DNA of 64,000 nt. Origin: Candidatus Hydrogenedens sp. (lineage in GTDB: Bacteria > Hydrogenedentota > Hydrogenedentia > Hydrogenedentales > Hydrogenedentaceae). The translations under genes were made by a program, and so were the position numbers. Below the pieces are notes generated by a model, which saw nothing but the letters and a program-made list of their open reading frames with translations, was not told the DNA's origin and ran no database searches. This document shows, piece after piece, positions 1 through 64,000 of the stretch. The stretch spans positions 32,001-96,000 of the forward strand of contig JBMFRC010000011.1 of the NCBI GenBank assembly GCA_049968235.1, read 5' to 3'. How positions within the stretch are numbered: the stretch's first letter is position 1; each line of letters begins with the position of its first letter.

Positions 1-61
1 TTACTTCAATGGGCGAAGTAATCAAAAAAGGTTTATTAACAAAAATATAAGGAGTAATCCT

Positions 62-1045
62 ATGAAGAAAAAAGGTTTCACACTCATCGAACTGCTGGTC
101 GTTATTGCAATCATTGGCATCCTCGCTGCAATATTGTTACCAGCACTGGCACGGGCACGCGAAGCGGCAAGACGCTCCAGCTGCCAGAACAATTTAAAAC
201 AATGGGGTCTCGTTTTCAAAATGTATTCTAACGAGGCGAAGGGAGAACGGTTTCCTCCCATTCAGGCAGGTGGTTATAAGAATGTAAATGGGCAACTTAA
301 ACCTGTTTTAGATGCAGGACCCAATGTATTTGTTCTGTATCCGGAATATCTGACGGACCCCATGATTATCTTTTGTCCATCGGATGCAGAATTAGGTCAA
401 TCTATTGCCAAAGCACATCTCAATGGGGATGTTAATCAAGATTGGTGTATTGGTTATGCGGATAGCAATGGTGGAAATTGTGCGCGTGCCATTGACGCGA
501 GTTATGGCTATTTAGGTTGGGTTTTAGATAAAGGGAATTGTCCCCCGCAAGACCCCGTATCTACGCTTAGCAGTTTTACCTATTTAGGCACGATTGCGTC
601 ATTCCTTGGTGTAACAATTGACATGAACACCGAAGTTTCTACACAAGTTGGTTCAGCACTGGATTATTTGGTTCAACAAATATTGCCATTATTGAGTGGA
701 AGTAGTATTCCCAATGGAATTCTTCCCATAGCTGACAATGATATACCTGTTCCTAATGGTGTAGGAAACGGTGGTGGTTCTACTGTATATCGTCTTCGTG
801 AAGGTATTGAACGTTTCTTGATCACAGACATTAACAATCCAGCAGCATCAGCACAAGCCCAAAGTTCCGTATGGATTATGTTTGACCAGTTATCAACCAA
901 TCCTGCGGCATACAACCATATTCCCGGAGGTTCAAATGTGTTATACATGGATGGTCATGTGCAGTTCCAGAGATATGGTGAATGTGAACCTGCTCCTGTG
1001 AATAAGCCTATGGCAGTCCTTGTGGGTATTTTGACCTCCAATTAG
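62..1045 (+). CDS. DUF1559 (H-X9-DG) protein with prepilin-type N-terminal cleavage/methylation domain (type IV pilin-like)
   Basis: N-terminus [44 protein letters not shown] is the hallmark class-III signal / DUF1559 head. C-terminus [17 protein letters not shown] matches the H-X9-DG motif. SD-like AAGGAG lies upstream. Confidence 0.85.
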
Positions 1046-1125
1046 ATTTAGTATTTCTATAAATCCCACAAAAAAGCGTCGGTATCTAATGGATATCGAC
1101 GCTAATTTTTTTAGTTGATGGACTA

Positions 1126-2367
1126 TTAATTTTCAGGGTATATATCAGGATAACTTGAATTATAATTAATAGAATAGACTCGCCCTTTTTCAGATATGGA
1201 CAACCTTCCTGCTTCATTTATTAACTCATTATAAAATGAATTTTTAGGTGTGGCAATAATACCGAGATTATCTATTCTTTCCATTTCTTCTAACTGTTTC
1301 TGCTCATCATCACTACTATCAATTTTCTTCACACAATGCACTAATTCCTCTATTGAAGTATAGCCATATCCAACAGGTTTTAATCCGGGACCGTTCCACG
1401 GCACTAATCGGAAGTAATCCGTATTGATAGTAAAAAACTTTTTCTTAGGTTCTATCAGTTCTTCTCTAATACTGTAACTTACACCACGGAATTGGTCATC
1501 GTGTTTCAAGGTTGTTGTGCAATTTTCATTTTCAAAGTATAATTCCAATCCTTGCTGGTTACTACCGCCTCCCATGTCGGGATAACCCAGACCATTGATA
1601 ACAGATAGGATACCGCCATTTTCATAAATTACTCTACCATGTGACCACAAATAACCTATATTACCATTAGGGAATGGCTTTCTAATACCAACCACAGAAA
1701 CAGATACCGGTTTTAGCCCTGTAATAAAAGCAACAAGGTCAACATAATGACAGCCAACATAAGTAAAAGGGTCGGAAATATCACAGGTAAACCAATTTTG
1801 AAAATTACTGTGGCGATAGTAGTAAGGCTCAATCATCTTTGCCTCACCAATGACAAATTTGCCAAATAATCCATTTTGATAATTCTTTCGTGCCAAAAGG
1901 GAACGAATATCAAACCGTTTATGGTATTCGACCCCCACAAAAAGTCTTTTTTCCTTTGATATTTTTTTAATCTCCACAAGTTGCTTATATGTCTGAACAA
2001 GGGGCTTAACGCAAATTACATGCTGTTCATGAGCAAGTGCTTCCATAATAGCGGGATAATGCAAGTGGTCTGGCAAGGCAACAAAAACACATTGACGGGG
2101 TGGTAGATTTTTTATTGCCTCTTTGTATAAATCCGGGTAATATTCATTTTCGGGTGTATTCAGAGGAGGGAAAGGTATAAATGTTTGTTCGGGGAAAGCC
2201 TCCTTAATAAATGGGCTTTCCTGTAAAAATTTTAAGGGTGTGGTATGTCGGGCACAAATAGATATTTTTCCTATTTCCCCTAGTCTTTGTAATTGATATA
2301 GACTTGGGAGAATCTGGTCATGGACAATCATTCCTCCACCTAATATAAGAATATCTTTTCCCGACAT
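1126..2367 (-). CDS. Divergent Gfo/Idh/MocA-like NAD(P)-binding oxidoreductase (putative)
   Basis: N-terminal Rossmann-like ILILGGGMIVHDQILPSL. HVICVKPL resembles the EKP motif region of the Gfo/Idh/MocA family. 413-aa complete ORF. Confidence 0.4.
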   Translation of the reverse strand: MSGKDILILGGGMIVHDQILPSLYQLQRLGEIGKISICARHTTPLKFLQESPFIKEAFPEQTFIPFPPLNTPENEYYPDLYKEAIKNLPPRQCVFVALPDHLHYPAIMEALAHEQHVICVKPLVQTYKQLVEIKKISKEKRLFVGVEYHKRFDIRSLLARKNYQNGLFGKFVIGEAKMIEPYYYRHSNFQNWFTCDISDPFTYVGCHYVDLVAFITGLKPVSVSVVGIRKPFPNGNIGYLWSHGRVIYENGGILSVINGLGYPDMGGGSNQQGLELYFENENCTTTLKHDDQFRGVSYSIREELIEPKKKFFTINTDYFRLVPWNGPGLKPVGYGYTSIEELVHCVKKIDSSDDEQKQLEEMERIDNLGIIATPKNSFYNELINEAGRLSISEKGRVYSINYNSSYPDIYPEN

Positions 2368-2380
2368 AACATAAATCCTA

Positions 2381-3376
2381 TTATTTATAGTTCTGATAGT
2401 AAGTTATTGTTATTTCTTTTTGAAGTATTTCCAATTCCTGTTTCAAAATATCCCTTACTTTCTGGTGAATAAGTTGCTGGTAAATTCCTTGTTTCATCTT
2501 ATCAAAAGGAATTGTCCCCGGTATGTTTCTGGAAATAACTTTTAAGATATTCCATCCATTACGGGTCCGAAATGGAGGAGATACGGCTCCCACAGGAAGT
2601 GTTATAAGGTAATGTTTTACTTCGGGTAAAACCTGTTTAAGGGACATCTCATAGTAGCAATATCCCTGTCTTCTCGAGAAAGGGTCTTCGGAAAGTTGTT
2701 GAGCGAGAAGGAAAAAATCTTCACCATTCTGAATACGCTGGTATATTTCATTTATCTTTTTCTCTTTCTCGGGGTCTCCCGTAAAATCTATAATAAGGAT
2801 ATTTGAAAAATCATAAGTTTCTGTAATTCTTTTTGCCCATCCAGATTTAACATATCGCTGGTATGTGTCCTGTATTTCTTTATCAGAAACGGATACTGTT
2901 TTTTCTATTTTTTGAATATATTTTTCAACGATATGTTTCTTTTTAATCTGGTCTTTAATATATTCGTCTGTGAGATTGGATGTTTTTAGCCATCTTTGAT
3001 ATTCTATATCTCCCCCCAATAGAGAAATCCCTTCTTTGTAAATACTGTCAAATTCTTCATCCGTACAGGTAATATTGTTACGGATAGCTAATAGAAAAAT
3101 CATGGTTTGTTCAACAATTTCATCCAATACTTTTCTCTGGAAGTTCTGAACATTTTGAGGAGAAAACAGAAGATTTCTTTTTCTCAATTCAATTTGACGA
3201 TATTGTAAATATGCTTCATAATCGGCTTTTGTAATCCTTTCTGAACCTACCTGGACCATTACTTCATCTTTTAATAAAGATAAATCCTCAGTTTCTTTTA
3301 AAGCAAAGACAGTGTTAGAAGTTATAATGATGGAGATAAGATTTGAGAATATAAAAAACCCTATTCTATTTATCAC
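2381..3376 (-). CDS. Secreted SurA/PpiC-type peptidyl-prolyl isomerase-like chaperone (putative)
   Basis: N-terminal hydrophobic signal. C-terminal GAVSPPFRTRNGWNILKV resembles the end of a parvulin (PpiC) domain. The N-terminal region is SurA-like and helical. Confidence 0.45.
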   Translation of the reverse strand: MINRIGFFIFSNLISIIITSNTVFALKETEDLSLLKDEVMVQVGSERITKADYEAYLQYRQIELRKRNLLFSPQNVQNFQRKVLDEIVEQTMIFLLAIRNNITCTDEEFDSIYKEGISLLGGDIEYQRWLKTSNLTDEYIKDQIKKKHIVEKYIQKIEKTVSVSDKEIQDTYQRYVKSGWAKRITETYDFSNILIIDFTGDPEKEKKINEIYQRIQNGEDFFLLAQQLSEDPFSRRQGYCYYEMSLKQVLPEVKHYLITLPVGAVSPPFRTRNGWNILKVISRNIPGTIPFDKMKQGIYQQLIHQKVRDILKQELEILQKEITITYYQNYK

Positions 3377-3409
3377 ATTGTAATACCTGTTTTATGTTAT
3401 TCAATTAAT

Positions 3410-4456
3410 TTATAAAGTAATAGGCTTTCTAAGACGGGCAGATTTATAAATTTTTTCAATAAGTGCAACTGCATTTCTTCCTTCCCTACCGTCTACAGCA
3501 GGTTTACGACCTTTTATAATCGCATGGGCAAAATCTTCAATCTGACGCCGATGTCCTTCAATTTTTAAGGCAGATAATGGGTCACCGGCACCTGAACCCA
3601 ACTCTGATTCTTTAGCCATAGATTGTTCCACTTTTGTATCAATAGGCTTTTTCTTACTAAATCTCCAGAAAACTAATTTTCCATCTTCAAGCACGGCACT
3701 ACCTTCAAAACCATGGATTTCTACACGAGCAGGATGACCGGGCCAGATAGCGGTACTTCCTTCAATTACACCGTATGCACCGTTTTGAAATTCAAGAGTT
3801 GCGGTAGCCAGGTCTTCTACTTCCAAGCCTTCATGAGCAATACATTGCGTTTGGGCATATAGTCTCTTTACCGGACCCATAAACCAGAGGAGTAAATCGA
3901 TTTGATGAATTCCCTGATTCATTAAGGCACCTCCCCCATCCAATTTCCAAGTCCCTCTCCATGAGGCACTAGCATAATATTCTTTAGAACGGAACCATTT
4001 AATATAGGCATCACCTAAAACTAATTTGCCAAAGCGATTTTGTTCTATAGCTTGCTTGACTAACCGAGAACCTTCTGCAAAACGACTCTGGAAAATACAA
4101 CCTAAAAGGACACCGTATTTATCTGCGGCTTTTATAATACGGTCAATCCGTTGTGTAGTAACTTCCAAAGGCTTTTCCGAAAGGATATGTTTTCCAGCCA
4201 TAGCACAGTTTTCAGCAATTTCAGCACGCAGACCGCTTGGCACACAAATACAAATTGCCTGTATATCTTTTCGTTCTAACATTTTTTTATAATCGGTATA
4301 GGGTTCTGCATTATATTGGCTTGCCAGTTTTACCGCATTCTTTTCAACAACATCTGAAACAGCAATTAATTTTGCATTAGGAATTGCATTTATTGCAGAT
4401 GCATGAACAGGACCGATATTCCCACAGCCAATAATTCCAAATCCTACTTTCTTCAT
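3410..4456 (-). CDS. Gfo/Idh/MocA family oxidoreductase
   Basis: MKKVGFGIIGCGNIG...LIAVSD...SEKPL are the family signatures. Start revised to the ATG at 4456, which has GGAGGAG 8 nt upstream; the ORF track extends to 4564. Confidence 0.85.
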   Translation of the reverse strand: MKKVGFGIIGCGNIGPVHASAINAIPNAKLIAVSDVVEKNAVKLASQYNAEPYTDYKKMLERKDIQAICICVPSGLRAEIAENCAMAGKHILSEKPLEVTTQRIDRIIKAADKYGVLLGCIFQSRFAEGSRLVKQAIEQNRFGKLVLGDAYIKWFRSKEYYASASWRGTWKLDGGGALMNQGIHQIDLLLWFMGPVKRLYAQTQCIAHEGLEVEDLATATLEFQNGAYGVIEGSTAIWPGHPARVEIHGFEGSAVLEDGKLVFWRFSKKKPIDTKVEQSMAKESELGSGAGDPLSALKIEGHRRQIEDFAHAIIKGRKPAVDGREGRNAVALIEKIYKSARLRKPITL

Positions 4457-4609
4457 TTCATACTCCTCCAATAATTTGTTTATACATGTTAAAACTTTTA
4501 CTTTTTGAGATAATATAAGCGGACTACATCGTAAATTATAACTATGATATAATAGCAAATCCAACCTTATGTATTACGATGTGTTATCTATTTTTGTAAG
4601 GATATTTTT

Positions 4610-5782
4610 ATGAAATTGTCTCTGCAATTTGGTGCAGGAAATATTGGTAGAGGTTTCTTAGGTCAACTTTTCTTTGAAAGTGGCTATCATACCCTTTTTA
4701 TAGATGTTGTCCCTGAACTTGTGGAACACATAAACAAAATAAAGAAATATCCCATCAAAGTTGTTGGAGATATTGAATACACTATATTTGTTGAGAATGT
4801 ATCTGCTCTTTTACTTACCGAAAAAGAAAAAGTGGCAGAAGCGGTTCAAAAATCGGACATAATTGCTACAGCGGTAGGGGCAAAGGGAGTACCGGCTGTT
4901 GCGGAAATTCTTTCTAAGGGAATTGCAAAAAGATTAGAGGAAAAAGTTATAAAACCCTTAAACATTATCATCTGTGAAAACCTCCCTGAACCAAAGAAGA
5001 CTTTTTATCAGGAAATAACCTCATATCTCCCGAAATATCTATTAGAACCTTTTGAAACATATATAGGATTGGTTGAGGCGTCTATAGGAAGAATGGTCCC
5101 TATTATTACAGAAGAGGATAAAAAGGAACATCCTTTGCTGGTTCGGGTTGAAGAATACTGTGAACTTCCTGTAGATGCAGATGCTTTCAAAGGAGATATT
5201 CCCCAAATTAAGGGGATGAAATTATGTCGTCCTTTTTCCGGATATGTTCATCGTAAATTATATGTGCATAATCTTACTCATGCTGTATGTGCCTATCTGG
5301 GAAGGTTAAAGGACTATAAATTCATTTGGGAAGCCATCGAAGATAATGAAATATATACGATAACAAAGGATGCAGGGATAGAAAGTGCAAAAGCCATTCA
5401 TAAATTAGATGGACTTCCTTTTTCTGAACTTGAAGAGTATATCAATGACCTATTGATAAGGTATAGGAATAGACATTTAGGAGACCAGATAGAACGCGTG
5501 GCAAAAGACCCTATTCGTAAATTAAGTGAGGGAGAAAGATTAATCGGTTCTGCTATGTATTGTTTAACTGCGGGAATAACTCCTTTAAATATCTCCTTAG
5601 GTATAGCAGGTGCTATATTCTACAATGGTAACGATGAATCCTCCCAAAAATTGAAGCAGATAAGAGATTTGAATGGTGTTCATGGAGTGTTAAAAGATAT
5701 ATGTAAAATAGATGAAATACATCCACTATTTAATCTAATAATAGAAGCAATAAACAAATTAAAAAATAAAAACTGGTTATAA
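4610..5782 (+). CDS. mtlD: Mannitol dehydrogenase family protein (mannitol-1-phosphate 5-dehydrogenase-like)
   Basis: N-terminus MKLSLQFGAGNIGRGFLGQLF closely parallels the E. coli MtlD N-terminus (MKALHFGAGNIGRGFIG). Length ~390 aa is typical. Confidence 0.7.
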   Translation: MKLSLQFGAGNIGRGFLGQLFFESGYHTLFIDVVPELVEHINKIKKYPIKVVGDIEYTIFVENVSALLLTEKEKVAEAVQKSDIIATAVGAKGVPAVAEILSKGIAKRLEEKVIKPLNIIICENLPEPKKTFYQEITSYLPKYLLEPFETYIGLVEASIGRMVPIITEEDKKEHPLLVRVEEYCELPVDADAFKGDIPQIKGMKLCRPFSGYVHRKLYVHNLTHAVCAYLGRLKDYKFIWEAIEDNEIYTITKDAGIESAKAIHKLDGLPFSELEEYINDLLIRYRNRHLGDQIERVAKDPIRKLSEGERLIGSAMYCLTAGITPLNISLGIAGAIFYNGNDESSQKLKQIRDLNGVHGVLKDICKIDEIHPLFNLIIEAINKLKNKNWL

Positions 5783-5806
5783 AAACATCAACAGAAGGAT
5801 AAAATC

Positions 5807-7141
5807 ATGTTTGAAGTAAAAATGCCTAAGTTAGGACAAACGGTAGAAGAAGCAATGATTGTCCAATGGCTCAAACAAGAAGGTGAGGAAGTTAAAGAAG
5901 GAGAACCCTTATTTACCGTTCAAACCGATAAAGCAGAAATTGAATTTGAATCACCTGCAAGTGGGACGCTATTGAAAATATTGGTGGAAGCAGGTATTGA
6001 GATACCTGTGTTAACAGTAGTAGCCCTCATAGGGGATAAGAATGAAGCCATTCCTTCGGAATATGCCCGGGGAGGTATATCGGAAGCATCCCCAAAATTG
6101 GCGGATAAAGAAAAACTTGAAATAAAAGAAGAGACACCTACCACAATGCCTCCTGCCCCAGTTGCAACAGGTCAATCGACCACAATGTCTGAAAAAGTTA
6201 TTGCATCTCCGAGAGCAAAAAAGGTAGCAGAAATTCATAATATTCCTTTGCAAAATGTTTCGGGTTCTGGAGTTGGTGGGAGAATTATGTCTTCCGATGT
6301 TGAAAATGCTATACAATCGCAGGTTAAAGCAACACCTGTAGCACGAAAATTAGCAGAACAGGGAGGAATTAATTTGCACAATGTTACAGGTTCAGGACCT
6401 CATGGGAAAATTATGAAAGAGGATGTTGAAAAAGTAAAGACATCTCCTCCCCCGGAAACCGCTACATCTACACTGCCTCCCACTATGAAAAAGATACCTC
6501 TTACACCCATGCGTAAAATTATTGCAGAGCGTATGGGACAAAGCATGCATATTGCACCTCATTACTACATAACCGTTGAAATAGATATGTCGAATGCTAA
6601 AATTTTACGCGGAAAACTACCCTTTAAGGTATCTTTTAACGATATTGTTCTTTATGCTGTAGTAAAGACACTTCGCGAGTTTCCATCCGTAAATGTGCAA
6701 TGGGGGGGCGATTGTATTATTCAAATGCCGGATATTAACTTAGGGGTTGCTGTTGCTTTACCGCAAGGTTTAATTGTTCCTGTAATCCCAAAAGCACAGG
6801 AATTATCTTTAGAGGGGCTTTCCAAAAAAGCAAAGGAACTCATTACCAAAGCACAAAATAACAAATTACTCCCGGATGACTATACAGGCAATACATTTAC
6901 AGTGTCTAATTTGGGACCGTATGGAGTAGACCATTTTACTGCGATTATAAATCAACCTGATAGTGCTATTCTGGCGGTTGGACAGATTAAAGATAGACCG
7001 GTGGTTGTTGATGGGGGTATATTTATTCGTTCTATAATGAAAGTTACTATGTCCTGTGACCATCGGGTTATAGATGGAGCATTGGGTGGTCAGTTTATGG
7101 GCAGGTTCCGTGAAATATTGGAATTGGCAGATTTTATGTGA
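5807..7141 (+). CDS. Dihydrolipoamide acyltransferase (E2 component of a 2-oxoacid dehydrogenase complex), single lipoyl domain
   Basis: Lipoyl-lysine motif TVQTDKAEIEFESP. Pro/Ala/Thr-rich linker. E3-binding region. Catalytic C-terminal motif SCDHRVIDGA. Confidence 0.9.
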   Translation: MFEVKMPKLGQTVEEAMIVQWLKQEGEEVKEGEPLFTVQTDKAEIEFESPASGTLLKILVEAGIEIPVLTVVALIGDKNEAIPSEYARGGISEASPKLADKEKLEIKEETPTTMPPAPVATGQSTTMSEKVIASPRAKKVAEIHNIPLQNVSGSGVGGRIMSSDVENAIQSQVKATPVARKLAEQGGINLHNVTGSGPHGKIMKEDVEKVKTSPPPETATSTLPPTMKKIPLTPMRKIIAERMGQSMHIAPHYYITVEIDMSNAKILRGKLPFKVSFNDIVLYAVVKTLREFPSVNVQWGGDCIIQMPDINLGVAVALPQGLIVPVIPKAQELSLEGLSKKAKELITKAQNNKLLPDDYTGNTFTVSNLGPYGVDHFTAIINQPDSAILAVGQIKDRPVVVDGGIFIRSIMKVTMSCDHRVIDGALGGQFMGRFREILELADFM

Positions 7142-7169
7142 TAACCCAAAAAGAAAAGGAGAAAGAATA

Positions 7170-8558
7170 ATGGCTGATTATGATGTTATCGTAATAGGTG
7201 CTGGTCCAGGAGGATATGTTTCTGCAATTCGTTCCGCACAAAGAGGTGCCAAAACAGCAGTGATTGAGAAAAAATATTTAGGTGGGGTATGTTTAAATAT
7301 TGGTTGTATCCCGACAAAAACATTAATAAACACTGCGGGTCTCTACCGTAAGTTGAAAAAAATAGACGAATTCGGTATTCATGTTGGTAATGTCCAATTA
7401 GACCTTAATCAATTGAAGCAACGGAAAGATAAAGTCATTTCTTTAAATACCGGTGGTATTGAACGACTTTTCAAATCTTACCATATTGATTGGATTAAGG
7501 GCGAAGCAATCATTCATAAACCCAATGAAGTTACTGTTGATGGTAAACAAATTACCTCTAAAAACTTAATAATAGCCACGGGTGGGAGGCCTATCGAATT
7601 ACCTATTTTACCTTTCGATAAAAAACAAATTATTGATAGTTCGCAAGCGTTGGAATTAACAGAAATACCCGAGCGAATTGGTATTATAGGAGCCGGGGCT
7701 ATTGGGTGTGAATTTTCTAGTATCTGGAATAGTTTTGGAGCAGAAATACATCTTATTGAAATGCTACCGCATATTCTTCCAAAAGAAGATGAGGAACTTG
7801 CAAAAAGACTTGAATCTATATTCAAAAAGGAGGGTATTCAGGTTTATACAGGTAGCAAATTAAAAGGGGCAAAAATAAATGATGGTGGTATTACTCTTTC
7901 TATTGAAGGAAACAAAAATGTTGAAATTACAGTTGACCTTGTTCTTGTATGTGTAGGGATGCGATGTAATTCAGACTGTATACAGGAACCCCTTCGCAGT
8001 GCACTTAAAATCAATAAGAAAGGTGGAATTACAGTAAATGAGAAGATGGAGACAGGGGTTCCGGGTGTATATGCAATTGGTGATGTTATTGACCGTACAT
8101 GGCTGGCACATGGTGCTTCTAATGAAGGTATTGTAGCGAGCACAAATGCTACAGGTGGAAATAAGCGAATGGACTACCGTATTCTCCCAGCTTGTACCTT
8201 TACATTTCCGGAACTGGCAAGTGTTGGATTAACAGAAGCAAAGGCAAAAGAACTGGGTTATTCTGTTAAAACTGGGAAATTCCTCTTTTCTGGAAATGGT
8301 CGAGCACATACCATCGGTGAAGCAGAAGGTATGCTGAAGATAGTAGGTAATACTCACACAGATGAAATTTTAGGTGTCCACATTTTAGGACCGGAAGCAG
8401 GTGAAATAATAGCAATTGCCAGTGTTGCCATGAAATTGGAAAGCACTGTTGAAGAATTAGCAGAGACTATCTTTACACATCCTACTTTATCCGAAGTGTT
8501 AATGGAAGCCAGTGAGGACTATTATGGAATGAGTATTCATAGTCCTGCGAAAAAATAG
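7170..8558 (+). CDS. lpdA: Dihydrolipoyl dehydrogenase (E3)
   Basis: MADYDVIVIGAGPGGY FAD-binding motif. Redox disulfide GGVCLNIGCIPTK. C-terminal dimerisation region. Start set at ATG 7170; the ORF-track extension from 7074 overlaps E2. Confidence 0.9.
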   Translation: MADYDVIVIGAGPGGYVSAIRSAQRGAKTAVIEKKYLGGVCLNIGCIPTKTLINTAGLYRKLKKIDEFGIHVGNVQLDLNQLKQRKDKVISLNTGGIERLFKSYHIDWIKGEAIIHKPNEVTVDGKQITSKNLIIATGGRPIELPILPFDKKQIIDSSQALELTEIPERIGIIGAGAIGCEFSSIWNSFGAEIHLIEMLPHILPKEDEELAKRLESIFKKEGIQVYTGSKLKGAKINDGGITLSIEGNKNVEITVDLVLVCVGMRCNSDCIQEPLRSALKINKKGGITVNEKMETGVPGVYAIGDVIDRTWLAHGASNEGIVASTNATGGNKRMDYRILPACTFTFPELASVGLTEAKAKELGYSVKTGKFLFSGNGRAHTIGEAEGMLKIVGNTHTDEILGVHILGPEAGEIIAIASVAMKLESTVEELAETIFTHPTLSEVLMEASEDYYGMSIHSPAKK

Positions 8559-8622
8559 TTATATAATGTAAAAATCATCATCTTTTTTTGGGTTGATAAT
8601 ATAAATCCATTATAATGAATAC

Positions 8623-10893
8623 ATGACGAATATGAATGAGAATTCAAAAGCACATTTTAGAAGAGACGATGTATCGGTCTGTCTCTTCTTATTATTATTC
8701 CCTCTGGTAGTATTGGTAATTGATTTTTCACAAAATCAGATACCTGGGAACTATACTTCTTTATATTATAGCCCACTATGGGTAGAGGGAAAATTAATAA
8801 GCAATGGGAGTTATAACAAAGATACACTTACGGATAGTTCTAAATATCTATCCGATTATTTTTATATGTCTCAAGTAAAAAGTTTATCATCCCTATTGTG
8901 GGATAACACTTCGGGAGGAGGTATTCCTTTTCTTGCGAGATGGGAATCTCGTTGTTTTTCTATTTTTAGCATACCTTTTTATTTCCTACCTTTATGGAAA
9001 TCCATTTACATTAGTATATGGTTAAAAATGATTATTGCGGGCATTGGAGCATATCTACTTGCACTATCCATAGGTTTCTTACCATCTATAGGATTATTCG
9101 TCGCGATACTATTTCAGGTCAGCGGACATTTATTTTTCAATCCCATACATCCTATAACAGATGTCATGGTTTGGTTTCCTTTATATCTATGTTTTGTAAA
9201 TCTTGTTTTTTATCATTCATTTCGTTATTGGGTGTTATTATGTATATCTATTGCTTTTATGTCATTGGGGGGTAGTATTGAAACATTAGTAGTTATTTTT
9301 GCTTTCACTATTTTATATATTCTCGTTGCATATTTCTTTGCTCGACCTGAAAATATCGTTTATTATATCCCCATTTTATTTGTTCTCTTTGCATGGATAA
9401 CCGCATATGGACTTATTTCGTTTCAGATATTCCCTTATATGGAATGGAATAATCACAGAGCAATTATTTCATCTATCTCCTCTATTCCTAATCTGGTTTA
9501 CAAAGATTTATTAGGGCTATTTTTCCCAGCAGGAATCTCTGCAGAACATTCACATCTTATTCCCATTGTTTTGCTATGCTCTCCTGGCATCTGTTGTATT
9601 CTTTTATTGCCATTATGGCTCAGTGCTCGTTCTCTTATTCACTCAGAAATGCGAGGGAAAACAGAGGCGTTTTTTGTTACAAGTTTATTTCTATTTGCAA
9701 TTTTCTGTCTTATTTCTTGTTTGGACTTACAATTGCCCTATTTCAACAATATATCCCTGATTCATGTGGGTTGGTTTCTCATACTTTCAATGGGTTATAT
9801 AATTGGAATGTCTATAGAATCTTGGAATTTGTTTTCTCCTGATGAATGTCGTCAGTGTGTGAAAAAATTATTAGTTTTTGCTGTAATATTCTGGATTTTA
9901 TTATTCATGTCAGTTCTTGCAGGGAAATTATATGGTATCATAGGAACAGAATGTTTCTGGAAAGAATTCGGAATTGCATTCTTCTTTTTACTATTAGTAT
10001 TTCTATACTTGCTTTTTAGTCTTTTTTATCCTTCGCCCCGAAATTCAGGATATATACTAACCCTTATTCTTTTGCTTTCCATTATCGTTATATATCGTCC
10101 CTATCGGATTACAACACCGATAGAATTATTAAAAGTAAATGAAGAATCCATTAATAAATTAAAACAATATGGGACTCGTTTTGCAGGACCGGAACCTTTA
10201 CAGAACTTTGTTTTCTCCATAGAGGGATTAAACATGATGGTTGTCCCACCGGAGAAATGTACCAAAAGATATTCCCTTTTCATGGAAAAGGCATTAGAGG
10301 ACCCAAAACTCTGGTTTAGAACCGGAACTTCTTGTTTCCTTTTTACATCCATTGAAAATTCTAATCCGAATAATTCTTTTTATAAAATAAGGTCCGAATT
10401 AAAATTAGCAGATATGTTCTCATCTGGAATGGCTATATTCAAATCCAACAAGAATGCTCCACGGGCATTTGTAATTTACAATGGAAAAACCACTGATACT
10501 ATAAATCCTGATTTGCTTTCTTCGGATCTTCCTCATCTGGTTGAAAACGCTCTTATTCCCGAAACAACTTCTGTTACAGAACTTCCGGCGGTTGTCGAAG
10601 ATATTTCTCCCACGCATGTCCGTATCAAAGTAGAAAAGACCAAACCCGGTATACTTGTTTTAGCAGATACCTATTATCCGGGATGGTCTGTTAGCGTAGA
10701 TAATATGGTCAAAGATATTATACCTGTTAACATTGCCTTTCGTGGAGTAGAACTCAGCGAAGGGGACCACCAGATTGATTTTGAATATCAATGTAAAGGT
10801 TTCTGGTGGGGTTTAACTATAAGTATTATTGCTGTCATTCTATTTCTTGGGATAATACGGTTTACTTTCCGTTTTTCCAGACAATTAATCTAA
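8623..10893 (+). CDS. YfhO-family polytopic membrane protein (putative glycosyltransferase)
   Basis: About 14 hydrophobic helices. C-terminal soluble domain ends ...YYPGWSVSVDNMV...IAFRGVELSEGDHQIDFEY, characteristic of YfhO C-termini. Confidence 0.55.
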   Translation: MTNMNENSKAHFRRDDVSVCLFLLLFPLVVLVIDFSQNQIPGNYTSLYYSPLWVEGKLISNGSYNKDTLTDSSKYLSDYFYMSQVKSLSSLLWDNTSGGGIPFLARWESRCFSIFSIPFYFLPLWKSIYISIWLKMIIAGIGAYLLALSIGFLPSIGLFVAILFQVSGHLFFNPIHPITDVMVWFPLYLCFVNLVFYHSFRYWVLLCISIAFMSLGGSIETLVVIFAFTILYILVAYFFARPENIVYYIPILFVLFAWITAYGLISFQIFPYMEWNNHRAIISSISSIPNLVYKDLLGLFFPAGISAEHSHLIPIVLLCSPGICCILLLPLWLSARSLIHSEMRGKTEAFFVTSLFLFAIFCLISCLDLQLPYFNNISLIHVGWFLILSMGYIIGMSIESWNLFSPDECRQCVKKLLVFAVIFWILLFMSVLAGKLYGIIGTECFWKEFGIAFFFLLLVFLYLLFSLFYPSPRNSGYILTLILLLSIIVIYRPYRITTPIELLKVNEESINKLKQYGTRFAGPEPLQNFVFSIEGLNMMVVPPEKCTKRYSLFMEKALEDPKLWFRTGTSCFLFTSIENSNPNNSFYKIRSELKLADMFSSGMAIFKSNKNAPRAFVIYNGKTTDTINPDLLSSDLPHLVENALIPETTSVTELPAVVEDISPTHVRIKVEKTKPGILVLADTYYPGWSVSVDNMVKDIIPVNIAFRGVELSEGDHQIDFEYQCKGFWWGLTISIIAVILFLGIIRFTFRFSRQLI

Positions 10894-10898
10894 TATTT

Positions 10899-13505
10899 TC
10901 ATATAACTTTTTCTTCTCTCCTATCCACATTGAAGATTATTTCATTATTATCGTTTGTATCAATGTGGACATGATCACCTTCTCGGATGCCCTGAGAAAG
11001 GATTTGCATTGCCAGAGCATCCACGACCTTACGCTGGATTAGGCGTTTTAATGGTCTTGCTCCAAAAACGGGGTCATAGCCTTCTTCCGCGAGTAGTTCT
11101 TTAGCACTATCACTTACAGAAAGTCTGATTTCTCTATCCGATAATCGATTTATAACCTGATTTAATTGCAAATCAACAATTTGTCGTATCTCTTCTTTCT
11201 TCAACGGTTGGAATAGAATAATATCATCAACACGATTTAAGAATTCAGGACGGAAATGATTATGAAGAATATTTGTTACATACTCAACCTGTTTCTCATA
11301 AGGCATGTTCGTTTTCTGGAATACTTCACTGCCTAAGTTTGATGTCATGATAATAATTGTGTTTCTGAAATCTACTGTTCGACCTTTTCCGTCTGTTAAT
11401 CGTCCATCATCAAGCAATTGTAGAAGGACATTGAATACTTCGGCGTGTGCTTTTTCAATTTCATCCAGAAGAACTACACTATAAGGTTTTCTTCTTACTG
11501 CTTCTGTAAGTTGTCCTCCTTCTTCATATCCGACATAACCGGGAGGTGCACCAATAAGTCGTGCTACGGAATGTTTTTCCATGTATTCGGACATGTCAAT
11601 CCGTATCATTGCCTGTTCATGGTCGAACAATAACTCCGCTAAAGCACGTGCCAGTTCTGTTTTTCCCACTCCTGTGGGTCCAAGGAAAATAAAAGAACCT
11701 ATAGGACGATTGGGGTCTTTCAGTCCGGCTCTTGCTCTACGGACAGCATCGGACACAGCACGGATACCTTCTTTTTGTCCTACTACACGATGAGAGAGTC
11801 GTTCTTCCATATTTATTAATCTTTGCATTTCACCTTCCAATAGACGGTCTACGGGAATTCCTGTCCAACTGGATACTATTTTGGAGATATGTTCATCGGT
11901 AACTTCTTCACTTAGAAAACTTCCGTTCTTTTGTATTTCCTCTAACTCTTTCTTTCTCAATTCTAATTCTTGTCTTAAGTGGTTCAATTCTCCATAGATA
12001 ATTTCTGAGGCTTTTCCTAAATCACCCTGACGCTGTGCAATTTCAGATTGTCGTTTTGCTTCTTCAATGCGGGCATTAATTTCGCGGATTTGGTTTATTA
12101 CCGCTCTTTCTGTTTGCCATTTTGCCTTTTTAGCGTTTAATTCTTCACGAATTTCGGCAATTTCTTTTTCGATGGCTTCTCGTCTTTCGACACCTGACTT
12201 TTCCGTTTCTTTTTTTAATGCCAGATGTTCTATTTCTAATTGACGAATCCTTCTATCAAGCACATCAATCTCGTAAGGCATACTATCAATTTCTATCCGT
12301 AATCGGGAGGCAGCTTCATCAATCAGGTCAATCGCTTTATCCGGCAAAAATCGGTCTGTGATATAACGATGGCTTAAATAAGCAGATGCAACAATGGCAT
12401 CATCACGAATACGAACTCCGTGGTGTACCTCATATTTTTCTTTAAGACCACGGAGAATAGCAATAGTATCCTCAACATCAGGTTCCTCTACAATAATTGG
12501 CTGAAATCTTCTTTCCAATGCAGGGTCTTTTTCAACATGCTTCCGATATTCATCGAGGGTTGTTGCCCCTATACAATGGAGTTCTCCGCGTGCTAAGGCG
12601 GGTTTTAACATGTTGGATGCGTCCATTGCTCCTTCGGCGGAACCCGCACCTATAAGTGTGTGCATCTCATCAATGAACAGGATTATATTCCCTTGAGACT
12701 CCTGGATAGTAGAAAGAACCGCTTTAAGTCGTTCTTCAAATTCACCACGAAACTTACTTCCAGCAATAAGAGCAGATAGATCTAAAGCATGAATTCGTTT
12801 GTTCTTTAATGATTCAGGGATATCTCCCGAAACTATTCGTTGTGCTAAACCTTCTACTATGGCTGTTTTTCCGACACCGGGTTCGCCAATAAGCACCGGG
12901 TTATTTTTTGTTCTTCGGGATAAGACCTGAATCACTCTTCGTATTTCTTCGTCCCTACCAATAACAGGGTCTAATTTTCCTACCCGGGCTAACTGGGTTA
13001 AATCTCTACTAAACCGTTCCAGAGCATCATAGGTAGATTCCGCATTGGGGTCATCTACGCGTTGATTTCCTCTTACTTCTTTCAACGCAGATAATAGGGA
13101 AGTTTCCGTAATACCTAAATTTTTTAAGATTTTTCCTGCATGGTTCGTTTTTTCTCGAACCATACCTAACAGGACATGCTCGGAACTTAAATATTGGTCT
13201 TTTAATGTTTGGGCAAAATTCCATGATGTTTCTAATACCTGTTGAAGTTCATAGGACAGATTGGGATTATGAAGACCCGATGAAATATGTGGAAGTTTCT
13301 CCATCTCTCTATTTATCGAAGCATTTATCTGTCCTTTTGAAAGCCCTAATCTCTGTAGTATTGGAACAACTGCTGAATTTTCTTTCGTGATTAATGATGT
13401 TAGTAAATGTAAGGATGTAATTTCAGGATGTCCTTTATTTGTAGCTAAATCAAGGGCTTCCGATAATGCATCCTGTAAAGGTATAGTTAATCTATCAAAT
13501 CTCAT
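10899..13505 (-). CDS. clpB: ATP-dependent chaperone ClpB
   Basis: Clp N-domain. Two AAA+ modules (GEPGVGKT and GPTGVGKT Walker A motifs). Long middle coiled coil. 868 aa. AGGAGG SD upstream. Confidence 0.95.
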
Positions 13506-13542
13506 AATTTATTACCTCCTTCTTTTTATTTATTTTTTATTA

Positions 13543-13558
13543 GCAATTGGTGTGCCAG
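13543..13558 (-). promoter_or_regulatory. Candidate sigma-54 (-24/-12) promoter TGGCAC-N5-TTGCT upstream of clpB
   Basis: Minus-strand reading: atcTGGCACaccaaTTGCTaat. GG and GC elements have exact consensus spacing. About 30 nt further on is AGGAGG, then the clpB ATG. Confidence 0.55.
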
Positions 13559-13645
13559 ATTAAAAAGTAGATTTTCTGCTCATTTTACATAATCTTTGTT
13601 TCAAAAAGAGATTTGTTTTGTAACACTGTTCCAGTTTAAAACAAA

Positions 13646-13677
13646 AGAGGCAAACCTTTTTGCAAAGATTTGCCTCT
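13646..13677 (-). terminator. Rho-independent terminator hairpin downstream of the outer-membrane protein gene
   Basis: AGAGGCAAA ... TTTGCCTCT forms a 9-bp perfect stem. It is followed on the minus strand by the T-rich CTTTTGTTTT. Confidence 0.55.
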
Positions 13678-13697
13678 AATAATTACGACCTATTAAA

Positions 13698-15263
13698 TTA
13701 GAATTTAAGGACTGTCATCCAGAAGATATATCCTGCATCGTTATTGTCTGAACCGCCAGAGAAATCTGTCCCATTTCCTTGAATATATGCTCCTTGTGCT
13801 AATCCATCACCAACGAATAGGTAATTTCCATAGAGCATAAACCAGAGGTCTTTGGAGTAGTTGTATCTAATCCATGCGGCGATTTCCCAACCTATATCAC
13901 TTTCTCCTTCGTCAGTCCAGAAACTAAGTAATGGTGCTGCGTAGAATTTTCTCCCCAATACCTTAAATGTTTTGGGTGGGTCAAATGGAGAAACAATCCC
14001 ATCATAAGCACCGTGCACATGGACTAAAATTTTATCTGTTGGTTTGACTTCAAACCCTAACTGAACCTGCCAGTAGTTTGATAACCAACCATTATCATTA
14101 ACAGTGGGCAAATAGTTTTTATCGGAGAATAGACGATTAAATGAATGACTTGCTTCAGGTTCATAAAATGGATTTAACCAATCCCAGAAATCAATGCTTC
14201 GGTTGTCATGCCCCTGGAAATATACACCCAGAGTATAGATTCGTGGTGTCCACTTTATATCCTCAAAGGTATAACCCACCGTCAGTTCTGCACCTAAATC
14301 ACCCCAATGGGCACTATCATCACCATAAAGGAAGCCACCTATGGGCTTAAAGGTTGCACCTAAAGAATCTGCGTCACCAAACTGGTATGCCAATTCTAAA
14401 TCATAATCGAAACCAGTGGATTTTCCAAATGCACGGACACCTACTGTATGTAATTTTGTAACGCCATAATCATCACGACCGACTATATCTTCAGCAAATT
14501 CCATAATAGGATTTCCCGTAGTGTCGTGTGGACTTAAGCCATCTCTGAGAAAATACCAGTACGCCGAAACTGTAAGTGGTTTCCATCCTGCATAAGTCCC
14601 ATAAATACCATAGAAATCTATATCCCCATCCTGTTCAATCTGGAATCGGTCATTAACTTTGGATGCGAATGCATCAACGGTCCAATCTCCTTGTTTATAA
14701 GTTAACCGAATGGCGTCATAGGAAGAATATTGTGATGGTGTTAACATGTTGGTTACTAACCAACCTTTGCCCATAATTAAATCCTGGCGACCTACGCGTA
14801 ATGTTAAAGGAGATCCAAACAACTCACGAACTTCTACATAGGCTTGTTCAATTTCTACATCATCATTAGAATTTGCTCGTGTATCTACTCCTGTAACATA
14901 ATCTCGCGAACGGAAATCTTCACCCCAGATATGCCAATCATAAAATTCGATAAAAGCAGATACATTATCCGTAAAATCTGCTTTGAAATTCAGTAACACA
15001 GAAGTTTCATACCTTGTCCAATCGGAACCCTGGTCATCCCATTTGTAAATAGAAGAAATCCGATTTCCTCCGACAGGTCTTTTTGGAATAAACGCAGGTG
15101 GTATCCTTTCCGTTCTCGGTGCAAATGTGTTTATATACCAGCGTCCCCGAATTCTCAATTCTCCCCCAACTGAGACGCTTTGTAATTCAGCAACCGCTAC
15201 GGATGTAATTGTTACACATAGAATAAATACACATATCCCCTTTGCCAAAAGAGATTTGTTCAT
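13698..15263 (-). CDS. Putative outer-membrane beta-barrel protein (porin-like)
   Basis: Signal peptide MNKSLLAKGICVFILCVTITSVAVA. Aromatic-rich alternating pattern. C-terminal ...MTVLKF with terminal Phe is typical of OMP beta-barrels. Confidence 0.45.
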   Translation of the reverse strand: MNKSLLAKGICVFILCVTITSVAVAELQSVSVGGELRIRGRWYINTFAPRTERIPPAFIPKRPVGGNRISSIYKWDDQGSDWTRYETSVLLNFKADFTDNVSAFIEFYDWHIWGEDFRSRDYVTGVDTRANSNDDVEIEQAYVEVRELFGSPLTLRVGRQDLIMGKGWLVTNMLTPSQYSSYDAIRLTYKQGDWTVDAFASKVNDRFQIEQDGDIDFYGIYGTYAGWKPLTVSAYWYFLRDGLSPHDTTGNPIMEFAEDIVGRDDYGVTKLHTVGVRAFGKSTGFDYDLELAYQFGDADSLGATFKPIGGFLYGDDSAHWGDLGAELTVGYTFEDIKWTPRIYTLGVYFQGHDNRSIDFWDWLNPFYEPEASHSFNRLFSDKNYLPTVNDNGWLSNYWQVQLGFEVKPTDKILVHVHGAYDGIVSPFDPPKTFKVLGRKFYAAPLLSFWTDEGESDIGWEIAAWIRYNYSKDLWFMLYGNYLFVGDGLAQGAYIQGNGTDFSGGSDNNDAGYIFWMTVLKF

Positions 15264-15425
15264 TTAAGTACCCTTTCATTTAATTATTAGTTTTATTGTT
15301 TTTTTTATAACTTATCAATAAATCACAATTTTATAATCATAGTAAATAAATAACAAAAAATTCAAATAATAACGAATATTTTTTAATATTTTTTTGTTTT
15401 TAATTAGAGAATTAGGAGATAGAAT

Positions 15426-16011
15426 ATGGTTGCAGTAAATTCTGTTATGTTACCTTTAGGAACTGAAACACCGGATTTTTGTTTAAAAGATATAACAGGC
15501 AAAATGGTACAAAGAGATAATTTTCGAGGACAAAAAGGTCTTCTTGTTATGTTTATATGTAATCATTGTCCATTTGTAAAACATATTCAAAATGAATTGG
15601 TAAAACTGACCAATGAATACCAGTCTAAAGGAATAGGCATTGTCGGAATAAATTCTAATAATACAGAAAAGTATCCCGAAGACTCTCTGGAAATGATGAA
15701 GGAGGAAGTTGTAAAAGCAGGATATACTTTCCCCTATTTGTATGATGAAACACAAGAAGTAGCAAAAAAATACAAAGCAGCATGTACGCCTGATTTTTTT
15801 TTTATTTGATGGAAACTTTAAATTGGTATATCGGGGTCAGTTCGATGATTCACGCCCGGGCAATAACAAACCCGTAGATGGCAAAGATTTGAGAAATGCA
15901 TTAGATTGTTTACTGGAAGGAAAACCTTTACCGGAACACCAAAAACCCAGTATGGGATGCAATATTAAATGGAAACCGGGAAATGAACCCGAATACTTTT
16001 TGAATCGGTAA
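15426..16011 (+). pseudogene. Thioredoxin-like (AhpC/TSA-type thioredoxin family) gene interrupted by a +1 frameshift in a T10 homopolymer
   Basis: The 15426..15809 ORF carries the FICNHCPFVKH redox motif and ends ...TPDFFFI*. The 15823..16011 ORF continues VYRGQFDDSRPGNNKPVDG...CNIKW. Removing one T from the run at 15794..15803 yields the contiguous TPDFFLFDGNFKLVYRGQFDDSRP. Confidence 0.6.
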
Positions 16012-16123
16012 TTTATTAATCCTTTACCAAAATTTTAAAAACTCATAGTTGATATTTTTATAATTGCTTCCTTTTTATAGTATATTTTATTAGTTAACAC
16101 CTTAAAATTAAAAGGAAGCTTTT

Positions 16124-16582
16124 ATGGAAAATAAAAGGGATACATTACCCTCAGGGGATTCTTTTCTTTATTTATTCAAATTGTCCATGAGAATTCTTGC
16201 CTTTGCCTATTTTTTAGGTGCCTTGTTTTTTTTCTTCATACCGGATGGTGTCAATTATATCCTCAATTTTCTTCCTATCTTTTTGAAAGTACTACAACCT
16301 TTACCTGAAAAAAATACCGATTATTTTTGGTTACCTCTGGTGGGTTCCCTTATGCTGGTATTGACCTATATTGCTTATCAATCATCCAAAGACCCACAAA
16401 ATAAAATTCTCCTAAATGTTCACATCTTATCAAAATTTATCTCATCAGCAGGCTATCTCTTTCTATTTTTATCTGATAAACTTATTTTTGGATATTTAGT
16501 GGGTTGTGTATTGGATTTTGCTATTTGTATTTATGTTTTTTATCTAAAAATGAAAATCCATCGATTAAATAGTTCTTTGTAA
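16124..16582 (+). CDS. Hypothetical small membrane protein
   Basis: Four predicted hydrophobic helices. First gene of a co-directional cluster ending in the GMC oxidoreductase. Confidence 0.4.
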   Translation: MENKRDTLPSGDSFLYLFKLSMRILAFAYFLGALFFFFIPDGVNYILNFLPIFLKVLQPLPEKNTDYFWLPLVGSLMLVLTYIAYQSSKDPQNKILLNVHILSKFISSAGYLFLFLSDKLIFGYLVGCVLDFAICIYVFYLKMKIHRLNSSL

Positions 16583-16589
16583 TATCATT

Positions 16590-17624
16590 ATGAGATTCCC
16601 TTACCGAATAACAAATGAATCCTTTTTACTTCCTTATTACAAGAATAATGCTTATGAAGTTTGGTATTGGAAACTGAATCCTGTTGAGCAAGACTGGTCG
16701 TTTTGGTTTCGTTTCACATTATTAAAAAATGCTACAAAAAATGTAGCGGAAATATGGGGGATTTTTTCAAAAAAAGAAATTCAAGAAGGTAATTCAAAAG
16801 CATTAAATATAGCCATAAAGGAAACCTTTCCTATAGAAGAATGTTATTCTTCATCAGATAATAGCATCACTTTACATGATAATTATGTAAATTTTCATTC
16901 CTGTCATGGACAAATAAAGGGGAACAATGAACAACTTGTTTGGGATTTAAGTCTTATGCCTGTAGAGCCACAGGAATCTTATAATTTTGTTCCCTTTCTA
17001 TTGTGGGAAACAGGAATTGTAAAAAACTATGCAGTAACAATTCATGAAAAAATTCTTTTTAATGGAACTATTCGGGCAAATCAGGAAACCTTGCAGGTAA
17101 ATAATGCTTTGGGAATGCAAGGACATCTTGCTGGATTAAAACAAGGACACTCATGGGCGTGGGCTCATAGTTGTATTTTTGTTGATGAGGATAATGGAGA
17201 ATCTGTTCCTATAATCATTGATATTTTAACAGCCCGTGCTCGGATTGGAGGAATAATAGTCTCACCACCACTTACAACATTATATCTGTATTATGAAGGG
17301 AAATCTTACCCATTAAACTCTATACAATATACAACAAAGAATAAATCAAAATATATTCCTTTATTCTGGGAATTCAGCACATCTACAGATAACATTCAAC
17401 TTTATGCTTCAATTGAAGCAGATATATCAACGGTTGTTGGAGTAAAATATGAAGATACAGATAGTAGTGAATTATATTGTTATAACACCAAAATGGCGAC
17501 TATGAAACTCATTATTTATGATAAAGAAGTTAATAAGAAACGGAAATTTATCAGTCTCAATAAGTGTGCCTTTGAATGGGTGCAACGAGAACTCTGGGAA
17601 AAAGTTCCTATTTCAATTTGGTAA
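16590..17624 (+). CDS. Hypothetical protein (Trp-rich, soluble)
   Basis: 344-aa ORF lying 8 bp after the preceding gene. No motif recognised with confidence. Confidence 0.4.
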   Translation: MRFPYRITNESFLLPYYKNNAYEVWYWKLNPVEQDWSFWFRFTLLKNATKNVAEIWGIFSKKEIQEGNSKALNIAIKETFPIEECYSSSDNSITLHDNYVNFHSCHGQIKGNNEQLVWDLSLMPVEPQESYNFVPFLLWETGIVKNYAVTIHEKILFNGTIRANQETLQVNNALGMQGHLAGLKQGHSWAWAHSCIFVDEDNGESVPIIIDILTARARIGGIIVSPPLTTLYLYYEGKSYPLNSIQYTTKNKSKYIPLFWEFSTSTDNIQLYASIEADISTVVGVKYEDTDSSELYCYNTKMATMKLIIYDKEVNKKRKFISLNKCAFEWVQRELWEKVPISIW

Positions 17625-17632
17625 AGAATATT

Positions 17633-18061
17633 ATGCAATCATTTATTAAAAAAAATAGTTATGCTATTTTAACCACATTACTTAATGACGATTCTTATTG
17701 GATTGAAAATGTTTCAATGGATGCATTCTGGGTAGAATTTAAAAAGACTCTGGATTCTTTACCTAAATTAAATCGTCTGGGTCTTGTATTTGCTTTCATT
17801 TTGATTTCGATAATCCCTCCTCCCTATTCTTTTTTTTCCCTTATGTATAATTCACAGTTCCCCCTAAGAAAAAAGTGGCTCGAGTCGTGGGAACAATCAA
17901 AATGGTTATGGAGAAAATCGTTGTTTTTAGGAATACGCATTTTAATTATCGGGAGTGCACTTCAACTTCCTCAAACAATGATACATACGAATTATCAGGA
18001 ATTATTATCAGAAAGAGAAAAGCATTCTTGTTTAAAGATAAGACAGATAACCGATGAATGA
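17633..18061 (+). CDS. Hypothetical small membrane protein
   Basis: Start set at ATG 17633, 9 bp after the upstream stop. Its stop overlaps the next start as ATGAATGA, indicating translational coupling. Confidence 0.4.
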   Translation: MQSFIKKNSYAILTTLLNDDSYWIENVSMDAFWVEFKKTLDSLPKLNRLGLVFAFILISIIPPPYSFFSLMYNSQFPLRKKWLESWEQSKWLWRKSLFLGIRILIIGSALQLPQTMIHTNYQELLSEREKHSCLKIRQITDE

Positions 18062-19598
18062 GTATTTATTTGATATTTATAATCGTCCTAATGTGGTTAA
18101 TTTAGTTACAGATGAAACCTCAAATTTAACGAACTCCATTTTTGACTTTATTGTTATTGGCAGTGGAGCAGGTGGAGCGGTCCTTTCAAAAGAACTTACA
18201 GAACAAGGAGCCAAAGTAGCACTTATTGAAGAAGGTTCCATTCCCTTTCCATGGGCGACATCTGCTTTTCGCTCTTTACTTAAACTTTATAGAGATAATG
18301 GATTTACAGGTACTATTGGAAAGCCCATGATACCCATTCCTCTGGGTCGCTGTGTGGGGGGAACCACAGTTATTAATTCGGGGACCTGTTTTCGTGTTCC
18401 ACAAAAGGTATTAAATTTGTGGGAGTCGGAATTTGGTCTGGCAGAAGTAACTAATGAAAATTTACAGGACTGTTTTACGAAAGTAGAAAGGGAGATACAT
18501 GTTGAGGATGCGGACTGGAATGTAATGAATAAATCTAGCGACTTTATACGAAAGATATTTACCCGGAGAAATTTACCCTGTCTCCCCTTGCGACGGAACA
18601 CATACAATTGTCAGGGATGTGGTATGTGCTGTTATGGTTGCACATCAGGTGCCAAAAAAAGTATGGAAATTTCATACATTCCTAAATCTATCCAGGCAGG
18701 ATTGTTTTTATTCTATAATGCACGGGCAAAACGCATCCTTTTATCCGATAGGAAAACAGGAAAAGGTGTTTTAGTTGATGTGGTTCATCCAACAACACAC
18801 AAGGTAATCAAGGAGATTGAGATAAAGGGAGAAAAAATAATAGTTGCGTGTGGGACAATGTTATCTCCTCTATTACTGAAAAGGAGTGGTATTGCTATTG
18901 ACAATCCTAACTTAGGAGCACATTTGACAATACATCCTGCAAGTAAAATATCTATTGAACTCGAAGGAGATGTTTCGTCGTGGGTAGGAATACCTCAGGG
19001 ATGCTATAGCACAGCACTCGAAGATGAAGGGATTATTTTTGAAGGTGTATCAATGCCTCCTGATTTAGGTCCTTCTGCCGTTCCTTTTTCAGGTAGTGAA
19101 TTAATTCATTATTGGAAGAACTATAAAAATATCGCAACTTTTGGTTTTATGATAAAAGATAGCAATGAAGGTTCATTGAGTTTTAATATAAAAAACCAAC
19201 CCATCTATTCTTACCAATTAACAAATACAGATGTCCAAAAGTTAAAAAGAGCCATCACTTTTCTGGCGGAGTTGGCTCTGGAAGAGAATCCCATTCAGAT
19301 TTTTGCTATGGTAACAAAACAACCCAATATAATAAAGAATAGAGATGATTTGAATATATTTATAAAACAAGAACATGCACCATCCGATTTTGAATGTATG
19401 GCATTTCATCCCTTAGGGACCTGCCGATTATCTGAAACACCTGAAAAGGGGGTCTGTGATTCCAATCATCGGGTATTTGGCATGAACAATATTTTTGTAT
19501 GTGATGGAAGTTCAATTCCTACCTCACTTGGAGTGAACCCTCAATTAACCATTATGGCATTAGCAACACGCTTAGCCCAGATACTTAAAACCTTTTAA
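18054..19598 (+). CDS. GMC-family FAD-dependent oxidoreductase
   Basis: FDFIVIGSGAGGAVLSKEL dinucleotide-binding motif. Conserved GMC C-terminal region (HPLGTCRL...GSSIPTS...NPQLTIMALA). Confidence 0.8.
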   Translation: MNEYLFDIYNRPNVVNLVTDETSNLTNSIFDFIVIGSGAGGAVLSKELTEQGAKVALIEEGSIPFPWATSAFRSLLKLYRDNGFTGTIGKPMIPIPLGRCVGGTTVINSGTCFRVPQKVLNLWESEFGLAEVTNENLQDCFTKVEREIHVEDADWNVMNKSSDFIRKIFTRRNLPCLPLRRNTYNCQGCGMCCYGCTSGAKKSMEISYIPKSIQAGLFLFYNARAKRILLSDRKTGKGVLVDVVHPTTHKVIKEIEIKGEKIIVACGTMLSPLLLKRSGIAIDNPNLGAHLTIHPASKISIELEGDVSSWVGIPQGCYSTALEDEGIIFEGVSMPPDLGPSAVPFSGSELIHYWKNYKNIATFGFMIKDSNEGSLSFNIKNQPIYSYQLTNTDVQKLKRAITFLAELALEENPIQIFAMVTKQPNIIKNRDDLNIFIKQEHAPSDFECMAFHPLGTCRLSETPEKGVCDSNHRVFGMNNIFVCDGSSIPTSLGVNPQLTIMALATRLAQILKTF

Positions 19599-19608
19599 TT
19601 ATTTTCAA

Positions 19609-22305
19609 CTAGTTCGGATGAAGCGTAAAGGAATCAATCCAGATATTTACATTATTAAGGGTACATGGGTCAATACGAATTGCCTTAATTTTTCCGTTCC
19701 AATTAGGATGGTCCCGTAAATTAAAGGTATAGGTATAATAACCTCCATCTACACGAATAGGTATTGTAATGGAGTTTTCCTCATTGAATTGTAACCCTTT
19801 TGATGACCAATATAACTGTGCTTTATTTTCCATTGGTGCTGGATTTTCTACACGCAATCGTAAAGTGGCTCTTGGAAATTGATTTGCATTAATACCTTTT
19901 GTACCATAGTAAAAGAAATAAATAGATGGGTCATCTGTATTCGTTCTACCTGTAAGACTTCCTTCCTCTACTTTTATATCATTCATACCTCTGAATACCT
20001 TCCATCCTGATAATGATTCATGGAAGTCCCATGATGTCTCAAAAGCAGGGACAGGAAAGTCATACGGTCCCAATCCTATGTCATCGGGAGAAATATTAAC
20101 AGGCAATGGTTGTGTATTGGATGAGACAAAAACATTGCGAATGGCTTCATACATTGTAAATCCAAATTCTGTATTAGGCTCGATATAACTACCTTCTCCC
20201 CATTCGTTTAATGGGCCTAAAATAATTATTGGTATTTTTTTCTCTTCCGCAAAATCACGAGCGGACAATAACATTGTCTTGAACAGTTCTGAAGTCCTTC
20301 CCTCAATAACCAATGCCTTGGAACCATGCCAGGGACGCGAATCCCAACCTGTTTCTACAATGGGATAATAAGTCATTCCTTCACATAAAGCGCTTTTCTC
20401 CATCCAAACAGTTGGTATTGTAGAAACAACATCTTCATATTTAGCACGGTTAGGGATTTGGCTCATATAAACTGCTTTATAAAATTCATGGTAATTTGTA
20501 AACGATGAATAACCTTCGTTTTTTAATGTTTGCAACTCAGAGGCAGATTGATTGTTGTTTATCGCCATAAATTCAATACCTTCGTAGCCTGCTTCTTTAG
20601 CCCATTGCTGGGATTTTTCTAACAATGCCTTTACTGCTTCGGAACTACCTAAATCATGGCGAATATTCTCCGGGGACCAGATGCACACAAGTGGTTTATT
20701 ATTAACCCTATAATAAGATGGTAAATTAAAATAGTTATCTATCCATTCTCTATTTACCTTTTCCCAGTCTTCGGCAGAGTGGGTATTGGGAGGATTATGG
20801 TTTGCCCACATAATTGCTACTTTCAAATAATCTCTATACTTTGCTTTGCGATAGGCTTCGAACCAATGAGTTAAGGATTGTTTTCCCGCAACCCAATACC
20901 AATCAACAAGGAAACATTTAATTCCATTCTCTACAGCCCATTTAATCTGCCAATCCACACACTCCGGATTTCCTTCATTATAATAACCCAAAATAGGTTT
21001 TCTTATGGGAGCTGTTGTTTGAATACAATCCCATTTTTCGAGAGTATCCCAACCTGGGAAATAAAACGCACATATATCTATTTTAGTTTTAATTGGTTTC
21101 GGTTCAGGGACATATTCTGCGGATATTTTTCTAATTTCAGGTAATACCTGTAATTCTCCGGTATTGATAGTTAATACAGTTCCTTTGGATAAAGGTATAA
21201 CCTCTATGGGATAGATGCCTGATTTTTCTGGAGTAACTTTCCAGTAAACATCTATGAAATCATCATATTCAATTTCATACGGAGGCTCGGGAATGGGTCC
21301 TTTTTCTATTCTTAAAGAACCCGGATGATTAAATTTTAGATTATCAATACGGGCAACACTACCTCCCTGATTGGAAAGTCGTAATAAAACAGGGACTTCT
21401 CTACCCGCTCGTATACCACCTTGAGCAGAACCGAAATAAGAGACTACGACTTCAGGTTTGTTCAGTGGTTCTTCCCCAATAGACAGAGAATTTATTTTTA
21501 TATTTGAACCATCGTGAATATAAAATCCTAAGGCAAGAATGGGTTCTTTCCATGTAGAATATTGAGACATGTCAATAACACTAACATGCATTTTGTTATC
21601 AGTAACCAATGGTAGAGAAATCGTTTGAGGTCCTAAAATATCCTGACTTGCCCAAATAAAATCTATTGAATTAGCACTTTTACTTGCAGAATACTCAATT
21701 GAAAGATATTTTCTCTTTCCAATAAGCAATGATATAGGTTTAAAGAAATAATAGGGGCTATTTTCTGAATCAATTTTCCATGAGGAGATATCCCCTTCGG
21801 GGAATTGCCACTCGTAAACATCTGTAACAGGGGGTTCCCCTTTATCCCATGTTTTTACAGAAATTTTCTCTAATTCAAATTCCAGAGCATCACACAAATC
21901 CAATCGTATTTTAATAATTTTCCCCTCTTTATGCCAGAATGGAAAAACATAAATATCCTGCCAATCATTCTTTTCTTCAAAACTAAAATTGACAGATTTA
22001 TCTCCCGATAGCCCTCCGTATTGTCCTTCATTTGTTCCGGACCAAAATATCTGCCCCATACCTCCATGGTTTGTTTTCATACGAATATGTATGTATTGAT
22101 AGGGAGTTGGAACAAATTCAATTCCTTTGCATAAAAGAAAAGGGTCTGTACCTTGTGTTCTACCCTGCAATTTTCCACCTTCTATTTTTACATCCTGTAT
22201 CTGTCCATTCGGAACCCATTTCTGTAATACTTCGGGATTATCAAATGTCCATTCAGGAAGTTGACAATTTAGGAAATATAGGATAACTAAGGAAGTTAAT
22301 AACAT
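19609..22305 (-). CDS. Secreted GH99-like / WbsX-like domain protein with repeated terminal beta-sandwich-like modules
   Basis: Central segment ICAFYFPGWD...LGYYNEG...ENGIKCFLVDWYWVAG...AIMWANHN resembles the WbsX/GH99-like signature. N- and C-terminal ~60-aa segments share W...I.DVKIEGGKL.GRT.G.DP. N-terminal signal peptide. Confidence 0.5.
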   Translation of the reverse strand: MLLTSLVILYFLNCQLPEWTFDNPEVLQKWVPNGQIQDVKIEGGKLQGRTQGTDPFLLCKGIEFVPTPYQYIHIRMKTNHGGMGQIFWSGTNEGQYGGLSGDKSVNFSFEEKNDWQDIYVFPFWHKEGKIIKIRLDLCDALEFELEKISVKTWDKGEPPVTDVYEWQFPEGDISSWKIDSENSPYYFFKPISLLIGKRKYLSIEYSASKSANSIDFIWASQDILGPQTISLPLVTDNKMHVSVIDMSQYSTWKEPILALGFYIHDGSNIKINSLSIGEEPLNKPEVVVSYFGSAQGGIRAGREVPVLLRLSNQGGSVARIDNLKFNHPGSLRIEKGPIPEPPYEIEYDDFIDVYWKVTPEKSGIYPIEVIPLSKGTVLTINTGELQVLPEIRKISAEYVPEPKPIKTKIDICAFYFPGWDTLEKWDCIQTTAPIRKPILGYYNEGNPECVDWQIKWAVENGIKCFLVDWYWVAGKQSLTHWFEAYRKAKYRDYLKVAIMWANHNPPNTHSAEDWEKVNREWIDNYFNLPSYYRVNNKPLVCIWSPENIRHDLGSSEAVKALLEKSQQWAKEAGYEGIEFMAINNNQSASELQTLKNEGYSSFTNYHEFYKAVYMSQIPNRAKYEDVVSTIPTVWMEKSALCEGMTYYPIVETGWDSRPWHGSKALVIEGRTSELFKTMLLSARDFAEEKKIPIIILGPLNEWGEGSYIEPNTEFGFTMYEAIRNVFVSSNTQPLPVNISPDDIGLGPYDFPVPAFETSWDFHESLSGWKVFRGMNDIKVEEGSLTGRTNTDDPSIYFFYYGTKGINANQFPRATLRLRVENPAPMENKAQLYWSSKGLQFNEENSITIPIRVDGGYYTYTFNLRDHPNWNGKIKAIRIDPCTLNNVNIWIDSFTLHPN

Positions 22306-22393
22306 ACAATTATTCCACTCCTATAAAATGAAGGGATTGTTAAATAGATTCGCAAATAAAAGATAAAATTGGGTAAATTATATCATAAAAGAA

Positions 22394-22429
22394 TATACCC
22401 GCCGAAATTATCAAATCTCGGCGGGTATA
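22394..22429 (-). terminator. Rho-independent terminator hairpin after the EF-hand repeat protein gene
   Basis: TATACCCGCCGA / TCGGCGGGTATA is a perfect 12-bp stem, followed on the minus strand by T-rich sequence. Confidence 0.6.
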
Positions 22430-22455
22430 AAACTATGTGTGAAGATTTCTAACTC

Positions 22456-25400
22456 TTACTTAAGCCCACCACAATAACCATCCTCTTCTTCAGGACATAT
22501 TCTGTAACCACCCATGTTAAAGAACTGTATTAACCGCAATAATTCATTAAGGCCAATACGCCAATCTTGTGGAGCATAATCGCTGGTATGCGGTGGACAA
22601 TTGTGGAATGAATCATTTCTTCCAGGGGCATATCCATCTTCTGTCGAACCTTCACAATGATACCCAAAGGAGTTAAATAGTTGAATAACGCGAAGTAGTT
22701 CTCCTATTTCAAATTTCCAATTAAAGTTTCTATCCGCAGAATGTATTCCATGTGGGATTTCTCCTTCTGGCGTGCCTTCCGCAACACCTTCGGGTATGCC
22801 CTCTGGTGTCCCTTCTACAATACCTTCTGGCTGTCCCTCGGGTATGCCTTCTGGCGTGCCTTCCACAACACCTTCGGGTATGCCCTCTGGGGTTCCTTCA
22901 ACGATACCTTCCGGTGTCCCTTCTACAACACCTTCTGGCTGTCCCTCGAGGACACCTTCGGCTGTACCTTCTAAGACACCTTCCGGTGTCCCTTCCGCAA
23001 CGCCTTCGGGTTGTCCTTCCGGTATCCCTTCTGCAACACCTTCCGGTTGTCCTTCGGGTGTGCCTTCAACGACGCCTTCTGGGGTACCTTCTACGATACC
23101 CTCCGGTTGTCCTTCGGGTATGCCTTCGGGAGAGCCTTCTACTGTTCCTTCACCTTCAGGAGAAGGTAAGAAATCGGAGCAGTCAAGAACGCCATTATCA
23201 TTCTTATCTGCAACATCAAACTGGTCTTGTGTAATTTTTGAACTCAAAGCACGCACTTCCGTTAGAGTTAATTCATTATCACCATTCGAATCGAGTTTGG
23301 GTAGCAAATTAAATATGGAACTTACTGCTGTAAATTCTTCAAAAGTTAATTGATTATCCCTGTTCTTATCTACCAGATACCATACGCCAGCAATAATTAT
23401 ATCACTCCAACCTGTCAGGGATTTAAATTCGCTTTTTGATAACAAACCATCGCCATTGGTATCTCCAAATAGGAGCATAATCAGGAAATAATGTTCAATA
23501 TCATCAATATCACAGGTAGGAGGTTCCCCTTCTATAACACCTTCCGGGATGCCTTCAGGAGTACCCTCAACTATACCTTCACCTTCAGGTATACCTTCAG
23601 GAATACCCTCTTGTGTCCCCTCTGGTGTACCTTCCGGGGTGCCTTCCGGGGTGCCTTCAGGTGTTCCCTCTGGTGTGCCTTCCGGGGTACCTTCAACTAC
23701 ACCTTCGCCTTCAGGCAATACAAAGTCATTGCAATCAAGAACACCGTTTTGATTTAAATCCACTGCATTTAACTGGTCCATAGTTATATTGGAATTCAGG
23801 TTTTGCAATTCTATAAGCGTAAGGGCACCATCGTTATTTCCATCTAATCCTGGCAACAGGTTATACAACCACTCCACCTTAGAGAACTCTTCAAGAGATA
23901 ACTGATTATCTCCATTCGTATCAACGGCACTCCATAATAATAGGACAGTATCACTCCAACCTGTAATGGCTTTAAGTTCTTCTTTAGATAATAATCCATT
24001 CCCATCTGTGTCGCCGAACATAATCAAGATATAGTAGTAATGTGTAATATCATCAATATCACAGGGTGGTTCACCTTCAAAAGTCCCCGGACAAGGTGGA
24101 CAACCACCACCGTTCAGGGTCTGATTAATATCCAGTGCAGAAAGAATAAAGGTATCTATATCCGTAGGTGCAAATACATAGGCTTTATACTCACCTATAT
24201 TACAGACTTCATCAAAATCCGGGTCACCGGCGGAAGCAAGGTATTGTCCTGCGGTTAAATCATATCCGTTTAATGTGAATGTGCCCCAGAACATTAATGT
24301 ATCAATCACATTCACAATAGAATTGATAAACGATTGTTCACCTGTAGTAAGGACCCCAGCAACAACATTGATAAATGTTGTGTTCGAGAAAATCGTGCTT
24401 AATAATGGAATAGAATCCCATTTGCTTTGAGCCACAACACGATTATTCATATATGCGTTTTTCACACAGCAGAAAATAGGCAATTCCGGATGTGCAAGAA
24501 TATAATCTAACAATCTTGCCTGTGCAACATCATACATACCATTACCATCTATATCCGCTGTATCGGGATTTACGCTAAGGAAAGAAGCAATGCCATATAA
24601 ACTGCGTAATGCTGTTTCAAACCCCGCATTTACTGCAGTTTGATTGCAGTTATCCCAGCACCATTCAGCATAACAAGATTCTGGAAGTGGACCCATAATA
24701 TCGATGCAGTCGAGATAGCCATTGCCATCAATATCATGTTGATTAAATTGGTCTTGTGTAATTTTGGAACTCAATTGCCTTATTTCAGTTAAAGTTACCT
24801 GATTGTCGCCATTCGAATCGAGGTTTGCAGGTAAAAGTCCACCCAAACGATTGCTGGCTACAAATTCGTCAAAGGACATAAAACCATCACCGTTTTTATC
24901 AATTATCCACCATCCTAAATCTAAAAGGAACCCTGTTACAAAGGCTTTTAATTCATTTTTTGTTAACTTACCATCACCATTTGTATCACCAAACATTATT
25001 AACAATGCGAAATAGTTTTCATCAGAACGCATATTACAGGGAGGTGGACCTCCACCTTCGCCTTCACCTTCAACGGTTCCTTCTGCCCCACATGCGGGAC
25101 AACCACCATAATAATCTGTAATACTACTATTAATAGCCGCATTCACAAATGCATCAAAGTCCGCAGGTGTGTTCACAACCCATGCTTTGTATTCACCAAT
25201 ATTGCAGACACCGTCCAAATCCGCATCACCTTTGGCATTCAGATAAACAATATTTGAGCCATCCAATTCTAATAAGGAAAGGTCGGGTAAGTTAGGAATT
25301 ATCCAATTCAACGCTGATAGAATAGTATTAATAATTGCTGTGTTCCCCATTGTTGCCAGTGCTGCGAAGAAGGTTTTCATACCTTCAAGGTCTGGTGGCG

Positions 25401-25824
25401 TTCCTAAATAGGATGGCCAGCCTGTCTGTATGGCAAGTGCTAACGCTTCCACTTTCAAACGATTGCCTGCATACGCCCAATATATACAATTACGAGTGGG
25501 TATCCCACCAATTAATGAAAAACTTCCCATAATTGTATCGAATAAACGTGCCTGGGCAGTATCTTTCATTCCATCAAAATCTAAATCAAGATTATCTGGA
25601 TTTCCTCCAATTAATGGGATTTTCGCATATAATTCCCGCATTGAATTTTCAAAACTTTCAGTATATACAGGACCGGGTATTAAATTATTGCAATTAGGAA
25701 TATTGCAATAATCCACTTCTGCATCTGTTTGTGCAACTGATGAAGAAGAAAAAACAAAACATACACTCATGATAAGGAACAAAGTTCCTATGTATATTTT
25801 GCTTGTATTAATCTTAATGTTCAT
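22456..25824 (-). CDS. Secreted multi-module Ca-binding protein: 2x ~220-aa domain, 3x calmodulin-like four-EF-hand modules, (xPEG)n linkers, duplicated C-terminal motif
   Basis: Signal peptide. Canonical EF-hand loops (DTNGDGKLTKNE, DKNGDGFMSFDE, DSNGDNQVTLTE, DIDGNGYLDC) repeat in three ~150-aa modules. Long (G/V/I/Q/T)PEG runs. C-terminal tandem ELLRVIQLFNSFGYHC / ELLRLIQFFNMGGYRIC. Confidence 0.6.
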   Translation of the reverse strand: MNIKINTSKIYIGTLFLIMSVCFVFSSSSVAQTDAEVDYCNIPNCNNLIPGPVYTESFENSMRELYAKIPLIGGNPDNLDLDFDGMKDTAQARLFDTIMGSFSLIGGIPTRNCIYWAYAGNRLKVEALALAIQTGWPSYLGTPPDLEGMKTFFAALATMGNTAIINTILSALNWIIPNLPDLSLLELDGSNIVYLNAKGDADLDGVCNIGEYKAWVVNTPADFDAFVNAAINSSITDYYGGCPACGAEGTVEGEGEGGGPPPCNMRSDENYFALLIMFGDTNGDGKLTKNELKAFVTGFLLDLGWWIIDKNGDGFMSFDEFVASNRLGGLLPANLDSNGDNQVTLTEIRQLSSKITQDQFNQHDIDGNGYLDCIDIMGPLPESCYAEWCWDNCNQTAVNAGFETALRSLYGIASFLSVNPDTADIDGNGMYDVAQARLLDYILAHPELPIFCCVKNAYMNNRVVAQSKWDSIPLLSTIFSNTTFINVVAGVLTTGEQSFINSIVNVIDTLMFWGTFTLNGYDLTAGQYLASAGDPDFDEVCNIGEYKAYVFAPTDIDTFILSALDINQTLNGGGCPPCPGTFEGEPPCDIDDITHYYYILIMFGDTDGNGLLSKEELKAITGWSDTVLLLWSAVDTNGDNQLSLEEFSKVEWLYNLLPGLDGNNDGALTLIELQNLNSNITMDQLNAVDLNQNGVLDCNDFVLPEGEGVVEGTPEGTPEGTPEGTPEGTPEGTPEGTQEGIPEGIPEGEGIVEGTPEGIPEGVIEGEPPTCDIDDIEHYFLIMLLFGDTNGDGLLSKSEFKSLTGWSDIIIAGVWYLVDKNRDNQLTFEEFTAVSSIFNLLPKLDSNGDNELTLTEVRALSSKITQDQFDVADKNDNGVLDCSDFLPSPEGEGTVEGSPEGIPEGQPEGIVEGTPEGVVEGTPEGQPEGVAEGIPEGQPEGVAEGTPEGVLEGTAEGVLEGQPEGVVEGTPEGIVEGTPEGIPEGVVEGTPEGIPEGQPEGIVEGTPEGIPEGVAEGTPEGEIPHGIHSADRNFNWKFEIGELLRVIQLFNSFGYHCEGSTEDGYAPGRNDSFHNCPPHTSDYAPQDWRIGLNELLRLIQFFNMGGYRICPEEEDGYCGGLK
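22760..23165 (-). repeat. 12-bp periodic in-frame tandem repeat encoding (xPEG)n, ~34 units
   Basis: Near-perfect 12-nt periodicity (ccttc[t/c]gg[n][t/g][t/g][n]c) is visible directly. It creates spurious long antisense ORFs. Confidence 0.8.
23530..23715 (-). repeat. Second 12-bp periodic (xPEG)n coding repeat block
   Basis: Same 12-nt unit encoding EGTPEGTPEGTPEG... Confidence 0.8.
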
Positions 25825-25914
25825 TGTGTAACTCCTTATTCTTAATTATTTTTTATAATTAATTCTACCTGAAAAGTTTATCTTATGTAAAAAAATCTTA
25901 ATAATGGGGGGTAT

Positions 25915-26373
25915 CTAACAAAGAAGAGGGAGGAAAGGTATTTTTGAAGAAATCTTCATTTCTACATCTTTTGAAAGTGAGTAATATTGCTTTGTGATAT
26001 TTTCCTCTTTATTTTGACAAAAATTTGTCTCAATTAAATTATTATGATTAGTTAAATTTTTCAATAAAAGCGAAGTTTTTTCTGTTCTTAATATAGAACT
26101 AAATAAAATCATGTTTTTTAATGTTCTGGGTGTGGGAACTTTTGTTTTTTCATTCTTAATTTTTTGAACAATCAGACACAAATCACGAACATCAATTGTA
26201 GAATCCCCGTTCATATCTTTTATTTCTGCAGTAAGTGAGGAGTTCGCTTGATTTAATATAGAAGTTAAGACACTTTGCCATAATATAACATTCAGATTTT
26301 GAAATGTGCTTATCATCATTAGGGGATATAAAAATAGTCCCAAAACTGTAAAAACACAAACAAACTTTTTCAT
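25915..26373 (-). CDS. Small secreted protein with a single dockerin/EF-hand-like segment
   Basis: Start at ATG 26373 with GAGGAG SD. Signal peptide MKKFVCVFTVLGLFLYPLMMIS. DMNGDSTIDVRDLCLIVQKI resembles a type-I dockerin repeat. Lies directly upstream of the EF-hand giant gene on the same strand. Confidence 0.45.
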   Translation of the reverse strand: MKKFVCVFTVLGLFLYPLMMISTFQNLNVILWQSVLTSILNQANSSLTAEIKDMNGDSTIDVRDLCLIVQKIKNEKTKVPTPRTLKNMILFSSILRTEKTSLLLKNLTNHNNLIETNFCQNKEENITKQYYSLSKDVEMKISSKIPFLPLLC

Positions 26374-26510
26374 TTCAAAACTCCTCATATATATATTATA
26401 ACATATAAACACATAAAATAAATATCAAATTTGATGTTTTTTTTGTTAAAATATTTTTGGAGTTTTTTATTTATTTTTTAAGAAGTATTTTTAATTATGG
26501 GATTTTGAGA

Positions 26511-28031
26511 ATGAATTTAGAAGCAAGGCAATTTTTGCAACAAAGGCAGGAATTACAATTATCGTTGTTCCAACAGCAATCATTACAAATACTACAAATG
26601 TCGACCATCGAATTAGAACAATACATTGTACAGGAGGCTGAAAGTAACCCATATCTTGAAATAGAGTATAAATCATTAGATAGCGAAGTAGAATCAAATC
26701 TCCCTCTTGAAGATTCAGAATTATCTTCAACAGGTATAAGCAAGGATCATCTCTTTGATAATGATACTACTTATACTCAAGATGGAACCATTGATATGAA
26801 GTCTGAGGAGCAATATGCAGATATAACAGAAGAAAAAGATGATATGGCAGAATTATGGGAGCATGAATACAATAGAACAAATACAAATACGGACCTGAGT
26901 TATAACCCGGACATAGATGAATGGGTAGAAAGTAAATTTAATAACATTAAAAGTCAGGAGACCCTTAGAAGCCACTTGATGAAACAATTATATATTGAGT
27001 TTAATGACCCCCAAGAAATCCAGATAGGTGAAAGTATTATAGCTAGTATTGACTCTCGCGGATATTTTGTTGGAAATATAGAAGATATATCTAAAGAATT
27101 TGATGTTACACCTGAAAAGGTCGAAAAAGTTTTGAAAAGAATACAGGGATTTGACCCTTCCGGCGTAGGAGCAAAAGATGTAAAAGAATGTTTGCTAATT
27201 CAGATTAATCAAATATATCCTGACAATATCCTTCTGAAAAAATTGGTAGAAGAATATTTTGATGAACTTACCCATCGACAGATTCCCAAAATATCTCGGG
27301 GATTGAAAATTGAGCCTTATCAGGTAGAAGCATTGATTGACTTATTAAAAACCTTAAATTTGTTTCCTGGACATTTGTTTCCGGAAGAACCAAATAATAT
27401 CATCCCTGATGTTATTGTAAAATTTACCGAAGATGATGGACTTGCTATTGAAATACATGATAAGCGTCTTCCCGAAATAAAATATGTGGAACCTATAAAA
27501 AAAGAACAGATAAAGATATTACCCAAAGAAGAGAAAGAGCAGATAAAAAAATATAAAGATTCGGCAATTCGATTAATAAAATGCCTTGAACTGAGAAAAA
27601 GTACCTTATATAAGGTTGCAAGAGAGATAGCAATTTTTCAAGAAGAGTTTATGCGTAAAGGAGTTGATTATTTAAAACCATTAACTTATAAAACCATTGC
27701 AGACCGTATTAATATACATGAATCAACAATCTCCCGTTGTATTGCGGGTAAATACATGGCTACCCCACAAGGAATCTTTGAATTCCGTTATTTCTTTTCA
27801 GGGGGCATCAAAACAAGTGAAGGTGAAAATGAAAAATCATCGCGTACAGTTCAGAGCATCATCAAGAGAATTATTGAGGAAGAAGACAAAACAAAGCCTT
27901 TAAGTGACCAGCAAATCGCTGAATTCATTCTAAAAAAGGAAGGAATAAAAATTGCACGGAGAACTGTATCAAAATATCGGGAGGCAATGAATATTCCTAA
28001 TGCTTTTGAACGGAAAGTTTACAAGAAGTAA
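26511..28031 (+). CDS. rpoN: RNA polymerase sigma-54 factor
   Basis: Gln/Leu-rich region I. LNLFPG core-binding region. HTH. RpoN box ARRTVSKYRE near the C-terminus. Confidence 0.9.
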   Translation: MNLEARQFLQQRQELQLSLFQQQSLQILQMSTIELEQYIVQEAESNPYLEIEYKSLDSEVESNLPLEDSELSSTGISKDHLFDNDTTYTQDGTIDMKSEEQYADITEEKDDMAELWEHEYNRTNTNTDLSYNPDIDEWVESKFNNIKSQETLRSHLMKQLYIEFNDPQEIQIGESIIASIDSRGYFVGNIEDISKEFDVTPEKVEKVLKRIQGFDPSGVGAKDVKECLLIQINQIYPDNILLKKLVEEYFDELTHRQIPKISRGLKIEPYQVEALIDLLKTLNLFPGHLFPEEPNNIIPDVIVKFTEDDGLAIEIHDKRLPEIKYVEPIKKEQIKILPKEEKEQIKKYKDSAIRLIKCLELRKSTLYKVAREIAIFQEEFMRKGVDYLKPLTYKTIADRINIHESTISRCIAGKYMATPQGIFEFRYFFSGGIKTSEGENEKSSRTVQSIIKRIIEEEDKTKPLSDQQIAEFILKKEGIKIARRTVSKYREAMNIPNAFERKVYKK

Positions 28032-28070
28032 ATCGAAATAAGTATTAATGTAAGCATTTAAATAAGAAAT

Positions 28071-28098
28071 AAGGCACAGGAAAGGTTTCCTGTGCCTT
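28071..28098. terminator. Bidirectional rho-independent terminator between convergent rpoN and H+-PPase genes
   Basis: AAGGCACAGGAAA / TTTCCTGTGCCTT is a perfect 13-bp stem with T-runs on both sides. Confidence 0.65.
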
Positions 28099-28108
28099 AT
28101 TTTATAAT

Positions 28109-30163
28109 TTATATAAATAATGGAGCTAATACCAAAGCAATAACGCACATTAACTTAATCAAAATGTTAATGGAAGGTCCAGCGGTGTCTTTTAACGGGT
28201 CGCCGTAAGTATCACCAACAACCGCCGCTTTATGTGCTTCAGAGCCTTTACCACCGAAATGACCTTCTTCGATGTATTTCTTTGCATTATCCATGGCACC
28301 ACCACTGTTTGCCATTTGAATACCTAACATTACACCGGTTATAATAGCACCGACAAGGAAACCTGCCAGAGCGGGGGCACCCAAACCAAATCCAATAACA
28401 ACAGGGATTATAATGGCTAAAATTCCGGGGACCATCATACCTTTAATAGCAGACTGTGTCGCAATATCTACACATTTCTTGCTATCAGGCATAACATCTT
28501 CTTTACCTTCTTTAAGTCCGGGAATTTCTTTGAATTGCCGTCTTACTTCAGCGATGATAGCATAAGCATTTTTGCTTACAGCACCGAATAATAACGAGCA
28601 AAAAACGAAAGGTATCATACCTCCGATTAAACAGCCTGCAAGAATTTTCGGGTCAATTAAGGATACTTTTGAAGTGTCTAATTTAGCAGATAACATGAAC
28701 GCACTCAATAAACCAATTGCGGCAAAAGCGGCACTACCAATGGCAAAACCTTTTCCGATAGCGGCTGTTGTATTTCCGACAGCATCTAAGTTATCTGTAA
28801 TTTTACGGACACTGGGGTCAAGTCCGGACATTTCTGCAATACCACCGGCATTGTCTGCAATGGGTCCATAAGCATCTACGGATAGAACCATTCCTGTTGT
28901 AGCAAGCATACCTAAGGAAGCAAGGGCTATACCATACATTCCACCTACTTTATAAGCGAGGATAACGGCAAGAGCAAGAATAATCGTAGGGATGGCGGTA
29001 CTTAACATACCTATTGAAGTTCCACCAACAACCGCAACAGCAGGGCCGGATTGTGCTTCTTCTGCTAATCTTTGTACAGGTTTATATTTTCCGGAGGTAA
29101 AATATTCACTGGTAAATCCAACAATAACTCCTGAAATAATCCCCAAAATACATGCGACAGGAGGTCCCCACCATTGATATGCAGTCCCATCTAAATTAAA
29201 ATTTGTTCCAATCATACGACCTAATAAAAGGACACCAATAATTGTAAGTCCAGCACTTACATAAGTTCCCCACATTAAAGCACTTTGTGGGTCATTTTTA
29301 GCAAAAAACTTAACATAAAATACACCTATAACTGAGGCAACAATGCCCACTGATGCAGTAAGGAATGGAAATGAAGTGACATACATAGATTCACTTGCAG
29401 AGGAAACAGCAATCATACTTGCTACTGCTAAACTAGCAATGATAGATTCAACATACGATTCTAATAGGTCGGCGCCTAAACCGGCAACGTCGCCTACATT
29501 ATCACCTACATTATCTGCGATAACAGCAGGGTTACGTGGGTCATCTTCCGGAATGCCCGCTTCTACTTTACCAACAAGGTCTGCACCCATGTCCGCACCT
29601 TTGGTATAAATACCACCGCCTGACCTTGCAAACAACGCCACTAATGAAGCGCCCATTGCATATCCATTAACAATCTGTGCTTCTCCATTAAATAATTTGT
29701 AAACTACAACTAAAAGAAAAGTTGCAATACCAACCACACCTAATCCCATAACCGAACCACCACTGACAGCCACATCAATAGCTGCTTTTATGCCACCGGC
29801 ACGAGCCGCTTCTGTGGTTCTGGCATTGGAACGGGTTGCAATAAACATACCTAAGAAACCTGCCATTGCACTGGCTACCGCACCTATGATAAAGGCGATG
29901 GAAGTTTTCCAGCCCAATGGTAAATCGGGTCTCATCTCCCCTACAATGGCTATTAATACCGCTATAATAAGCACTGTAGCCATTACATAGCGATATTCGC
30001 GTAACAGGAAAGCGAGAGCACCTTCCTGAACCGCTCTGGAAATCCGCGCCATTTTTTCATTGCCCTGTGATTTTGTCAACACATACTGAATCATATAGGC
30101 AACGACTAACAATGCAAGAACCGACGCCGCTCCTGCAATTTTTAAATAACCTAATCCCATCAT
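28109..30163 (-). CDS. hppA: Membrane-bound proton/sodium-translocating pyrophosphatase
   Basis: GGIYTKGADMGADLVGKVE and DNVGDNVGD signature motifs. About 16 TM helices. 684 aa. Confidence 0.9.
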   Translation of the reverse strand: MMGLGYLKIAGAASVLALLVVAYMIQYVLTKSQGNEKMARISRAVQEGALAFLLREYRYVMATVLIIAVLIAIVGEMRPDLPLGWKTSIAFIIGAVASAMAGFLGMFIATRSNARTTEAARAGGIKAAIDVAVSGGSVMGLGVVGIATFLLVVVYKLFNGEAQIVNGYAMGASLVALFARSGGGIYTKGADMGADLVGKVEAGIPEDDPRNPAVIADNVGDNVGDVAGLGADLLESYVESIIASLAVASMIAVSSASESMYVTSFPFLTASVGIVASVIGVFYVKFFAKNDPQSALMWGTYVSAGLTIIGVLLLGRMIGTNFNLDGTAYQWWGPPVACILGIISGVIVGFTSEYFTSGKYKPVQRLAEEAQSGPAVAVVGGTSIGMLSTAIPTIILALAVILAYKVGGMYGIALASLGMLATTGMVLSVDAYGPIADNAGGIAEMSGLDPSVRKITDNLDAVGNTTAAIGKGFAIGSAAFAAIGLLSAFMLSAKLDTSKVSLIDPKILAGCLIGGMIPFVFCSLLFGAVSKNAYAIIAEVRRQFKEIPGLKEGKEDVMPDSKKCVDIATQSAIKGMMVPGILAIIIPVVIGFGLGAPALAGFLVGAIITGVMLGIQMANSGGAMDNAKKYIEEGHFGGKGSEAHKAAVVGDTYGDPLKDTAGPSINILIKLMCVIALVLAPLFI

Positions 30164-30256
30164 AACACTTACTCCTTTCGTTCAATTAATTTTTTTGTTT
30201 TAATCGTCTTTACATTTATTTGTTTATTTTCCTTACTCGCAAACTTTGATATTATC

Positions 30257-30985
30257 TCATACCCATGGTTCTTTTTGTAGGAGGGATAATGCCTTTTGAG
30301 CAGCAATCTGTGATGCACTTTTTTTGGTTTTACCCTCCCCTGCTGAAATAAATTTATCTTCAATAAAAATCCCCATTTGAAATTTTTTCTCGTGGTCAGG
30401 ACCTTTTTCTTCCAGTAACCGATATTCCGGTAAAGGTATCAGGTTCCTTTGACACCATTCCTGTAATTTGGATTTGGAATCTTTACTTCCAGATAAATGG
30501 AAATCTTGTTTTAGATATTGTTCAAAAATCTTATATATAAATTTCTTTGTTAAGTTCCATCCTTTGTCTAAATAAAAAGCACCGATGAGTGATTCCAGAG
30601 CGTCTTCAAGAATAGTATCTTTATCTTTACCTCCAGCGTTCTCTTCTCCTTTACTCATAATAATAATACTGGAAAGATTTATTTTTCGAGCTACCTGACT
30701 TAGGGTCTGACACCTGACAATAGAAGAACGTAATAAAGTATAGTCTCCGGAGGATAATCCCGGGTATGCTTTATAAATATATTCGGTAATAGCCAGTTGT
30801 AAAACCGCATCACCTAAAAATTCCGTTGTTTCAAACATACAACGATTTACTTTTGTTTTTCCACTATAGAATGAAGTATGTGTCATCGCCATCTTAAATA
30901 AGTAAATATTTTTGGGCTTAAATTTCAAATTTTTAGCCCATGATAAAAATAAACTTTCCCAGTTACCCTCTTTATTTATCTCCAT
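30257..30985 (-). CDS. rnc: Ribonuclease III
   Basis: RNase III signature ETTEFLGDAVLQLAITEYIY. C-terminal dsRBD. 242 aa. Confidence 0.9.
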   Translation of the reverse strand: MEINKEGNWESLFLSWAKNLKFKPKNIYLFKMAMTHTSFYSGKTKVNRCMFETTEFLGDAVLQLAITEYIYKAYPGLSSGDYTLLRSSIVRCQTLSQVARKINLSSIIIMSKGEENAGGKDKDTILEDALESLIGAFYLDKGWNLTKKFIYKIFEQYLKQDFHLSGSKDSKSKLQEWCQRNLIPLPEYRLLEEKGPDHEKKFQMGIFIEDKFISAGEGKTKKSASQIAAQKALSLLQKEPWV

Positions 30986-31074
30986 ACGATTAATTTATTT
31001 CAAAGGTAATACAAAGTTATTATATTTTATCAAATCTATTCCTTAATATCCAATTTAAAAGACAGGTAAAAAAA

Positions 31075-31103
31075 TCCCTGTGAATAAAATTTATTCACAG
31101 GGA
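31075..31103 (-). terminator. Rho-independent terminator after acpP
   Basis: TCCCTGTGAATAAA / TTTATTCACAGGGA inverted repeat, followed on the minus strand by TTTTTTTACC. Confidence 0.6.
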
Positions 31104-31123
31104 CTATAAGTAATCTTTTTTAT

Positions 31124-31366
31124 TTATTTTATCCGGGATAACACATATTTAACGGCGTCACCCACGGTAATAATTTGATTGGCATCATCATCTAACTGGA
31201 TATTAAATTCTTCCTCAAGTGTCATTAACAATTCTGTCAAATCCAGTGAATCTGCGCCTAAATCTTCTATGAAACGCGCCTCATCCGTAACTTCGTCTAT
31301 AGAACGACTCAAACGGTTGGCGATAACTTCCTTAATCTTATTAACTAAAGCATCCGTATCTGTCAT
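31124..31366 (-). CDS. acpP: Acyl carrier protein
   Basis: LGADSLDLTELLMTLEEEF phosphopantetheine attachment motif (DSLD). 80 aa from ATG 31366 with AAGGAGG SD. Confidence 0.9.
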   Translation of the reverse strand: MTDTDALVNKIKEVIANRLSRSIDEVTDEARFIEDLGADSLDLTELLMTLEEEFNIQLDDDANQIITVGDAVKYVLSRIK

Positions 31367-31612
31367 TTTTTCACCTCCTTTCATAAAAATAAGAATTAAT
31401 TCCCACTTTTGTAACATCTATTTTATCAAGTCAGGATGTTAAATGTCAAACATTTTACATTCTAACAATTAAAATACATACAGATATATGTTGGATAGTT
31501 ATTCTTACAAAAAAGTTTCAAAAATATTACTTTTTTGCATATCTTATTCTGTTATTGTATGATTATGATTATCGTTTGAAAGCAATTAAACATAATTGGA
31601 AAGGAGAACAAT

Positions 31613-32863
31613 ATGGGTAACTTTCGTTTAGGATTTATTGGTGCTGGATTTATCGCCCGTTTTCAAACAAAAGCATTACAAAGTGTACGTGGTGTAGAAC
31701 TTGCAGGTGTTTATGCTCTCAAAGGGGCAGGAGAACTTTCCTCCTTAGCAAAACGGTTAGGCGTCGGCGATTGTAAAGTTTATAAGAACATTAAAGACCT
31801 TTGTGAAAATGTAGATGCGGTTGCAATATTTGCTCCGAATTTTGCGAGGATAGAAATTATGCAAAAAATTGCTGAGGCAGTTAAGGCAGGAGCAAATATT
31901 AAGGGAATTATTTGTGAAAAACCTTTGGGAAGAACTGTAAAAGAGGCAATGGAGTTAGTAAATATTGCAAAGTCAACAAAATTGCCAACAGCCTATTTTG
32001 AGAATCAACTTCATATGAAAGCAATCCGCAGTCAGAAAATGCAATTAGCCTCGGTGGAAGAAGTCATGGGACCTATAGCCCTGGCTCGTTCTTCCGAAGA
32101 ACATTCCGGACCGCATGAAGGTTGGTTCTGGGACCCAACAAGACAGGGAGGCGGTGTCCTCTGTGATATGGGTTGCCATAGTATTGCCTGTTGTTGGTAT
32201 GTGTTAACTCCTCAGGGGAAACCTGTGAATTATTTAAAACCTATTCGTGTATCCGCAGAGGTGGGTTTGTTAAAATGGGGATTACCCCAATGGAGAAAAT
32301 ACCTGTTAAAAAGGACAGGGGTAGATTATAGCAAGACCCCGGGAGAAGATTTTGCTACTGGCATAGTTACCTTCCAGAACCCTAAAACGGGACAAATTGT
32401 TAAAGGGCAGTTCACAAATTCATGGATGTATGACAAACAGGGACTACGATTAATGATGGATGGATTAGGTCCTGGATATGCATTCGAGTTTAATTCACAA
32501 ATGTCATCCTTGCAAGTATTCATTGGTGACTCGGCAGCGGAAGCCGTTGCCGATGCAGAATCAGCATTAGAAAAATCAACAGCAAGTCGCGGATTGTTAA
32601 TTGTTGAACCTAACGAACCTGATTTGTATGGATATGTGGATGAGATATGTGATGCAGTAAACTCCTTCCAAAAGGGAAAAGATGCCTTCCTGAATTTTGA
32701 ATATGGACTGGAAATAACCAAATTATGCCAGGCAAGTTACATGTCTGCAGAACAGAAACGCGTAATTGACCTGACAGATAAAAATATTCAGAAAGAGTTA
32801 GAAAATTATGTATCATTAATAGCTCAGGGTAAAGGAAGAGAAGTTCTACAAGTATTAGAATAA
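31613..32863 (+). CDS. Gfo/Idh/MocA family oxidoreductase
   Basis: LGFIGAGFIARFQTKAL Rossmann motif. ICEKPL family motif. AAGGAG SD. Confidence 0.8.
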   Translation: MGNFRLGFIGAGFIARFQTKALQSVRGVELAGVYALKGAGELSSLAKRLGVGDCKVYKNIKDLCENVDAVAIFAPNFARIEIMQKIAEAVKAGANIKGIICEKPLGRTVKEAMELVNIAKSTKLPTAYFENQLHMKAIRSQKMQLASVEEVMGPIALARSSEEHSGPHEGWFWDPTRQGGGVLCDMGCHSIACCWYVLTPQGKPVNYLKPIRVSAEVGLLKWGLPQWRKYLLKRTGVDYSKTPGEDFATGIVTFQNPKTGQIVKGQFTNSWMYDKQGLRLMMDGLGPGYAFEFNSQMSSLQVFIGDSAAEAVADAESALEKSTASRGLLIVEPNEPDLYGYVDEICDAVNSFQKGKDAFLNFEYGLEITKLCQASYMSAEQKRVIDLTDKNIQKELENYVSLIAQGKGREVLQVLE

Positions 32864-32885
32864 ATTATAAAATATGTATCCATCC

Positions 32886-32916
32886 AATAAATCGGAGTTT
32901 GCAACTCCGATTTATT
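32886..32916 (+). terminator. Rho-independent terminator
   Basis: AATAAATCGGAGTT / AACTCCGATTTATT stem followed by GTTTTT. Confidence 0.6.
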
Positions 32917-33008
32917 GTTTTTATACCAAATTTTCATGCTTATGATCTTTTTATGTTAAAATATATTTGGTATTATTTTATCTAATACATAAAGCAAGGA
33001 TATTTTGG

Positions 33009-36000
33009 ATGAAAGATTTATCTCTAATTTATAAGATGATAGGTAAAAAAAATTCGTATTCTTTTCTTTTTTCATTATTAATTTTTTTCTTTTTATTTAT
33101 TTGTTCGGGATTTTCAGAAGTAAATACGGGGCAAAAAACCGTAGAAAAACAGGGGATATTAAACATTACTCAAAGTCTCTCACAAAATCCGGATTGTGCT
33201 ATAGATTCTTTTCTTGATGTAACTGTTGAGTTAACATACACAGGAGAAGACCCCCTACTCACATTAGGTCTAAGGGAAATAGTGCCAGAAGGACTTGTTT
33301 ACGAAGAGATTATAAGTGGTTCCGCACCTCCACTCCAACCTTCAAGAGGGGCTTTTGGAACCTTAGAATTTGGTTGGATTTTTGTTCCCTCTTTTCCAGC
33401 CTCTTTTACGTTTCGTTTAAGATTTGCACAACCTATTAGTGGTAATCAATTTATTACAGGAATTGGTATTTTTGCATCATTTGGAGACCCTCAGGAAACT
33501 GAACCTGTCATTTCCTACTTTGACTGTCCAACTATTGAAGGTCAAACCGAAGGAGAAGGGATAGTCGAAGGTGAGGGGCAAATTGAAGGAGAGGGAATAA
33601 TCGAAGGAGAAGGGAGCATAGAAACAGTATATTTAAATATATCATCAAAATCAGGAGATATATATGCTCCCGAACAAGAAATGGAATTTGAAGTTAATAT
33701 TTCGTATTTAAATCCTCTGGAAATCACTGCCTTAGGAGCAACGGTATTTTTGCCTGAGTATTGGCAATTTGTTAAATTTACTGCGGGTTCTCCTCCGCCT
33801 ATTTATTATTTCGATACGGAAACAGGGAAAGCAGAATTTGCATGGATATTTCTTCCATCTGGAGGAATTACTTTTTCCTTTTCTGTCCTTGTTTCGCCTG
33901 AAACAGAGGGTATTCAGGAAATATCCGGTTATGGGATATATAGAACAACGGGAGAACCAATCACCACAACTATTTCGAAAATATATTTAACACCTGTCCC
34001 CAAACCAGACCTTACTTTGCTTTCGGGAATAGTTACACCGTCAAACCCTTTTTCCCAGGGGATTATATCAATTAACTACACGGCAAAGAATACAGGTTTT
34101 GTAAATATTGACAACAAAAGTTGGAGTGATTGTTTTTACTTATCTAATGATGAATGGCTTGATGAAACAGATGTTGAAATAACCTGTATCACCAATAATA
34201 CTTCTGTTGCGGTTGGCGGACAATATTCAAATTCATTAAAAGCAAAATTACCTTCTTCTGCATTTGGAAATATGTATCTTCTTGCTTACCTAAATAAGAC
34301 AAAGACTATTTATGAAGAATCAAGGGACAATAATGTTGGGGTTATAGGAATTATTCAAATACAAGCCAGAGAATATGATTTTCGACTAACTACAGGTATA
34401 ACAGAAGAGGATGTAGGCACACCTATTCCTATCAAAATATATGCGTATAATCCTGAAACCCTACAACCTGCTGTAAATAAACAAATCGTTTTGCAAATTG
34501 CTCATCGAGGATTCTCAAAAACTTACACTTTCACTACTGACCAGAATGGGGAAATAAATTATACATATTTCCCTATATCCAACACAGAAGGAGGGATATA
34601 TAGCATATCTATCAGAGACCCAAGGGAAGAAGATTATCCTATTACTGAAGAAGTCTTATTGCGAGGACTTGCGATAACCCCCTCCCACTATTTTCTTGAG
34701 GTTATACCTAACAAAACATATACCATTCCCTTTAATATTATCAATTTAGGGGATACGGAAGAAAAGCAATTATCATTCATGATAACAGGAATACCTCCTG
34801 ATTGGAATTATGATTATGTTATTCCTTCCTCAATACAGGGACAATCTAAAGAAACTTGTAAACTTATCCTTTATTCCAAGCCAACAACACAGAATAGCTT
34901 CCCTATAATGCTTAATTTACAAAGTAATTCAAAAACTCTTGCAACCGCTCAATATGATATTCTACCCAAACCCTATCAAACGGTAATAACATCTATTCCT
35001 GAAGAGGTTTCTTTACCTTTACTTCTCGAGAAAACTCAGTTTTATACGATAGAACTAAAAAATCAAGGAGGAAAAGATTCAGGACCCGCTCGAATACAAA
35101 TCGAACCTGAAAACCCGAATATTCATTTAGTTACTCCAAACACAGTTTACAATATTCCAGCAGGTTCAAGTTATTTCGTTTCATTACAGGTAGGAATCCC
35201 ATTTATAGAAATTCCAGAACCTATAGAGACATCCCTATCTATTCGTTTTGAATCGGGATTAAATGTGAGCATTCCTATAAAAGTTATTGAGGATACGACA
35301 AAAAGTTTAACAATAAATGTATTTAACAAATATACGAATGAAGCTATCCATAATGCTTCCGTTTCTATCGTTAGTGAAACAGGTATTCTTTCTACTTCTC
35401 AAATCAATAATGATGGAATAGTTGAAGTTAATAATCTACCTGAACCTCCTTTTTCTATTGTAATACTAAGTGAGGGATTTGAAAGCCAGACCTATTTTAT
35501 ATCAAATTTAAAGAGCAATCACGAAATGATTGATATTTATTTAGAACCGTTCTTATCTAAACAATTCTGGTCTTACACAATCGATAATAATCAGAAGCTA
35601 TATCTACTATCAGTATCCAATAGTTCTGCTCTTGAACCAGACAACACTTCTGTATTAACAATATCGCCAGGTTATATTCCTTTTATTACAACAGAAATAT
35701 CTCATAATTCTACACTTTCCATTACCAATCAAGGGATTAAACCTTTATATGATGTTTATTTATATCCATTCCAAACTGACTTATTAAATATACAGTATCC
35801 TGTTCAATACTTAGGAACAATAGAACCGCAATCTTCTGTTAATATTCCTGTCCTTTCACAGATATCAGAATCATTTGATTTTGATTCCTCGTGTTCTTCA
35901 TCGATCTTGACGGGTATCATTTTTTCGGAACAAACTAACAATTCGGATATATCCCAATTTATGGTAATGCCTTTATGGAATACAGAAGTTTTATGTCCGG

Positions 36001-39000
36001 ATTTTACTCCTATCTATGGGGATTTTTATCAAATAAATAGAATAAATCCTGATACAACCATTGTTCCAGTAAACATTCAAATATCCCTGCCAGATAATCA
36101 ATCCAATCAAAATGTACCTATTCTTTCCTACGCAACCGGGCAAATGACCTTAGCCACAGGAGAAATTCTACCCATTGTAATGAAAACTGCTACTCGGACA
36201 GGGCTTTATGAGCAAATAGATATTCAATGGCAAATTCATAATGCGGAAAACAATGAGGATATAACTTCTCTATTCCAGATATTTGAATTATCTAATTTTG
36301 AGAAAACAGATTTGTTTAATAATATAGAGAAAAAACAATGGTTACTTTATCCCTTGCATGAATTTTGGGAAAACCCGATATCGGAAATTCGATTATTCGC
36401 ACAAATTCATATTATTTCATTACTGGGGACATGGGATATATCCTCTCCCCCGCTACCTTTGAAGATTCTTTCACAACCTATACTTATGGAACATATATTT
36501 GCTCCTCAAATTCACGAATTGCAAATTTCTTCCAGTGCGGATAACTCAGGAGAAACGGTTCTACCTTTAGCGATTCTTATTTCTCCAACAGATAATATTA
36601 ATCTCCCTATAAAATTTGAATGGGAGAATATTCAATATTTACATGAAACAGGAAATATTGCTTCCTTATCCTTAATCCAAACGGCAATAAATGGAATAGG
36701 AACGCAATATCAACAAATCACATATAACAACATTTCTTTGCAGAAAGAAAAAACCAACTCTTATTTGTGGTACTTTTTATCTCCACCTCTTTCAAATAAA
36801 TGGCAGTTAGTTTCTCGATGGACTTACAAAGACAATAAGGGTACTCTTTTACCCCTTATTACCAGGGAACAATATCATGATTTACTGCATACTATTGAAG
36901 TTACAGGAGAAAATGCTTCAATAACAACTGGATTACTTAGTAATGATGATAATGATGAACAGAGAATACCTGATATTATCTATTTGCCGGATGGAAAAAC
37001 CTTAAGTATATCTACACCCTCCAATCCTATCTGGGTGTCTATAAATAATTCCCACAGAGAATATGGTATTGTCTATAGTTCTTCACAACAGTCTGATTAT
37101 GTTTATTTGCATTCCAATTTTCCGGAGGATGTTCCTGAAGATGCCGTTATCCTCCGTATCCTTAGAAGCGATTCAACTGTTATTCCATCTGCCAATTATT
37201 GGGTTAGTAAATCTATGAATATGAGTCATAAACATGACCCTGTAAAACCTTCCTTACATTTTGTTGATAAATCGGGCTACAACTCATATATTGTGGAATT
37301 TCAATCCGAATCGTTAGAGAATAAGCCTCCTATCGCTAATGCAGGAGAGGACATAACAAATGTATATCGTCCCTCATCTATAACTCTTGACGGGTCTGGG
37401 TCCTATGACCCGAATGGAGACCGAATTAATTATTCATGGCGTCTTATCAGCAAACCTCTTGAGAGTTTTGAATATCTAAGAAACGCAGATACAGCAAATC
37501 CCATTTTAATTCCAGACCTTCCCGGAACTTATATTGCACAACTTATTGTTTCTGATGGTTTTGCTCAAAGTGAACCCGATACGGTTGTTATTGAAGTTGT
37601 TAATCGTTTACCGGAGATTGTAATTAATGCTCAACAAAAAGCAAGACCTCGCGATATCGTTGTCTTAGATGCATCATCCGTAGTAGACCCTGATGGAGAT
37701 GAAATAGAATTTTTATGGAAACTGGCAACCAAACCCGATGGTAGTCGTGTATCACTACAGGGAGTTTTTAATAATACAATAACAATTACACCGGATGTAT
37801 TGGGTCAATATGAATTTATCTTATACATATCAGATGGCTTTGACAACTCATTTGCCCATTGGAAATTAGATGTTTACAACCATCTCCCTGAAATTGCAAT
37901 CGGGTTTCCACCGACTGTTTATTTAAATACAAATGTATCTATTTCTGCACGGGATACTTTTGATATTGACAACGACCCATTATCTTATCAATGGAGATTG
38001 GTTTCTGCACCGGTGGGAAGCAATACAATACTTAGTTCTTTTACTCAGCCCGAAACCAGTTTTGTATCCGATAAAAGAGGCACTTATACATTAAAACTTG
38101 AAGTTTTTGATACTTATGAAAAAACAGACAAGACAATTTCTTTACAATGTGTTAATAGGAAACCTCAAACAATTGTAAATCCCAGTGCTATTGAAGTTCC
38201 ACATGGTAAAACGGTTATTTTCGATGCTACGCAAAGTTCAGATTTAGATAATGACCCACTCACTTTTAATTGGGGACTTCTTTCCCGTCCTATATTAAGT
38301 AGTGCGGAAATTTATTTAATTCAAAACAATATAGCTGGGTTAAAAACAGACGCACCTGGAAAATATAGTGTAACCTTACAAATAAACGATGGATTTGAAT
38401 CGGGTGAGATAGTAATATCTCAAATCACAGCAACCAATAATCCTCCAGAGATACAATGTCCGGAACAACCTATTCCAGGTTCAGTAGGACAACCTTTAAC
38501 AATACTATTACCCGAAATAAATGACCCGGAACAGGACCCTATCACATATTCATGGGAAATTATTTCAAAACCAGTAGAAAGTATGATAGGTCTCATTAAC
38601 TCTGTAGAGCCTGCATTTACATTCACACCTGACCGTAAAGGAACTTATGAAATTCAAGTTATAATATCCGACGCATGGGGAGGTAATACATCTTGTGTTA
38701 TTACAACAGAAATTACCAATCAACGCCCTGTGGCGGTAATTCAATCCGAGACGCAGAGTTTTATAAATACTCCTGTATCTCTATCAGCAGAAAGTAGTTA
38801 TGACCCGGATGGGGATGTTATAAAAGATTATCAATGGACAATTATCAGCAAACCACAGGGAAGTTTTGCTCAATTGTCCAACCCTACAGGTGTTACAACA
38901 CAACTGATTCCTGACAAACACGGCAATTATCAGGTGCAACTTCAAATTTATGATGGTAATATGTGGAGTAATCCTGCCATAACAACAATCACCACGGAAA

Positions 39001-40826
39001 ACCGTCCACCTGTAATAACTGTCATTGCATCTGAATATCTTGAAATTGGGGCTTCTAATGTTTTAGATGCTTCTTTAAGTTATGACCCGGATGGAGATGA
39101 GCTTTCCTTTAACTGGAAACTTATCGATAAGCCCAAACAAAGTAAAACGGAATTAAATAGCGATAACGAATCTATTTGTTCCTTTATACCCGATTATCCA
39201 GGATACTATTCTATTGAATTACTTGTCTCAGACCCATATTCTTCTGTATCTCGTTCCGAAATCGTTCTCCGAACCTTTAATCTTCCACCGATAGCAATCA
39301 TATCTGCACCTCAAATAATAAAAGTGGGAGATGAAGTAGTATTAGATGGGACAAACAGTTATGACCCGGATGGAGATTTGATTACATACCAATGGCAATT
39401 ATCTTTTCGCCCTAATGATAGTCAAACTACTTTAAGTTCATTAACAGAACCTATAACACAATTGTATATTGATAAAGCGGGAACTTATACTATCGAACTT
39501 CAAGTCAACGATGGAAAAACGACATCGGATATAAGTACTATCTCCCTCTCAACAGGAAATGTTGCCCCTACTGCTGTCGTGGAAAAAGATAAAAATGCTG
39601 TTGTGGGAAGACCATGTTATCTCGATGCAAGCGCCAGTTTTGACCCTAATAACGATGAGTTAGTTTACATCTGGACATTCATATCCCGACCTGATGGAAG
39701 TCAGGCAGAAATTTTTGAAACGAATTCCCCCAATCCTTACTTCATACCCGATGTCGAAGGTAATTACGAAATACAATTAATTATTTCTGATGGGTACCTG
39801 TTTAGTAAACCTGTTGTTATCCGTATTAGTACCACAAACAATCCTCCAGTAGCACAATTAAAACAAGATGAGTTCCAAGTATATGTGGGGGATACTGTTA
39901 TTATTGACGGTTCAGATAGTTATGACATAGATAATACTTCTATTTACTATGAATGGATATTATTCTCAAAACCTGAAGATAGTAAACTCACAATTCAAAA
40001 TGCTGACCAACCTATTATTACATTAAACATAGACAAAAAAGGGTTCTATCAGGGAACTCTTGTTGTTAATGATGGATTTTTAAGAAGTAATATAGTAAAT
40101 TTCCAGATTACATGTATAAATCATCCTCCTATTGCTATTATCAAAGGACCTGAAACTGCATTTATTGGAGATACAATAACCCTGGATGGCTCGGATAGTT
40201 ACGATTCTGACATGGATGTATCTGAATTAGGGTATAAGTGGTCTATTGTTTCGATGCCAACAGGGAGTTCTGTTACACTGTTAAATCCAAACTTAAAAGT
40301 TATTAATTTTATGGTGGACATAGACGGAGTTTATGAATTTCAACTTATTGTAAATGACCAGGAAACCGATAGTAGCCCCGTAACTCACAAGATAATTACA
40401 ACCTGTAATAAACCTGCACATCCATCAGGGGTTTATGCAACCGATGGAATTTACCCTGACAGGATATTTATTTCATGGAATTCTTCACCGGGGGCTGTGG
40501 AATATCGTGTTTATAGAAATGATGAAGATAACCTTGCCTCTGCCGTCCCTATATCACCATGGACAGGTAACCTTTATTATGAAGACACAATAACTATAGA
40601 TGTTCCGGAACCCAGTAAAACTGCTTGTGGATGTTCTGCTAATTGCAATGAAATGTGCAATCCTCTGGAAACAACCATAACGAAATTTTATTGGGTCATT
40701 GCAAGAATTAATGAAAACTGCGTCAGCGAATTTAGTAATTCGGAAAGTGGTTCTATTACGGTTTCTTCTTCCAATCAAAAGTTACCGAACTTTATTTGCA
40801 ATATTTTAAGAATTTTCATGAAGTAA
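33009..40826 (+). CDS. Giant secreted/surface adhesin-like protein (2605 aa): signal peptide, (GEGxIEGEG)n linker, CARDB-like domain, long middle region, 11 tandem PKD-like ~93-aa repeats, C-terminal FN3-like domain
   Basis: Start at ATG 33009 ahead of a hydrophobic signal. EGEGIVEGEGQIEGEGIIEGEGSIE linker. CARDB-like segment LTLLSGIVTPSNPF...NTGFVNIDN...WSDCFYLSNDEWLD. Repeats share A.AG.D..........LDGS.S.DPDGD...Y.W..ISKP.GS. C-terminal Fn3-like GAVEYRVYRND. Confidence 0.75.
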   Translation: MKDLSLIYKMIGKKNSYSFLFSLLIFFFLFICSGFSEVNTGQKTVEKQGILNITQSLSQNPDCAIDSFLDVTVELTYTGEDPLLTLGLREIVPEGLVYEEIISGSAPPLQPSRGAFGTLEFGWIFVPSFPASFTFRLRFAQPISGNQFITGIGIFASFGDPQETEPVISYFDCPTIEGQTEGEGIVEGEGQIEGEGIIEGEGSIETVYLNISSKSGDIYAPEQEMEFEVNISYLNPLEITALGATVFLPEYWQFVKFTAGSPPPIYYFDTETGKAEFAWIFLPSGGITFSFSVLVSPETEGIQEISGYGIYRTTGEPITTTISKIYLTPVPKPDLTLLSGIVTPSNPFSQGIISINYTAKNTGFVNIDNKSWSDCFYLSNDEWLDETDVEITCITNNTSVAVGGQYSNSLKAKLPSSAFGNMYLLAYLNKTKTIYEESRDNNVGVIGIIQIQAREYDFRLTTGITEEDVGTPIPIKIYAYNPETLQPAVNKQIVLQIAHRGFSKTYTFTTDQNGEINYTYFPISNTEGGIYSISIRDPREEDYPITEEVLLRGLAITPSHYFLEVIPNKTYTIPFNIINLGDTEEKQLSFMITGIPPDWNYDYVIPSSIQGQSKETCKLILYSKPTTQNSFPIMLNLQSNSKTLATAQYDILPKPYQTVITSIPEEVSLPLLLEKTQFYTIELKNQGGKDSGPARIQIEPENPNIHLVTPNTVYNIPAGSSYFVSLQVGIPFIEIPEPIETSLSIRFESGLNVSIPIKVIEDTTKSLTINVFNKYTNEAIHNASVSIVSETGILSTSQINNDGIVEVNNLPEPPFSIVILSEGFESQTYFISNLKSNHEMIDIYLEPFLSKQFWSYTIDNNQKLYLLSVSNSSALEPDNTSVLTISPGYIPFITTEISHNSTLSITNQGIKPLYDVYLYPFQTDLLNIQYPVQYLGTIEPQSSVNIPVLSQISESFDFDSSCSSSILTGIIFSEQTNNSDISQFMVMPLWNTEVLCPDFTPIYGDFYQINRINPDTTIVPVNIQISLPDNQSNQNVPILSYATGQMTLATGEILPIVMKTATRTGLYEQIDIQWQIHNAENNEDITSLFQIFELSNFEKTDLFNNIEKKQWLLYPLHEFWENPISEIRLFAQIHIISLLGTWDISSPPLPLKILSQPILMEHIFAPQIHELQISSSADNSGETVLPLAILISPTDNINLPIKFEWENIQYLHETGNIASLSLIQTAINGIGTQYQQITYNNISLQKEKTNSYLWYFLSPPLSNKWQLVSRWTYKDNKGTLLPLITREQYHDLLHTIEVTGENASITTGLLSNDDNDEQRIPDIIYLPDGKTLSISTPSNPIWVSINNSHREYGIVYSSSQQSDYVYLHSNFPEDVPEDAVILRILRSDSTVIPSANYWVSKSMNMSHKHDPVKPSLHFVDKSGYNSYIVEFQSESLENKPPIANAGEDITNVYRPSSITLDGSGSYDPNGDRINYSWRLISKPLESFEYLRNADTANPILIPDLPGTYIAQLIVSDGFAQSEPDTVVIEVVNRLPEIVINAQQKARPRDIVVLDASSVVDPDGDEIEFLWKLATKPDGSRVSLQGVFNNTITITPDVLGQYEFILYISDGFDNSFAHWKLDVYNHLPEIAIGFPPTVYLNTNVSISARDTFDIDNDPLSYQWRLVSAPVGSNTILSSFTQPETSFVSDKRGTYTLKLEVFDTYEKTDKTISLQCVNRKPQTIVNPSAIEVPHGKTVIFDATQSSDLDNDPLTFNWGLLSRPILSSAEIYLIQNNIAGLKTDAPGKYSVTLQINDGFESGEIVISQITATNNPPEIQCPEQPIPGSVGQPLTILLPEINDPEQDPITYSWEIISKPVESMIGLINSVEPAFTFTPDRKGTYEIQVIISDAWGGNTSCVITTEITNQRPVAVIQSETQSFINTPVSLSAESSYDPDGDVIKDYQWTIISKPQGSFAQLSNPTGVTTQLIPDKHGNYQVQLQIYDGNMWSNPAITTITTENRPPVITVIASEYLEIGASNVLDASLSYDPDGDELSFNWKLIDKPKQSKTELNSDNESICSFIPDYPGYYSIELLVSDPYSSVSRSEIVLRTFNLPPIAIISAPQIIKVGDEVVLDGTNSYDPDGDLITYQWQLSFRPNDSQTTLSSLTEPITQLYIDKAGTYTIELQVNDGKTTSDISTISLSTGNVAPTAVVEKDKNAVVGRPCYLDASASFDPNNDELVYIWTFISRPDGSQAEIFETNSPNPYFIPDVEGNYEIQLIISDGYLFSKPVVIRISTTNNPPVAQLKQDEFQVYVGDTVIIDGSDSYDIDNTSIYYEWILFSKPEDSKLTIQNADQPIITLNIDKKGFYQGTLVVNDGFLRSNIVNFQITCINHPPIAIIKGPETAFIGDTITLDGSDSYDSDMDVSELGYKWSIVSMPTGSSVTLLNPNLKVINFMVDIDGVYEFQLIVNDQETDSSPVTHKIITTCNKPAHPSGVYATDGIYPDRIFISWNSSPGAVEYRVYRNDEDNLASAVPISPWTGNLYYEDTITIDVPEPSKTACGCSANCNEMCNPLETTITKFYWVIARINENCVSEFSNSESGSITVSSSNQKLPNFICNILRIFMK
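37320..40420 (+). repeat. Array of 11 diverged tandem ~280-bp units encoding PKD-like Ig-fold domains
   Basis: Protein-level periodicity read directly from the translation. The units are diverged at DNA level. Confidence 0.7.
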
Positions 40827-41204
40827 TTTTAGTTATAGAGAATTTGATAGGCTTATAGTCTATATATTTTGGTAATGCGATATTAATTTCAATATAAAAA
40901 ATGAGATGCAATAGATGAGTAAAAAGAGTCTGATATAATAGAAGAGATAATTCTATACTTTGCCTATAAATCAGCAGAAAATACATCTCTTCTGGAATTA
41001 ATTTCGAAGAACACGGATGGGATAAATGGGAAAAAAGTGTGTAGCAGGGAAAAATTTTTTAGGATATAGGTTAAAAAAAATTGTTCCTTTTATTTTTTGC
41101 AATGAGGTTTCTTTTATTGTTTATAATATAACTGTTAGATATTAAACTGTTTTAATAGAAGGTAAATTTATACGATTAAAGCAAGAGCAGGCAAAGGAAA
41201 CCTT

Positions 41205-41810
41205 TTGTTAGGTATCGGAGCCACATTAATTTTGCGATTATTGGGGTGGAGAGTACAGGGACCGCCTCCTCCCTATCCGAAATATGTTGTGATTTTTGCT
41301 CCCCATACATCAAACTGGGATGGATTGGTAGGGATTTTGTGTAGTTTTGCATTACGGGTTCGTGGAAACTGGCTGGGTAAAGGTTCATTATTCAAAGGTG
41401 TTTTTGGATGGTTTTTAAAAAAGATCGGAGGAATTCCTGTAGACCGTTCTACACCCAACCGATTCGTAGAACAGGCTGAAGAACTTTTTGAAGGAAATGA
41501 ACAGGTGGTCCTTGCAATTGCTCCTGAAGGGACAAGGGAATTCAGTAACCATTGGAAAAGTGGTTTTTATCATATCGCCTATCATTCCAGAGTTCCTATT
41601 GTTCTCGGATTCTGGGATTATAGGACCAAAAGAGTTGGAAATTCCGGTATTGCAGTAATGCCAACAGGAAATATTGAAGAAGATTTAAAGATTATTCGCG
41701 ACACATATAATCAATTTTTACCGAAATATCCTGAATGTAGAAGCCTTGTTCAGTTCAAAGACACACAAATCCTGCAAATAAACAAAGCATCCCAACAAGA
41801 CCGCAAATAA
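41205..41810 (+). CDS. PlsC-like lysophospholipid acyltransferase family protein
   Basis: HTSNWD matches the H(X)4D acyltransferase motif. PEGTRE matches the second conserved block. 201 aa. Confidence 0.6.
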   Translation: MLGIGATLILRLLGWRVQGPPPPYPKYVVIFAPHTSNWDGLVGILCSFALRVRGNWLGKGSLFKGVFGWFLKKIGGIPVDRSTPNRFVEQAEELFEGNEQVVLAIAPEGTREFSNHWKSGFYHIAYHSRVPIVLGFWDYRTKRVGNSGIAVMPTGNIEEDLKIIRDTYNQFLPKYPECRSLVQFKDTQILQINKASQQDRK

Positions 41811-41890
41811 AAATTTGTAAAATTGCTATCATTTTTGTAATATTACTCATAAACATAAAATTCAATAAAAACAATTAAAGGGTATGAGAT

Positions 41891-42691
41891 ATGGGAACAT
41901 TATCCTGTCCTTTCTGCAAAACAAAACAAGGTAATATTCAAAACGACATTAAAGCCTCGATTTACTTAAAGGCGGTATTACCAACTCTTGTTGACCTCGT
42001 TCAGTTAGATAAACCTGCAAAAGATTTAATTAACTCTGTAAACGAGAAGATACTCTTTTCGCTCCGAAATGGAGAAAAAACCTTTTTGAGGATTGAAAAT
42101 GGAGAGATTTTATATTCTCCTGAAAAAAAGGATAATCCAACTATCCATATTCTTCTTATAAGCCCGGAACATGCGGTTCAAGTTTTTGAACAAGGGAAAC
42201 TTCCTTTCTTATTAAAAGGTTTTACACGAATTTCTTTTCTTAAGAAAAATTTTGATGCTCTTACCAAACGATTGGAGTATTACTTAAAAGGTCCCCAAAG
42301 TTATACAGAAGAAGAGAAAAAAATATATGCGATACTTCAACTTAAAACCGCTCTTCGTTCTGCGGAAGTTCTTGCCGAAAAAGAGGAAGTATCTAAAAAG
42401 ATACTTGCAGGTACACCTGAGGGCATATTAAAAGTAGCCATAGAAAGCATTGATTTTGCTGTATATTTTGGGAAAGTAGACGGGAAATGGAGATATATAG
42501 ACCAACTATCGGGACAGAAATTTAATTCGGTATTAAGCTTAAAGGACCTTGAAACAACAGAACTTTTGCTTACAAACAAACTGGATACATTTGCAGGTTT
42601 AGGATTAGGGAAAATTCATATTTCCGGCATTATACCCATTATTGATAATGTAGGACTGGTTTTAGGGCGTATTACTCAATATATTTCTTAA
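41891..42691 (+). CDS. SCP2-like domain protein (paralog of 45878..46657)
   Basis: The N-terminal ~130 aa aligns with the downstream paralog: AVLP..., RNGE.T, F..GKL.LP..KGF...S.L. The GKL...KG pattern resembles the SCP2 sterol-carrier fold. Confidence 0.4.
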   Translation: MGTLSCPFCKTKQGNIQNDIKASIYLKAVLPTLVDLVQLDKPAKDLINSVNEKILFSLRNGEKTFLRIENGEILYSPEKKDNPTIHILLISPEHAVQVFEQGKLPFLLKGFTRISFLKKNFDALTKRLEYYLKGPQSYTEEEKKIYAILQLKTALRSAEVLAEKEEVSKKILAGTPEGILKVAIESIDFAVYFGKVDGKWRYIDQLSGQKFNSVLSLKDLETTELLLTNKLDTFAGLGLGKIHISGIIPIIDNVGLVLGRITQYIS

Positions 42692-42711
42692 ATCATAAAG
42701 GAGTTGTATTT

Positions 42712-43950
42712 ATGCAAGTTTTCAACTATACCGAAAATCAAAAATGGTTTGAAAGAGCAACTCGTGTTATTCCCTGTGGAGTATATGGACATTTCAGTCC
42801 TGCTCCATGTGTTCCGACGAATGCCTATCCTTTCTTTAGCACTCGTGCAGATGGTTGTAAATTCTGGGATGTAGATGGAAACGAATTTATTGATTACATG
42901 TGTGCTTATGGTCCTATGATTATGGGGTATCACAATCCTGTGGTAGATGAAGCATTTATAAAACAATTGAAACAAGCGGATGCAAATAGTATTGCTTCTA
43001 CCAAAATGGTGGAGTTGGCAGAGTTTTTAGTTGATTTAATTCCTGTAGCAGATTGGGCATTTTTTGCTAAGAATGGAGCGGATGTAACAAATTATGCAGT
43101 GATGATAGCACGGGCAGAAACAGGCAGGAAAAAAATTATTGCTATAAAGGGTGGGTATCATGGAACAGCACCCTGGATGCAGGGAATTGGTCATCCCGGG
43201 GTTACAGAAGAAGATGTAGTTAATGTCATTCGAATTCCATGGAATGACCTGAAAGCATTGGAACAAGCACTGGAAGAAAACTATGGACAGGTTGCTGGCT
43301 TTATTTCTTCTCCATATCATCACCCTGTATTTACAGATAATGAGTATCCTGCAGAAGGTTACTGGGATGGTGTTCAGAAGTTATTAAAGAAACATGGTGT
43401 TGTTTTAATCTGCGATGATGTTCGTGCAGGTTTTCGACTTCATTTAGGGGGTTCTAACGAATATTTTAAGTTCAAACCTGACCTGATATGTTTTTGTAAA
43501 GCTATTGCCAATGGCTATCCGATATCTGCACTTGTGGGCAAAGAAGAATTAAAAGTAACAGCATCGAAGGTATTTCATACCGGCAGTTATTGGTATTCTG
43601 CTGCATTTATGTCTGCTGCCATAGCCAACCTTAATGAATTAAAAAGACTAAAGGCACCGGAATATCTGGAACAATTGGGGAACAAATTTAATGAAGGACT
43701 AATTAAATTAGCAAGAGATTATGGATTTAATTTGAAAGTTACAGGGCATCCTGCAATGGCATATTATCGGATTACAGATGACCCGAGTTTACAACTTCAT
43801 CAAAGATGGTGTGCGGAATGCACACGACGGGGTGCTTTTTTCACTTCACACCACAATTGGTTCTTATCGATGGCGCACACGGATGCGGACATTCAAAAAA
43901 CATGGGAAATTTGCGAGGAAGCATTTAAGGTAATAAAATCATCTATATAA
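42712..43950 (+). CDS. Class-III (HemL/GSA-aminomutase-like) PLP-dependent aminotransferase
   Basis: KIIAIKGGYHGTAPW matches the GxYHG signature. DDVRAGFR PLP-binding region. 412 aa. Confidence 0.8.
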   Translation: MQVFNYTENQKWFERATRVIPCGVYGHFSPAPCVPTNAYPFFSTRADGCKFWDVDGNEFIDYMCAYGPMIMGYHNPVVDEAFIKQLKQADANSIASTKMVELAEFLVDLIPVADWAFFAKNGADVTNYAVMIARAETGRKKIIAIKGGYHGTAPWMQGIGHPGVTEEDVVNVIRIPWNDLKALEQALEENYGQVAGFISSPYHHPVFTDNEYPAEGYWDGVQKLLKKHGVVLICDDVRAGFRLHLGGSNEYFKFKPDLICFCKAIANGYPISALVGKEELKVTASKVFHTGSYWYSAAFMSAAIANLNELKRLKAPEYLEQLGNKFNEGLIKLARDYGFNLKVTGHPAMAYYRITDDPSLQLHQRWCAECTRRGAFFTSHHNWFLSMAHTDADIQKTWEICEEAFKVIKSSI

Positions 43951-43982
43951 TATTAAAAAGATTTGTAGAGGAGTAATCAATT

Positions 43983-44828
43983 ATGCCCTTAACAGAACTG
44001 GAACACAAAGAACTTAAAACTATTGCAAAAAAGATAAGAAAGGACATTGTAGATGTTACCCATTGGTCAGGAGGAAGTCATATCGGTGGGTCTTTAAGCA
44101 TGGTGGATTTTATGGTTGTTCTTTACTGGAAATATATGCGAATAGATCCTAAAAATCCATCGTGGGAAGACAGAGACCGTCTGGTATTGAGTAAAGGACA
44201 TGGAGGTGTAGGACATGCTGTTATCCTTGCAAATCGTGGTTATTTTGATTTTGAACTATTAAAAGAATTCAATCAATTTGGTTCTGCTTTTGGTATGCAT
44301 TTAGATTCTAAAAAAGCCACCGGAGTTGAAGCCTCTACGGGTTCTATGGGGCATGGTCTTTCTCAGGCACTGGGCATGGCTTTAGGAGCCCGGGTATTAA
44401 AAAAAGATTGGAAAATTTACGCCGTTATTGGTGATGGTGAGTGTAATGAAGGTTCCATCTGGGAGTCAGCTATGGCTGCAAGTCATTATAAGACTGGCAA
44501 CCTTATTGGCTTTTTAGACCGTAACCATATGATGATTGATGGACCCACGGAGTCGGTTATGAGTCTGGAACCCATTGATAAGAAATGGGAAGCATTCGGT
44601 TGGTATACACAGGTCATTAATGGCCATGATATGTCCCAGATATGCGATGCCATTGATAAAGCACTCGCTTATAACGAAGGACCTTCCATGATTATATGTG
44701 ATACTATCAAAGGCAAAGGTGTCGATTTCATGGAAAACAATCCGGCATGGCATTATGGCGGACTTAATGCTGAACAAGCGGAAAAAGCAAAACTTTCTAT
44801 AGATAAAATGTATCCAGATGTCTCATAA
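43983..44828 (+). CDS. Transketolase, N-terminal (thiamine-diphosphate-binding) subunit
   Basis: GHGGVGHAVILANRGYF and the GDG(X)n-N TPP-binding motif IGDGECNEGSIWE. 281 aa is typical of split transketolases. Confidence 0.85.
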   Translation: MPLTELEHKELKTIAKKIRKDIVDVTHWSGGSHIGGSLSMVDFMVVLYWKYMRIDPKNPSWEDRDRLVLSKGHGGVGHAVILANRGYFDFELLKEFNQFGSAFGMHLDSKKATGVEASTGSMGHGLSQALGMALGARVLKKDWKIYAVIGDGECNEGSIWESAMAASHYKTGNLIGFLDRNHMMIDGPTESVMSLEPIDKKWEAFGWYTQVINGHDMSQICDAIDKALAYNEGPSMIICDTIKGKGVDFMENNPAWHYGGLNAEQAEKAKLSIDKMYPDVS

Positions 44829-44861
44829 AAATTAACCCATTATATTGATAGGAGAAGTAAT

Positions 44862-45878
44862 ATGAGCCCTGTGGGAGGTTTAACATGGACGGTATATGAT
44901 GCCGACAAAATGACCCAAGCAGAAACATACGGACTTGTTTTAAGTGAATTGGGGAAAATAAACCCCAAAATAGTAGGTCTTTCCGCAGACTTAGCCAAGT
45001 CCACTAAAATTGGGAAGTTTGGAGAGAAATTTCCAGAGCGTTTTTTTAATTTAGGTATAGCGGAACAAAATATGTTTGGTGTAGCGGCAGGTTTAGCTAA
45101 AGTAGGACTTTTACCTTTTGTCTCTACATTTTCAGTTTTTGCATCCATGCGTGCAGTAGAATTTTTAAGAACTGATATTTGCTATCAGAATTTAAATGTA
45201 AAAATTATAGCAACGCATGGTGGAACCTCCTTTGGTTCTGCGGGGACAACGCACCATTCTATAGAAGACCTTTCTATTATCCGTGCTATCCCTAATATAC
45301 AACTTATTGTGCCTGCAGATGCGGTTGAAACAGCATTAGCGGTTCAGGCATGTGTGGAAGTTGAAGGTCCTGTATATATACGAATTGGACGCAGTTTCGA
45401 ACCTCGTGTGTATCAAACAGACCAATACGGGTTTCAAATTGGTAAAGCGGTAGAAATGAAATCTGGCACAGATGTAACGGTTATAGCTTGTGGTGCAGTT
45501 GTTTACCATGCTGTAGAAGCGGCGAATATCCTGGAACGGGAAGATGGTATATCGGTTCGCGTCTTAAATATGCACACCATCAAACCCATTGACCGTGAAG
45601 CCATTTTGAAAGCACTTATGGAAACACGAAGGATTGTTACTTTTGAAGACCATAATGTTATTGGTGGTTTAGGTAGTGCGGTAAGTGAAGTAATTGCAGA
45701 AAGTGGGAAATCGTGTGCATTTACTAAGGTAGGGATACCCGACCAGTTCACACCTCACGGTTATCCTGAGGATTTGATGCATTATTATAAAATTGATACA
45801 GATGGTATTGTAGAAAAGGTTAGAGAATTGCTTGGAAAGGAATTTGAAAAAGAAGAAGACTGGGAGGATGAATACTAA
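44862..45878 (+). CDS. Transketolase, C-terminal (pyrimidine-binding) subunit
   Basis: FNLGIAEQNMFGVAAGLA and the C-terminal transketolase domain. 338 aa. Its stop overlaps the next start as TAATG. Confidence 0.85.
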   Translation: MSPVGGLTWTVYDADKMTQAETYGLVLSELGKINPKIVGLSADLAKSTKIGKFGEKFPERFFNLGIAEQNMFGVAAGLAKVGLLPFVSTFSVFASMRAVEFLRTDICYQNLNVKIIATHGGTSFGSAGTTHHSIEDLSIIRAIPNIQLIVPADAVETALAVQACVEVEGPVYIRIGRSFEPRVYQTDQYGFQIGKAVEMKSGTDVTVIACGAVVYHAVEAANILEREDGISVRVLNMHTIKPIDREAILKALMETRRIVTFEDHNVIGGLGSAVSEVIAESGKSCAFTKVGIPDQFTPHGYPEDLMHYYKIDTDGIVEKVRELLGKEFEKEEDWEDEY

Positions 45879-46657
45879 TGGTGGAAAATGAAAAGGATAT
45901 TTTAATTTCAAAAATCATCTTACGAGCGGTTCTACCTGTTATAAAGGTATTATTAGAAGACCATCCTGCATTTCAGAAACGGTTTAAGGATGTTCAAGGC
46001 ACGGTTCAATTTACAGCCCGAAATGGGGAACAAACCGCTGGAGCCTGTATAAAATTTGATAAGTTAAATTTTGAAATATCTTATGAATTGTTAGAAAAAC
46101 CGGATATAAGTTTTCATTTTAGTTCATTGAAAAAGATGAATGATTTTTTTACAGGCAAATTAGTTTTACCTAAAATTAAAGGGTTTAAAAATTTCTCTTT
46201 ACTGTGGAGAATGTTTAGTGTTCTTTTGAAATTAAAATTACTTATGCCGGATGCCAGGCCTAAAAATCCGGTCGATAAAAGAATTAAAGTTAAAATGACT
46301 TTATACATGGTGTCAACTGCTTTAAGTCAGTTAAACAAATCCGGTGATGTTGATATGGTCAAGTGGACATCAAAACAGCCGGAACGAATATATCAGTGGT
46401 CCGTAGATAACGAAGATATTGCATGCTGGCTGAAAATCAAAGCGGGACAATCCAAAGCAGGAAGGGGGTATTATACTTTACGAAAGCCGTTTGTCCACAT
46501 GCGTTTTCCGGATATAGACTCTGCGATACCTGTATTAACAAACTCCGTAGATACGGTTCAAGCCATGGCACAGGGCTTACTAATCACGGAAGGTTCCCCG
46601 GAGTATGCAGCAAAGTTGGGTGATTTTATGTTAAAAATAGCCGAATTGCTAACATAA
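45878..46657 (+). CDS. SCP2-like domain protein (paralog of 41891..42691)
   Basis: Aligns with the upstream paralog across the N-terminal half. Translationally coupled to the transketolase C subunit. Confidence 0.4.
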   Translation: MVENEKDILISKIILRAVLPVIKVLLEDHPAFQKRFKDVQGTVQFTARNGEQTAGACIKFDKLNFEISYELLEKPDISFHFSSLKKMNDFFTGKLVLPKIKGFKNFSLLWRMFSVLLKLKLLMPDARPKNPVDKRIKVKMTLYMVSTALSQLNKSGDVDMVKWTSKQPERIYQWSVDNEDIACWLKIKAGQSKAGRGYYTLRKPFVHMRFPDIDSAIPVLTNSVDTVQAMAQGLLITEGSPEYAAKLGDFMLKIAELLT

Positions 46658-46801
46658 AACATTGTAAAAAATTATTTAATTTTTTCTGAATAAACATCCT
46701 TTCATATCTTACTTTGTCCATTATTCTTCAAGTTGTAAATTCCATTTTAAAATCAATACTATAATTACACTTTTTACTTAAACTTCAATTTATTTTTAAA
46801 G

Positions 46802-48265
46802 ATGAAACAGGAAGTAACATTAAAATTAGCATTAATTCCATGCATTATTCTTATTTCTTTATTAGTCATTAATGTCTGGATATTTGGAGATGAGGCTACT
46901 TCGGGACCCTGTCAGGTTGCTCTTCTGATATCCTCCATTATAGGAGGGATTATTGGTCATACGAAATTAGGGCTTTCTTACAGAGAAATAGAACGAAATG
47001 CAATACATTCAATTGTTCTTGCGATGGAAGCCATTATTATTCTCCTGGTCGTGGGTGCAACAATTGCTTTATGGATTCAAGGAGGTATTGTGCCAAGTAT
47101 TATTTACTATGGCATCCAGATACTAACCGCTAAATCCTTTCCTATAGTAGCCTGCATTATTTGTTCCATCGTTTCATTAGCCATTGGGAGTAGTTGGTCC
47201 ACAATGGGTACGATTGGGGTAGCCCTTATGGGGATTGGAAAAGCCTTAGGCTATTCAGAATCTCTGGTGGCGGGGGCTATTATTTCAGGTGCCTATCTTG
47301 GAGATAAAATGTCTCCCCTATCCGATACTACCAATCTTGCACCTGCCGTTAGTGGAACCAATCTTTTTAGACATATAAGGAACATGCTAAACACAACTAT
47401 ACCTGCTTATATTCTGACTTTAATTATTTTTCTTTGTATTGGATTGTTCTCACATACAAAAGGACAGGACATTCTCCAAACAGATGAAATTATTCGGGGT
47501 TTGGAACAGAATTTTTTTATTCATTGGTCTTTCTTTATCGTTCCTCTTATTGTTATTCTCCTTGCTATAAAACAAACGCCCGCAATACCGGCACTTACAG
47601 TGGGTTGTATTTTAGGAGGAATACTTGCGTTTGCATTCCAAAATAGTTATCCTGAAAATGTCCATCAAATTCCTTCCTTTATCTCCAAAAATTATAAAAG
47701 TATCATTTATGTGGCTTACCATGGATACAAATTAGAGAGTGGTATTCCTGTTCTGGATGATTTATTATCTGCGGGTGGTATGGAAAGAATGTTTTCTACA
47801 ATTTCTCTTATTATTATGGCAATGTTATTTGGAGGTGTGATGGAAGCCACAGGAATGCTTCAGAAGATAGCGGAATCTATATTGAACCATGTTCATTCTG
47901 CAGGGGGATTAATGATTTCTACAGTATTGAGTTGCATCATTTTTAACATATTAGCAGCGGAACAATATTTAGCCATTGTTATACCCGGTAGAATGTATCG
48001 GGCATCATATATAGCGAGACATCTGGATATGAGGAATTTATCCCGGACCTTAGAAGATGGTGCGACTGTAACCTCTGTATTAGTTCCATGGAATACCTGC
48101 GGAGCCTTCGCAAGTTCCGTTTTAGGGACTTCTACATTTCATTATCTCCCCTTTTGTTTCTTTAACTGGATAACGCCTATAGTATCCATTCTTATGTCTA
48201 TGATAAATTATAATATTATTCCTGCGGAGAAACAGGAAAATGAAACACAAACACACAAAGAATGA
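46802..48265 (+). CDS. Na+/H+ antiporter NhaC-family membrane transporter
   Basis: About 12 TM helices. Gly-rich helix pairs typical of the NhaC family. 487 aa. Confidence 0.55.
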   Translation: MKQEVTLKLALIPCIILISLLVINVWIFGDEATSGPCQVALLISSIIGGIIGHTKLGLSYREIERNAIHSIVLAMEAIIILLVVGATIALWIQGGIVPSIIYYGIQILTAKSFPIVACIICSIVSLAIGSSWSTMGTIGVALMGIGKALGYSESLVAGAIISGAYLGDKMSPLSDTTNLAPAVSGTNLFRHIRNMLNTTIPAYILTLIIFLCIGLFSHTKGQDILQTDEIIRGLEQNFFIHWSFFIVPLIVILLAIKQTPAIPALTVGCILGGILAFAFQNSYPENVHQIPSFISKNYKSIIYVAYHGYKLESGIPVLDDLLSAGGMERMFSTISLIIMAMLFGGVMEATGMLQKIAESILNHVHSAGGLMISTVLSCIIFNILAAEQYLAIVIPGRMYRASYIARHLDMRNLSRTLEDGATVTSVLVPWNTCGAFASSVLGTSTFHYLPFCFFNWITPIVSILMSMINYNIIPAEKQENETQTHKE

Positions 48266-48289
48266 GTGTATTTACATCAAGGAAAGAAA

Positions 48290-49261
48290 ATGGCTTTAAC
48301 CTTAACCCATATATATAAGCCTATTCAGGAACAAATATTAAAGGTAGCAGAAGAAGTTCAAAAAATATGGGAAGATGCATTAAAACTTGTAAATATAGAT
48401 TTTTCTATGGCACCTAAGGCAAAAGGGAAGTTGCTCCGACCTGCTGTATGTTTGTTATCTGCAGGGGCTATTGGTGAGGAAGACCTAAATACCTATATAT
48501 CTCTGGGAACTGCCTTTGAATTACTTCATCTGGCATCACTTACACACGATGATGTTATTGACCGAGCGGTTCTCCGTCGAGGTGGACAATCCTTAAATAT
48601 ACTCTGGGATAACCATGCTGCGGTATTGGGAGGGGATTATTTAGTTGCAAGAGCTATCGAACTTTTAGGAATTTACAAAAACTATGAACTTATTATCAAT
48701 GCAGTTCAATGTGTTCGTGAAATGGCAGAAGGTGAATTAAAATTTTTTGCCAAGCCTATAGAAACTTTTACTCTGGAAGACTGCACAGAGTTAGCCAAGA
48801 AAAAAACGGCTATGTTATTTGCTCGTTCCGCTTCTTCTTCTGCTCTTATAAAAAAATCGCCTGTCATGGAGACATTGTTCCGTTTCGGGGAAAACATTGG
48901 TATTGCATTTCAATTTATTGATGACTTATTGGATTTAACACAGGATACAAATATTTTAGGGAAACCCAGATATAGTGACATCTACGAACAAAAAGTTACT
49001 TTGCCCATATTAACTTTATGGAACAAATTAACAGATAAAGAAAAGGAACAATTTTTACATATTTTTGGCAAATCCATTGAAAAAAAAGAACAACAATGGT
49101 TAGAACAAAATATAAAGAAGTATAAAATTGAGGAAGATTTATTACAACATACGGAACGACTTAAACTTACAGCAATAGAAGAATTAAATCGTCTGCCGGA
49201 TAGTATTTACAAAGATTCTTTAATACAACTATGTTACTTTGTGGTTCAACGAGAAAATTAA
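48290..49261 (+). CDS. Polyprenyl diphosphate synthase (trans-isoprenyl diphosphate synthase family)
   Basis: First Asp-rich motif LASLTHDDVIDRAVLRRG. Second motif FQFIDDLLD. Start placed at ATG 48290 with AAGGAAAG SD; the track begins at GTG 48266. Confidence 0.85.
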   Translation: MALTLTHIYKPIQEQILKVAEEVQKIWEDALKLVNIDFSMAPKAKGKLLRPAVCLLSAGAIGEEDLNTYISLGTAFELLHLASLTHDDVIDRAVLRRGGQSLNILWDNHAAVLGGDYLVARAIELLGIYKNYELIINAVQCVREMAEGELKFFAKPIETFTLEDCTELAKKKTAMLFARSASSSALIKKSPVMETLFRFGENIGIAFQFIDDLLDLTQDTNILGKPRYSDIYEQKVTLPILTLWNKLTDKEKEQFLHIFGKSIEKKEQQWLEQNIKKYKIEEDLLQHTERLKLTAIEELNRLPDSIYKDSLIQLCYFVVQREN

Positions 49262-49289
49262 TTGAATAAAAAACTCGGAATTTTCGTCC

Positions 49290-49889
49290 ATGATAAATAA
49301 GGATATTAGAACTTCCAGTAATGAAATACAAGACAAAGAACTTGTAGAACGAATAAAAAAAGGTAATGAAGAAGCCTTTGATATTTTGATAAAAAGATAT
49401 TATAACATGGTTTATTTCACCTGTATAAAAAAATTATATAATCCGGATATTTCCAGAGAGGCAACACAGGATATTTTTATAAAAGTATGGAAAAGTATAA
49501 ATACATGTGTAGATGGGACTTATTTTGTTTCCTGGCTTATGACGATAGCCAGGAATCATTGTATAGACATTTTGCGGAAAGAAAGAAACCGCAAAGAACG
49601 CGAGATTTCTATAGAATCCTTCGAAAATTCAGATAATATCTCCCCGTCTGCTTTTGAACATTCAAGTATAGACAAAAGTCTCGAATTTGAATACTTGAAC
49701 ATTCTCGTTGAACAACTTCCGGAACCCCAACGTATTGTATTCCAAAAAAGATTGGAAGGTTGGAGCGTTCAAGAAATAGCGGATAACTTAAATTGTCCAT
49801 TAGGCACTGTTTTGAGCAGGTTTTCTTTAGCCAAAAGAAAAATATATGAACAGATGAAAAAGGCAAATATAACATTTAAGGAACTTTAA
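49290..49889 (+). CDS. ECF-type RNA polymerase sigma-70 factor
   Basis: Region 2 (FIKVWKSI...WLMTIARNHCIDILR) and region 4 HTH (WSVQEIADNLNCPLGTVLSRFSLAKRKI). 199 aa. Confidence 0.85.
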   Translation: MINKDIRTSSNEIQDKELVERIKKGNEEAFDILIKRYYNMVYFTCIKKLYNPDISREATQDIFIKVWKSINTCVDGTYFVSWLMTIARNHCIDILRKERNRKEREISIESFENSDNISPSAFEHSSIDKSLEFEYLNILVEQLPEPQRIVFQKRLEGWSVQEIADNLNCPLGTVLSRFSLAKRKIYEQMKKANITFKEL

Positions 49890-49926
49890 GATATAAGGAT
49901 AAGTAATAAATTACAGGGAAAGTAAT

Positions 49927-50433
49927 ATGAAAGATAACAGGATTTTAGAATTATTTGAAGATAATAAAAATTTGATTAACTGTCCTCACTTTGAAACAAT
50001 CGTAGAACAAATTGAATTATCTCAGGGAAAACCTACACAGGAGGTATTAGCACACATACAGAAATGTACTGAGTGTAGCAATTATTTTTCCTTCTGGCAG
50101 GAAATGGAGCAGGTTATTTCCTGGAACAACTCTCAAATGGGTAAAGCAATTATATCGGAATGGGAACAACAACAATCTATACAAAAAATCAAACAATCAA
50201 TAAAGAAAAAACAATATCAAAAGAAATTACTCATCTGGAGTGCTTTAAGCATTGCTGCGGGGATTTTATTTCTTATATTAGCCCTCTTTTATTTTATTCC
50301 TGCTACGCAACCGCCTTCTGTTCAAGCCATAGAACAACCCGCTTCGACACAACTTCCGGTTTCTGGTTATTCAGGAAATTCTATCCCGTATGATACCGCA
50401 CCTGAGATAAGAACTCCGGATAAAGATTTGTAA
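49927..50433 (+). CDS. Anti-sigma factor with ZAS-type zinc-finger motif and one TM helix
   Basis: HIQKCTEC matches H-X3-C-X2-C. One hydrophobic helix LLIWSALSIAAGILFLILALFYFIP. Immediately downstream of the ECF sigma gene. Confidence 0.55.
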   Translation: MKDNRILELFEDNKNLINCPHFETIVEQIELSQGKPTQEVLAHIQKCTECSNYFSFWQEMEQVISWNNSQMGKAIISEWEQQQSIQKIKQSIKKKQYQKKLLIWSALSIAAGILFLILALFYFIPATQPPSVQAIEQPASTQLPVSGYSGNSIPYDTAPEIRTPDKDL

Positions 50434-50437
50434 TTAG

Positions 50438-51346
50438 CTATTCAAGATTTATAACAAAAGTTCTGTCTTCCTGAAGTCCCTGCACCACTTCTCTCCCTGG
50501 AATTAAAGATTGCCGTGCAAAATTTATATTAGATAACCCAAAAGTATGAACTTCTATTTTATGAGTATGTACATAAAATTCACGAAATTCCATAGGATAT
50601 TCACACAAAGCAGATGTAGTTACCTGAACAATATTTTTAGAATGGATAACATAATTCATGTGCATATGCCCTGAGAGAATAATACAGGGACGAGGATGTT
50701 TATACAACAATTCCAGTATTTCTTCTGCATTTGATAAAATACCACTATCTTTATATCCTTTAAATTTACATCTATCTGGAATAGGAAATAACGGGGTATG
50801 AATAGAAACAACTATAGGATAATTTTTATGTTCTTTTAATTCTTTTTCCAACCACTGCAAGTGTTCCTTTGATAAAACCCATTGAAAGCCCTTGTGACTC
50901 TCTTTCATATTTATATGATGTTCCGGGTCCCGAACTGCATGAATTGTAGAGTCGTTCCACATCCAGCTGACTTCTAACATGCAAAATCGCAAATTTTTAT
51001 GAGTAAATGCGTAAGTAAACTCACCCTCAGGAAGTTCTGTATCAAAATATTTCAATTCACGTTCGCGAATTTGATGAGTACTTAAATCGTGATTTCCACC
51101 CAAAAGATACACGGGTATCCTGAAAGAATTAAACAAATCCTTTATTTTTTTGGGGACAACATCATCTTCACAAGAACAAATATCACCTGTTATGATGATA
51201 AATTCCGGAGAATAAACAAGGACATCATTCAAAAAACACTGGAATATATCAAAGGATTTTGTAGTTAGAATACGATTATTCCACATTCCATCCGGGTCAT
51301 ACCCTAAATGTAAATCCGAACATTGAATAAACGCCCATGGTTTCAT
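50438..51346 (-). CDS. Calcineurin-like metallophosphoesterase
   Basis: Blocks GDICSCED, GGNHD and SGHMHMN. Confidence 0.75.
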   Translation of the reverse strand: MKPWAFIQCSDLHLGYDPDGMWNNRILTTKSFDIFQCFLNDVLVYSPEFIIITGDICSCEDDVVPKKIKDLFNSFRIPVYLLGGNHDLSTHQIRERELKYFDTELPEGEFTYAFTHKNLRFCMLEVSWMWNDSTIHAVRDPEHHINMKESHKGFQWVLSKEHLQWLEKELKEHKNYPIVVSIHTPLFPIPDRCKFKGYKDSGILSNAEEILELLYKHPRPCIILSGHMHMNYVIHSKNIVQVTTSALCEYPMEFREFYVHTHKIEVHTFGLSNINFARQSLIPGREVVQGLQEDRTFVINLE

Positions 51347-51687
51347 GTAAAAACTTCCATTTCAAACAATTATCCTTTTAGTCATGAGGTCGTCTATTTA
51401 AAACCGCTAAGACGACACCAACAATTCCCACAATCCAAAAAATCCACACGGGACGACTTGATATAATTTGTAAAGATTCCGGTAAAACTCCCATAAAGAT
51501 AGCCAATCCCGTACCAAAGCCAAAAAGCATAAGTAAAATAGCAATAATCGTCATCTGCCTTCTTCCTTAATATTTCCATTTAGAAATTAATAAACATTAT
51601 AAAATACAATATTCCTAAGTGCAACATAAAAACAAAATTACAATAAGAGATACTTCGAGAAAAGACATTTTATAAAGGTCAACTTCT

Positions 51688-54237
51688 TTGGGTAAAAACG
51701 ATAAAAGAATAAAAGAATTAGAAGAACAAATACGACAATTAACACAACAACTGGAATCATTAGTTCGAGAAAAAGATACAAACTATCATAGCGGGAACAT
51801 ATCTGAAAAGGAGGAATCAGCATTAAATGGATATTCTTCAAATAGTAATCCATTCATAACAGCAACAACCCAATCGTCTCCCCATAATCTATTATGGTCC
51901 AAAATTAAATCTGCAACAAAAATTAAATCTAAAGAGGATTTAGAGCAAAAAATTGGTTCTGTATGGGCAAGCCGAATTGGCGCATTATTAGTCATGACTG
52001 CTGTAGTTCTGGGGACAAGAACTACTTTTTATTCAGCAGGTATAGGAATACGGGAAAAAATTATTATAGGTTATGCATTTTCAATTATGCTTATTCTGGG
52101 AGGATGGTTTAGTCGCAAAAAAAATATCTTTTCGGAAGTTATTCTGAGTTGTGGATTAACAGGGATATATTTCACAACCTATGCCGGGTTCTTTATCGAA
52201 GAAACTCACTTATTTCCTTTTTTGTCACAGGGCTATTGCTCCCTCCTTATAGGCTTCCCTGTCCTTTTAGTATGCCTTTTTCCTCTTATTCTCATTGCCC
52301 ATAAGAGAAAAAGTTCCACCATTGCCGGGATTGGACTTTTTCTGACATATTACACAGTGGCTTTGAGTTGCTATAACGAACCGAACATACGGACACTCTC
52401 CTATGCACTGCTTACCAGCATAACGATAGCGTTTATCACCTTTGTATTCCATCTAATTCATAACTGGTTTTTTCTTTCATGGCCCGGGGTTATTGCATCA
52501 TATGCAACCTATCTTTATGTCTTTCCTTATCTAAATCCCCATACCTACTTCCATATTCCTGAAAAAGCGTATTTTTGGATTTCATTTTTGTTCTTAACAA
52601 CCTGTTTTCTTTTATTTTCTATAACCTGCATTATGGATGCACGAAAACGAGGGGAATACCGCAAAGGGATTGCCCCTTTAGTAGGTCTTAACTCAGTTAT
52701 ATATTTTTGTCTTACCTTTTATGCTGTGAGAACATACTATTTACCCTACGAATATCTGTTTCGCACAGGTTTTGTGTTAATGTTGCTTACATTCTCTTTA
52801 ATTGCACATTTCACAGGACCTCGAAATAATTATATTTTTCAGGTATTTATCATAAAAACAATCATAATGATAACCCTTGCTATTCAGTCATACTTTTCCG
52901 GGGAAAAACTTTTAATAGCACTTTCAATTGAGTGTCTGGCTTTGGCACTGGCTCATAAACGAAGTGGTTATCTTGTGTATCGTGTAATGAATTTTTTTCT
53001 TCTCTGGGTTACTTTTTTCTGGGGTATCACTTATATAAAAACACCGGGGATTGTTTCTTTTGGGGCTTATCATATTCCAGCGAATTGGTTTGCGATATGG
53101 GGAGCCTCATTATTTCTGTTTGTTATAGCATGGTTCTATGAACATTTTGTTTCCATGCACCAGAGCAATATTCCTGAATGGACTTATGAAATTAATATTT
53201 CCAATATCAAGTGGAGGTTTTCTCCATTATTAATGTCAGTACTACACGCCTGTGTAGCATCATTACTTATCCTTCTACTTACAGTTGTAGATTTTATTGA
53301 TGACCTTCGTCTCCCTCTTGTGTTAACTACGGAACTTCTCCTATTATTAGGAATAGGCTTCATTTCCTCTACCCCTTCTATTGAATTTAGCGGGGTTCTT
53401 TTATTGGTTTCTGCGCAAGCATGTTATTTGTTTTATTTTTTCACCAACCCACAGTCATTGTATGAACTCCCCTATTTTCTATCCATGAGTTTCCCGCTTG
53501 CTTTTATATCCTACATTGGCGCTTATGCATGGGAAAAATATTTAAATAGAATTCACCCCAAACAGGATGACGATGTACATTTTACTCTCTCCATACTCCC
53601 TTATATTAGTAGCATACTTATTACCCTCATCGTAATAAATCAAATAACCACACTTTCGCTATTCCCGGTAATTGTTTCTATATTAGGAATGGTTATATAC
53701 GGTGTTAGCACCTACACACAACTTCCCTCTCTGGCTGTATCCGGAAAAGCATTAATATTAACCGCTACTCTATACTTTCTCATCTACCTTTCAAAAATTC
53801 CAGAAGAATATGCCCCACTATCTAATTTTTTAGTTTCATTATTTATCTCTGGTATTCTCATAGGTGCTGAACGCATTAAATCCCACCAAGAAAAGGAGCT
53901 CTTAAAAACGGATTTCCCTGACATTATGATTCGTATTATGTTTTTGAGCGGGGTAGTGTCGGTTCATTTATCTTTTGCCTTTATTTGTCTTCCTAAAAAT
54001 TTTCTAATCTTCTATTGGCTTGCTACAGGCTTGACCATTGTGTTTTTGGGTATGTTTTTACACGAATCTTTATACCGCTGGATAGGTTTTTGTGTATTGT
54101 TCGTTACCCTCTTTCGGACTTTCTTCGTTTTCCAATATATCTCCTCAGAAATATATCAGGTACTCAGTTTTGCAGTATCTGCATTGGTTTTATTTCTTAT
54201 CGGATGGATTTATTCGAGAAATCAAACCTCTAATTAA
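51688..54237 (+). CDS. Large polytopic membrane protein with N-terminal coiled coil (DUF2339-like)
   Basis: N-terminus KRIKELEEQIRQLTQQLESLVREKD is a coiled coil. A Ser/Asn-rich spacer follows, then more than 20 hydrophobic helices. 849 aa. Confidence 0.4.
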   Translation: MGKNDKRIKELEEQIRQLTQQLESLVREKDTNYHSGNISEKEESALNGYSSNSNPFITATTQSSPHNLLWSKIKSATKIKSKEDLEQKIGSVWASRIGALLVMTAVVLGTRTTFYSAGIGIREKIIIGYAFSIMLILGGWFSRKKNIFSEVILSCGLTGIYFTTYAGFFIEETHLFPFLSQGYCSLLIGFPVLLVCLFPLILIAHKRKSSTIAGIGLFLTYYTVALSCYNEPNIRTLSYALLTSITIAFITFVFHLIHNWFFLSWPGVIASYATYLYVFPYLNPHTYFHIPEKAYFWISFLFLTTCFLLFSITCIMDARKRGEYRKGIAPLVGLNSVIYFCLTFYAVRTYYLPYEYLFRTGFVLMLLTFSLIAHFTGPRNNYIFQVFIIKTIIMITLAIQSYFSGEKLLIALSIECLALALAHKRSGYLVYRVMNFFLLWVTFFWGITYIKTPGIVSFGAYHIPANWFAIWGASLFLFVIAWFYEHFVSMHQSNIPEWTYEINISNIKWRFSPLLMSVLHACVASLLILLLTVVDFIDDLRLPLVLTTELLLLLGIGFISSTPSIEFSGVLLLVSAQACYLFYFFTNPQSLYELPYFLSMSFPLAFISYIGAYAWEKYLNRIHPKQDDDVHFTLSILPYISSILITLIVINQITTLSLFPVIVSILGMVIYGVSTYTQLPSLAVSGKALILTATLYFLIYLSKIPEEYAPLSNFLVSLFISGILIGAERIKSHQEKELLKTDFPDIMIRIMFLSGVVSVHLSFAFICLPKNFLIFYWLATGLTIVFLGMFLHESLYRWIGFCVLFVTLFRTFFVFQYISSEIYQVLSFAVSALVLFLIGWIYSRNQTSN

Positions 54238-54246
54238 TAAAAGAAT

Positions 54247-55578
54247 ATGAATGCAAAGAAAGATAAATATTGGGTGTTAGAAAAAGGAGCAAGAAAGATA
54301 TGTAGCATCCTTCAAAAAAAAGGCTACATTGCTTATTTTGCAGGAGGGTGTGTGCGGGACCTGGTTATGAAAAGGGAACCGGTTGATTATGACATTGCCA
54401 CGAATGCAATTCCCAAAGAGGTACATTGCCATTTTCCTGATTCCATTATGCTCTGGAAACATTATGGCGTTGTCCGTGTGTTACTACCTGAAGGAGAATA
54501 TGAAGTAACAACCTTTCGTTCAGACGGTCCTTATCTGGATGGAAGACATCCATCTTCTGTGGTATTTTCTTCTCCTCAGGAAGATGCCCAACGGAGAGAT
54601 TTCACCATTAATGCCTTATTTTTTGACCCGTCCACAAACGAAATTATTGATTATGTAGGGGGACAGGAAGATATCCGAAAGGGAATTATTCGAACCGTTG
54701 GCAATCCTCATCATCGTTTCGCCGAAGACTACCTTCGTCTTTTAAGGTCAGCACGATTTTCCGCCCGATTCAATTTCAAAATTGAAAGAGATACCCTCGA
54801 AGCAATGAAAGAACTCCGTGCTGGGATACAAAAAGTACCGGCGGAACGAATACGAGATGAGTTGATAAAAATCCTTACAGAAGGGAATCCGTACCGGGCA
54901 TTTGAGATTCTTGACAGAACCGGTTTGTTAGAAGAAATTCTTCCAGAAATTTCAGCCCTCAAAGGTATTGAACAGGATAAAGAATATCATCCCGAAGGAG
55001 ATGTGTTCATACATACCCTTCAAACACTGAAATATTTAAATAATCCATCCCCTAAATTAGCTCTGGCAATTCTTTTACATGATGTCGGGAAAAAACAAAC
55101 CATCACCTACACAGACCGTATCCGATTTCCTAAACATGAAGCCATTGGCGCCCAGATAGCCACAAACATAATGGAACGATTACGATTTTCGCGTTCTGAA
55201 ATTGAAGATGTAGCATGGTTGATAAGAAATCACATGACTTTACTTCAATACCCACAAATGAGGGAAAGTACTCGAAAAAGATTATTTAAGAATCCTCTTT
55301 TTCCTCTCCTTTTAGAATTGGTAAGCATTGATATTCAAGCCAGCTTTGGGGAATTATCTTCTATAAACTCTATAAAAAAAGATTACCAAATGTTTCAACA
55401 AACAGTTTCTGAATATCAACCTTTACTTCGCGGTAAAGACCTGATTGGATTAGGATTTTCTCCGGGTCCTTTATTTCGAACTATTTTAGATGAGGTGGAA
55501 AATGCTCAATTAGAAGGTACCATCAAAACCCACGAAGAAGCCATTCAATTTGTTTTACAACACTGGCAACCCTCCTGA
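54247..55578 (+). CDS. cca: CCA-adding tRNA nucleotidyltransferase with C-terminal HD domain
   Basis: Pol-beta nucleotidyltransferase head AGGCVRDLVMKREPVDYDIAT. RFAEDYLRLLRSARF. HD-domain residues. Confidence 0.85.
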   Translation: MNAKKDKYWVLEKGARKICSILQKKGYIAYFAGGCVRDLVMKREPVDYDIATNAIPKEVHCHFPDSIMLWKHYGVVRVLLPEGEYEVTTFRSDGPYLDGRHPSSVVFSSPQEDAQRRDFTINALFFDPSTNEIIDYVGGQEDIRKGIIRTVGNPHHRFAEDYLRLLRSARFSARFNFKIERDTLEAMKELRAGIQKVPAERIRDELIKILTEGNPYRAFEILDRTGLLEEILPEISALKGIEQDKEYHPEGDVFIHTLQTLKYLNNPSPKLALAILLHDVGKKQTITYTDRIRFPKHEAIGAQIATNIMERLRFSRSEIEDVAWLIRNHMTLLQYPQMRESTRKRLFKNPLFPLLLELVSIDIQASFGELSSINSIKKDYQMFQQTVSEYQPLLRGKDLIGLGFSPGPLFRTILDEVENAQLEGTIKTHEEAIQFVLQHWQPS

Positions 55579-55654
55579 TTATTGTTTACATACCTGCAAA
55601 CATTCCCATCTCAAGATTTGATAAAATGAAAAGAAAGAAAGGTAGTATTCATCG

Positions 55655-57958
55655 ATGAATATTGCTCAAATTATTGACTATCTACAAAATAATTCCTCTT
55701 TTAAACAAAACCTGACTGCATGGAAAATCCTTCCTGCAGAACCCGCACAATATGATGAATTTCCGGAGGGGCTGGATGACCGACTTATTTCCGCATTGGC
55801 TCATCGTGGGATTCACCGTTTGTATACTCATCAGGCGGAAGCAGTCAAATCTGCTTTTCGTGGAGAAAATTTATGTATTGTAACACCGACTGCTTCTGGA
55901 AAAACTCTTTGTTATAATCTACCCGTATTGCAATCTATTTTGAACAATCCTAACTCACGAGCATTATATCTTTTCCCGACAAAAGCCCTCTCTCAGGACC
56001 AGGTTCATGAACTTAAAGAACTCAATGAAACACTTAAGTTAGGCATCAAAACTTATACCTTTGATGGAGATACTCCCACTACCGCAAGACAAGCCATACG
56101 CAGTGCCGGTCAAATCGTTGTAACCAATCCCGATATGTTACATACAGGAATACTCCCTCACCATACGATATGGATACACTTATTTGAGAATTTGAAATAT
56201 GTTGTCATTGATGAAATTCACTACTACCGTGGCGTTTTAGGAAGCCATCTAACAAACATTCTAAGGAGACTTAAACGAATCGCTACTTTTTATAATTCAA
56301 AGCCACAGTTTATCTGTTGTAGTGCAACTATTGCCAATCCGAAAGAACTGGCAGAAAAATTGATAGAGGAACCTGTAACCCTGATTGACCGCAATGGAGC
56401 ACCTCGAAGTGAAAAACACTTTCTTTTTTACAATCCTCCCGTGATTGATGCGGAATTAGGAATTCGCAAATCTTCCACCAAAGAAGTTACACGAATCGCA
56501 TCTCAGTTGATTTCCAAAGATATACAAACTATTATCTTTGCTCGAAGTAGGCTCCAGGTGGAAATTGTTACTACTTATCTCAAAGATACGGCTCGTCGGA
56601 TGAACCTTAATGAACAGCGTGTTTGTGGCTATCGGGGAGGGTATCTCCCTACAGAACGAAGGGCAATTGAAGAAGGTTTGAGAAAAGGAGAGATATTATC
56701 CGTGGTGAGTACAAATGCCTTAGAATTGGGAATTGATATTGGGTCTCTGGATGCTTGTATTATGTTAGGTTATTCGGGTAGTATCTCCAGCACATGGCAA
56801 CAGGCAGGGAGAGCCGGTAGAAGACAGGGGACATCTCTTGTTATTCTGGTGGCATCCAGTTCCCCTTTAGACCAATTTATTATCAGTCATCCGGAATACT
56901 TTTTTGGACAAAATGCAGAGAGTGCTACACTGGACCCCAACAATCTTTACATTCTAACCAGTCATTTGAAATGTTCCGCTTTTGAACTTCCTTTTGTCGA
57001 AGGGGAAACTTTTGGTATAGATACTCATTCCACGCAGACAATTTTAGAATACCTGCAAGAGCAAAGAATACTTCATAAAGTAAAGGAACAATGGCATTGG
57101 AGTGCAGACTCCTATCCTGCTCAGGATATTAGCCTTCGGACTGCGGCACCGGGCAATATCGTTATTCTTGACAGTCAAAATCATGGCCGTGTTATTGGTG
57201 AAGTAGATTATTTTTCTGCTCCCTCCGAAATCTATGAAAATGCCATCTATATGCATCAAAGTGAAACCTATACGATTGAACATCTTGACATGGAAGACCG
57301 AAAAGCATATGCTCGAGCTGTGGAAACAGATTACTATACAGATGCAGAACTAAAGGTCGATTTAGGAATTCTTAATATTTGTGAACAAAAGGAGGAGCCT
57401 TTACATAGACGGGTATGGGGAGAAATAAAAGTTACATGGTTACCTACAATATATAAAAAAATAAAATTTGGGACCCATGAAAATGTCGGCTGGGGAGAAA
57501 TACATCTTCCGGAGCAAACCATGCATACACTGGGATATTGGATGGAATTGTCCGACTCTCTTATTCAACAGACAAAAATACCTATAGAAAATCTCAGTGA
57601 TGCTTTAGTATCCCTGGTAAATGCACTACGACAGGTGGCTCCCGTTCAGGTTCTCTGTGACCCTTCGGACATTCGTGCCCATGCTATCTTAAAAGCACCC
57701 ATTTCACAGAAACCCACTCTTTTCCTGTATGAACGCTACCCTGGTGGAGTAGGGTTTAGTGAAAAAATTTTCCATCAGCACTACGATTTAATATCCGCAG
57801 GACTTTCTTTACTTGAAAAATGTCCCTGTAAGAATGGATGTCCAAGTTGCGTTGGACCTGCCATCGAGGTTGGACACATGGGGAAACAACATGCCTTGCA
57901 ATTAGCACGAATTCTAATACAGAACCCCAAAGGTCAACATCGTCTTTTGAAGAATTAA
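55655..57958 (+). CDS. DEAD/DEAH-box helicase with C-terminal DUF1998 zinc-ribbon domain (MrfA/YprA-like)
   Basis: Walker A TPTASGKT. DEIH box. Helicase C-terminal motifs VSTNALELGIDIG and QQAGRAGRR. C-terminal KCPCKNGCPSCVGP four-Cys DUF1998 signature. Confidence 0.8.
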   Translation: MNIAQIIDYLQNNSSFKQNLTAWKILPAEPAQYDEFPEGLDDRLISALAHRGIHRLYTHQAEAVKSAFRGENLCIVTPTASGKTLCYNLPVLQSILNNPNSRALYLFPTKALSQDQVHELKELNETLKLGIKTYTFDGDTPTTARQAIRSAGQIVVTNPDMLHTGILPHHTIWIHLFENLKYVVIDEIHYYRGVLGSHLTNILRRLKRIATFYNSKPQFICCSATIANPKELAEKLIEEPVTLIDRNGAPRSEKHFLFYNPPVIDAELGIRKSSTKEVTRIASQLISKDIQTIIFARSRLQVEIVTTYLKDTARRMNLNEQRVCGYRGGYLPTERRAIEEGLRKGEILSVVSTNALELGIDIGSLDACIMLGYSGSISSTWQQAGRAGRRQGTSLVILVASSSPLDQFIISHPEYFFGQNAESATLDPNNLYILTSHLKCSAFELPFVEGETFGIDTHSTQTILEYLQEQRILHKVKEQWHWSADSYPAQDISLRTAAPGNIVILDSQNHGRVIGEVDYFSAPSEIYENAIYMHQSETYTIEHLDMEDRKAYARAVETDYYTDAELKVDLGILNICEQKEEPLHRRVWGEIKVTWLPTIYKKIKFGTHENVGWGEIHLPEQTMHTLGYWMELSDSLIQQTKIPIENLSDALVSLVNALRQVAPVQVLCDPSDIRAHAILKAPISQKPTLFLYERYPGGVGFSEKIFHQHYDLISAGLSLLEKCPCKNGCPSCVGPAIEVGHMGKQHALQLARILIQNPKGQHRLLKN

Positions 57959-57963
57959 AAACA

Positions 57964-59352
57964 ATGGATATGAAAAAAGACATTTCGTTGAATAAATTAG
58001 CGGAGAAATTGGGATTAATAAAAGCATCCCAACTCCACACTACCGAAGAAATATCTGAAAGAAGGAACCCAAACTCCAGCAACCCCAGTCCTTCTTCGAA
58101 TAGTTCTCCAGAACTATCAAAGATTCAAGGGACCTCTTCTTTACTTCAAAGATTACGAGAACGGCTTGGAATAACATCCGTAACCTCTTATCCTACGGAA
58201 AAACATCCCGCTCGTACATATAAAAAATCTATAGGTGGAACGCTTATTGATTGTAAAACGAGTCAGTGCCTTTATTTTTCTGAAATATATCCGCATCCCT
58301 ACACCTATGGCGAGGTTCTTCTTTCGGATGCACTACATTTTTCCGTACATGAAGCAAAAATCTCCTCAGCGGGAAATGAAATCGCAGAATTTAATCCCGA
58401 AAAAGCGTTGTTTATTGATACAGAAACAACTTCCTGTTTTGGAGGAACAGGAACCGTTGCTTTTCTTGTCGGTATTGGATATTTTGTGGGTAAGGACTTT
58501 CATCTGGAACAATTTTTTATGAGGGACTATGATGATGAACCTGCATTATTAACCGCACTGGATAAACGAATACAGAATGCTTCTCTATTTATAGGGTATA
58601 ACAGCAAATGTTTCGACCTGCCTTTGTTGCGAAATCGATATCGGATGAATCGTCTACCCTTCCATGGAGAAACGTTATCCCATTTCGACTTGATGCATGT
58701 GGCCCGCAGATTCTGGAATCGTCGTTTAAGTGATTGTTCCTTAAATACTGTAGAACGTTTCATCTTGAATATTCGAAGACAGGGAGATGTGCCGAGTTCC
58801 CTTATACCCCGGTTATGGCTGAATTATATTAATACAGGACAATCCCACGGGATACCTCGCATTTTAGAACATAATCAAAAAGATATACTATCTTTAGCAG
58901 GGCTTATGGCATGGATTGCCCAACGCGTTCAGATACCGAAAGGACAGGGGTTTGAAGAAATCATGGACCGTTGTGCTTTAATAAGACTACAAATGAAATG
59001 TGGTCATTATTCGGATGTGATTGAAACAGCAGAGGATTTGCTACAACAAACCGATTACCCTCCTATTCGAACAGAATGTTTAAAAATTCTTTCGGAAGTA
59101 TATAGGAAATTACAAAAAACAGAAGAACGAGAGCAAACCCTTATTCTCTGGGCAAAAGAAGAAAAAGAAAGTGTATTCCCAAGAATTGAATTGGCAAAAT
59201 TTTACGAACATCACCAAAAGCAATGGGACCACGCCCTTTACTGGACGGAACAGGCTCTGGAAATTGAACCTAAAAATACCCAGATTATTAAAAGAAGAGA
59301 ACGACTTTTACGAAAAATGAATTCTGCACAGAATTTAGAATATCTCGATTGA
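57964..59352 (+). CDS. RNase-H-like (YprB/MrfB-like) exonuclease with C-terminal TPR-like helical domain
   Basis: ALFIDTETTS...FFMRDYDDE...GYNSKCFDLPLL resembles the RNase_H_2 / DEDD-like fold found in YprB. Helical TPR-like C-terminus. Begins 5 nt after the helicase stop. Confidence 0.6.
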   Translation: MDMKKDISLNKLAEKLGLIKASQLHTTEEISERRNPNSSNPSPSSNSSPELSKIQGTSSLLQRLRERLGITSVTSYPTEKHPARTYKKSIGGTLIDCKTSQCLYFSEIYPHPYTYGEVLLSDALHFSVHEAKISSAGNEIAEFNPEKALFIDTETTSCFGGTGTVAFLVGIGYFVGKDFHLEQFFMRDYDDEPALLTALDKRIQNASLFIGYNSKCFDLPLLRNRYRMNRLPFHGETLSHFDLMHVARRFWNRRLSDCSLNTVERFILNIRRQGDVPSSLIPRLWLNYINTGQSHGIPRILEHNQKDILSLAGLMAWIAQRVQIPKGQGFEEIMDRCALIRLQMKCGHYSDVIETAEDLLQQTDYPPIRTECLKILSEVYRKLQKTEEREQTLILWAKEEKESVFPRIELAKFYEHHQKQWDHALYWTEQALEIEPKNTQIIKRRERLLRKMNSAQNLEYLD

Positions 59353-59380
59353 AATCGGAAAAATTGTTTTTTTATATTTG

Positions 59381-60787
59381 TTAATACGCCCCCTTTTTCC
59401 AGGGACAATCCACACATCGTGGATGAATAGAACAACCTGTCTTATACCATTGGATCAATGCTTGCTGTTCAAAAAACTTTAGAGGTTTTTGGCAAAATAG
59501 AAATTCTGCATGTGTTTTCATTCTTTTTAATAACCAGTGATTGTTTTCTCCGGGTAAACGATAATACATATCCCATATCCTTTCTTCTCTTTGTCCCCAG
59601 AGTCCTTCCTGGATACTAAATATGAAAAAGGGAAACAATATATTCCCTAATAGAGAATACATCCGTTTTCTCCCTATAAGAGCATGTGGGGTTTGATTTC
59701 TTTTCATTTCCCAGTTATTGTAATAAGACCAATAGTAGTGATGGGCATAAAAGACTCTTTCCCACAACATCACGGGAGAATTTATTTGCATACAACGATG
59801 TGCTAGAGAATATAAAAATTCAGAGAGGGAACCTTCTATTTTTGATAAGAAACTTACCATGTACGCTATTCGTAAAGCAGGGTTCGCATTAGGATATACC
59901 GAAGATATAACATAAGTATTATCTTCCTGTATAAGGTTTATGGATGAGTAATCCTGTCCATATTGCTTTCGAATATTTTCCAATACTAACGCATAGGAAT
60001 TTTTTAAATTTACTCCCTTTTGAAGATATCCTATTGTATGTAACAAGACCGATTCTAAGATACGCGGGTCTTCTTTTAACTGTTCTTTTGCCTGAGAATA
60101 GGGGATATATTGTGCTAATTTTAAGTACAAAGGGGCATATTTTGTTCCCATACCCAGTCCATAGAAAAGAAATTCATAAATGAGTTCGTCAAGCGATACC
60201 TCCCGGAATCGATAACGCATCTGTTCTACTCGATTAAGAACCCGTTGTTGTGCTAAAACACGGATAAATACTTCATAATCGAATTGAATTTGTTCGAGAC
60301 AGGGCGGAATTTTTAAAGAGGGAATATGACCGGTGTGTAGAGCATTTTCCGTATCATCATTTTGTTTGTCCCTGTAAAAATGAGGTAATACCAATGTAGG
60401 TATAGCATGCCCTTTAGAAGTAATGGCGGTAGTGAAATTCCTTTCTTTATATAACACAATATGCAATAAAACACGGTCATATCGGATATCCTTATGATGT
60501 CCATGTTGATACCAGTCCCCTGCTTTCGGGTGAATTTCTATATCTCCTCGGAAAGATAAGCCATTAATTTCCAGTAGAGCATCCTTAAAATCGGGACCTC
60601 CATATAAATTATGGTATCCTGGCGATAGAATACGAACCCGATGCCCTTCTTCCGTTTGCCATTCCTTAGCGGATGTTATGTTACGTAGCCATTTCTGTTG
60701 AACTTCATACTCATGAATACCCCCCCGTAAAACAGATACCTGGGGGCTTGTTTTTTCTACATATATTTTATAGAGACCCGTTGCCAT
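59381..60787 (-). CDS. DUF2851 family protein
   Basis: GGPDFKDALLEINGLSFRGDIEIHPKAGDWYQHGHH matches the conserved DUF2851 core (GPDF...W.G.VEIH...SDW..HGH). 468 aa. Confidence 0.5.
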   Translation of the reverse strand: MATGLYKIYVEKTSPQVSVLRGGIHEYEVQQKWLRNITSAKEWQTEEGHRVRILSPGYHNLYGGPDFKDALLEINGLSFRGDIEIHPKAGDWYQHGHHKDIRYDRVLLHIVLYKERNFTTAITSKGHAIPTLVLPHFYRDKQNDDTENALHTGHIPSLKIPPCLEQIQFDYEVFIRVLAQQRVLNRVEQMRYRFREVSLDELIYEFLFYGLGMGTKYAPLYLKLAQYIPYSQAKEQLKEDPRILESVLLHTIGYLQKGVNLKNSYALVLENIRKQYGQDYSSINLIQEDNTYVISSVYPNANPALRIAYMVSFLSKIEGSLSEFLYSLAHRCMQINSPVMLWERVFYAHHYYWSYYNNWEMKRNQTPHALIGRKRMYSLLGNILFPFFIFSIQEGLWGQREERIWDMYYRLPGENNHWLLKRMKTHAEFLFCQKPLKFFEQQALIQWYKTGCSIHPRCVDCPWKKGAY

Positions 60788-61659
60788 TCACCATCTTTCC
60801 ATTCCATCCGTTCACAATGTATGTTTTCTGGTGTTACTTCATATAATAAATAATGATGGATTTGATGTTCTATATTCAACCGGTTTTCCAACCGGGCTCC
60901 ACCACCTGCGGATATGGTATATCTTACTCCATCTATAATTTTTGATACAAACCCATGAACATGCCCCATAAAAACCTCCGTAACATTATTTTCTCTCATG
61001 ATTTTATAAAATTTTTGAGTACGATGATGCACCCCTCTTCCTTCCTCTGTCTTTACAAATACAGGGAGGTCTTCGGGCGGTTTATGCATAATCACATAAC
61101 GATATTTGACTCCCTCTTTTTTCAAATGTTTTTCCAGGAAGTCCAGTTGTTCTCGTGTAAATGACCAGAACGAATTGTTATTAAAACCCACAAATCGTGC
61201 TGGACCTAAATCAAAGCAAAATTGGTCGGTCTGGTATATTTTTAAAAATGCGGTATATTTTCGGTCGGGACCCTCTTCATGATTACCGGGAATCGGAATT
61301 ACGGGAATAGGATATATCAATTCTGCCATACGCAGATGATGGGCTAAATATTCTTCTACACGCCCTCTGCGAACAATATCTCCCGTCATTAAAACAAAGG
61401 AGGGCTTCTTTTCGGCTATCGAAAGAATAATATCTCGTGCTACTCGATAATCACCACGGGTATCCCCAAATACTGCAAATCGAAATTGACTTTCTTTTGT
61501 CCGTGATTCTTCTTTTAATCTTCTTATTACATCAGGAATATTATGCTTTGGGACATACGTTTCTAATTTTTTTAATTCATCTTCAGTAAGGGCTTCCCTC
61601 TTTCGACTCCAAGGAAATCCTCGTTGGATAAAGTCAAACCACACTTTTAAAATTTCCAT
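60757..61659 (-). CDS. Calcineurin-like metallophosphoesterase
   Basis: Blocks GDTRGD, MTGDIV, GNHE and GHVHGF. Its 3' end overlaps the DUF2851 start by ~30 nt on the same strand. Confidence 0.75.
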   Translation of the reverse strand: MEILKVWFDFIQRGFPWSRKREALTEDELKKLETYVPKHNIPDVIRRLKEESRTKESQFRFAVFGDTRGDYRVARDIILSIAEKKPSFVLMTGDIVRRGRVEEYLAHHLRMAELIYPIPVIPIPGNHEEGPDRKYTAFLKIYQTDQFCFDLGPARFVGFNNNSFWSFTREQLDFLEKHLKKEGVKYRYVIMHKPPEDLPVFVKTEEGRGVHHRTQKFYKIMRENNVTEVFMGHVHGFVSKIIDGVRYTISAGGGARLENRLNIEHQIHHYLLYEVTPENIHCERMEWKDGEWQRVSIKYM

Positions 61660-61810
61660 CTTGTAATTACCAATATTGTTTTAAATATTTTTTATTTTAC
61701 ATACAGGAAATAAAGGACACAGAAAATTTTGACTTTTTTTGTCACTTCTATATCCTTTTTATATCTTTGGATACCTAAAACTTTATTTCAGCATCTTTAA
61801 TTTTCAGGAT

Positions 61811-63484
61811 TTAACATTCAAAAACGGCACCCGTATCTGCACTTGTAACAAATTTCTGATATCTTTTCAGCCAACCCGTAAGTTTTCGGTCAGGGGGAGG
61901 AGGTAATTGTGCTTTTCTTCGCACTAATTCCGATTCATCTACCAATAGATTGATTTTTCGTGAAGGTATATCGATTTCAATCTTATCGCCATTTTGAACC
62001 AGGGCTATGGGTCCCCCTGCAGCCGCTTCGGGACTTACATGTCCAATACAGGCTCCACGGGTCCCTCCCGAAAAACGACCATCTGTAATTAAACTCACTG
62101 AATTCCCCAAACCTTTTCCCATAATGGCAGAGGTAGGTGCTAACATTTCACGCATACCGGGTCCTCCCTTGGGACCTTCGTAACGAATCACAACGACATC
62201 TCCCGGTTTAACCTTATCACTTAAAATACCCATCATGGCTTCTTCTTCGCTTTCAAAAACAACCGCAGGTCCTGTATGTTTCAAAATTGAAGGGTCAACT
62301 CCTGCCTGTTTAACTACAGAACCGTTGGGGGCTAAATTTCCAAATAGGACAGCCAACCCACCTGTAGGACTATATGGATTTTCAAGGGTGCGGATTACTT
62401 CCCTATCTTTAGAACGACAGCCCTGAATATTCTCCCCTAAGGTCCTTAATGTTACAGTCTTACAATCCAGATGTAGGGAACCCTCTTTAAGGGATAACTC
62501 TCCCAAAATGGCAGAAATTCCTCCTGCACGGTCTACATCTTCCATATGATATTTTGATGATGGAGATACCTTGCAGATATTGGGAACACGAGTAGATACC
62601 TCGTTAATTCGAGCAAAAGGATAATCTACTCCCGCTTCATGGGCTATTGCTAATGTATGTAATACCGTATTGGTAGAACCTCCCATTGCCATATCTAAAG
62701 CAAATGCATTGTCAATAGCTTCGCTGGTAATAATATCTCGGGGTTTCAGATCTGCTTCGACAAGTTTTAAAATCTGTCTACCTGCTTTACGAACCAATTC
62801 TTTCCTTTCGGGAGTATCTGCAAGAATAGAACCATTGCCGGGCAGAGCAATGCCAATGGCTTCACACAAACAGTTCATGGAATTGGCTGTGAACATTCCG
62901 GAACAGGAACCACATCCCGGACAGGCATTGCGTTCCAATTCCTCCAATTCTGCATCAGATAAATTTCCTTGCATATAACTTCCCACACCTTCAAAAACAC
63001 TTATTAAATCTACAATCTTTCCATCCTTTAATCGTCCAGCACGCATAGGACCCCCTGAAACAAATATAGTTGGTATATTGCACCGAACTGTTCCCATTAA
63101 CATTCCCGGAACAATCTTATCGCAATTAGGAATACATACCAATCCATCAAACGGATGTGCCTTTACCATAGTTTCAAGAGAATCAGCGATTAATTCACGG
63201 GAAGGAAGACTGTATTTCATACCCCCATGTCCCATTGCAATCCCATCATCGACACCAATTACATTGAACTCAAAAGGGATTCCACCTGCCTCAATTATGG
63301 CTTCTTTAACAATCTGACCCAATACATTAAGATGGACATGACCGGGAATAATCTCAACAAAACTATTACATACACCAATAAAAGGCTTGTTAAAGTCTGA
63401 TGAATGTTTTATTTTACCCGTAGCCCATAATAATGAGCGATGGGGAGCTCTTTCAAAACCTTTTTTAAAAATATCACTACGCAT
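61811..63484 (-). CDS. ilvD: Dihydroxy-acid dehydratase
   Basis: IlvD/EDD signatures [11 protein letters not shown] and [23 protein letters not shown]. 557 aa. Confidence 0.95.
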
Positions 63485-63577
63485 ATCTCGATTCCTTGTT
63501 TTACAAGTTTATAAATTTAGATTTGAAAATTCTATCATATATATAATGTTAAAATAAAAGAAAAGGAAATATATGGA

Positions 63578-64000
63578 ATGCCATTTACTCCAATTAAAGA
63601 ACTCCCCGCCAATTTTAATCTCTTCTTAAGAAAAATAATTCATAATGAATCGTATCGTTTCGGTAAATATATACATGAGTTTCTTCCTTTCTTGAATCCA
63701 CTCACTTATACTCGCCTTATAGAACTTCCCTATATTGAATGCTTGCAGGATTCTTATTCCGGAAAAAATCCCTCCACTTTTATTATTGCTTCTTGTAATA
63801 ACCCAAATACTCGTCGTGAAGTACTCTTATTGGAACACCTTGAAAATGATAATCGGGATAACTTTGAACTTTTCATAAATGGACTTCTTCAATACTGGAG
63901 GGACCATCAGATACAGGAAATCATTTTTGATATTCCGGTTCCTATGTACTATTTTTTAGACCAAATTTTATGCCCATTATCTTTTCAATCTATACCCCGT
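63578..64000 (+). CDS. Hypothetical protein, 5' partial at window edge (141 codons, no stop)
   Basis: ATG 63578 preceded by AAAAGGAAAT. The reading frame stays open to the end of the window. Not in the supplied ORF track. Confidence 0.35.
   Translation, partial: MPFTPIKELPANFNLFLRKIIHNESYRFGKYIHEFLPFLNPLTYTRLIELPYIECLQDSYSGKNPSTFIIASCNNPNTRREVLLLEHLENDNRDNFELFINGLLQYWRDHQIQEIIFDIPVPMYYFLDQILCPLSFQSIPR

Follow-up and report, generated by a model that had tools for sequence, protein, structure and literature searches.

A conserved five-gene module, probably serving to make or break long-chain amino-alcohol lipids along a route not described before, was identified in a Candidatus Hydrogenedens MAG, within a stretch of 64,000 nucleotides (all of it hereafter the window). 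The module consists of a double-SCP2 protein (A), a class-III aminotransferase, the N and C subunits of a split transketolase (TK-N and TK-C), and a second double-SCP2 protein (B). These five genes form two enzyme-plus-carrier pairs, namely protein A with the aminotransferase and the split transketolase (TK) with protein B. As the original prediction had it, they are part of a run of six co-directional genes with short or overlapping junctions that begins with an acyltransferase gene, and all six open reading frames were recovered on the forward strand (Table 1). The intergenic gaps from the acyltransferase to TK-C measure, in order, 80, 20, 32, and 33 nt, while TK-C and protein B overlap by 1 nt, with stop and start codons sharing the TAATG that had been pointed out between them and that was found in the window sequence.

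Table 1. Genes of the module and its immediate neighbours, with positions in the window.
Feature	Position	Strand	Remarks
PlsC-type acyltransferase, 201 aa	41205..41810	+	PF01553, HTSNWD; neighbour, outside the conserved module
Double-SCP2 protein A, 266 aa, aminotransferase partner	41891..42691	+	Paralogue of protein B; no Pfam match
Class-III PLP aminotransferase, FumI type, 412 aa	42712..43950	+	PF00202, closest solved relative 6HBS
Transketolase-like N subunit, ThDP-binding, 281 aa	43983..44828	+	PF00456, E 2.6e-49
Transketolase-like C subunit, pyrimidine-binding and C-terminal domain, 338 aa	44862..45878	+	PF02779, PF02780
Double-SCP2 protein B, 259 aa, transketolase partner	45878..46657	+	Paralogue of protein A
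NhaC-family transporter	46802..48265	+	TIGR00931, 407 bits vs cut-off 370

Species-representative genomes yielded 411 occurrences of relatives of protein B, distributed over Hydrogenedentota, Desulfobacterales, Spirochaetota, and Myxococcota. Among the carriers of the cassette is Desulfatibacillum alkenivorans, which is in culture and has a complete genome. The TK pair lies directly upstream (5') of protein B in 66 of the 67 testable loci, which is far beyond chance, and the aminotransferase is found upstream in 45 out of 57. Among the 45 loci with the aminotransferase, 42 have protein A immediately before it, and the two are still paired in a locus with a rearranged gene order (L064). The adjacent aminotransferase is missing from the remaining 12 of the 57 loci, so that the TK and protein B can stand alone. 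Furthermore, TK-C and protein B occur naturally fused in one metagenomic protein (P0148), with 45% identity to the former and 32% identity to the latter (E 7e-38). The check for co-conservation of the aminotransferase, split TK, and SCP2 trio across genomes, run on these four groups, bore out the earlier proposal of a dedicated cassette as opposed to an accidental neighbourhood.

Proteins A and B are indeed paralogous (BLASTP 25% identity over 240 aa, E 9e-9; 99.5% probability in a profile-profile comparison), but the similarity runs along their full length and is not limited to the N-terminal ~130 aa as had been suggested. Both halves of each protein have the alpha/beta SCP2 fold, and the N half of protein A is homologous to its own C half (hhalign 96.7%, E 4e-10). 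Their description as SCP2-like holds at the level of the fold, whereas sequence matches to the Pfam SCP2 family (PF02036) were restricted to a weak one in the C-terminal half of protein B (E 1.5e-4, 22.5 bits vs a cut-off of 21.3); protein A matched neither this nor any other Pfam family, and the separated halves of the two proteins scored under the cut-off. The SCP2 fold alone is no proof of lipid binding. Protein B also has a large number of invariant polar residues, something not usually seen in a passive carrier. Compared with SCP2 lipid carriers and SCP2-domain enzyme helpers such as UbiJ, the cassette proteins are ~260 aa long with two SCP2 folds in tandem, occur as two paralogues that are each tied to one enzyme, and bear marginal similarity to Pfam SCP2.

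Both TK subunits were recognized by Pfam, TK-N as Transketolase_N (PF00456) and TK-C as Transket_pyr (PF02779, E 5e-41) and Transketolase_C (PF02780, E 6e-32), and against the NCBIfam transketolase model, which has a cut-off of 488 bits, they scored 235.6 and 276.8 bits. The closest solved structure for both is the two-chain split TK of Carboxydothermus hydrogenoformans (267 bits for TK-N vs the N chain, 6YAK, and 313 bits for TK-C vs 6YAJ), which has its ThDP motif as well as its catalytic Glu and His residues in common with the cassette enzyme. Specifically, the ThDP-binding GDG...N motif of TK-N reads GDGECNEG...DRN, the equivalent of the catalytic Glu411 (E. coli numbering) is Glu in 59 of 59 cassette copies, and those of His26, His66, His100, and His473 (catalytic and donor-binding) are conserved in every copy, including the two that read the donor C1 hydroxyl in ordinary TKs (H100 and H473). 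The phosphate-binding Ser385, His461, and Arg520 equivalents are likewise kept in all copies, and at least one substrate may therefore be a sugar phosphate. On the other hand, the equivalent of Asp469 (human Asp424), which binds the acceptor C2 hydroxyl, is Ala or Gly in all 59 copies, its salt-bridge partner Arg91 is replaced by Asn in 53 out of 53, and in the same 53 the GHP motif has become MHL (Gly99 to Met, Pro101 to Leu). Further replacements are Pro27 to Ile, Pro69 to Val, and Leu466 to Phe, while the Arg358 equivalent is more variable (n = 59: Ala in 39, Arg in 16, and Ser or Lys in 2). The window enzyme differs from the C. hydrogenoformans split TK by Ala for Asp469, Asn for Arg91, MHL for GHP, and Ala for Arg358, and also by having a dedicated partner with the SCP2 fold, something absent from ordinary split TKs. 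Residue mapping was cross-checked by alignment to the human TK numbering (H416/D424/Q428). Among the nearest 150 cluster representatives, Asp469 is kept in 86 and Arg358 in 116, and the TK-C subunits of cassettes from different phyla are 67-77% identical to that of the window. Judged by Asp469 and Arg91, both lost wherever they were compared, the enzyme does not match a canonical sugar-phosphate TK. The pattern of residues suggests that the cassette TK is catalytically intact with a remodelled acceptor site, and the earlier view of a specialised enzyme, unlike the housekeeping one, finds support in substrate-binding positions that differ from those of ordinary transketolases in every copy. Changes of D469 made in the laboratory let the E. 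coli TK accept non-polar aliphatic and aromatic aldehydes (PMC5073344).

The aminotransferase (PF00202, E 2e-41, 142 bits vs a cut-off of 30.5) had been labelled HemL-like, which proved too loose. HemL models scored far under their cut-offs (TIGR00713, 218 bits vs 527; NF000818, 229 vs 398), and the top NCBIfam match, the small-molecule transaminase GntE, which ranked ahead of them, was also far under its own. By sequence, the protein appears to be a class-III enzyme of the FumI-like branch. Its closest solved relative is FumI of Sphingopyxis sp. MTA144 (6HBS), which has the same class-III PLP fold, at 297 bits and 39% identity over 401 aa, an identity insufficient to fix substrate specificity within this aminotransferase class; the top glutamate-1-semialdehyde aminomutase of known structure reached 167 bits. 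The putative PLP lysine motif CFCKAIANGYP aligns with CWGKCFANGYP of FumI. FumI deaminates hydrolysed fumonisin B1, a sphinganine-like long-chain 2-amino-3-hydroxy lipid, with pyruvate as the preferred amino acceptor, and the cassette often adjoins an alanine dehydrogenase gene. Unlike the cassette enzyme, FumI belongs to the fumonisin-degradation cluster of an alphaproteobacterium, and the literature found reports no TK or SCP2 partner for it.

In 8-10 loci the cassette is accompanied by an adjacent alanine dehydrogenase gene, and every one of these with testable upstream sequence also has the aminotransferase. Other lineage-specific neighbours comprise a TetR regulator (11 loci), a FadB-like protein (3 loci), an aldehyde dehydrogenase (L064), MFS transporters, and acyl-CoA dehydrogenases, and together they are in keeping with a lipid-like compound being taken up and broken down. 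No enzyme making or consuming fatty aldehydes was broadly conserved adjoining the cassette. In one lineage (L001) a gene tied to the pentose phosphate pathway, that for 6-phosphogluconate dehydrogenase, is located ~600 nt downstream, and the NhaC-family transporter is adjacent only within the Hydrogenedens clade (L005-L007, L009, and L010) and ~4 kb off in L013. The PlsC-type acyltransferase, which the original prediction had counted as a member of the pathway, had to be set aside. This protein does belong to PF01553 (E 3.9e-11, 43 bits vs a cut-off of 23), with HTSNWD as its H(X)4D motif in the translation, and scored far under the cut-off of the AGP acyltransferase model TIGR00530 (39 vs 103). 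Nevertheless, the family is very large and general (5300 homologues), adjacency to the cassette is confined to close Hydrogenedens relatives (L005-L009 and L034), and orthologues at 53% and 47% identity sit elsewhere, away from any cassette.

Gene content, conservation, folds, active-site changes, and the fusion protein are all observed. From them we tentatively infer, for substrate, chemistry, and direction alike, that the module turns long-chain aldehydes into long-chain 2-amino-1,3-diols (sphingoid-type bases) or the reverse, with a lean towards catabolism, a reading that we consider plausible but short of probable. The SCP2 proteins would hold the tail of a hydrophobic long-chain substrate while the aminotransferase exchanges a 2-amino for a 2-keto group beside a 3-hydroxyl, with alanine and pyruvate as partners. 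The TK-like enzyme would form or cleave the bond between C2 and C3 in the alpha-hydroxy-ketone so obtained, interconverting the 1,3-dihydroxy-2-ketone with a two-carbon ketol unit and a long-chain aldehyde, so that the net reaction would run between long-chain aldehyde and long-chain 2-amino-1,3-diol. In the catabolic direction, sphingoid-like amino-alcohols would be broken down and the two-carbon unit handed to a sugar phosphate. Ketol transfer and transamination on a lipid-like substrate had been foreseen from the start; FumI as the closest aminotransferase relative fits this part of the idea, and the role given to the acyltransferase does not stand. The anisomycin cluster pairs the TK AniP with the aminotransferase AniQ. 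A natural TK is employed in anisomycin biosynthesis, with aromatic keto acids as donors of AniP (PMC11387542), and a transketolase followed by a transaminase is an established laboratory path to chiral amino-alcohols (PMC5813273). The cassette may share the logic of both systems, in which an alpha-hydroxy-ketone made by a ThDP enzyme has its keto group aminated by a transaminase, but their substrates are small polar or aromatic molecules and neither system includes SCP2 proteins. In line with the main reading, degradation of lipids and fatty acids has been predicted for Hydrogenedentota (PMC10866078).

The same chemistry could also be run biosynthetically, which we regard as rather unlikely. 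Sphingoid-type bases would then arise without serine palmitoyltransferase and end up in a membrane or signalling lipid, with the TK taking a two-carbon ketol from hydroxypyruvate or a ketose phosphate and joining it to a fatty aldehyde, and the aminotransferase subsequently aminating C2. The cassette is very widespread in Hydrogenedentota and highly conserved, as a core function would be, the order of TK and transaminase is that of the proven synthetic path (PMC5813273), the acyltransferase is directly upstream in the Hydrogenedens clade, and 1-deoxyceramides have been reported from anoxic waters, with no source organism identified (PMC8311935). However, FumI, the closest characterised aminotransferase, is catabolic, as are, to all appearances, the neighbours in other phyla (TetR, alanine dehydrogenase, MFS, aldehyde dehydrogenase, and beta-oxidation genes), neither a fatty acyl reductase nor a ceramide synthase is conserved near the cassette, the acyltransferase link is limited to one genus-level clade, and the literature found reports no sphingolipid from these lineages.

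Explanations that dispense with a lipid have to be weighed as well. A soluble amino-ketose or amino-polyol pathway, with sugar phosphates as substrates of the TK, a small ketose or aldehyde as that of the aminotransferase, and the SCP2-fold proteins as scaffolds or regulators, would account for the retained phosphate-binding residues, for GntE and HemL as the leading NCBIfam matches, and for the polar residues of protein B, and has a natural small-molecule precedent in the TK of anisomycin biosynthesis. We nevertheless deem it unlikely, as a pair of dedicated tandem-SCP2 proteins, of which one occurs fused to the TK, is difficult to account for if no hydrophobic ligand is involved, the sugar-hydroxyl readers (Asp469 and Arg91 equivalents) are replaced everywhere by smaller or non-polar residues, and FumI far outscores any small-molecule aminotransferase of known structure. 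Very improbable is an ordinary pentose-phosphate TK among functionally unrelated neighbours: although the summed subunit scores roughly reach the NCBIfam cut-off and 6-phosphogluconate dehydrogenase is nearby in one lineage, the two sugar-hydroxyl readers are absent in all copies, against the frequent retention of Asp469 and Arg358 by the nearest representatives, synteny with protein B is near-perfect over four phyla and extends to a TK-B fusion, and the cassette TK-C subunits resemble one another across phyla while being clearly more distant from the C. hydrogenoformans enzyme.

Interconversion of a long-chain aldehyde and a sphingoid-type base, leaning to breakdown, is therefore the reading that we retain. 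There is also a slim chance that the cassette represents a previously unknown synthesis of sphingoid bases without serine palmitoyltransferase, in which a TK-like enzyme would act on an SCP2-held fatty aldehyde and a FumI-type amination would follow. If true, this would mean an unrecognised class of amino-lipids in Hydrogenedentota, some Desulfobacterales, and some Spirochaetota.

The original prediction of six co-directional genes with short or overlapping junctions was borne out by the sequence, in which six plus-strand open reading frames follow one another closely and the stop codon of the second transketolase subunit gene (TK-C) overlaps the start codon of protein B (TAATG). The five proteins that we refer to as the module (protein A, the aminotransferase, the transketolase subunits TK-N and TK-C, and protein B) are all small and predicted to be soluble. 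Positions 40500-47000 had no Rfam match to any riboswitch or other element, and thus no TPP riboswitch, while scans for promoters and terminators were uninformative, with site numbers below chance expectation.

Features of the window discussed in the text
Feature	Position (nt)	Strand	Description
2-oxoacid dehydrogenase E2 and E3	5807-8558	+	E2 with lipoyl, E3-binding, and catalytic domains, then overlapping E3
1122-aa protein	22456-25824	-	Many EF-hand-type calcium-binding repeat matches (PF00036, PF13405, PF13499)
Giant ORF, 2619 aa	32967-40826	+	Directly upstream of the cassette; 378-nt gap to the acyltransferase ORF
Acyltransferase	41205-41810	+	PF01553; HTSNWD motif in translation; TTG start, 201 aa
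Protein A	41891-42691	+	Paralogue of protein B
Aminotransferase	42712-43950	+	PF00202
TK-N	43983-44828	+	Transketolase_N
TK-C	44862-45878	+	Transket_pyr and Transketolase_C
Protein B	45878-46657	+	Paralogue of protein A

An alignment of protein B homologues was used as the query of a species-level scan (one genome per species), which returned 411 matching places. The best 80 of the 411 were fetched, and these came from Hydrogenedentota, Desulfobacterales (including the cultured Desulfatibacillum alkenivorans and Desulfosudis oleivorans), Spirochaetota/Leptospiraceae, and one Myxococcota genome, the closest species genome to the window being that of Ca. Hydrogenedens terephthalaticus. The window belongs to a Candidatus Hydrogenedens MAG, and its protein A matches at 100% identity a protein carrying that label at NCBI. 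The fetched loci were then searched with the window's proteins, counting only those in which the available sequence was long enough. The predicted association held across phyla: in 66 of 67 testable loci TK-N and TK-C immediately preceded protein B, and in 45 of 57 the aminotransferase was found upstream, with protein A also present in 42 of these 45. An adjacent aminotransferase is thus absent from about a fifth of the loci. The gene order of the Myxococcota locus is TK-N, TK-C, B, A, and aminotransferase, which keeps the adjacency of the last two. Cross-phylum identity to the window proteins was 67-77% for TK-C, about 60% for the aminotransferase, and about 50% for protein B. The conserved unit is one of five genes, with TK-N, TK-C, and protein B as its core, since the acyltransferase, an NhaC-type transporter, and a polyprenyl synthase adjoin it in close Hydrogenedens relatives alone. 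Several cassette contigs (fetched loci L009, L010, L014, L020, L022, and others) are labelled as Nitrospirales, Nitrospiraceae, Verrucomicrobia, or Bathyarchaeia. Their cassette proteins are 56-80% identical to Hydrogenedentota proteins, and these labels probably reflect a problem of MAG naming or binning.

This restricted adjacency led us to drop the acyltransferase, originally counted as a pathway member, as a conserved component. Its family is very large and general, and orthologues at 53% and 47% identity do not lie beside the cassette. Its start codon and N-terminus are uncertain, as close homologues are annotated with lengths of 206-212 aa. A UbiJ-like role in quinone synthesis, linked to the polyprenyl synthase downstream, was likewise rejected because that gene is adjacent in the Hydrogenedens clade alone. 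Among the fetched loci, no further gene was conserved across all lineages. A divergent TetR regulator occurred in 11 loci, and lineage-specific neighbours included MFS transporters, acyl-CoA dehydrogenases, a FadB-like protein (three loci), and, in the Myxococcota locus, an aldehyde dehydrogenase divergent from TK-N. One Hydrogenedentota lineage without the aminotransferase carries a 6-phosphogluconate dehydrogenase about 600 nt downstream. The gene for protein A or for the aminotransferase has an alanine dehydrogenase gene just upstream in Desulfobacterales (L045, L048, L050-L052, L083, L084, and others). The L045 group also has a divergent TetR-family regulator in front of the cassette, as do Spirochaetota loci, and in L045 itself a glycyl-radical enzyme and its activase adjoin the alanine dehydrogenase and TetR genes. 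Elsewhere in the window, the C-terminal half of the 2619-aa ORF contains many repeats of roughly 90 aa (of the type '...D.S.S.D.DGD...Y.W...'), and its product is probably secreted or located at the cell surface. The E2/E3 pair has no adjacent E1 gene, and the gene upstream of it encodes a mannitol dehydrogenase.

TK-N and TK-C have their closest solved counterparts in the two chains of Carboxydothermus hydrogenoformans transketolase, a genuine split enzyme. We aligned the cassette transketolases of the fetched loci with this enzyme and with human transketolase, checking the residue mapping against human H416, D424, and Q428; positions are quoted in E. coli numbering. Every cassette copy keeps the ThDP motif and the equivalents of Glu411, His26, His66, His100, His461, and His473, as well as those of Ser385 and Arg520. 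Asp469, to which the aldose acceptor binds through its 2-hydroxyl in transketolases, is replaced by Ala or Gly in all 59 cassette copies, and its salt-bridge partner Arg91 by Asn in 53 of 53. The surroundings are also remodelled, with 'MHL' for 'GHP' around His100 (53/53), Ile or Val at Pro27 (51/53), Val, Met, Leu, or Cys at Pro69 (53/53), Phe at Leu466 (59/59), and Ala at Arg358 (39/59, window included). Among the nearest 150 cluster representatives (50% identity), Asp469 is kept in 86 and Arg358 in 116. In the E. coli enzyme, where the Asp469-Arg91 salt bridge has been described, substitutions of Asp469 were the step by which the enzyme came to accept non-polar aldehydes, first aliphatic and then aromatic (PMC5073344). 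Because the catalytic residues are kept and the Asp469 and Arg91 equivalents lost, the cassette enzyme should retain ThDP-dependent ketol chemistry and use an acceptor without a sugar-type 2-hydroxyl. As the histidines that read the C1 hydroxyl of the donor are retained, we infer that the transferred unit would be a hydroxylated two-carbon unit as opposed to acetyl. About 40% of the nearest split transketolase representatives (P0121-P0270, n=150) are without the canonical Asp469 and have Ala, Gly, Leu, Ser, Asn, or Tyr instead, often with 'THH' for the following 'THQ'; many of the transketolase-like clades yet to be characterised may thus act on acceptors other than sugars.

Proteins A and B are paralogues (25% identity over 240 aa, BLASTP E 9e-9; 99.5% probability by profile comparison). 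The original assignment of an SCP2-like N-terminus was correct but incomplete, as in predicted structures each protein is a tandem of two SCP2 folds. Predicted structures were needed to establish this fold because sequence models are nearly blind to it: the Pfam SCP2 model narrowly passed its cut-off in protein B, where it matched the C-terminal half alone, and did not match protein A, and searches of both proteins and their separate halves with Pfam and NCBIfam gave almost no matches. The two halves of protein A are homologous (hhalign 96.7%, E 4e-10), and protein B contains many invariant polar residues. Homologue searches with protein A recovered 17 close relatives, and its wider family was obtained when the loci that protein B had retrieved were searched by tblastn. 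The SCP2 fold is by itself only suggestive of a lipid role. A metagenomic protein of 601 aa (P0148), found among the nearest cluster representatives of TK-C, joins a TK-C part (45% identical to that of the window), a Ser/Thr/Pro-rich linker, and a full double-SCP2 protein B (32% identical, E 7e-38; hmmsearch E 2e-40), and has Ser and Gly at the Arg358 and Asp469 positions, respectively. This fusion and the overlap of stop and start codons indicate a joint action of protein B and the transketolase, of which protein B is probably a subunit.

The aminotransferase had been described as HemL-like, an identity that we reject, since HemL models reached about half of their cut-offs. Of the proteins with solved structures, FumI of Sphingopyxis is by far the closest to it (297 bits, 39% identity over 401 aa); glutamate-1-semialdehyde aminomutases score 167 bits at best. 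FumI removes the 2-amino group from hydrolysed fumonisin B1, a long-chain 2-amino-3-hydroxy compound that the authors likened to sphinganine, and prefers pyruvate as amino acceptor (PMC3136697). In 8-10 Desulfobacterales/Spirochaetota loci, an alanine dehydrogenase gene (PF01262 and PF05222) adjoins the cassette, and the aminotransferase is present in every one of these with testable upstream sequence, in line with an alanine/pyruvate couple.

We propose that the aminotransferase would interconvert a 2-amine and a 2-ketone beside a 3-hydroxyl, and that the transketolase-type enzyme would form or cleave the bond between that ketone carbon and the hydroxylated carbon, while two SCP2 tandems, one per enzyme, would grip the hydrophobic tail. 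The net reaction would interconvert a long-chain aldehyde plus a two-carbon ketol with a long-chain 2-amino-1,3-diol, i.e., a sphingoid-type base. Chiral amino-alcohols are made in the laboratory with a transketolase followed by a transaminase (PMC5813273), and a natural transketolase operates in anisomycin biosynthesis (PMC11387542). A biosynthetic role of the module is plausible given its very wide presence in Hydrogenedentota and strong sequence conservation. We nevertheless lean towards catabolism, because FumI is catabolic, the lineage-specific neighbours resemble a set for uptake, deamination, and oxidation, the retained phosphate site could accept a sugar phosphate for the two-carbon unit, and Hydrogenedentota are predicted degraders of lipids and necromass (PMC10866078).

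Each of the five proteins can be placed in a known fold and family, and literature searches on the gene combination and on sphingolipids in these taxa did not find a description of the cassette. The novelty lies in a clade of natural transketolases whose acceptor site is remodelled and which have a tandem-SCP2 partner of their own, in most cases together with a FumI-type aminotransferase; there is a modest chance that this represents a new lipid pathway. The usual view places transketolases in sugar-phosphate metabolism, a picture that would be extended by a widespread natural clade with its own lipid-carrier-fold subunit and an acceptor site without the sugar-reading Asp; engineered E. coli variants suggest that such a change at this site lets the enzyme accept non-polar aldehydes. 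Together with its FumI-type aminotransferase, the module is a candidate route to make or degrade sphingoid-like amino-alcohols in anaerobes and uncultured lipid degraders, organisms for which we know of no pathway of this kind and from whose environments amino-lipids of unidentified source organisms are on record.
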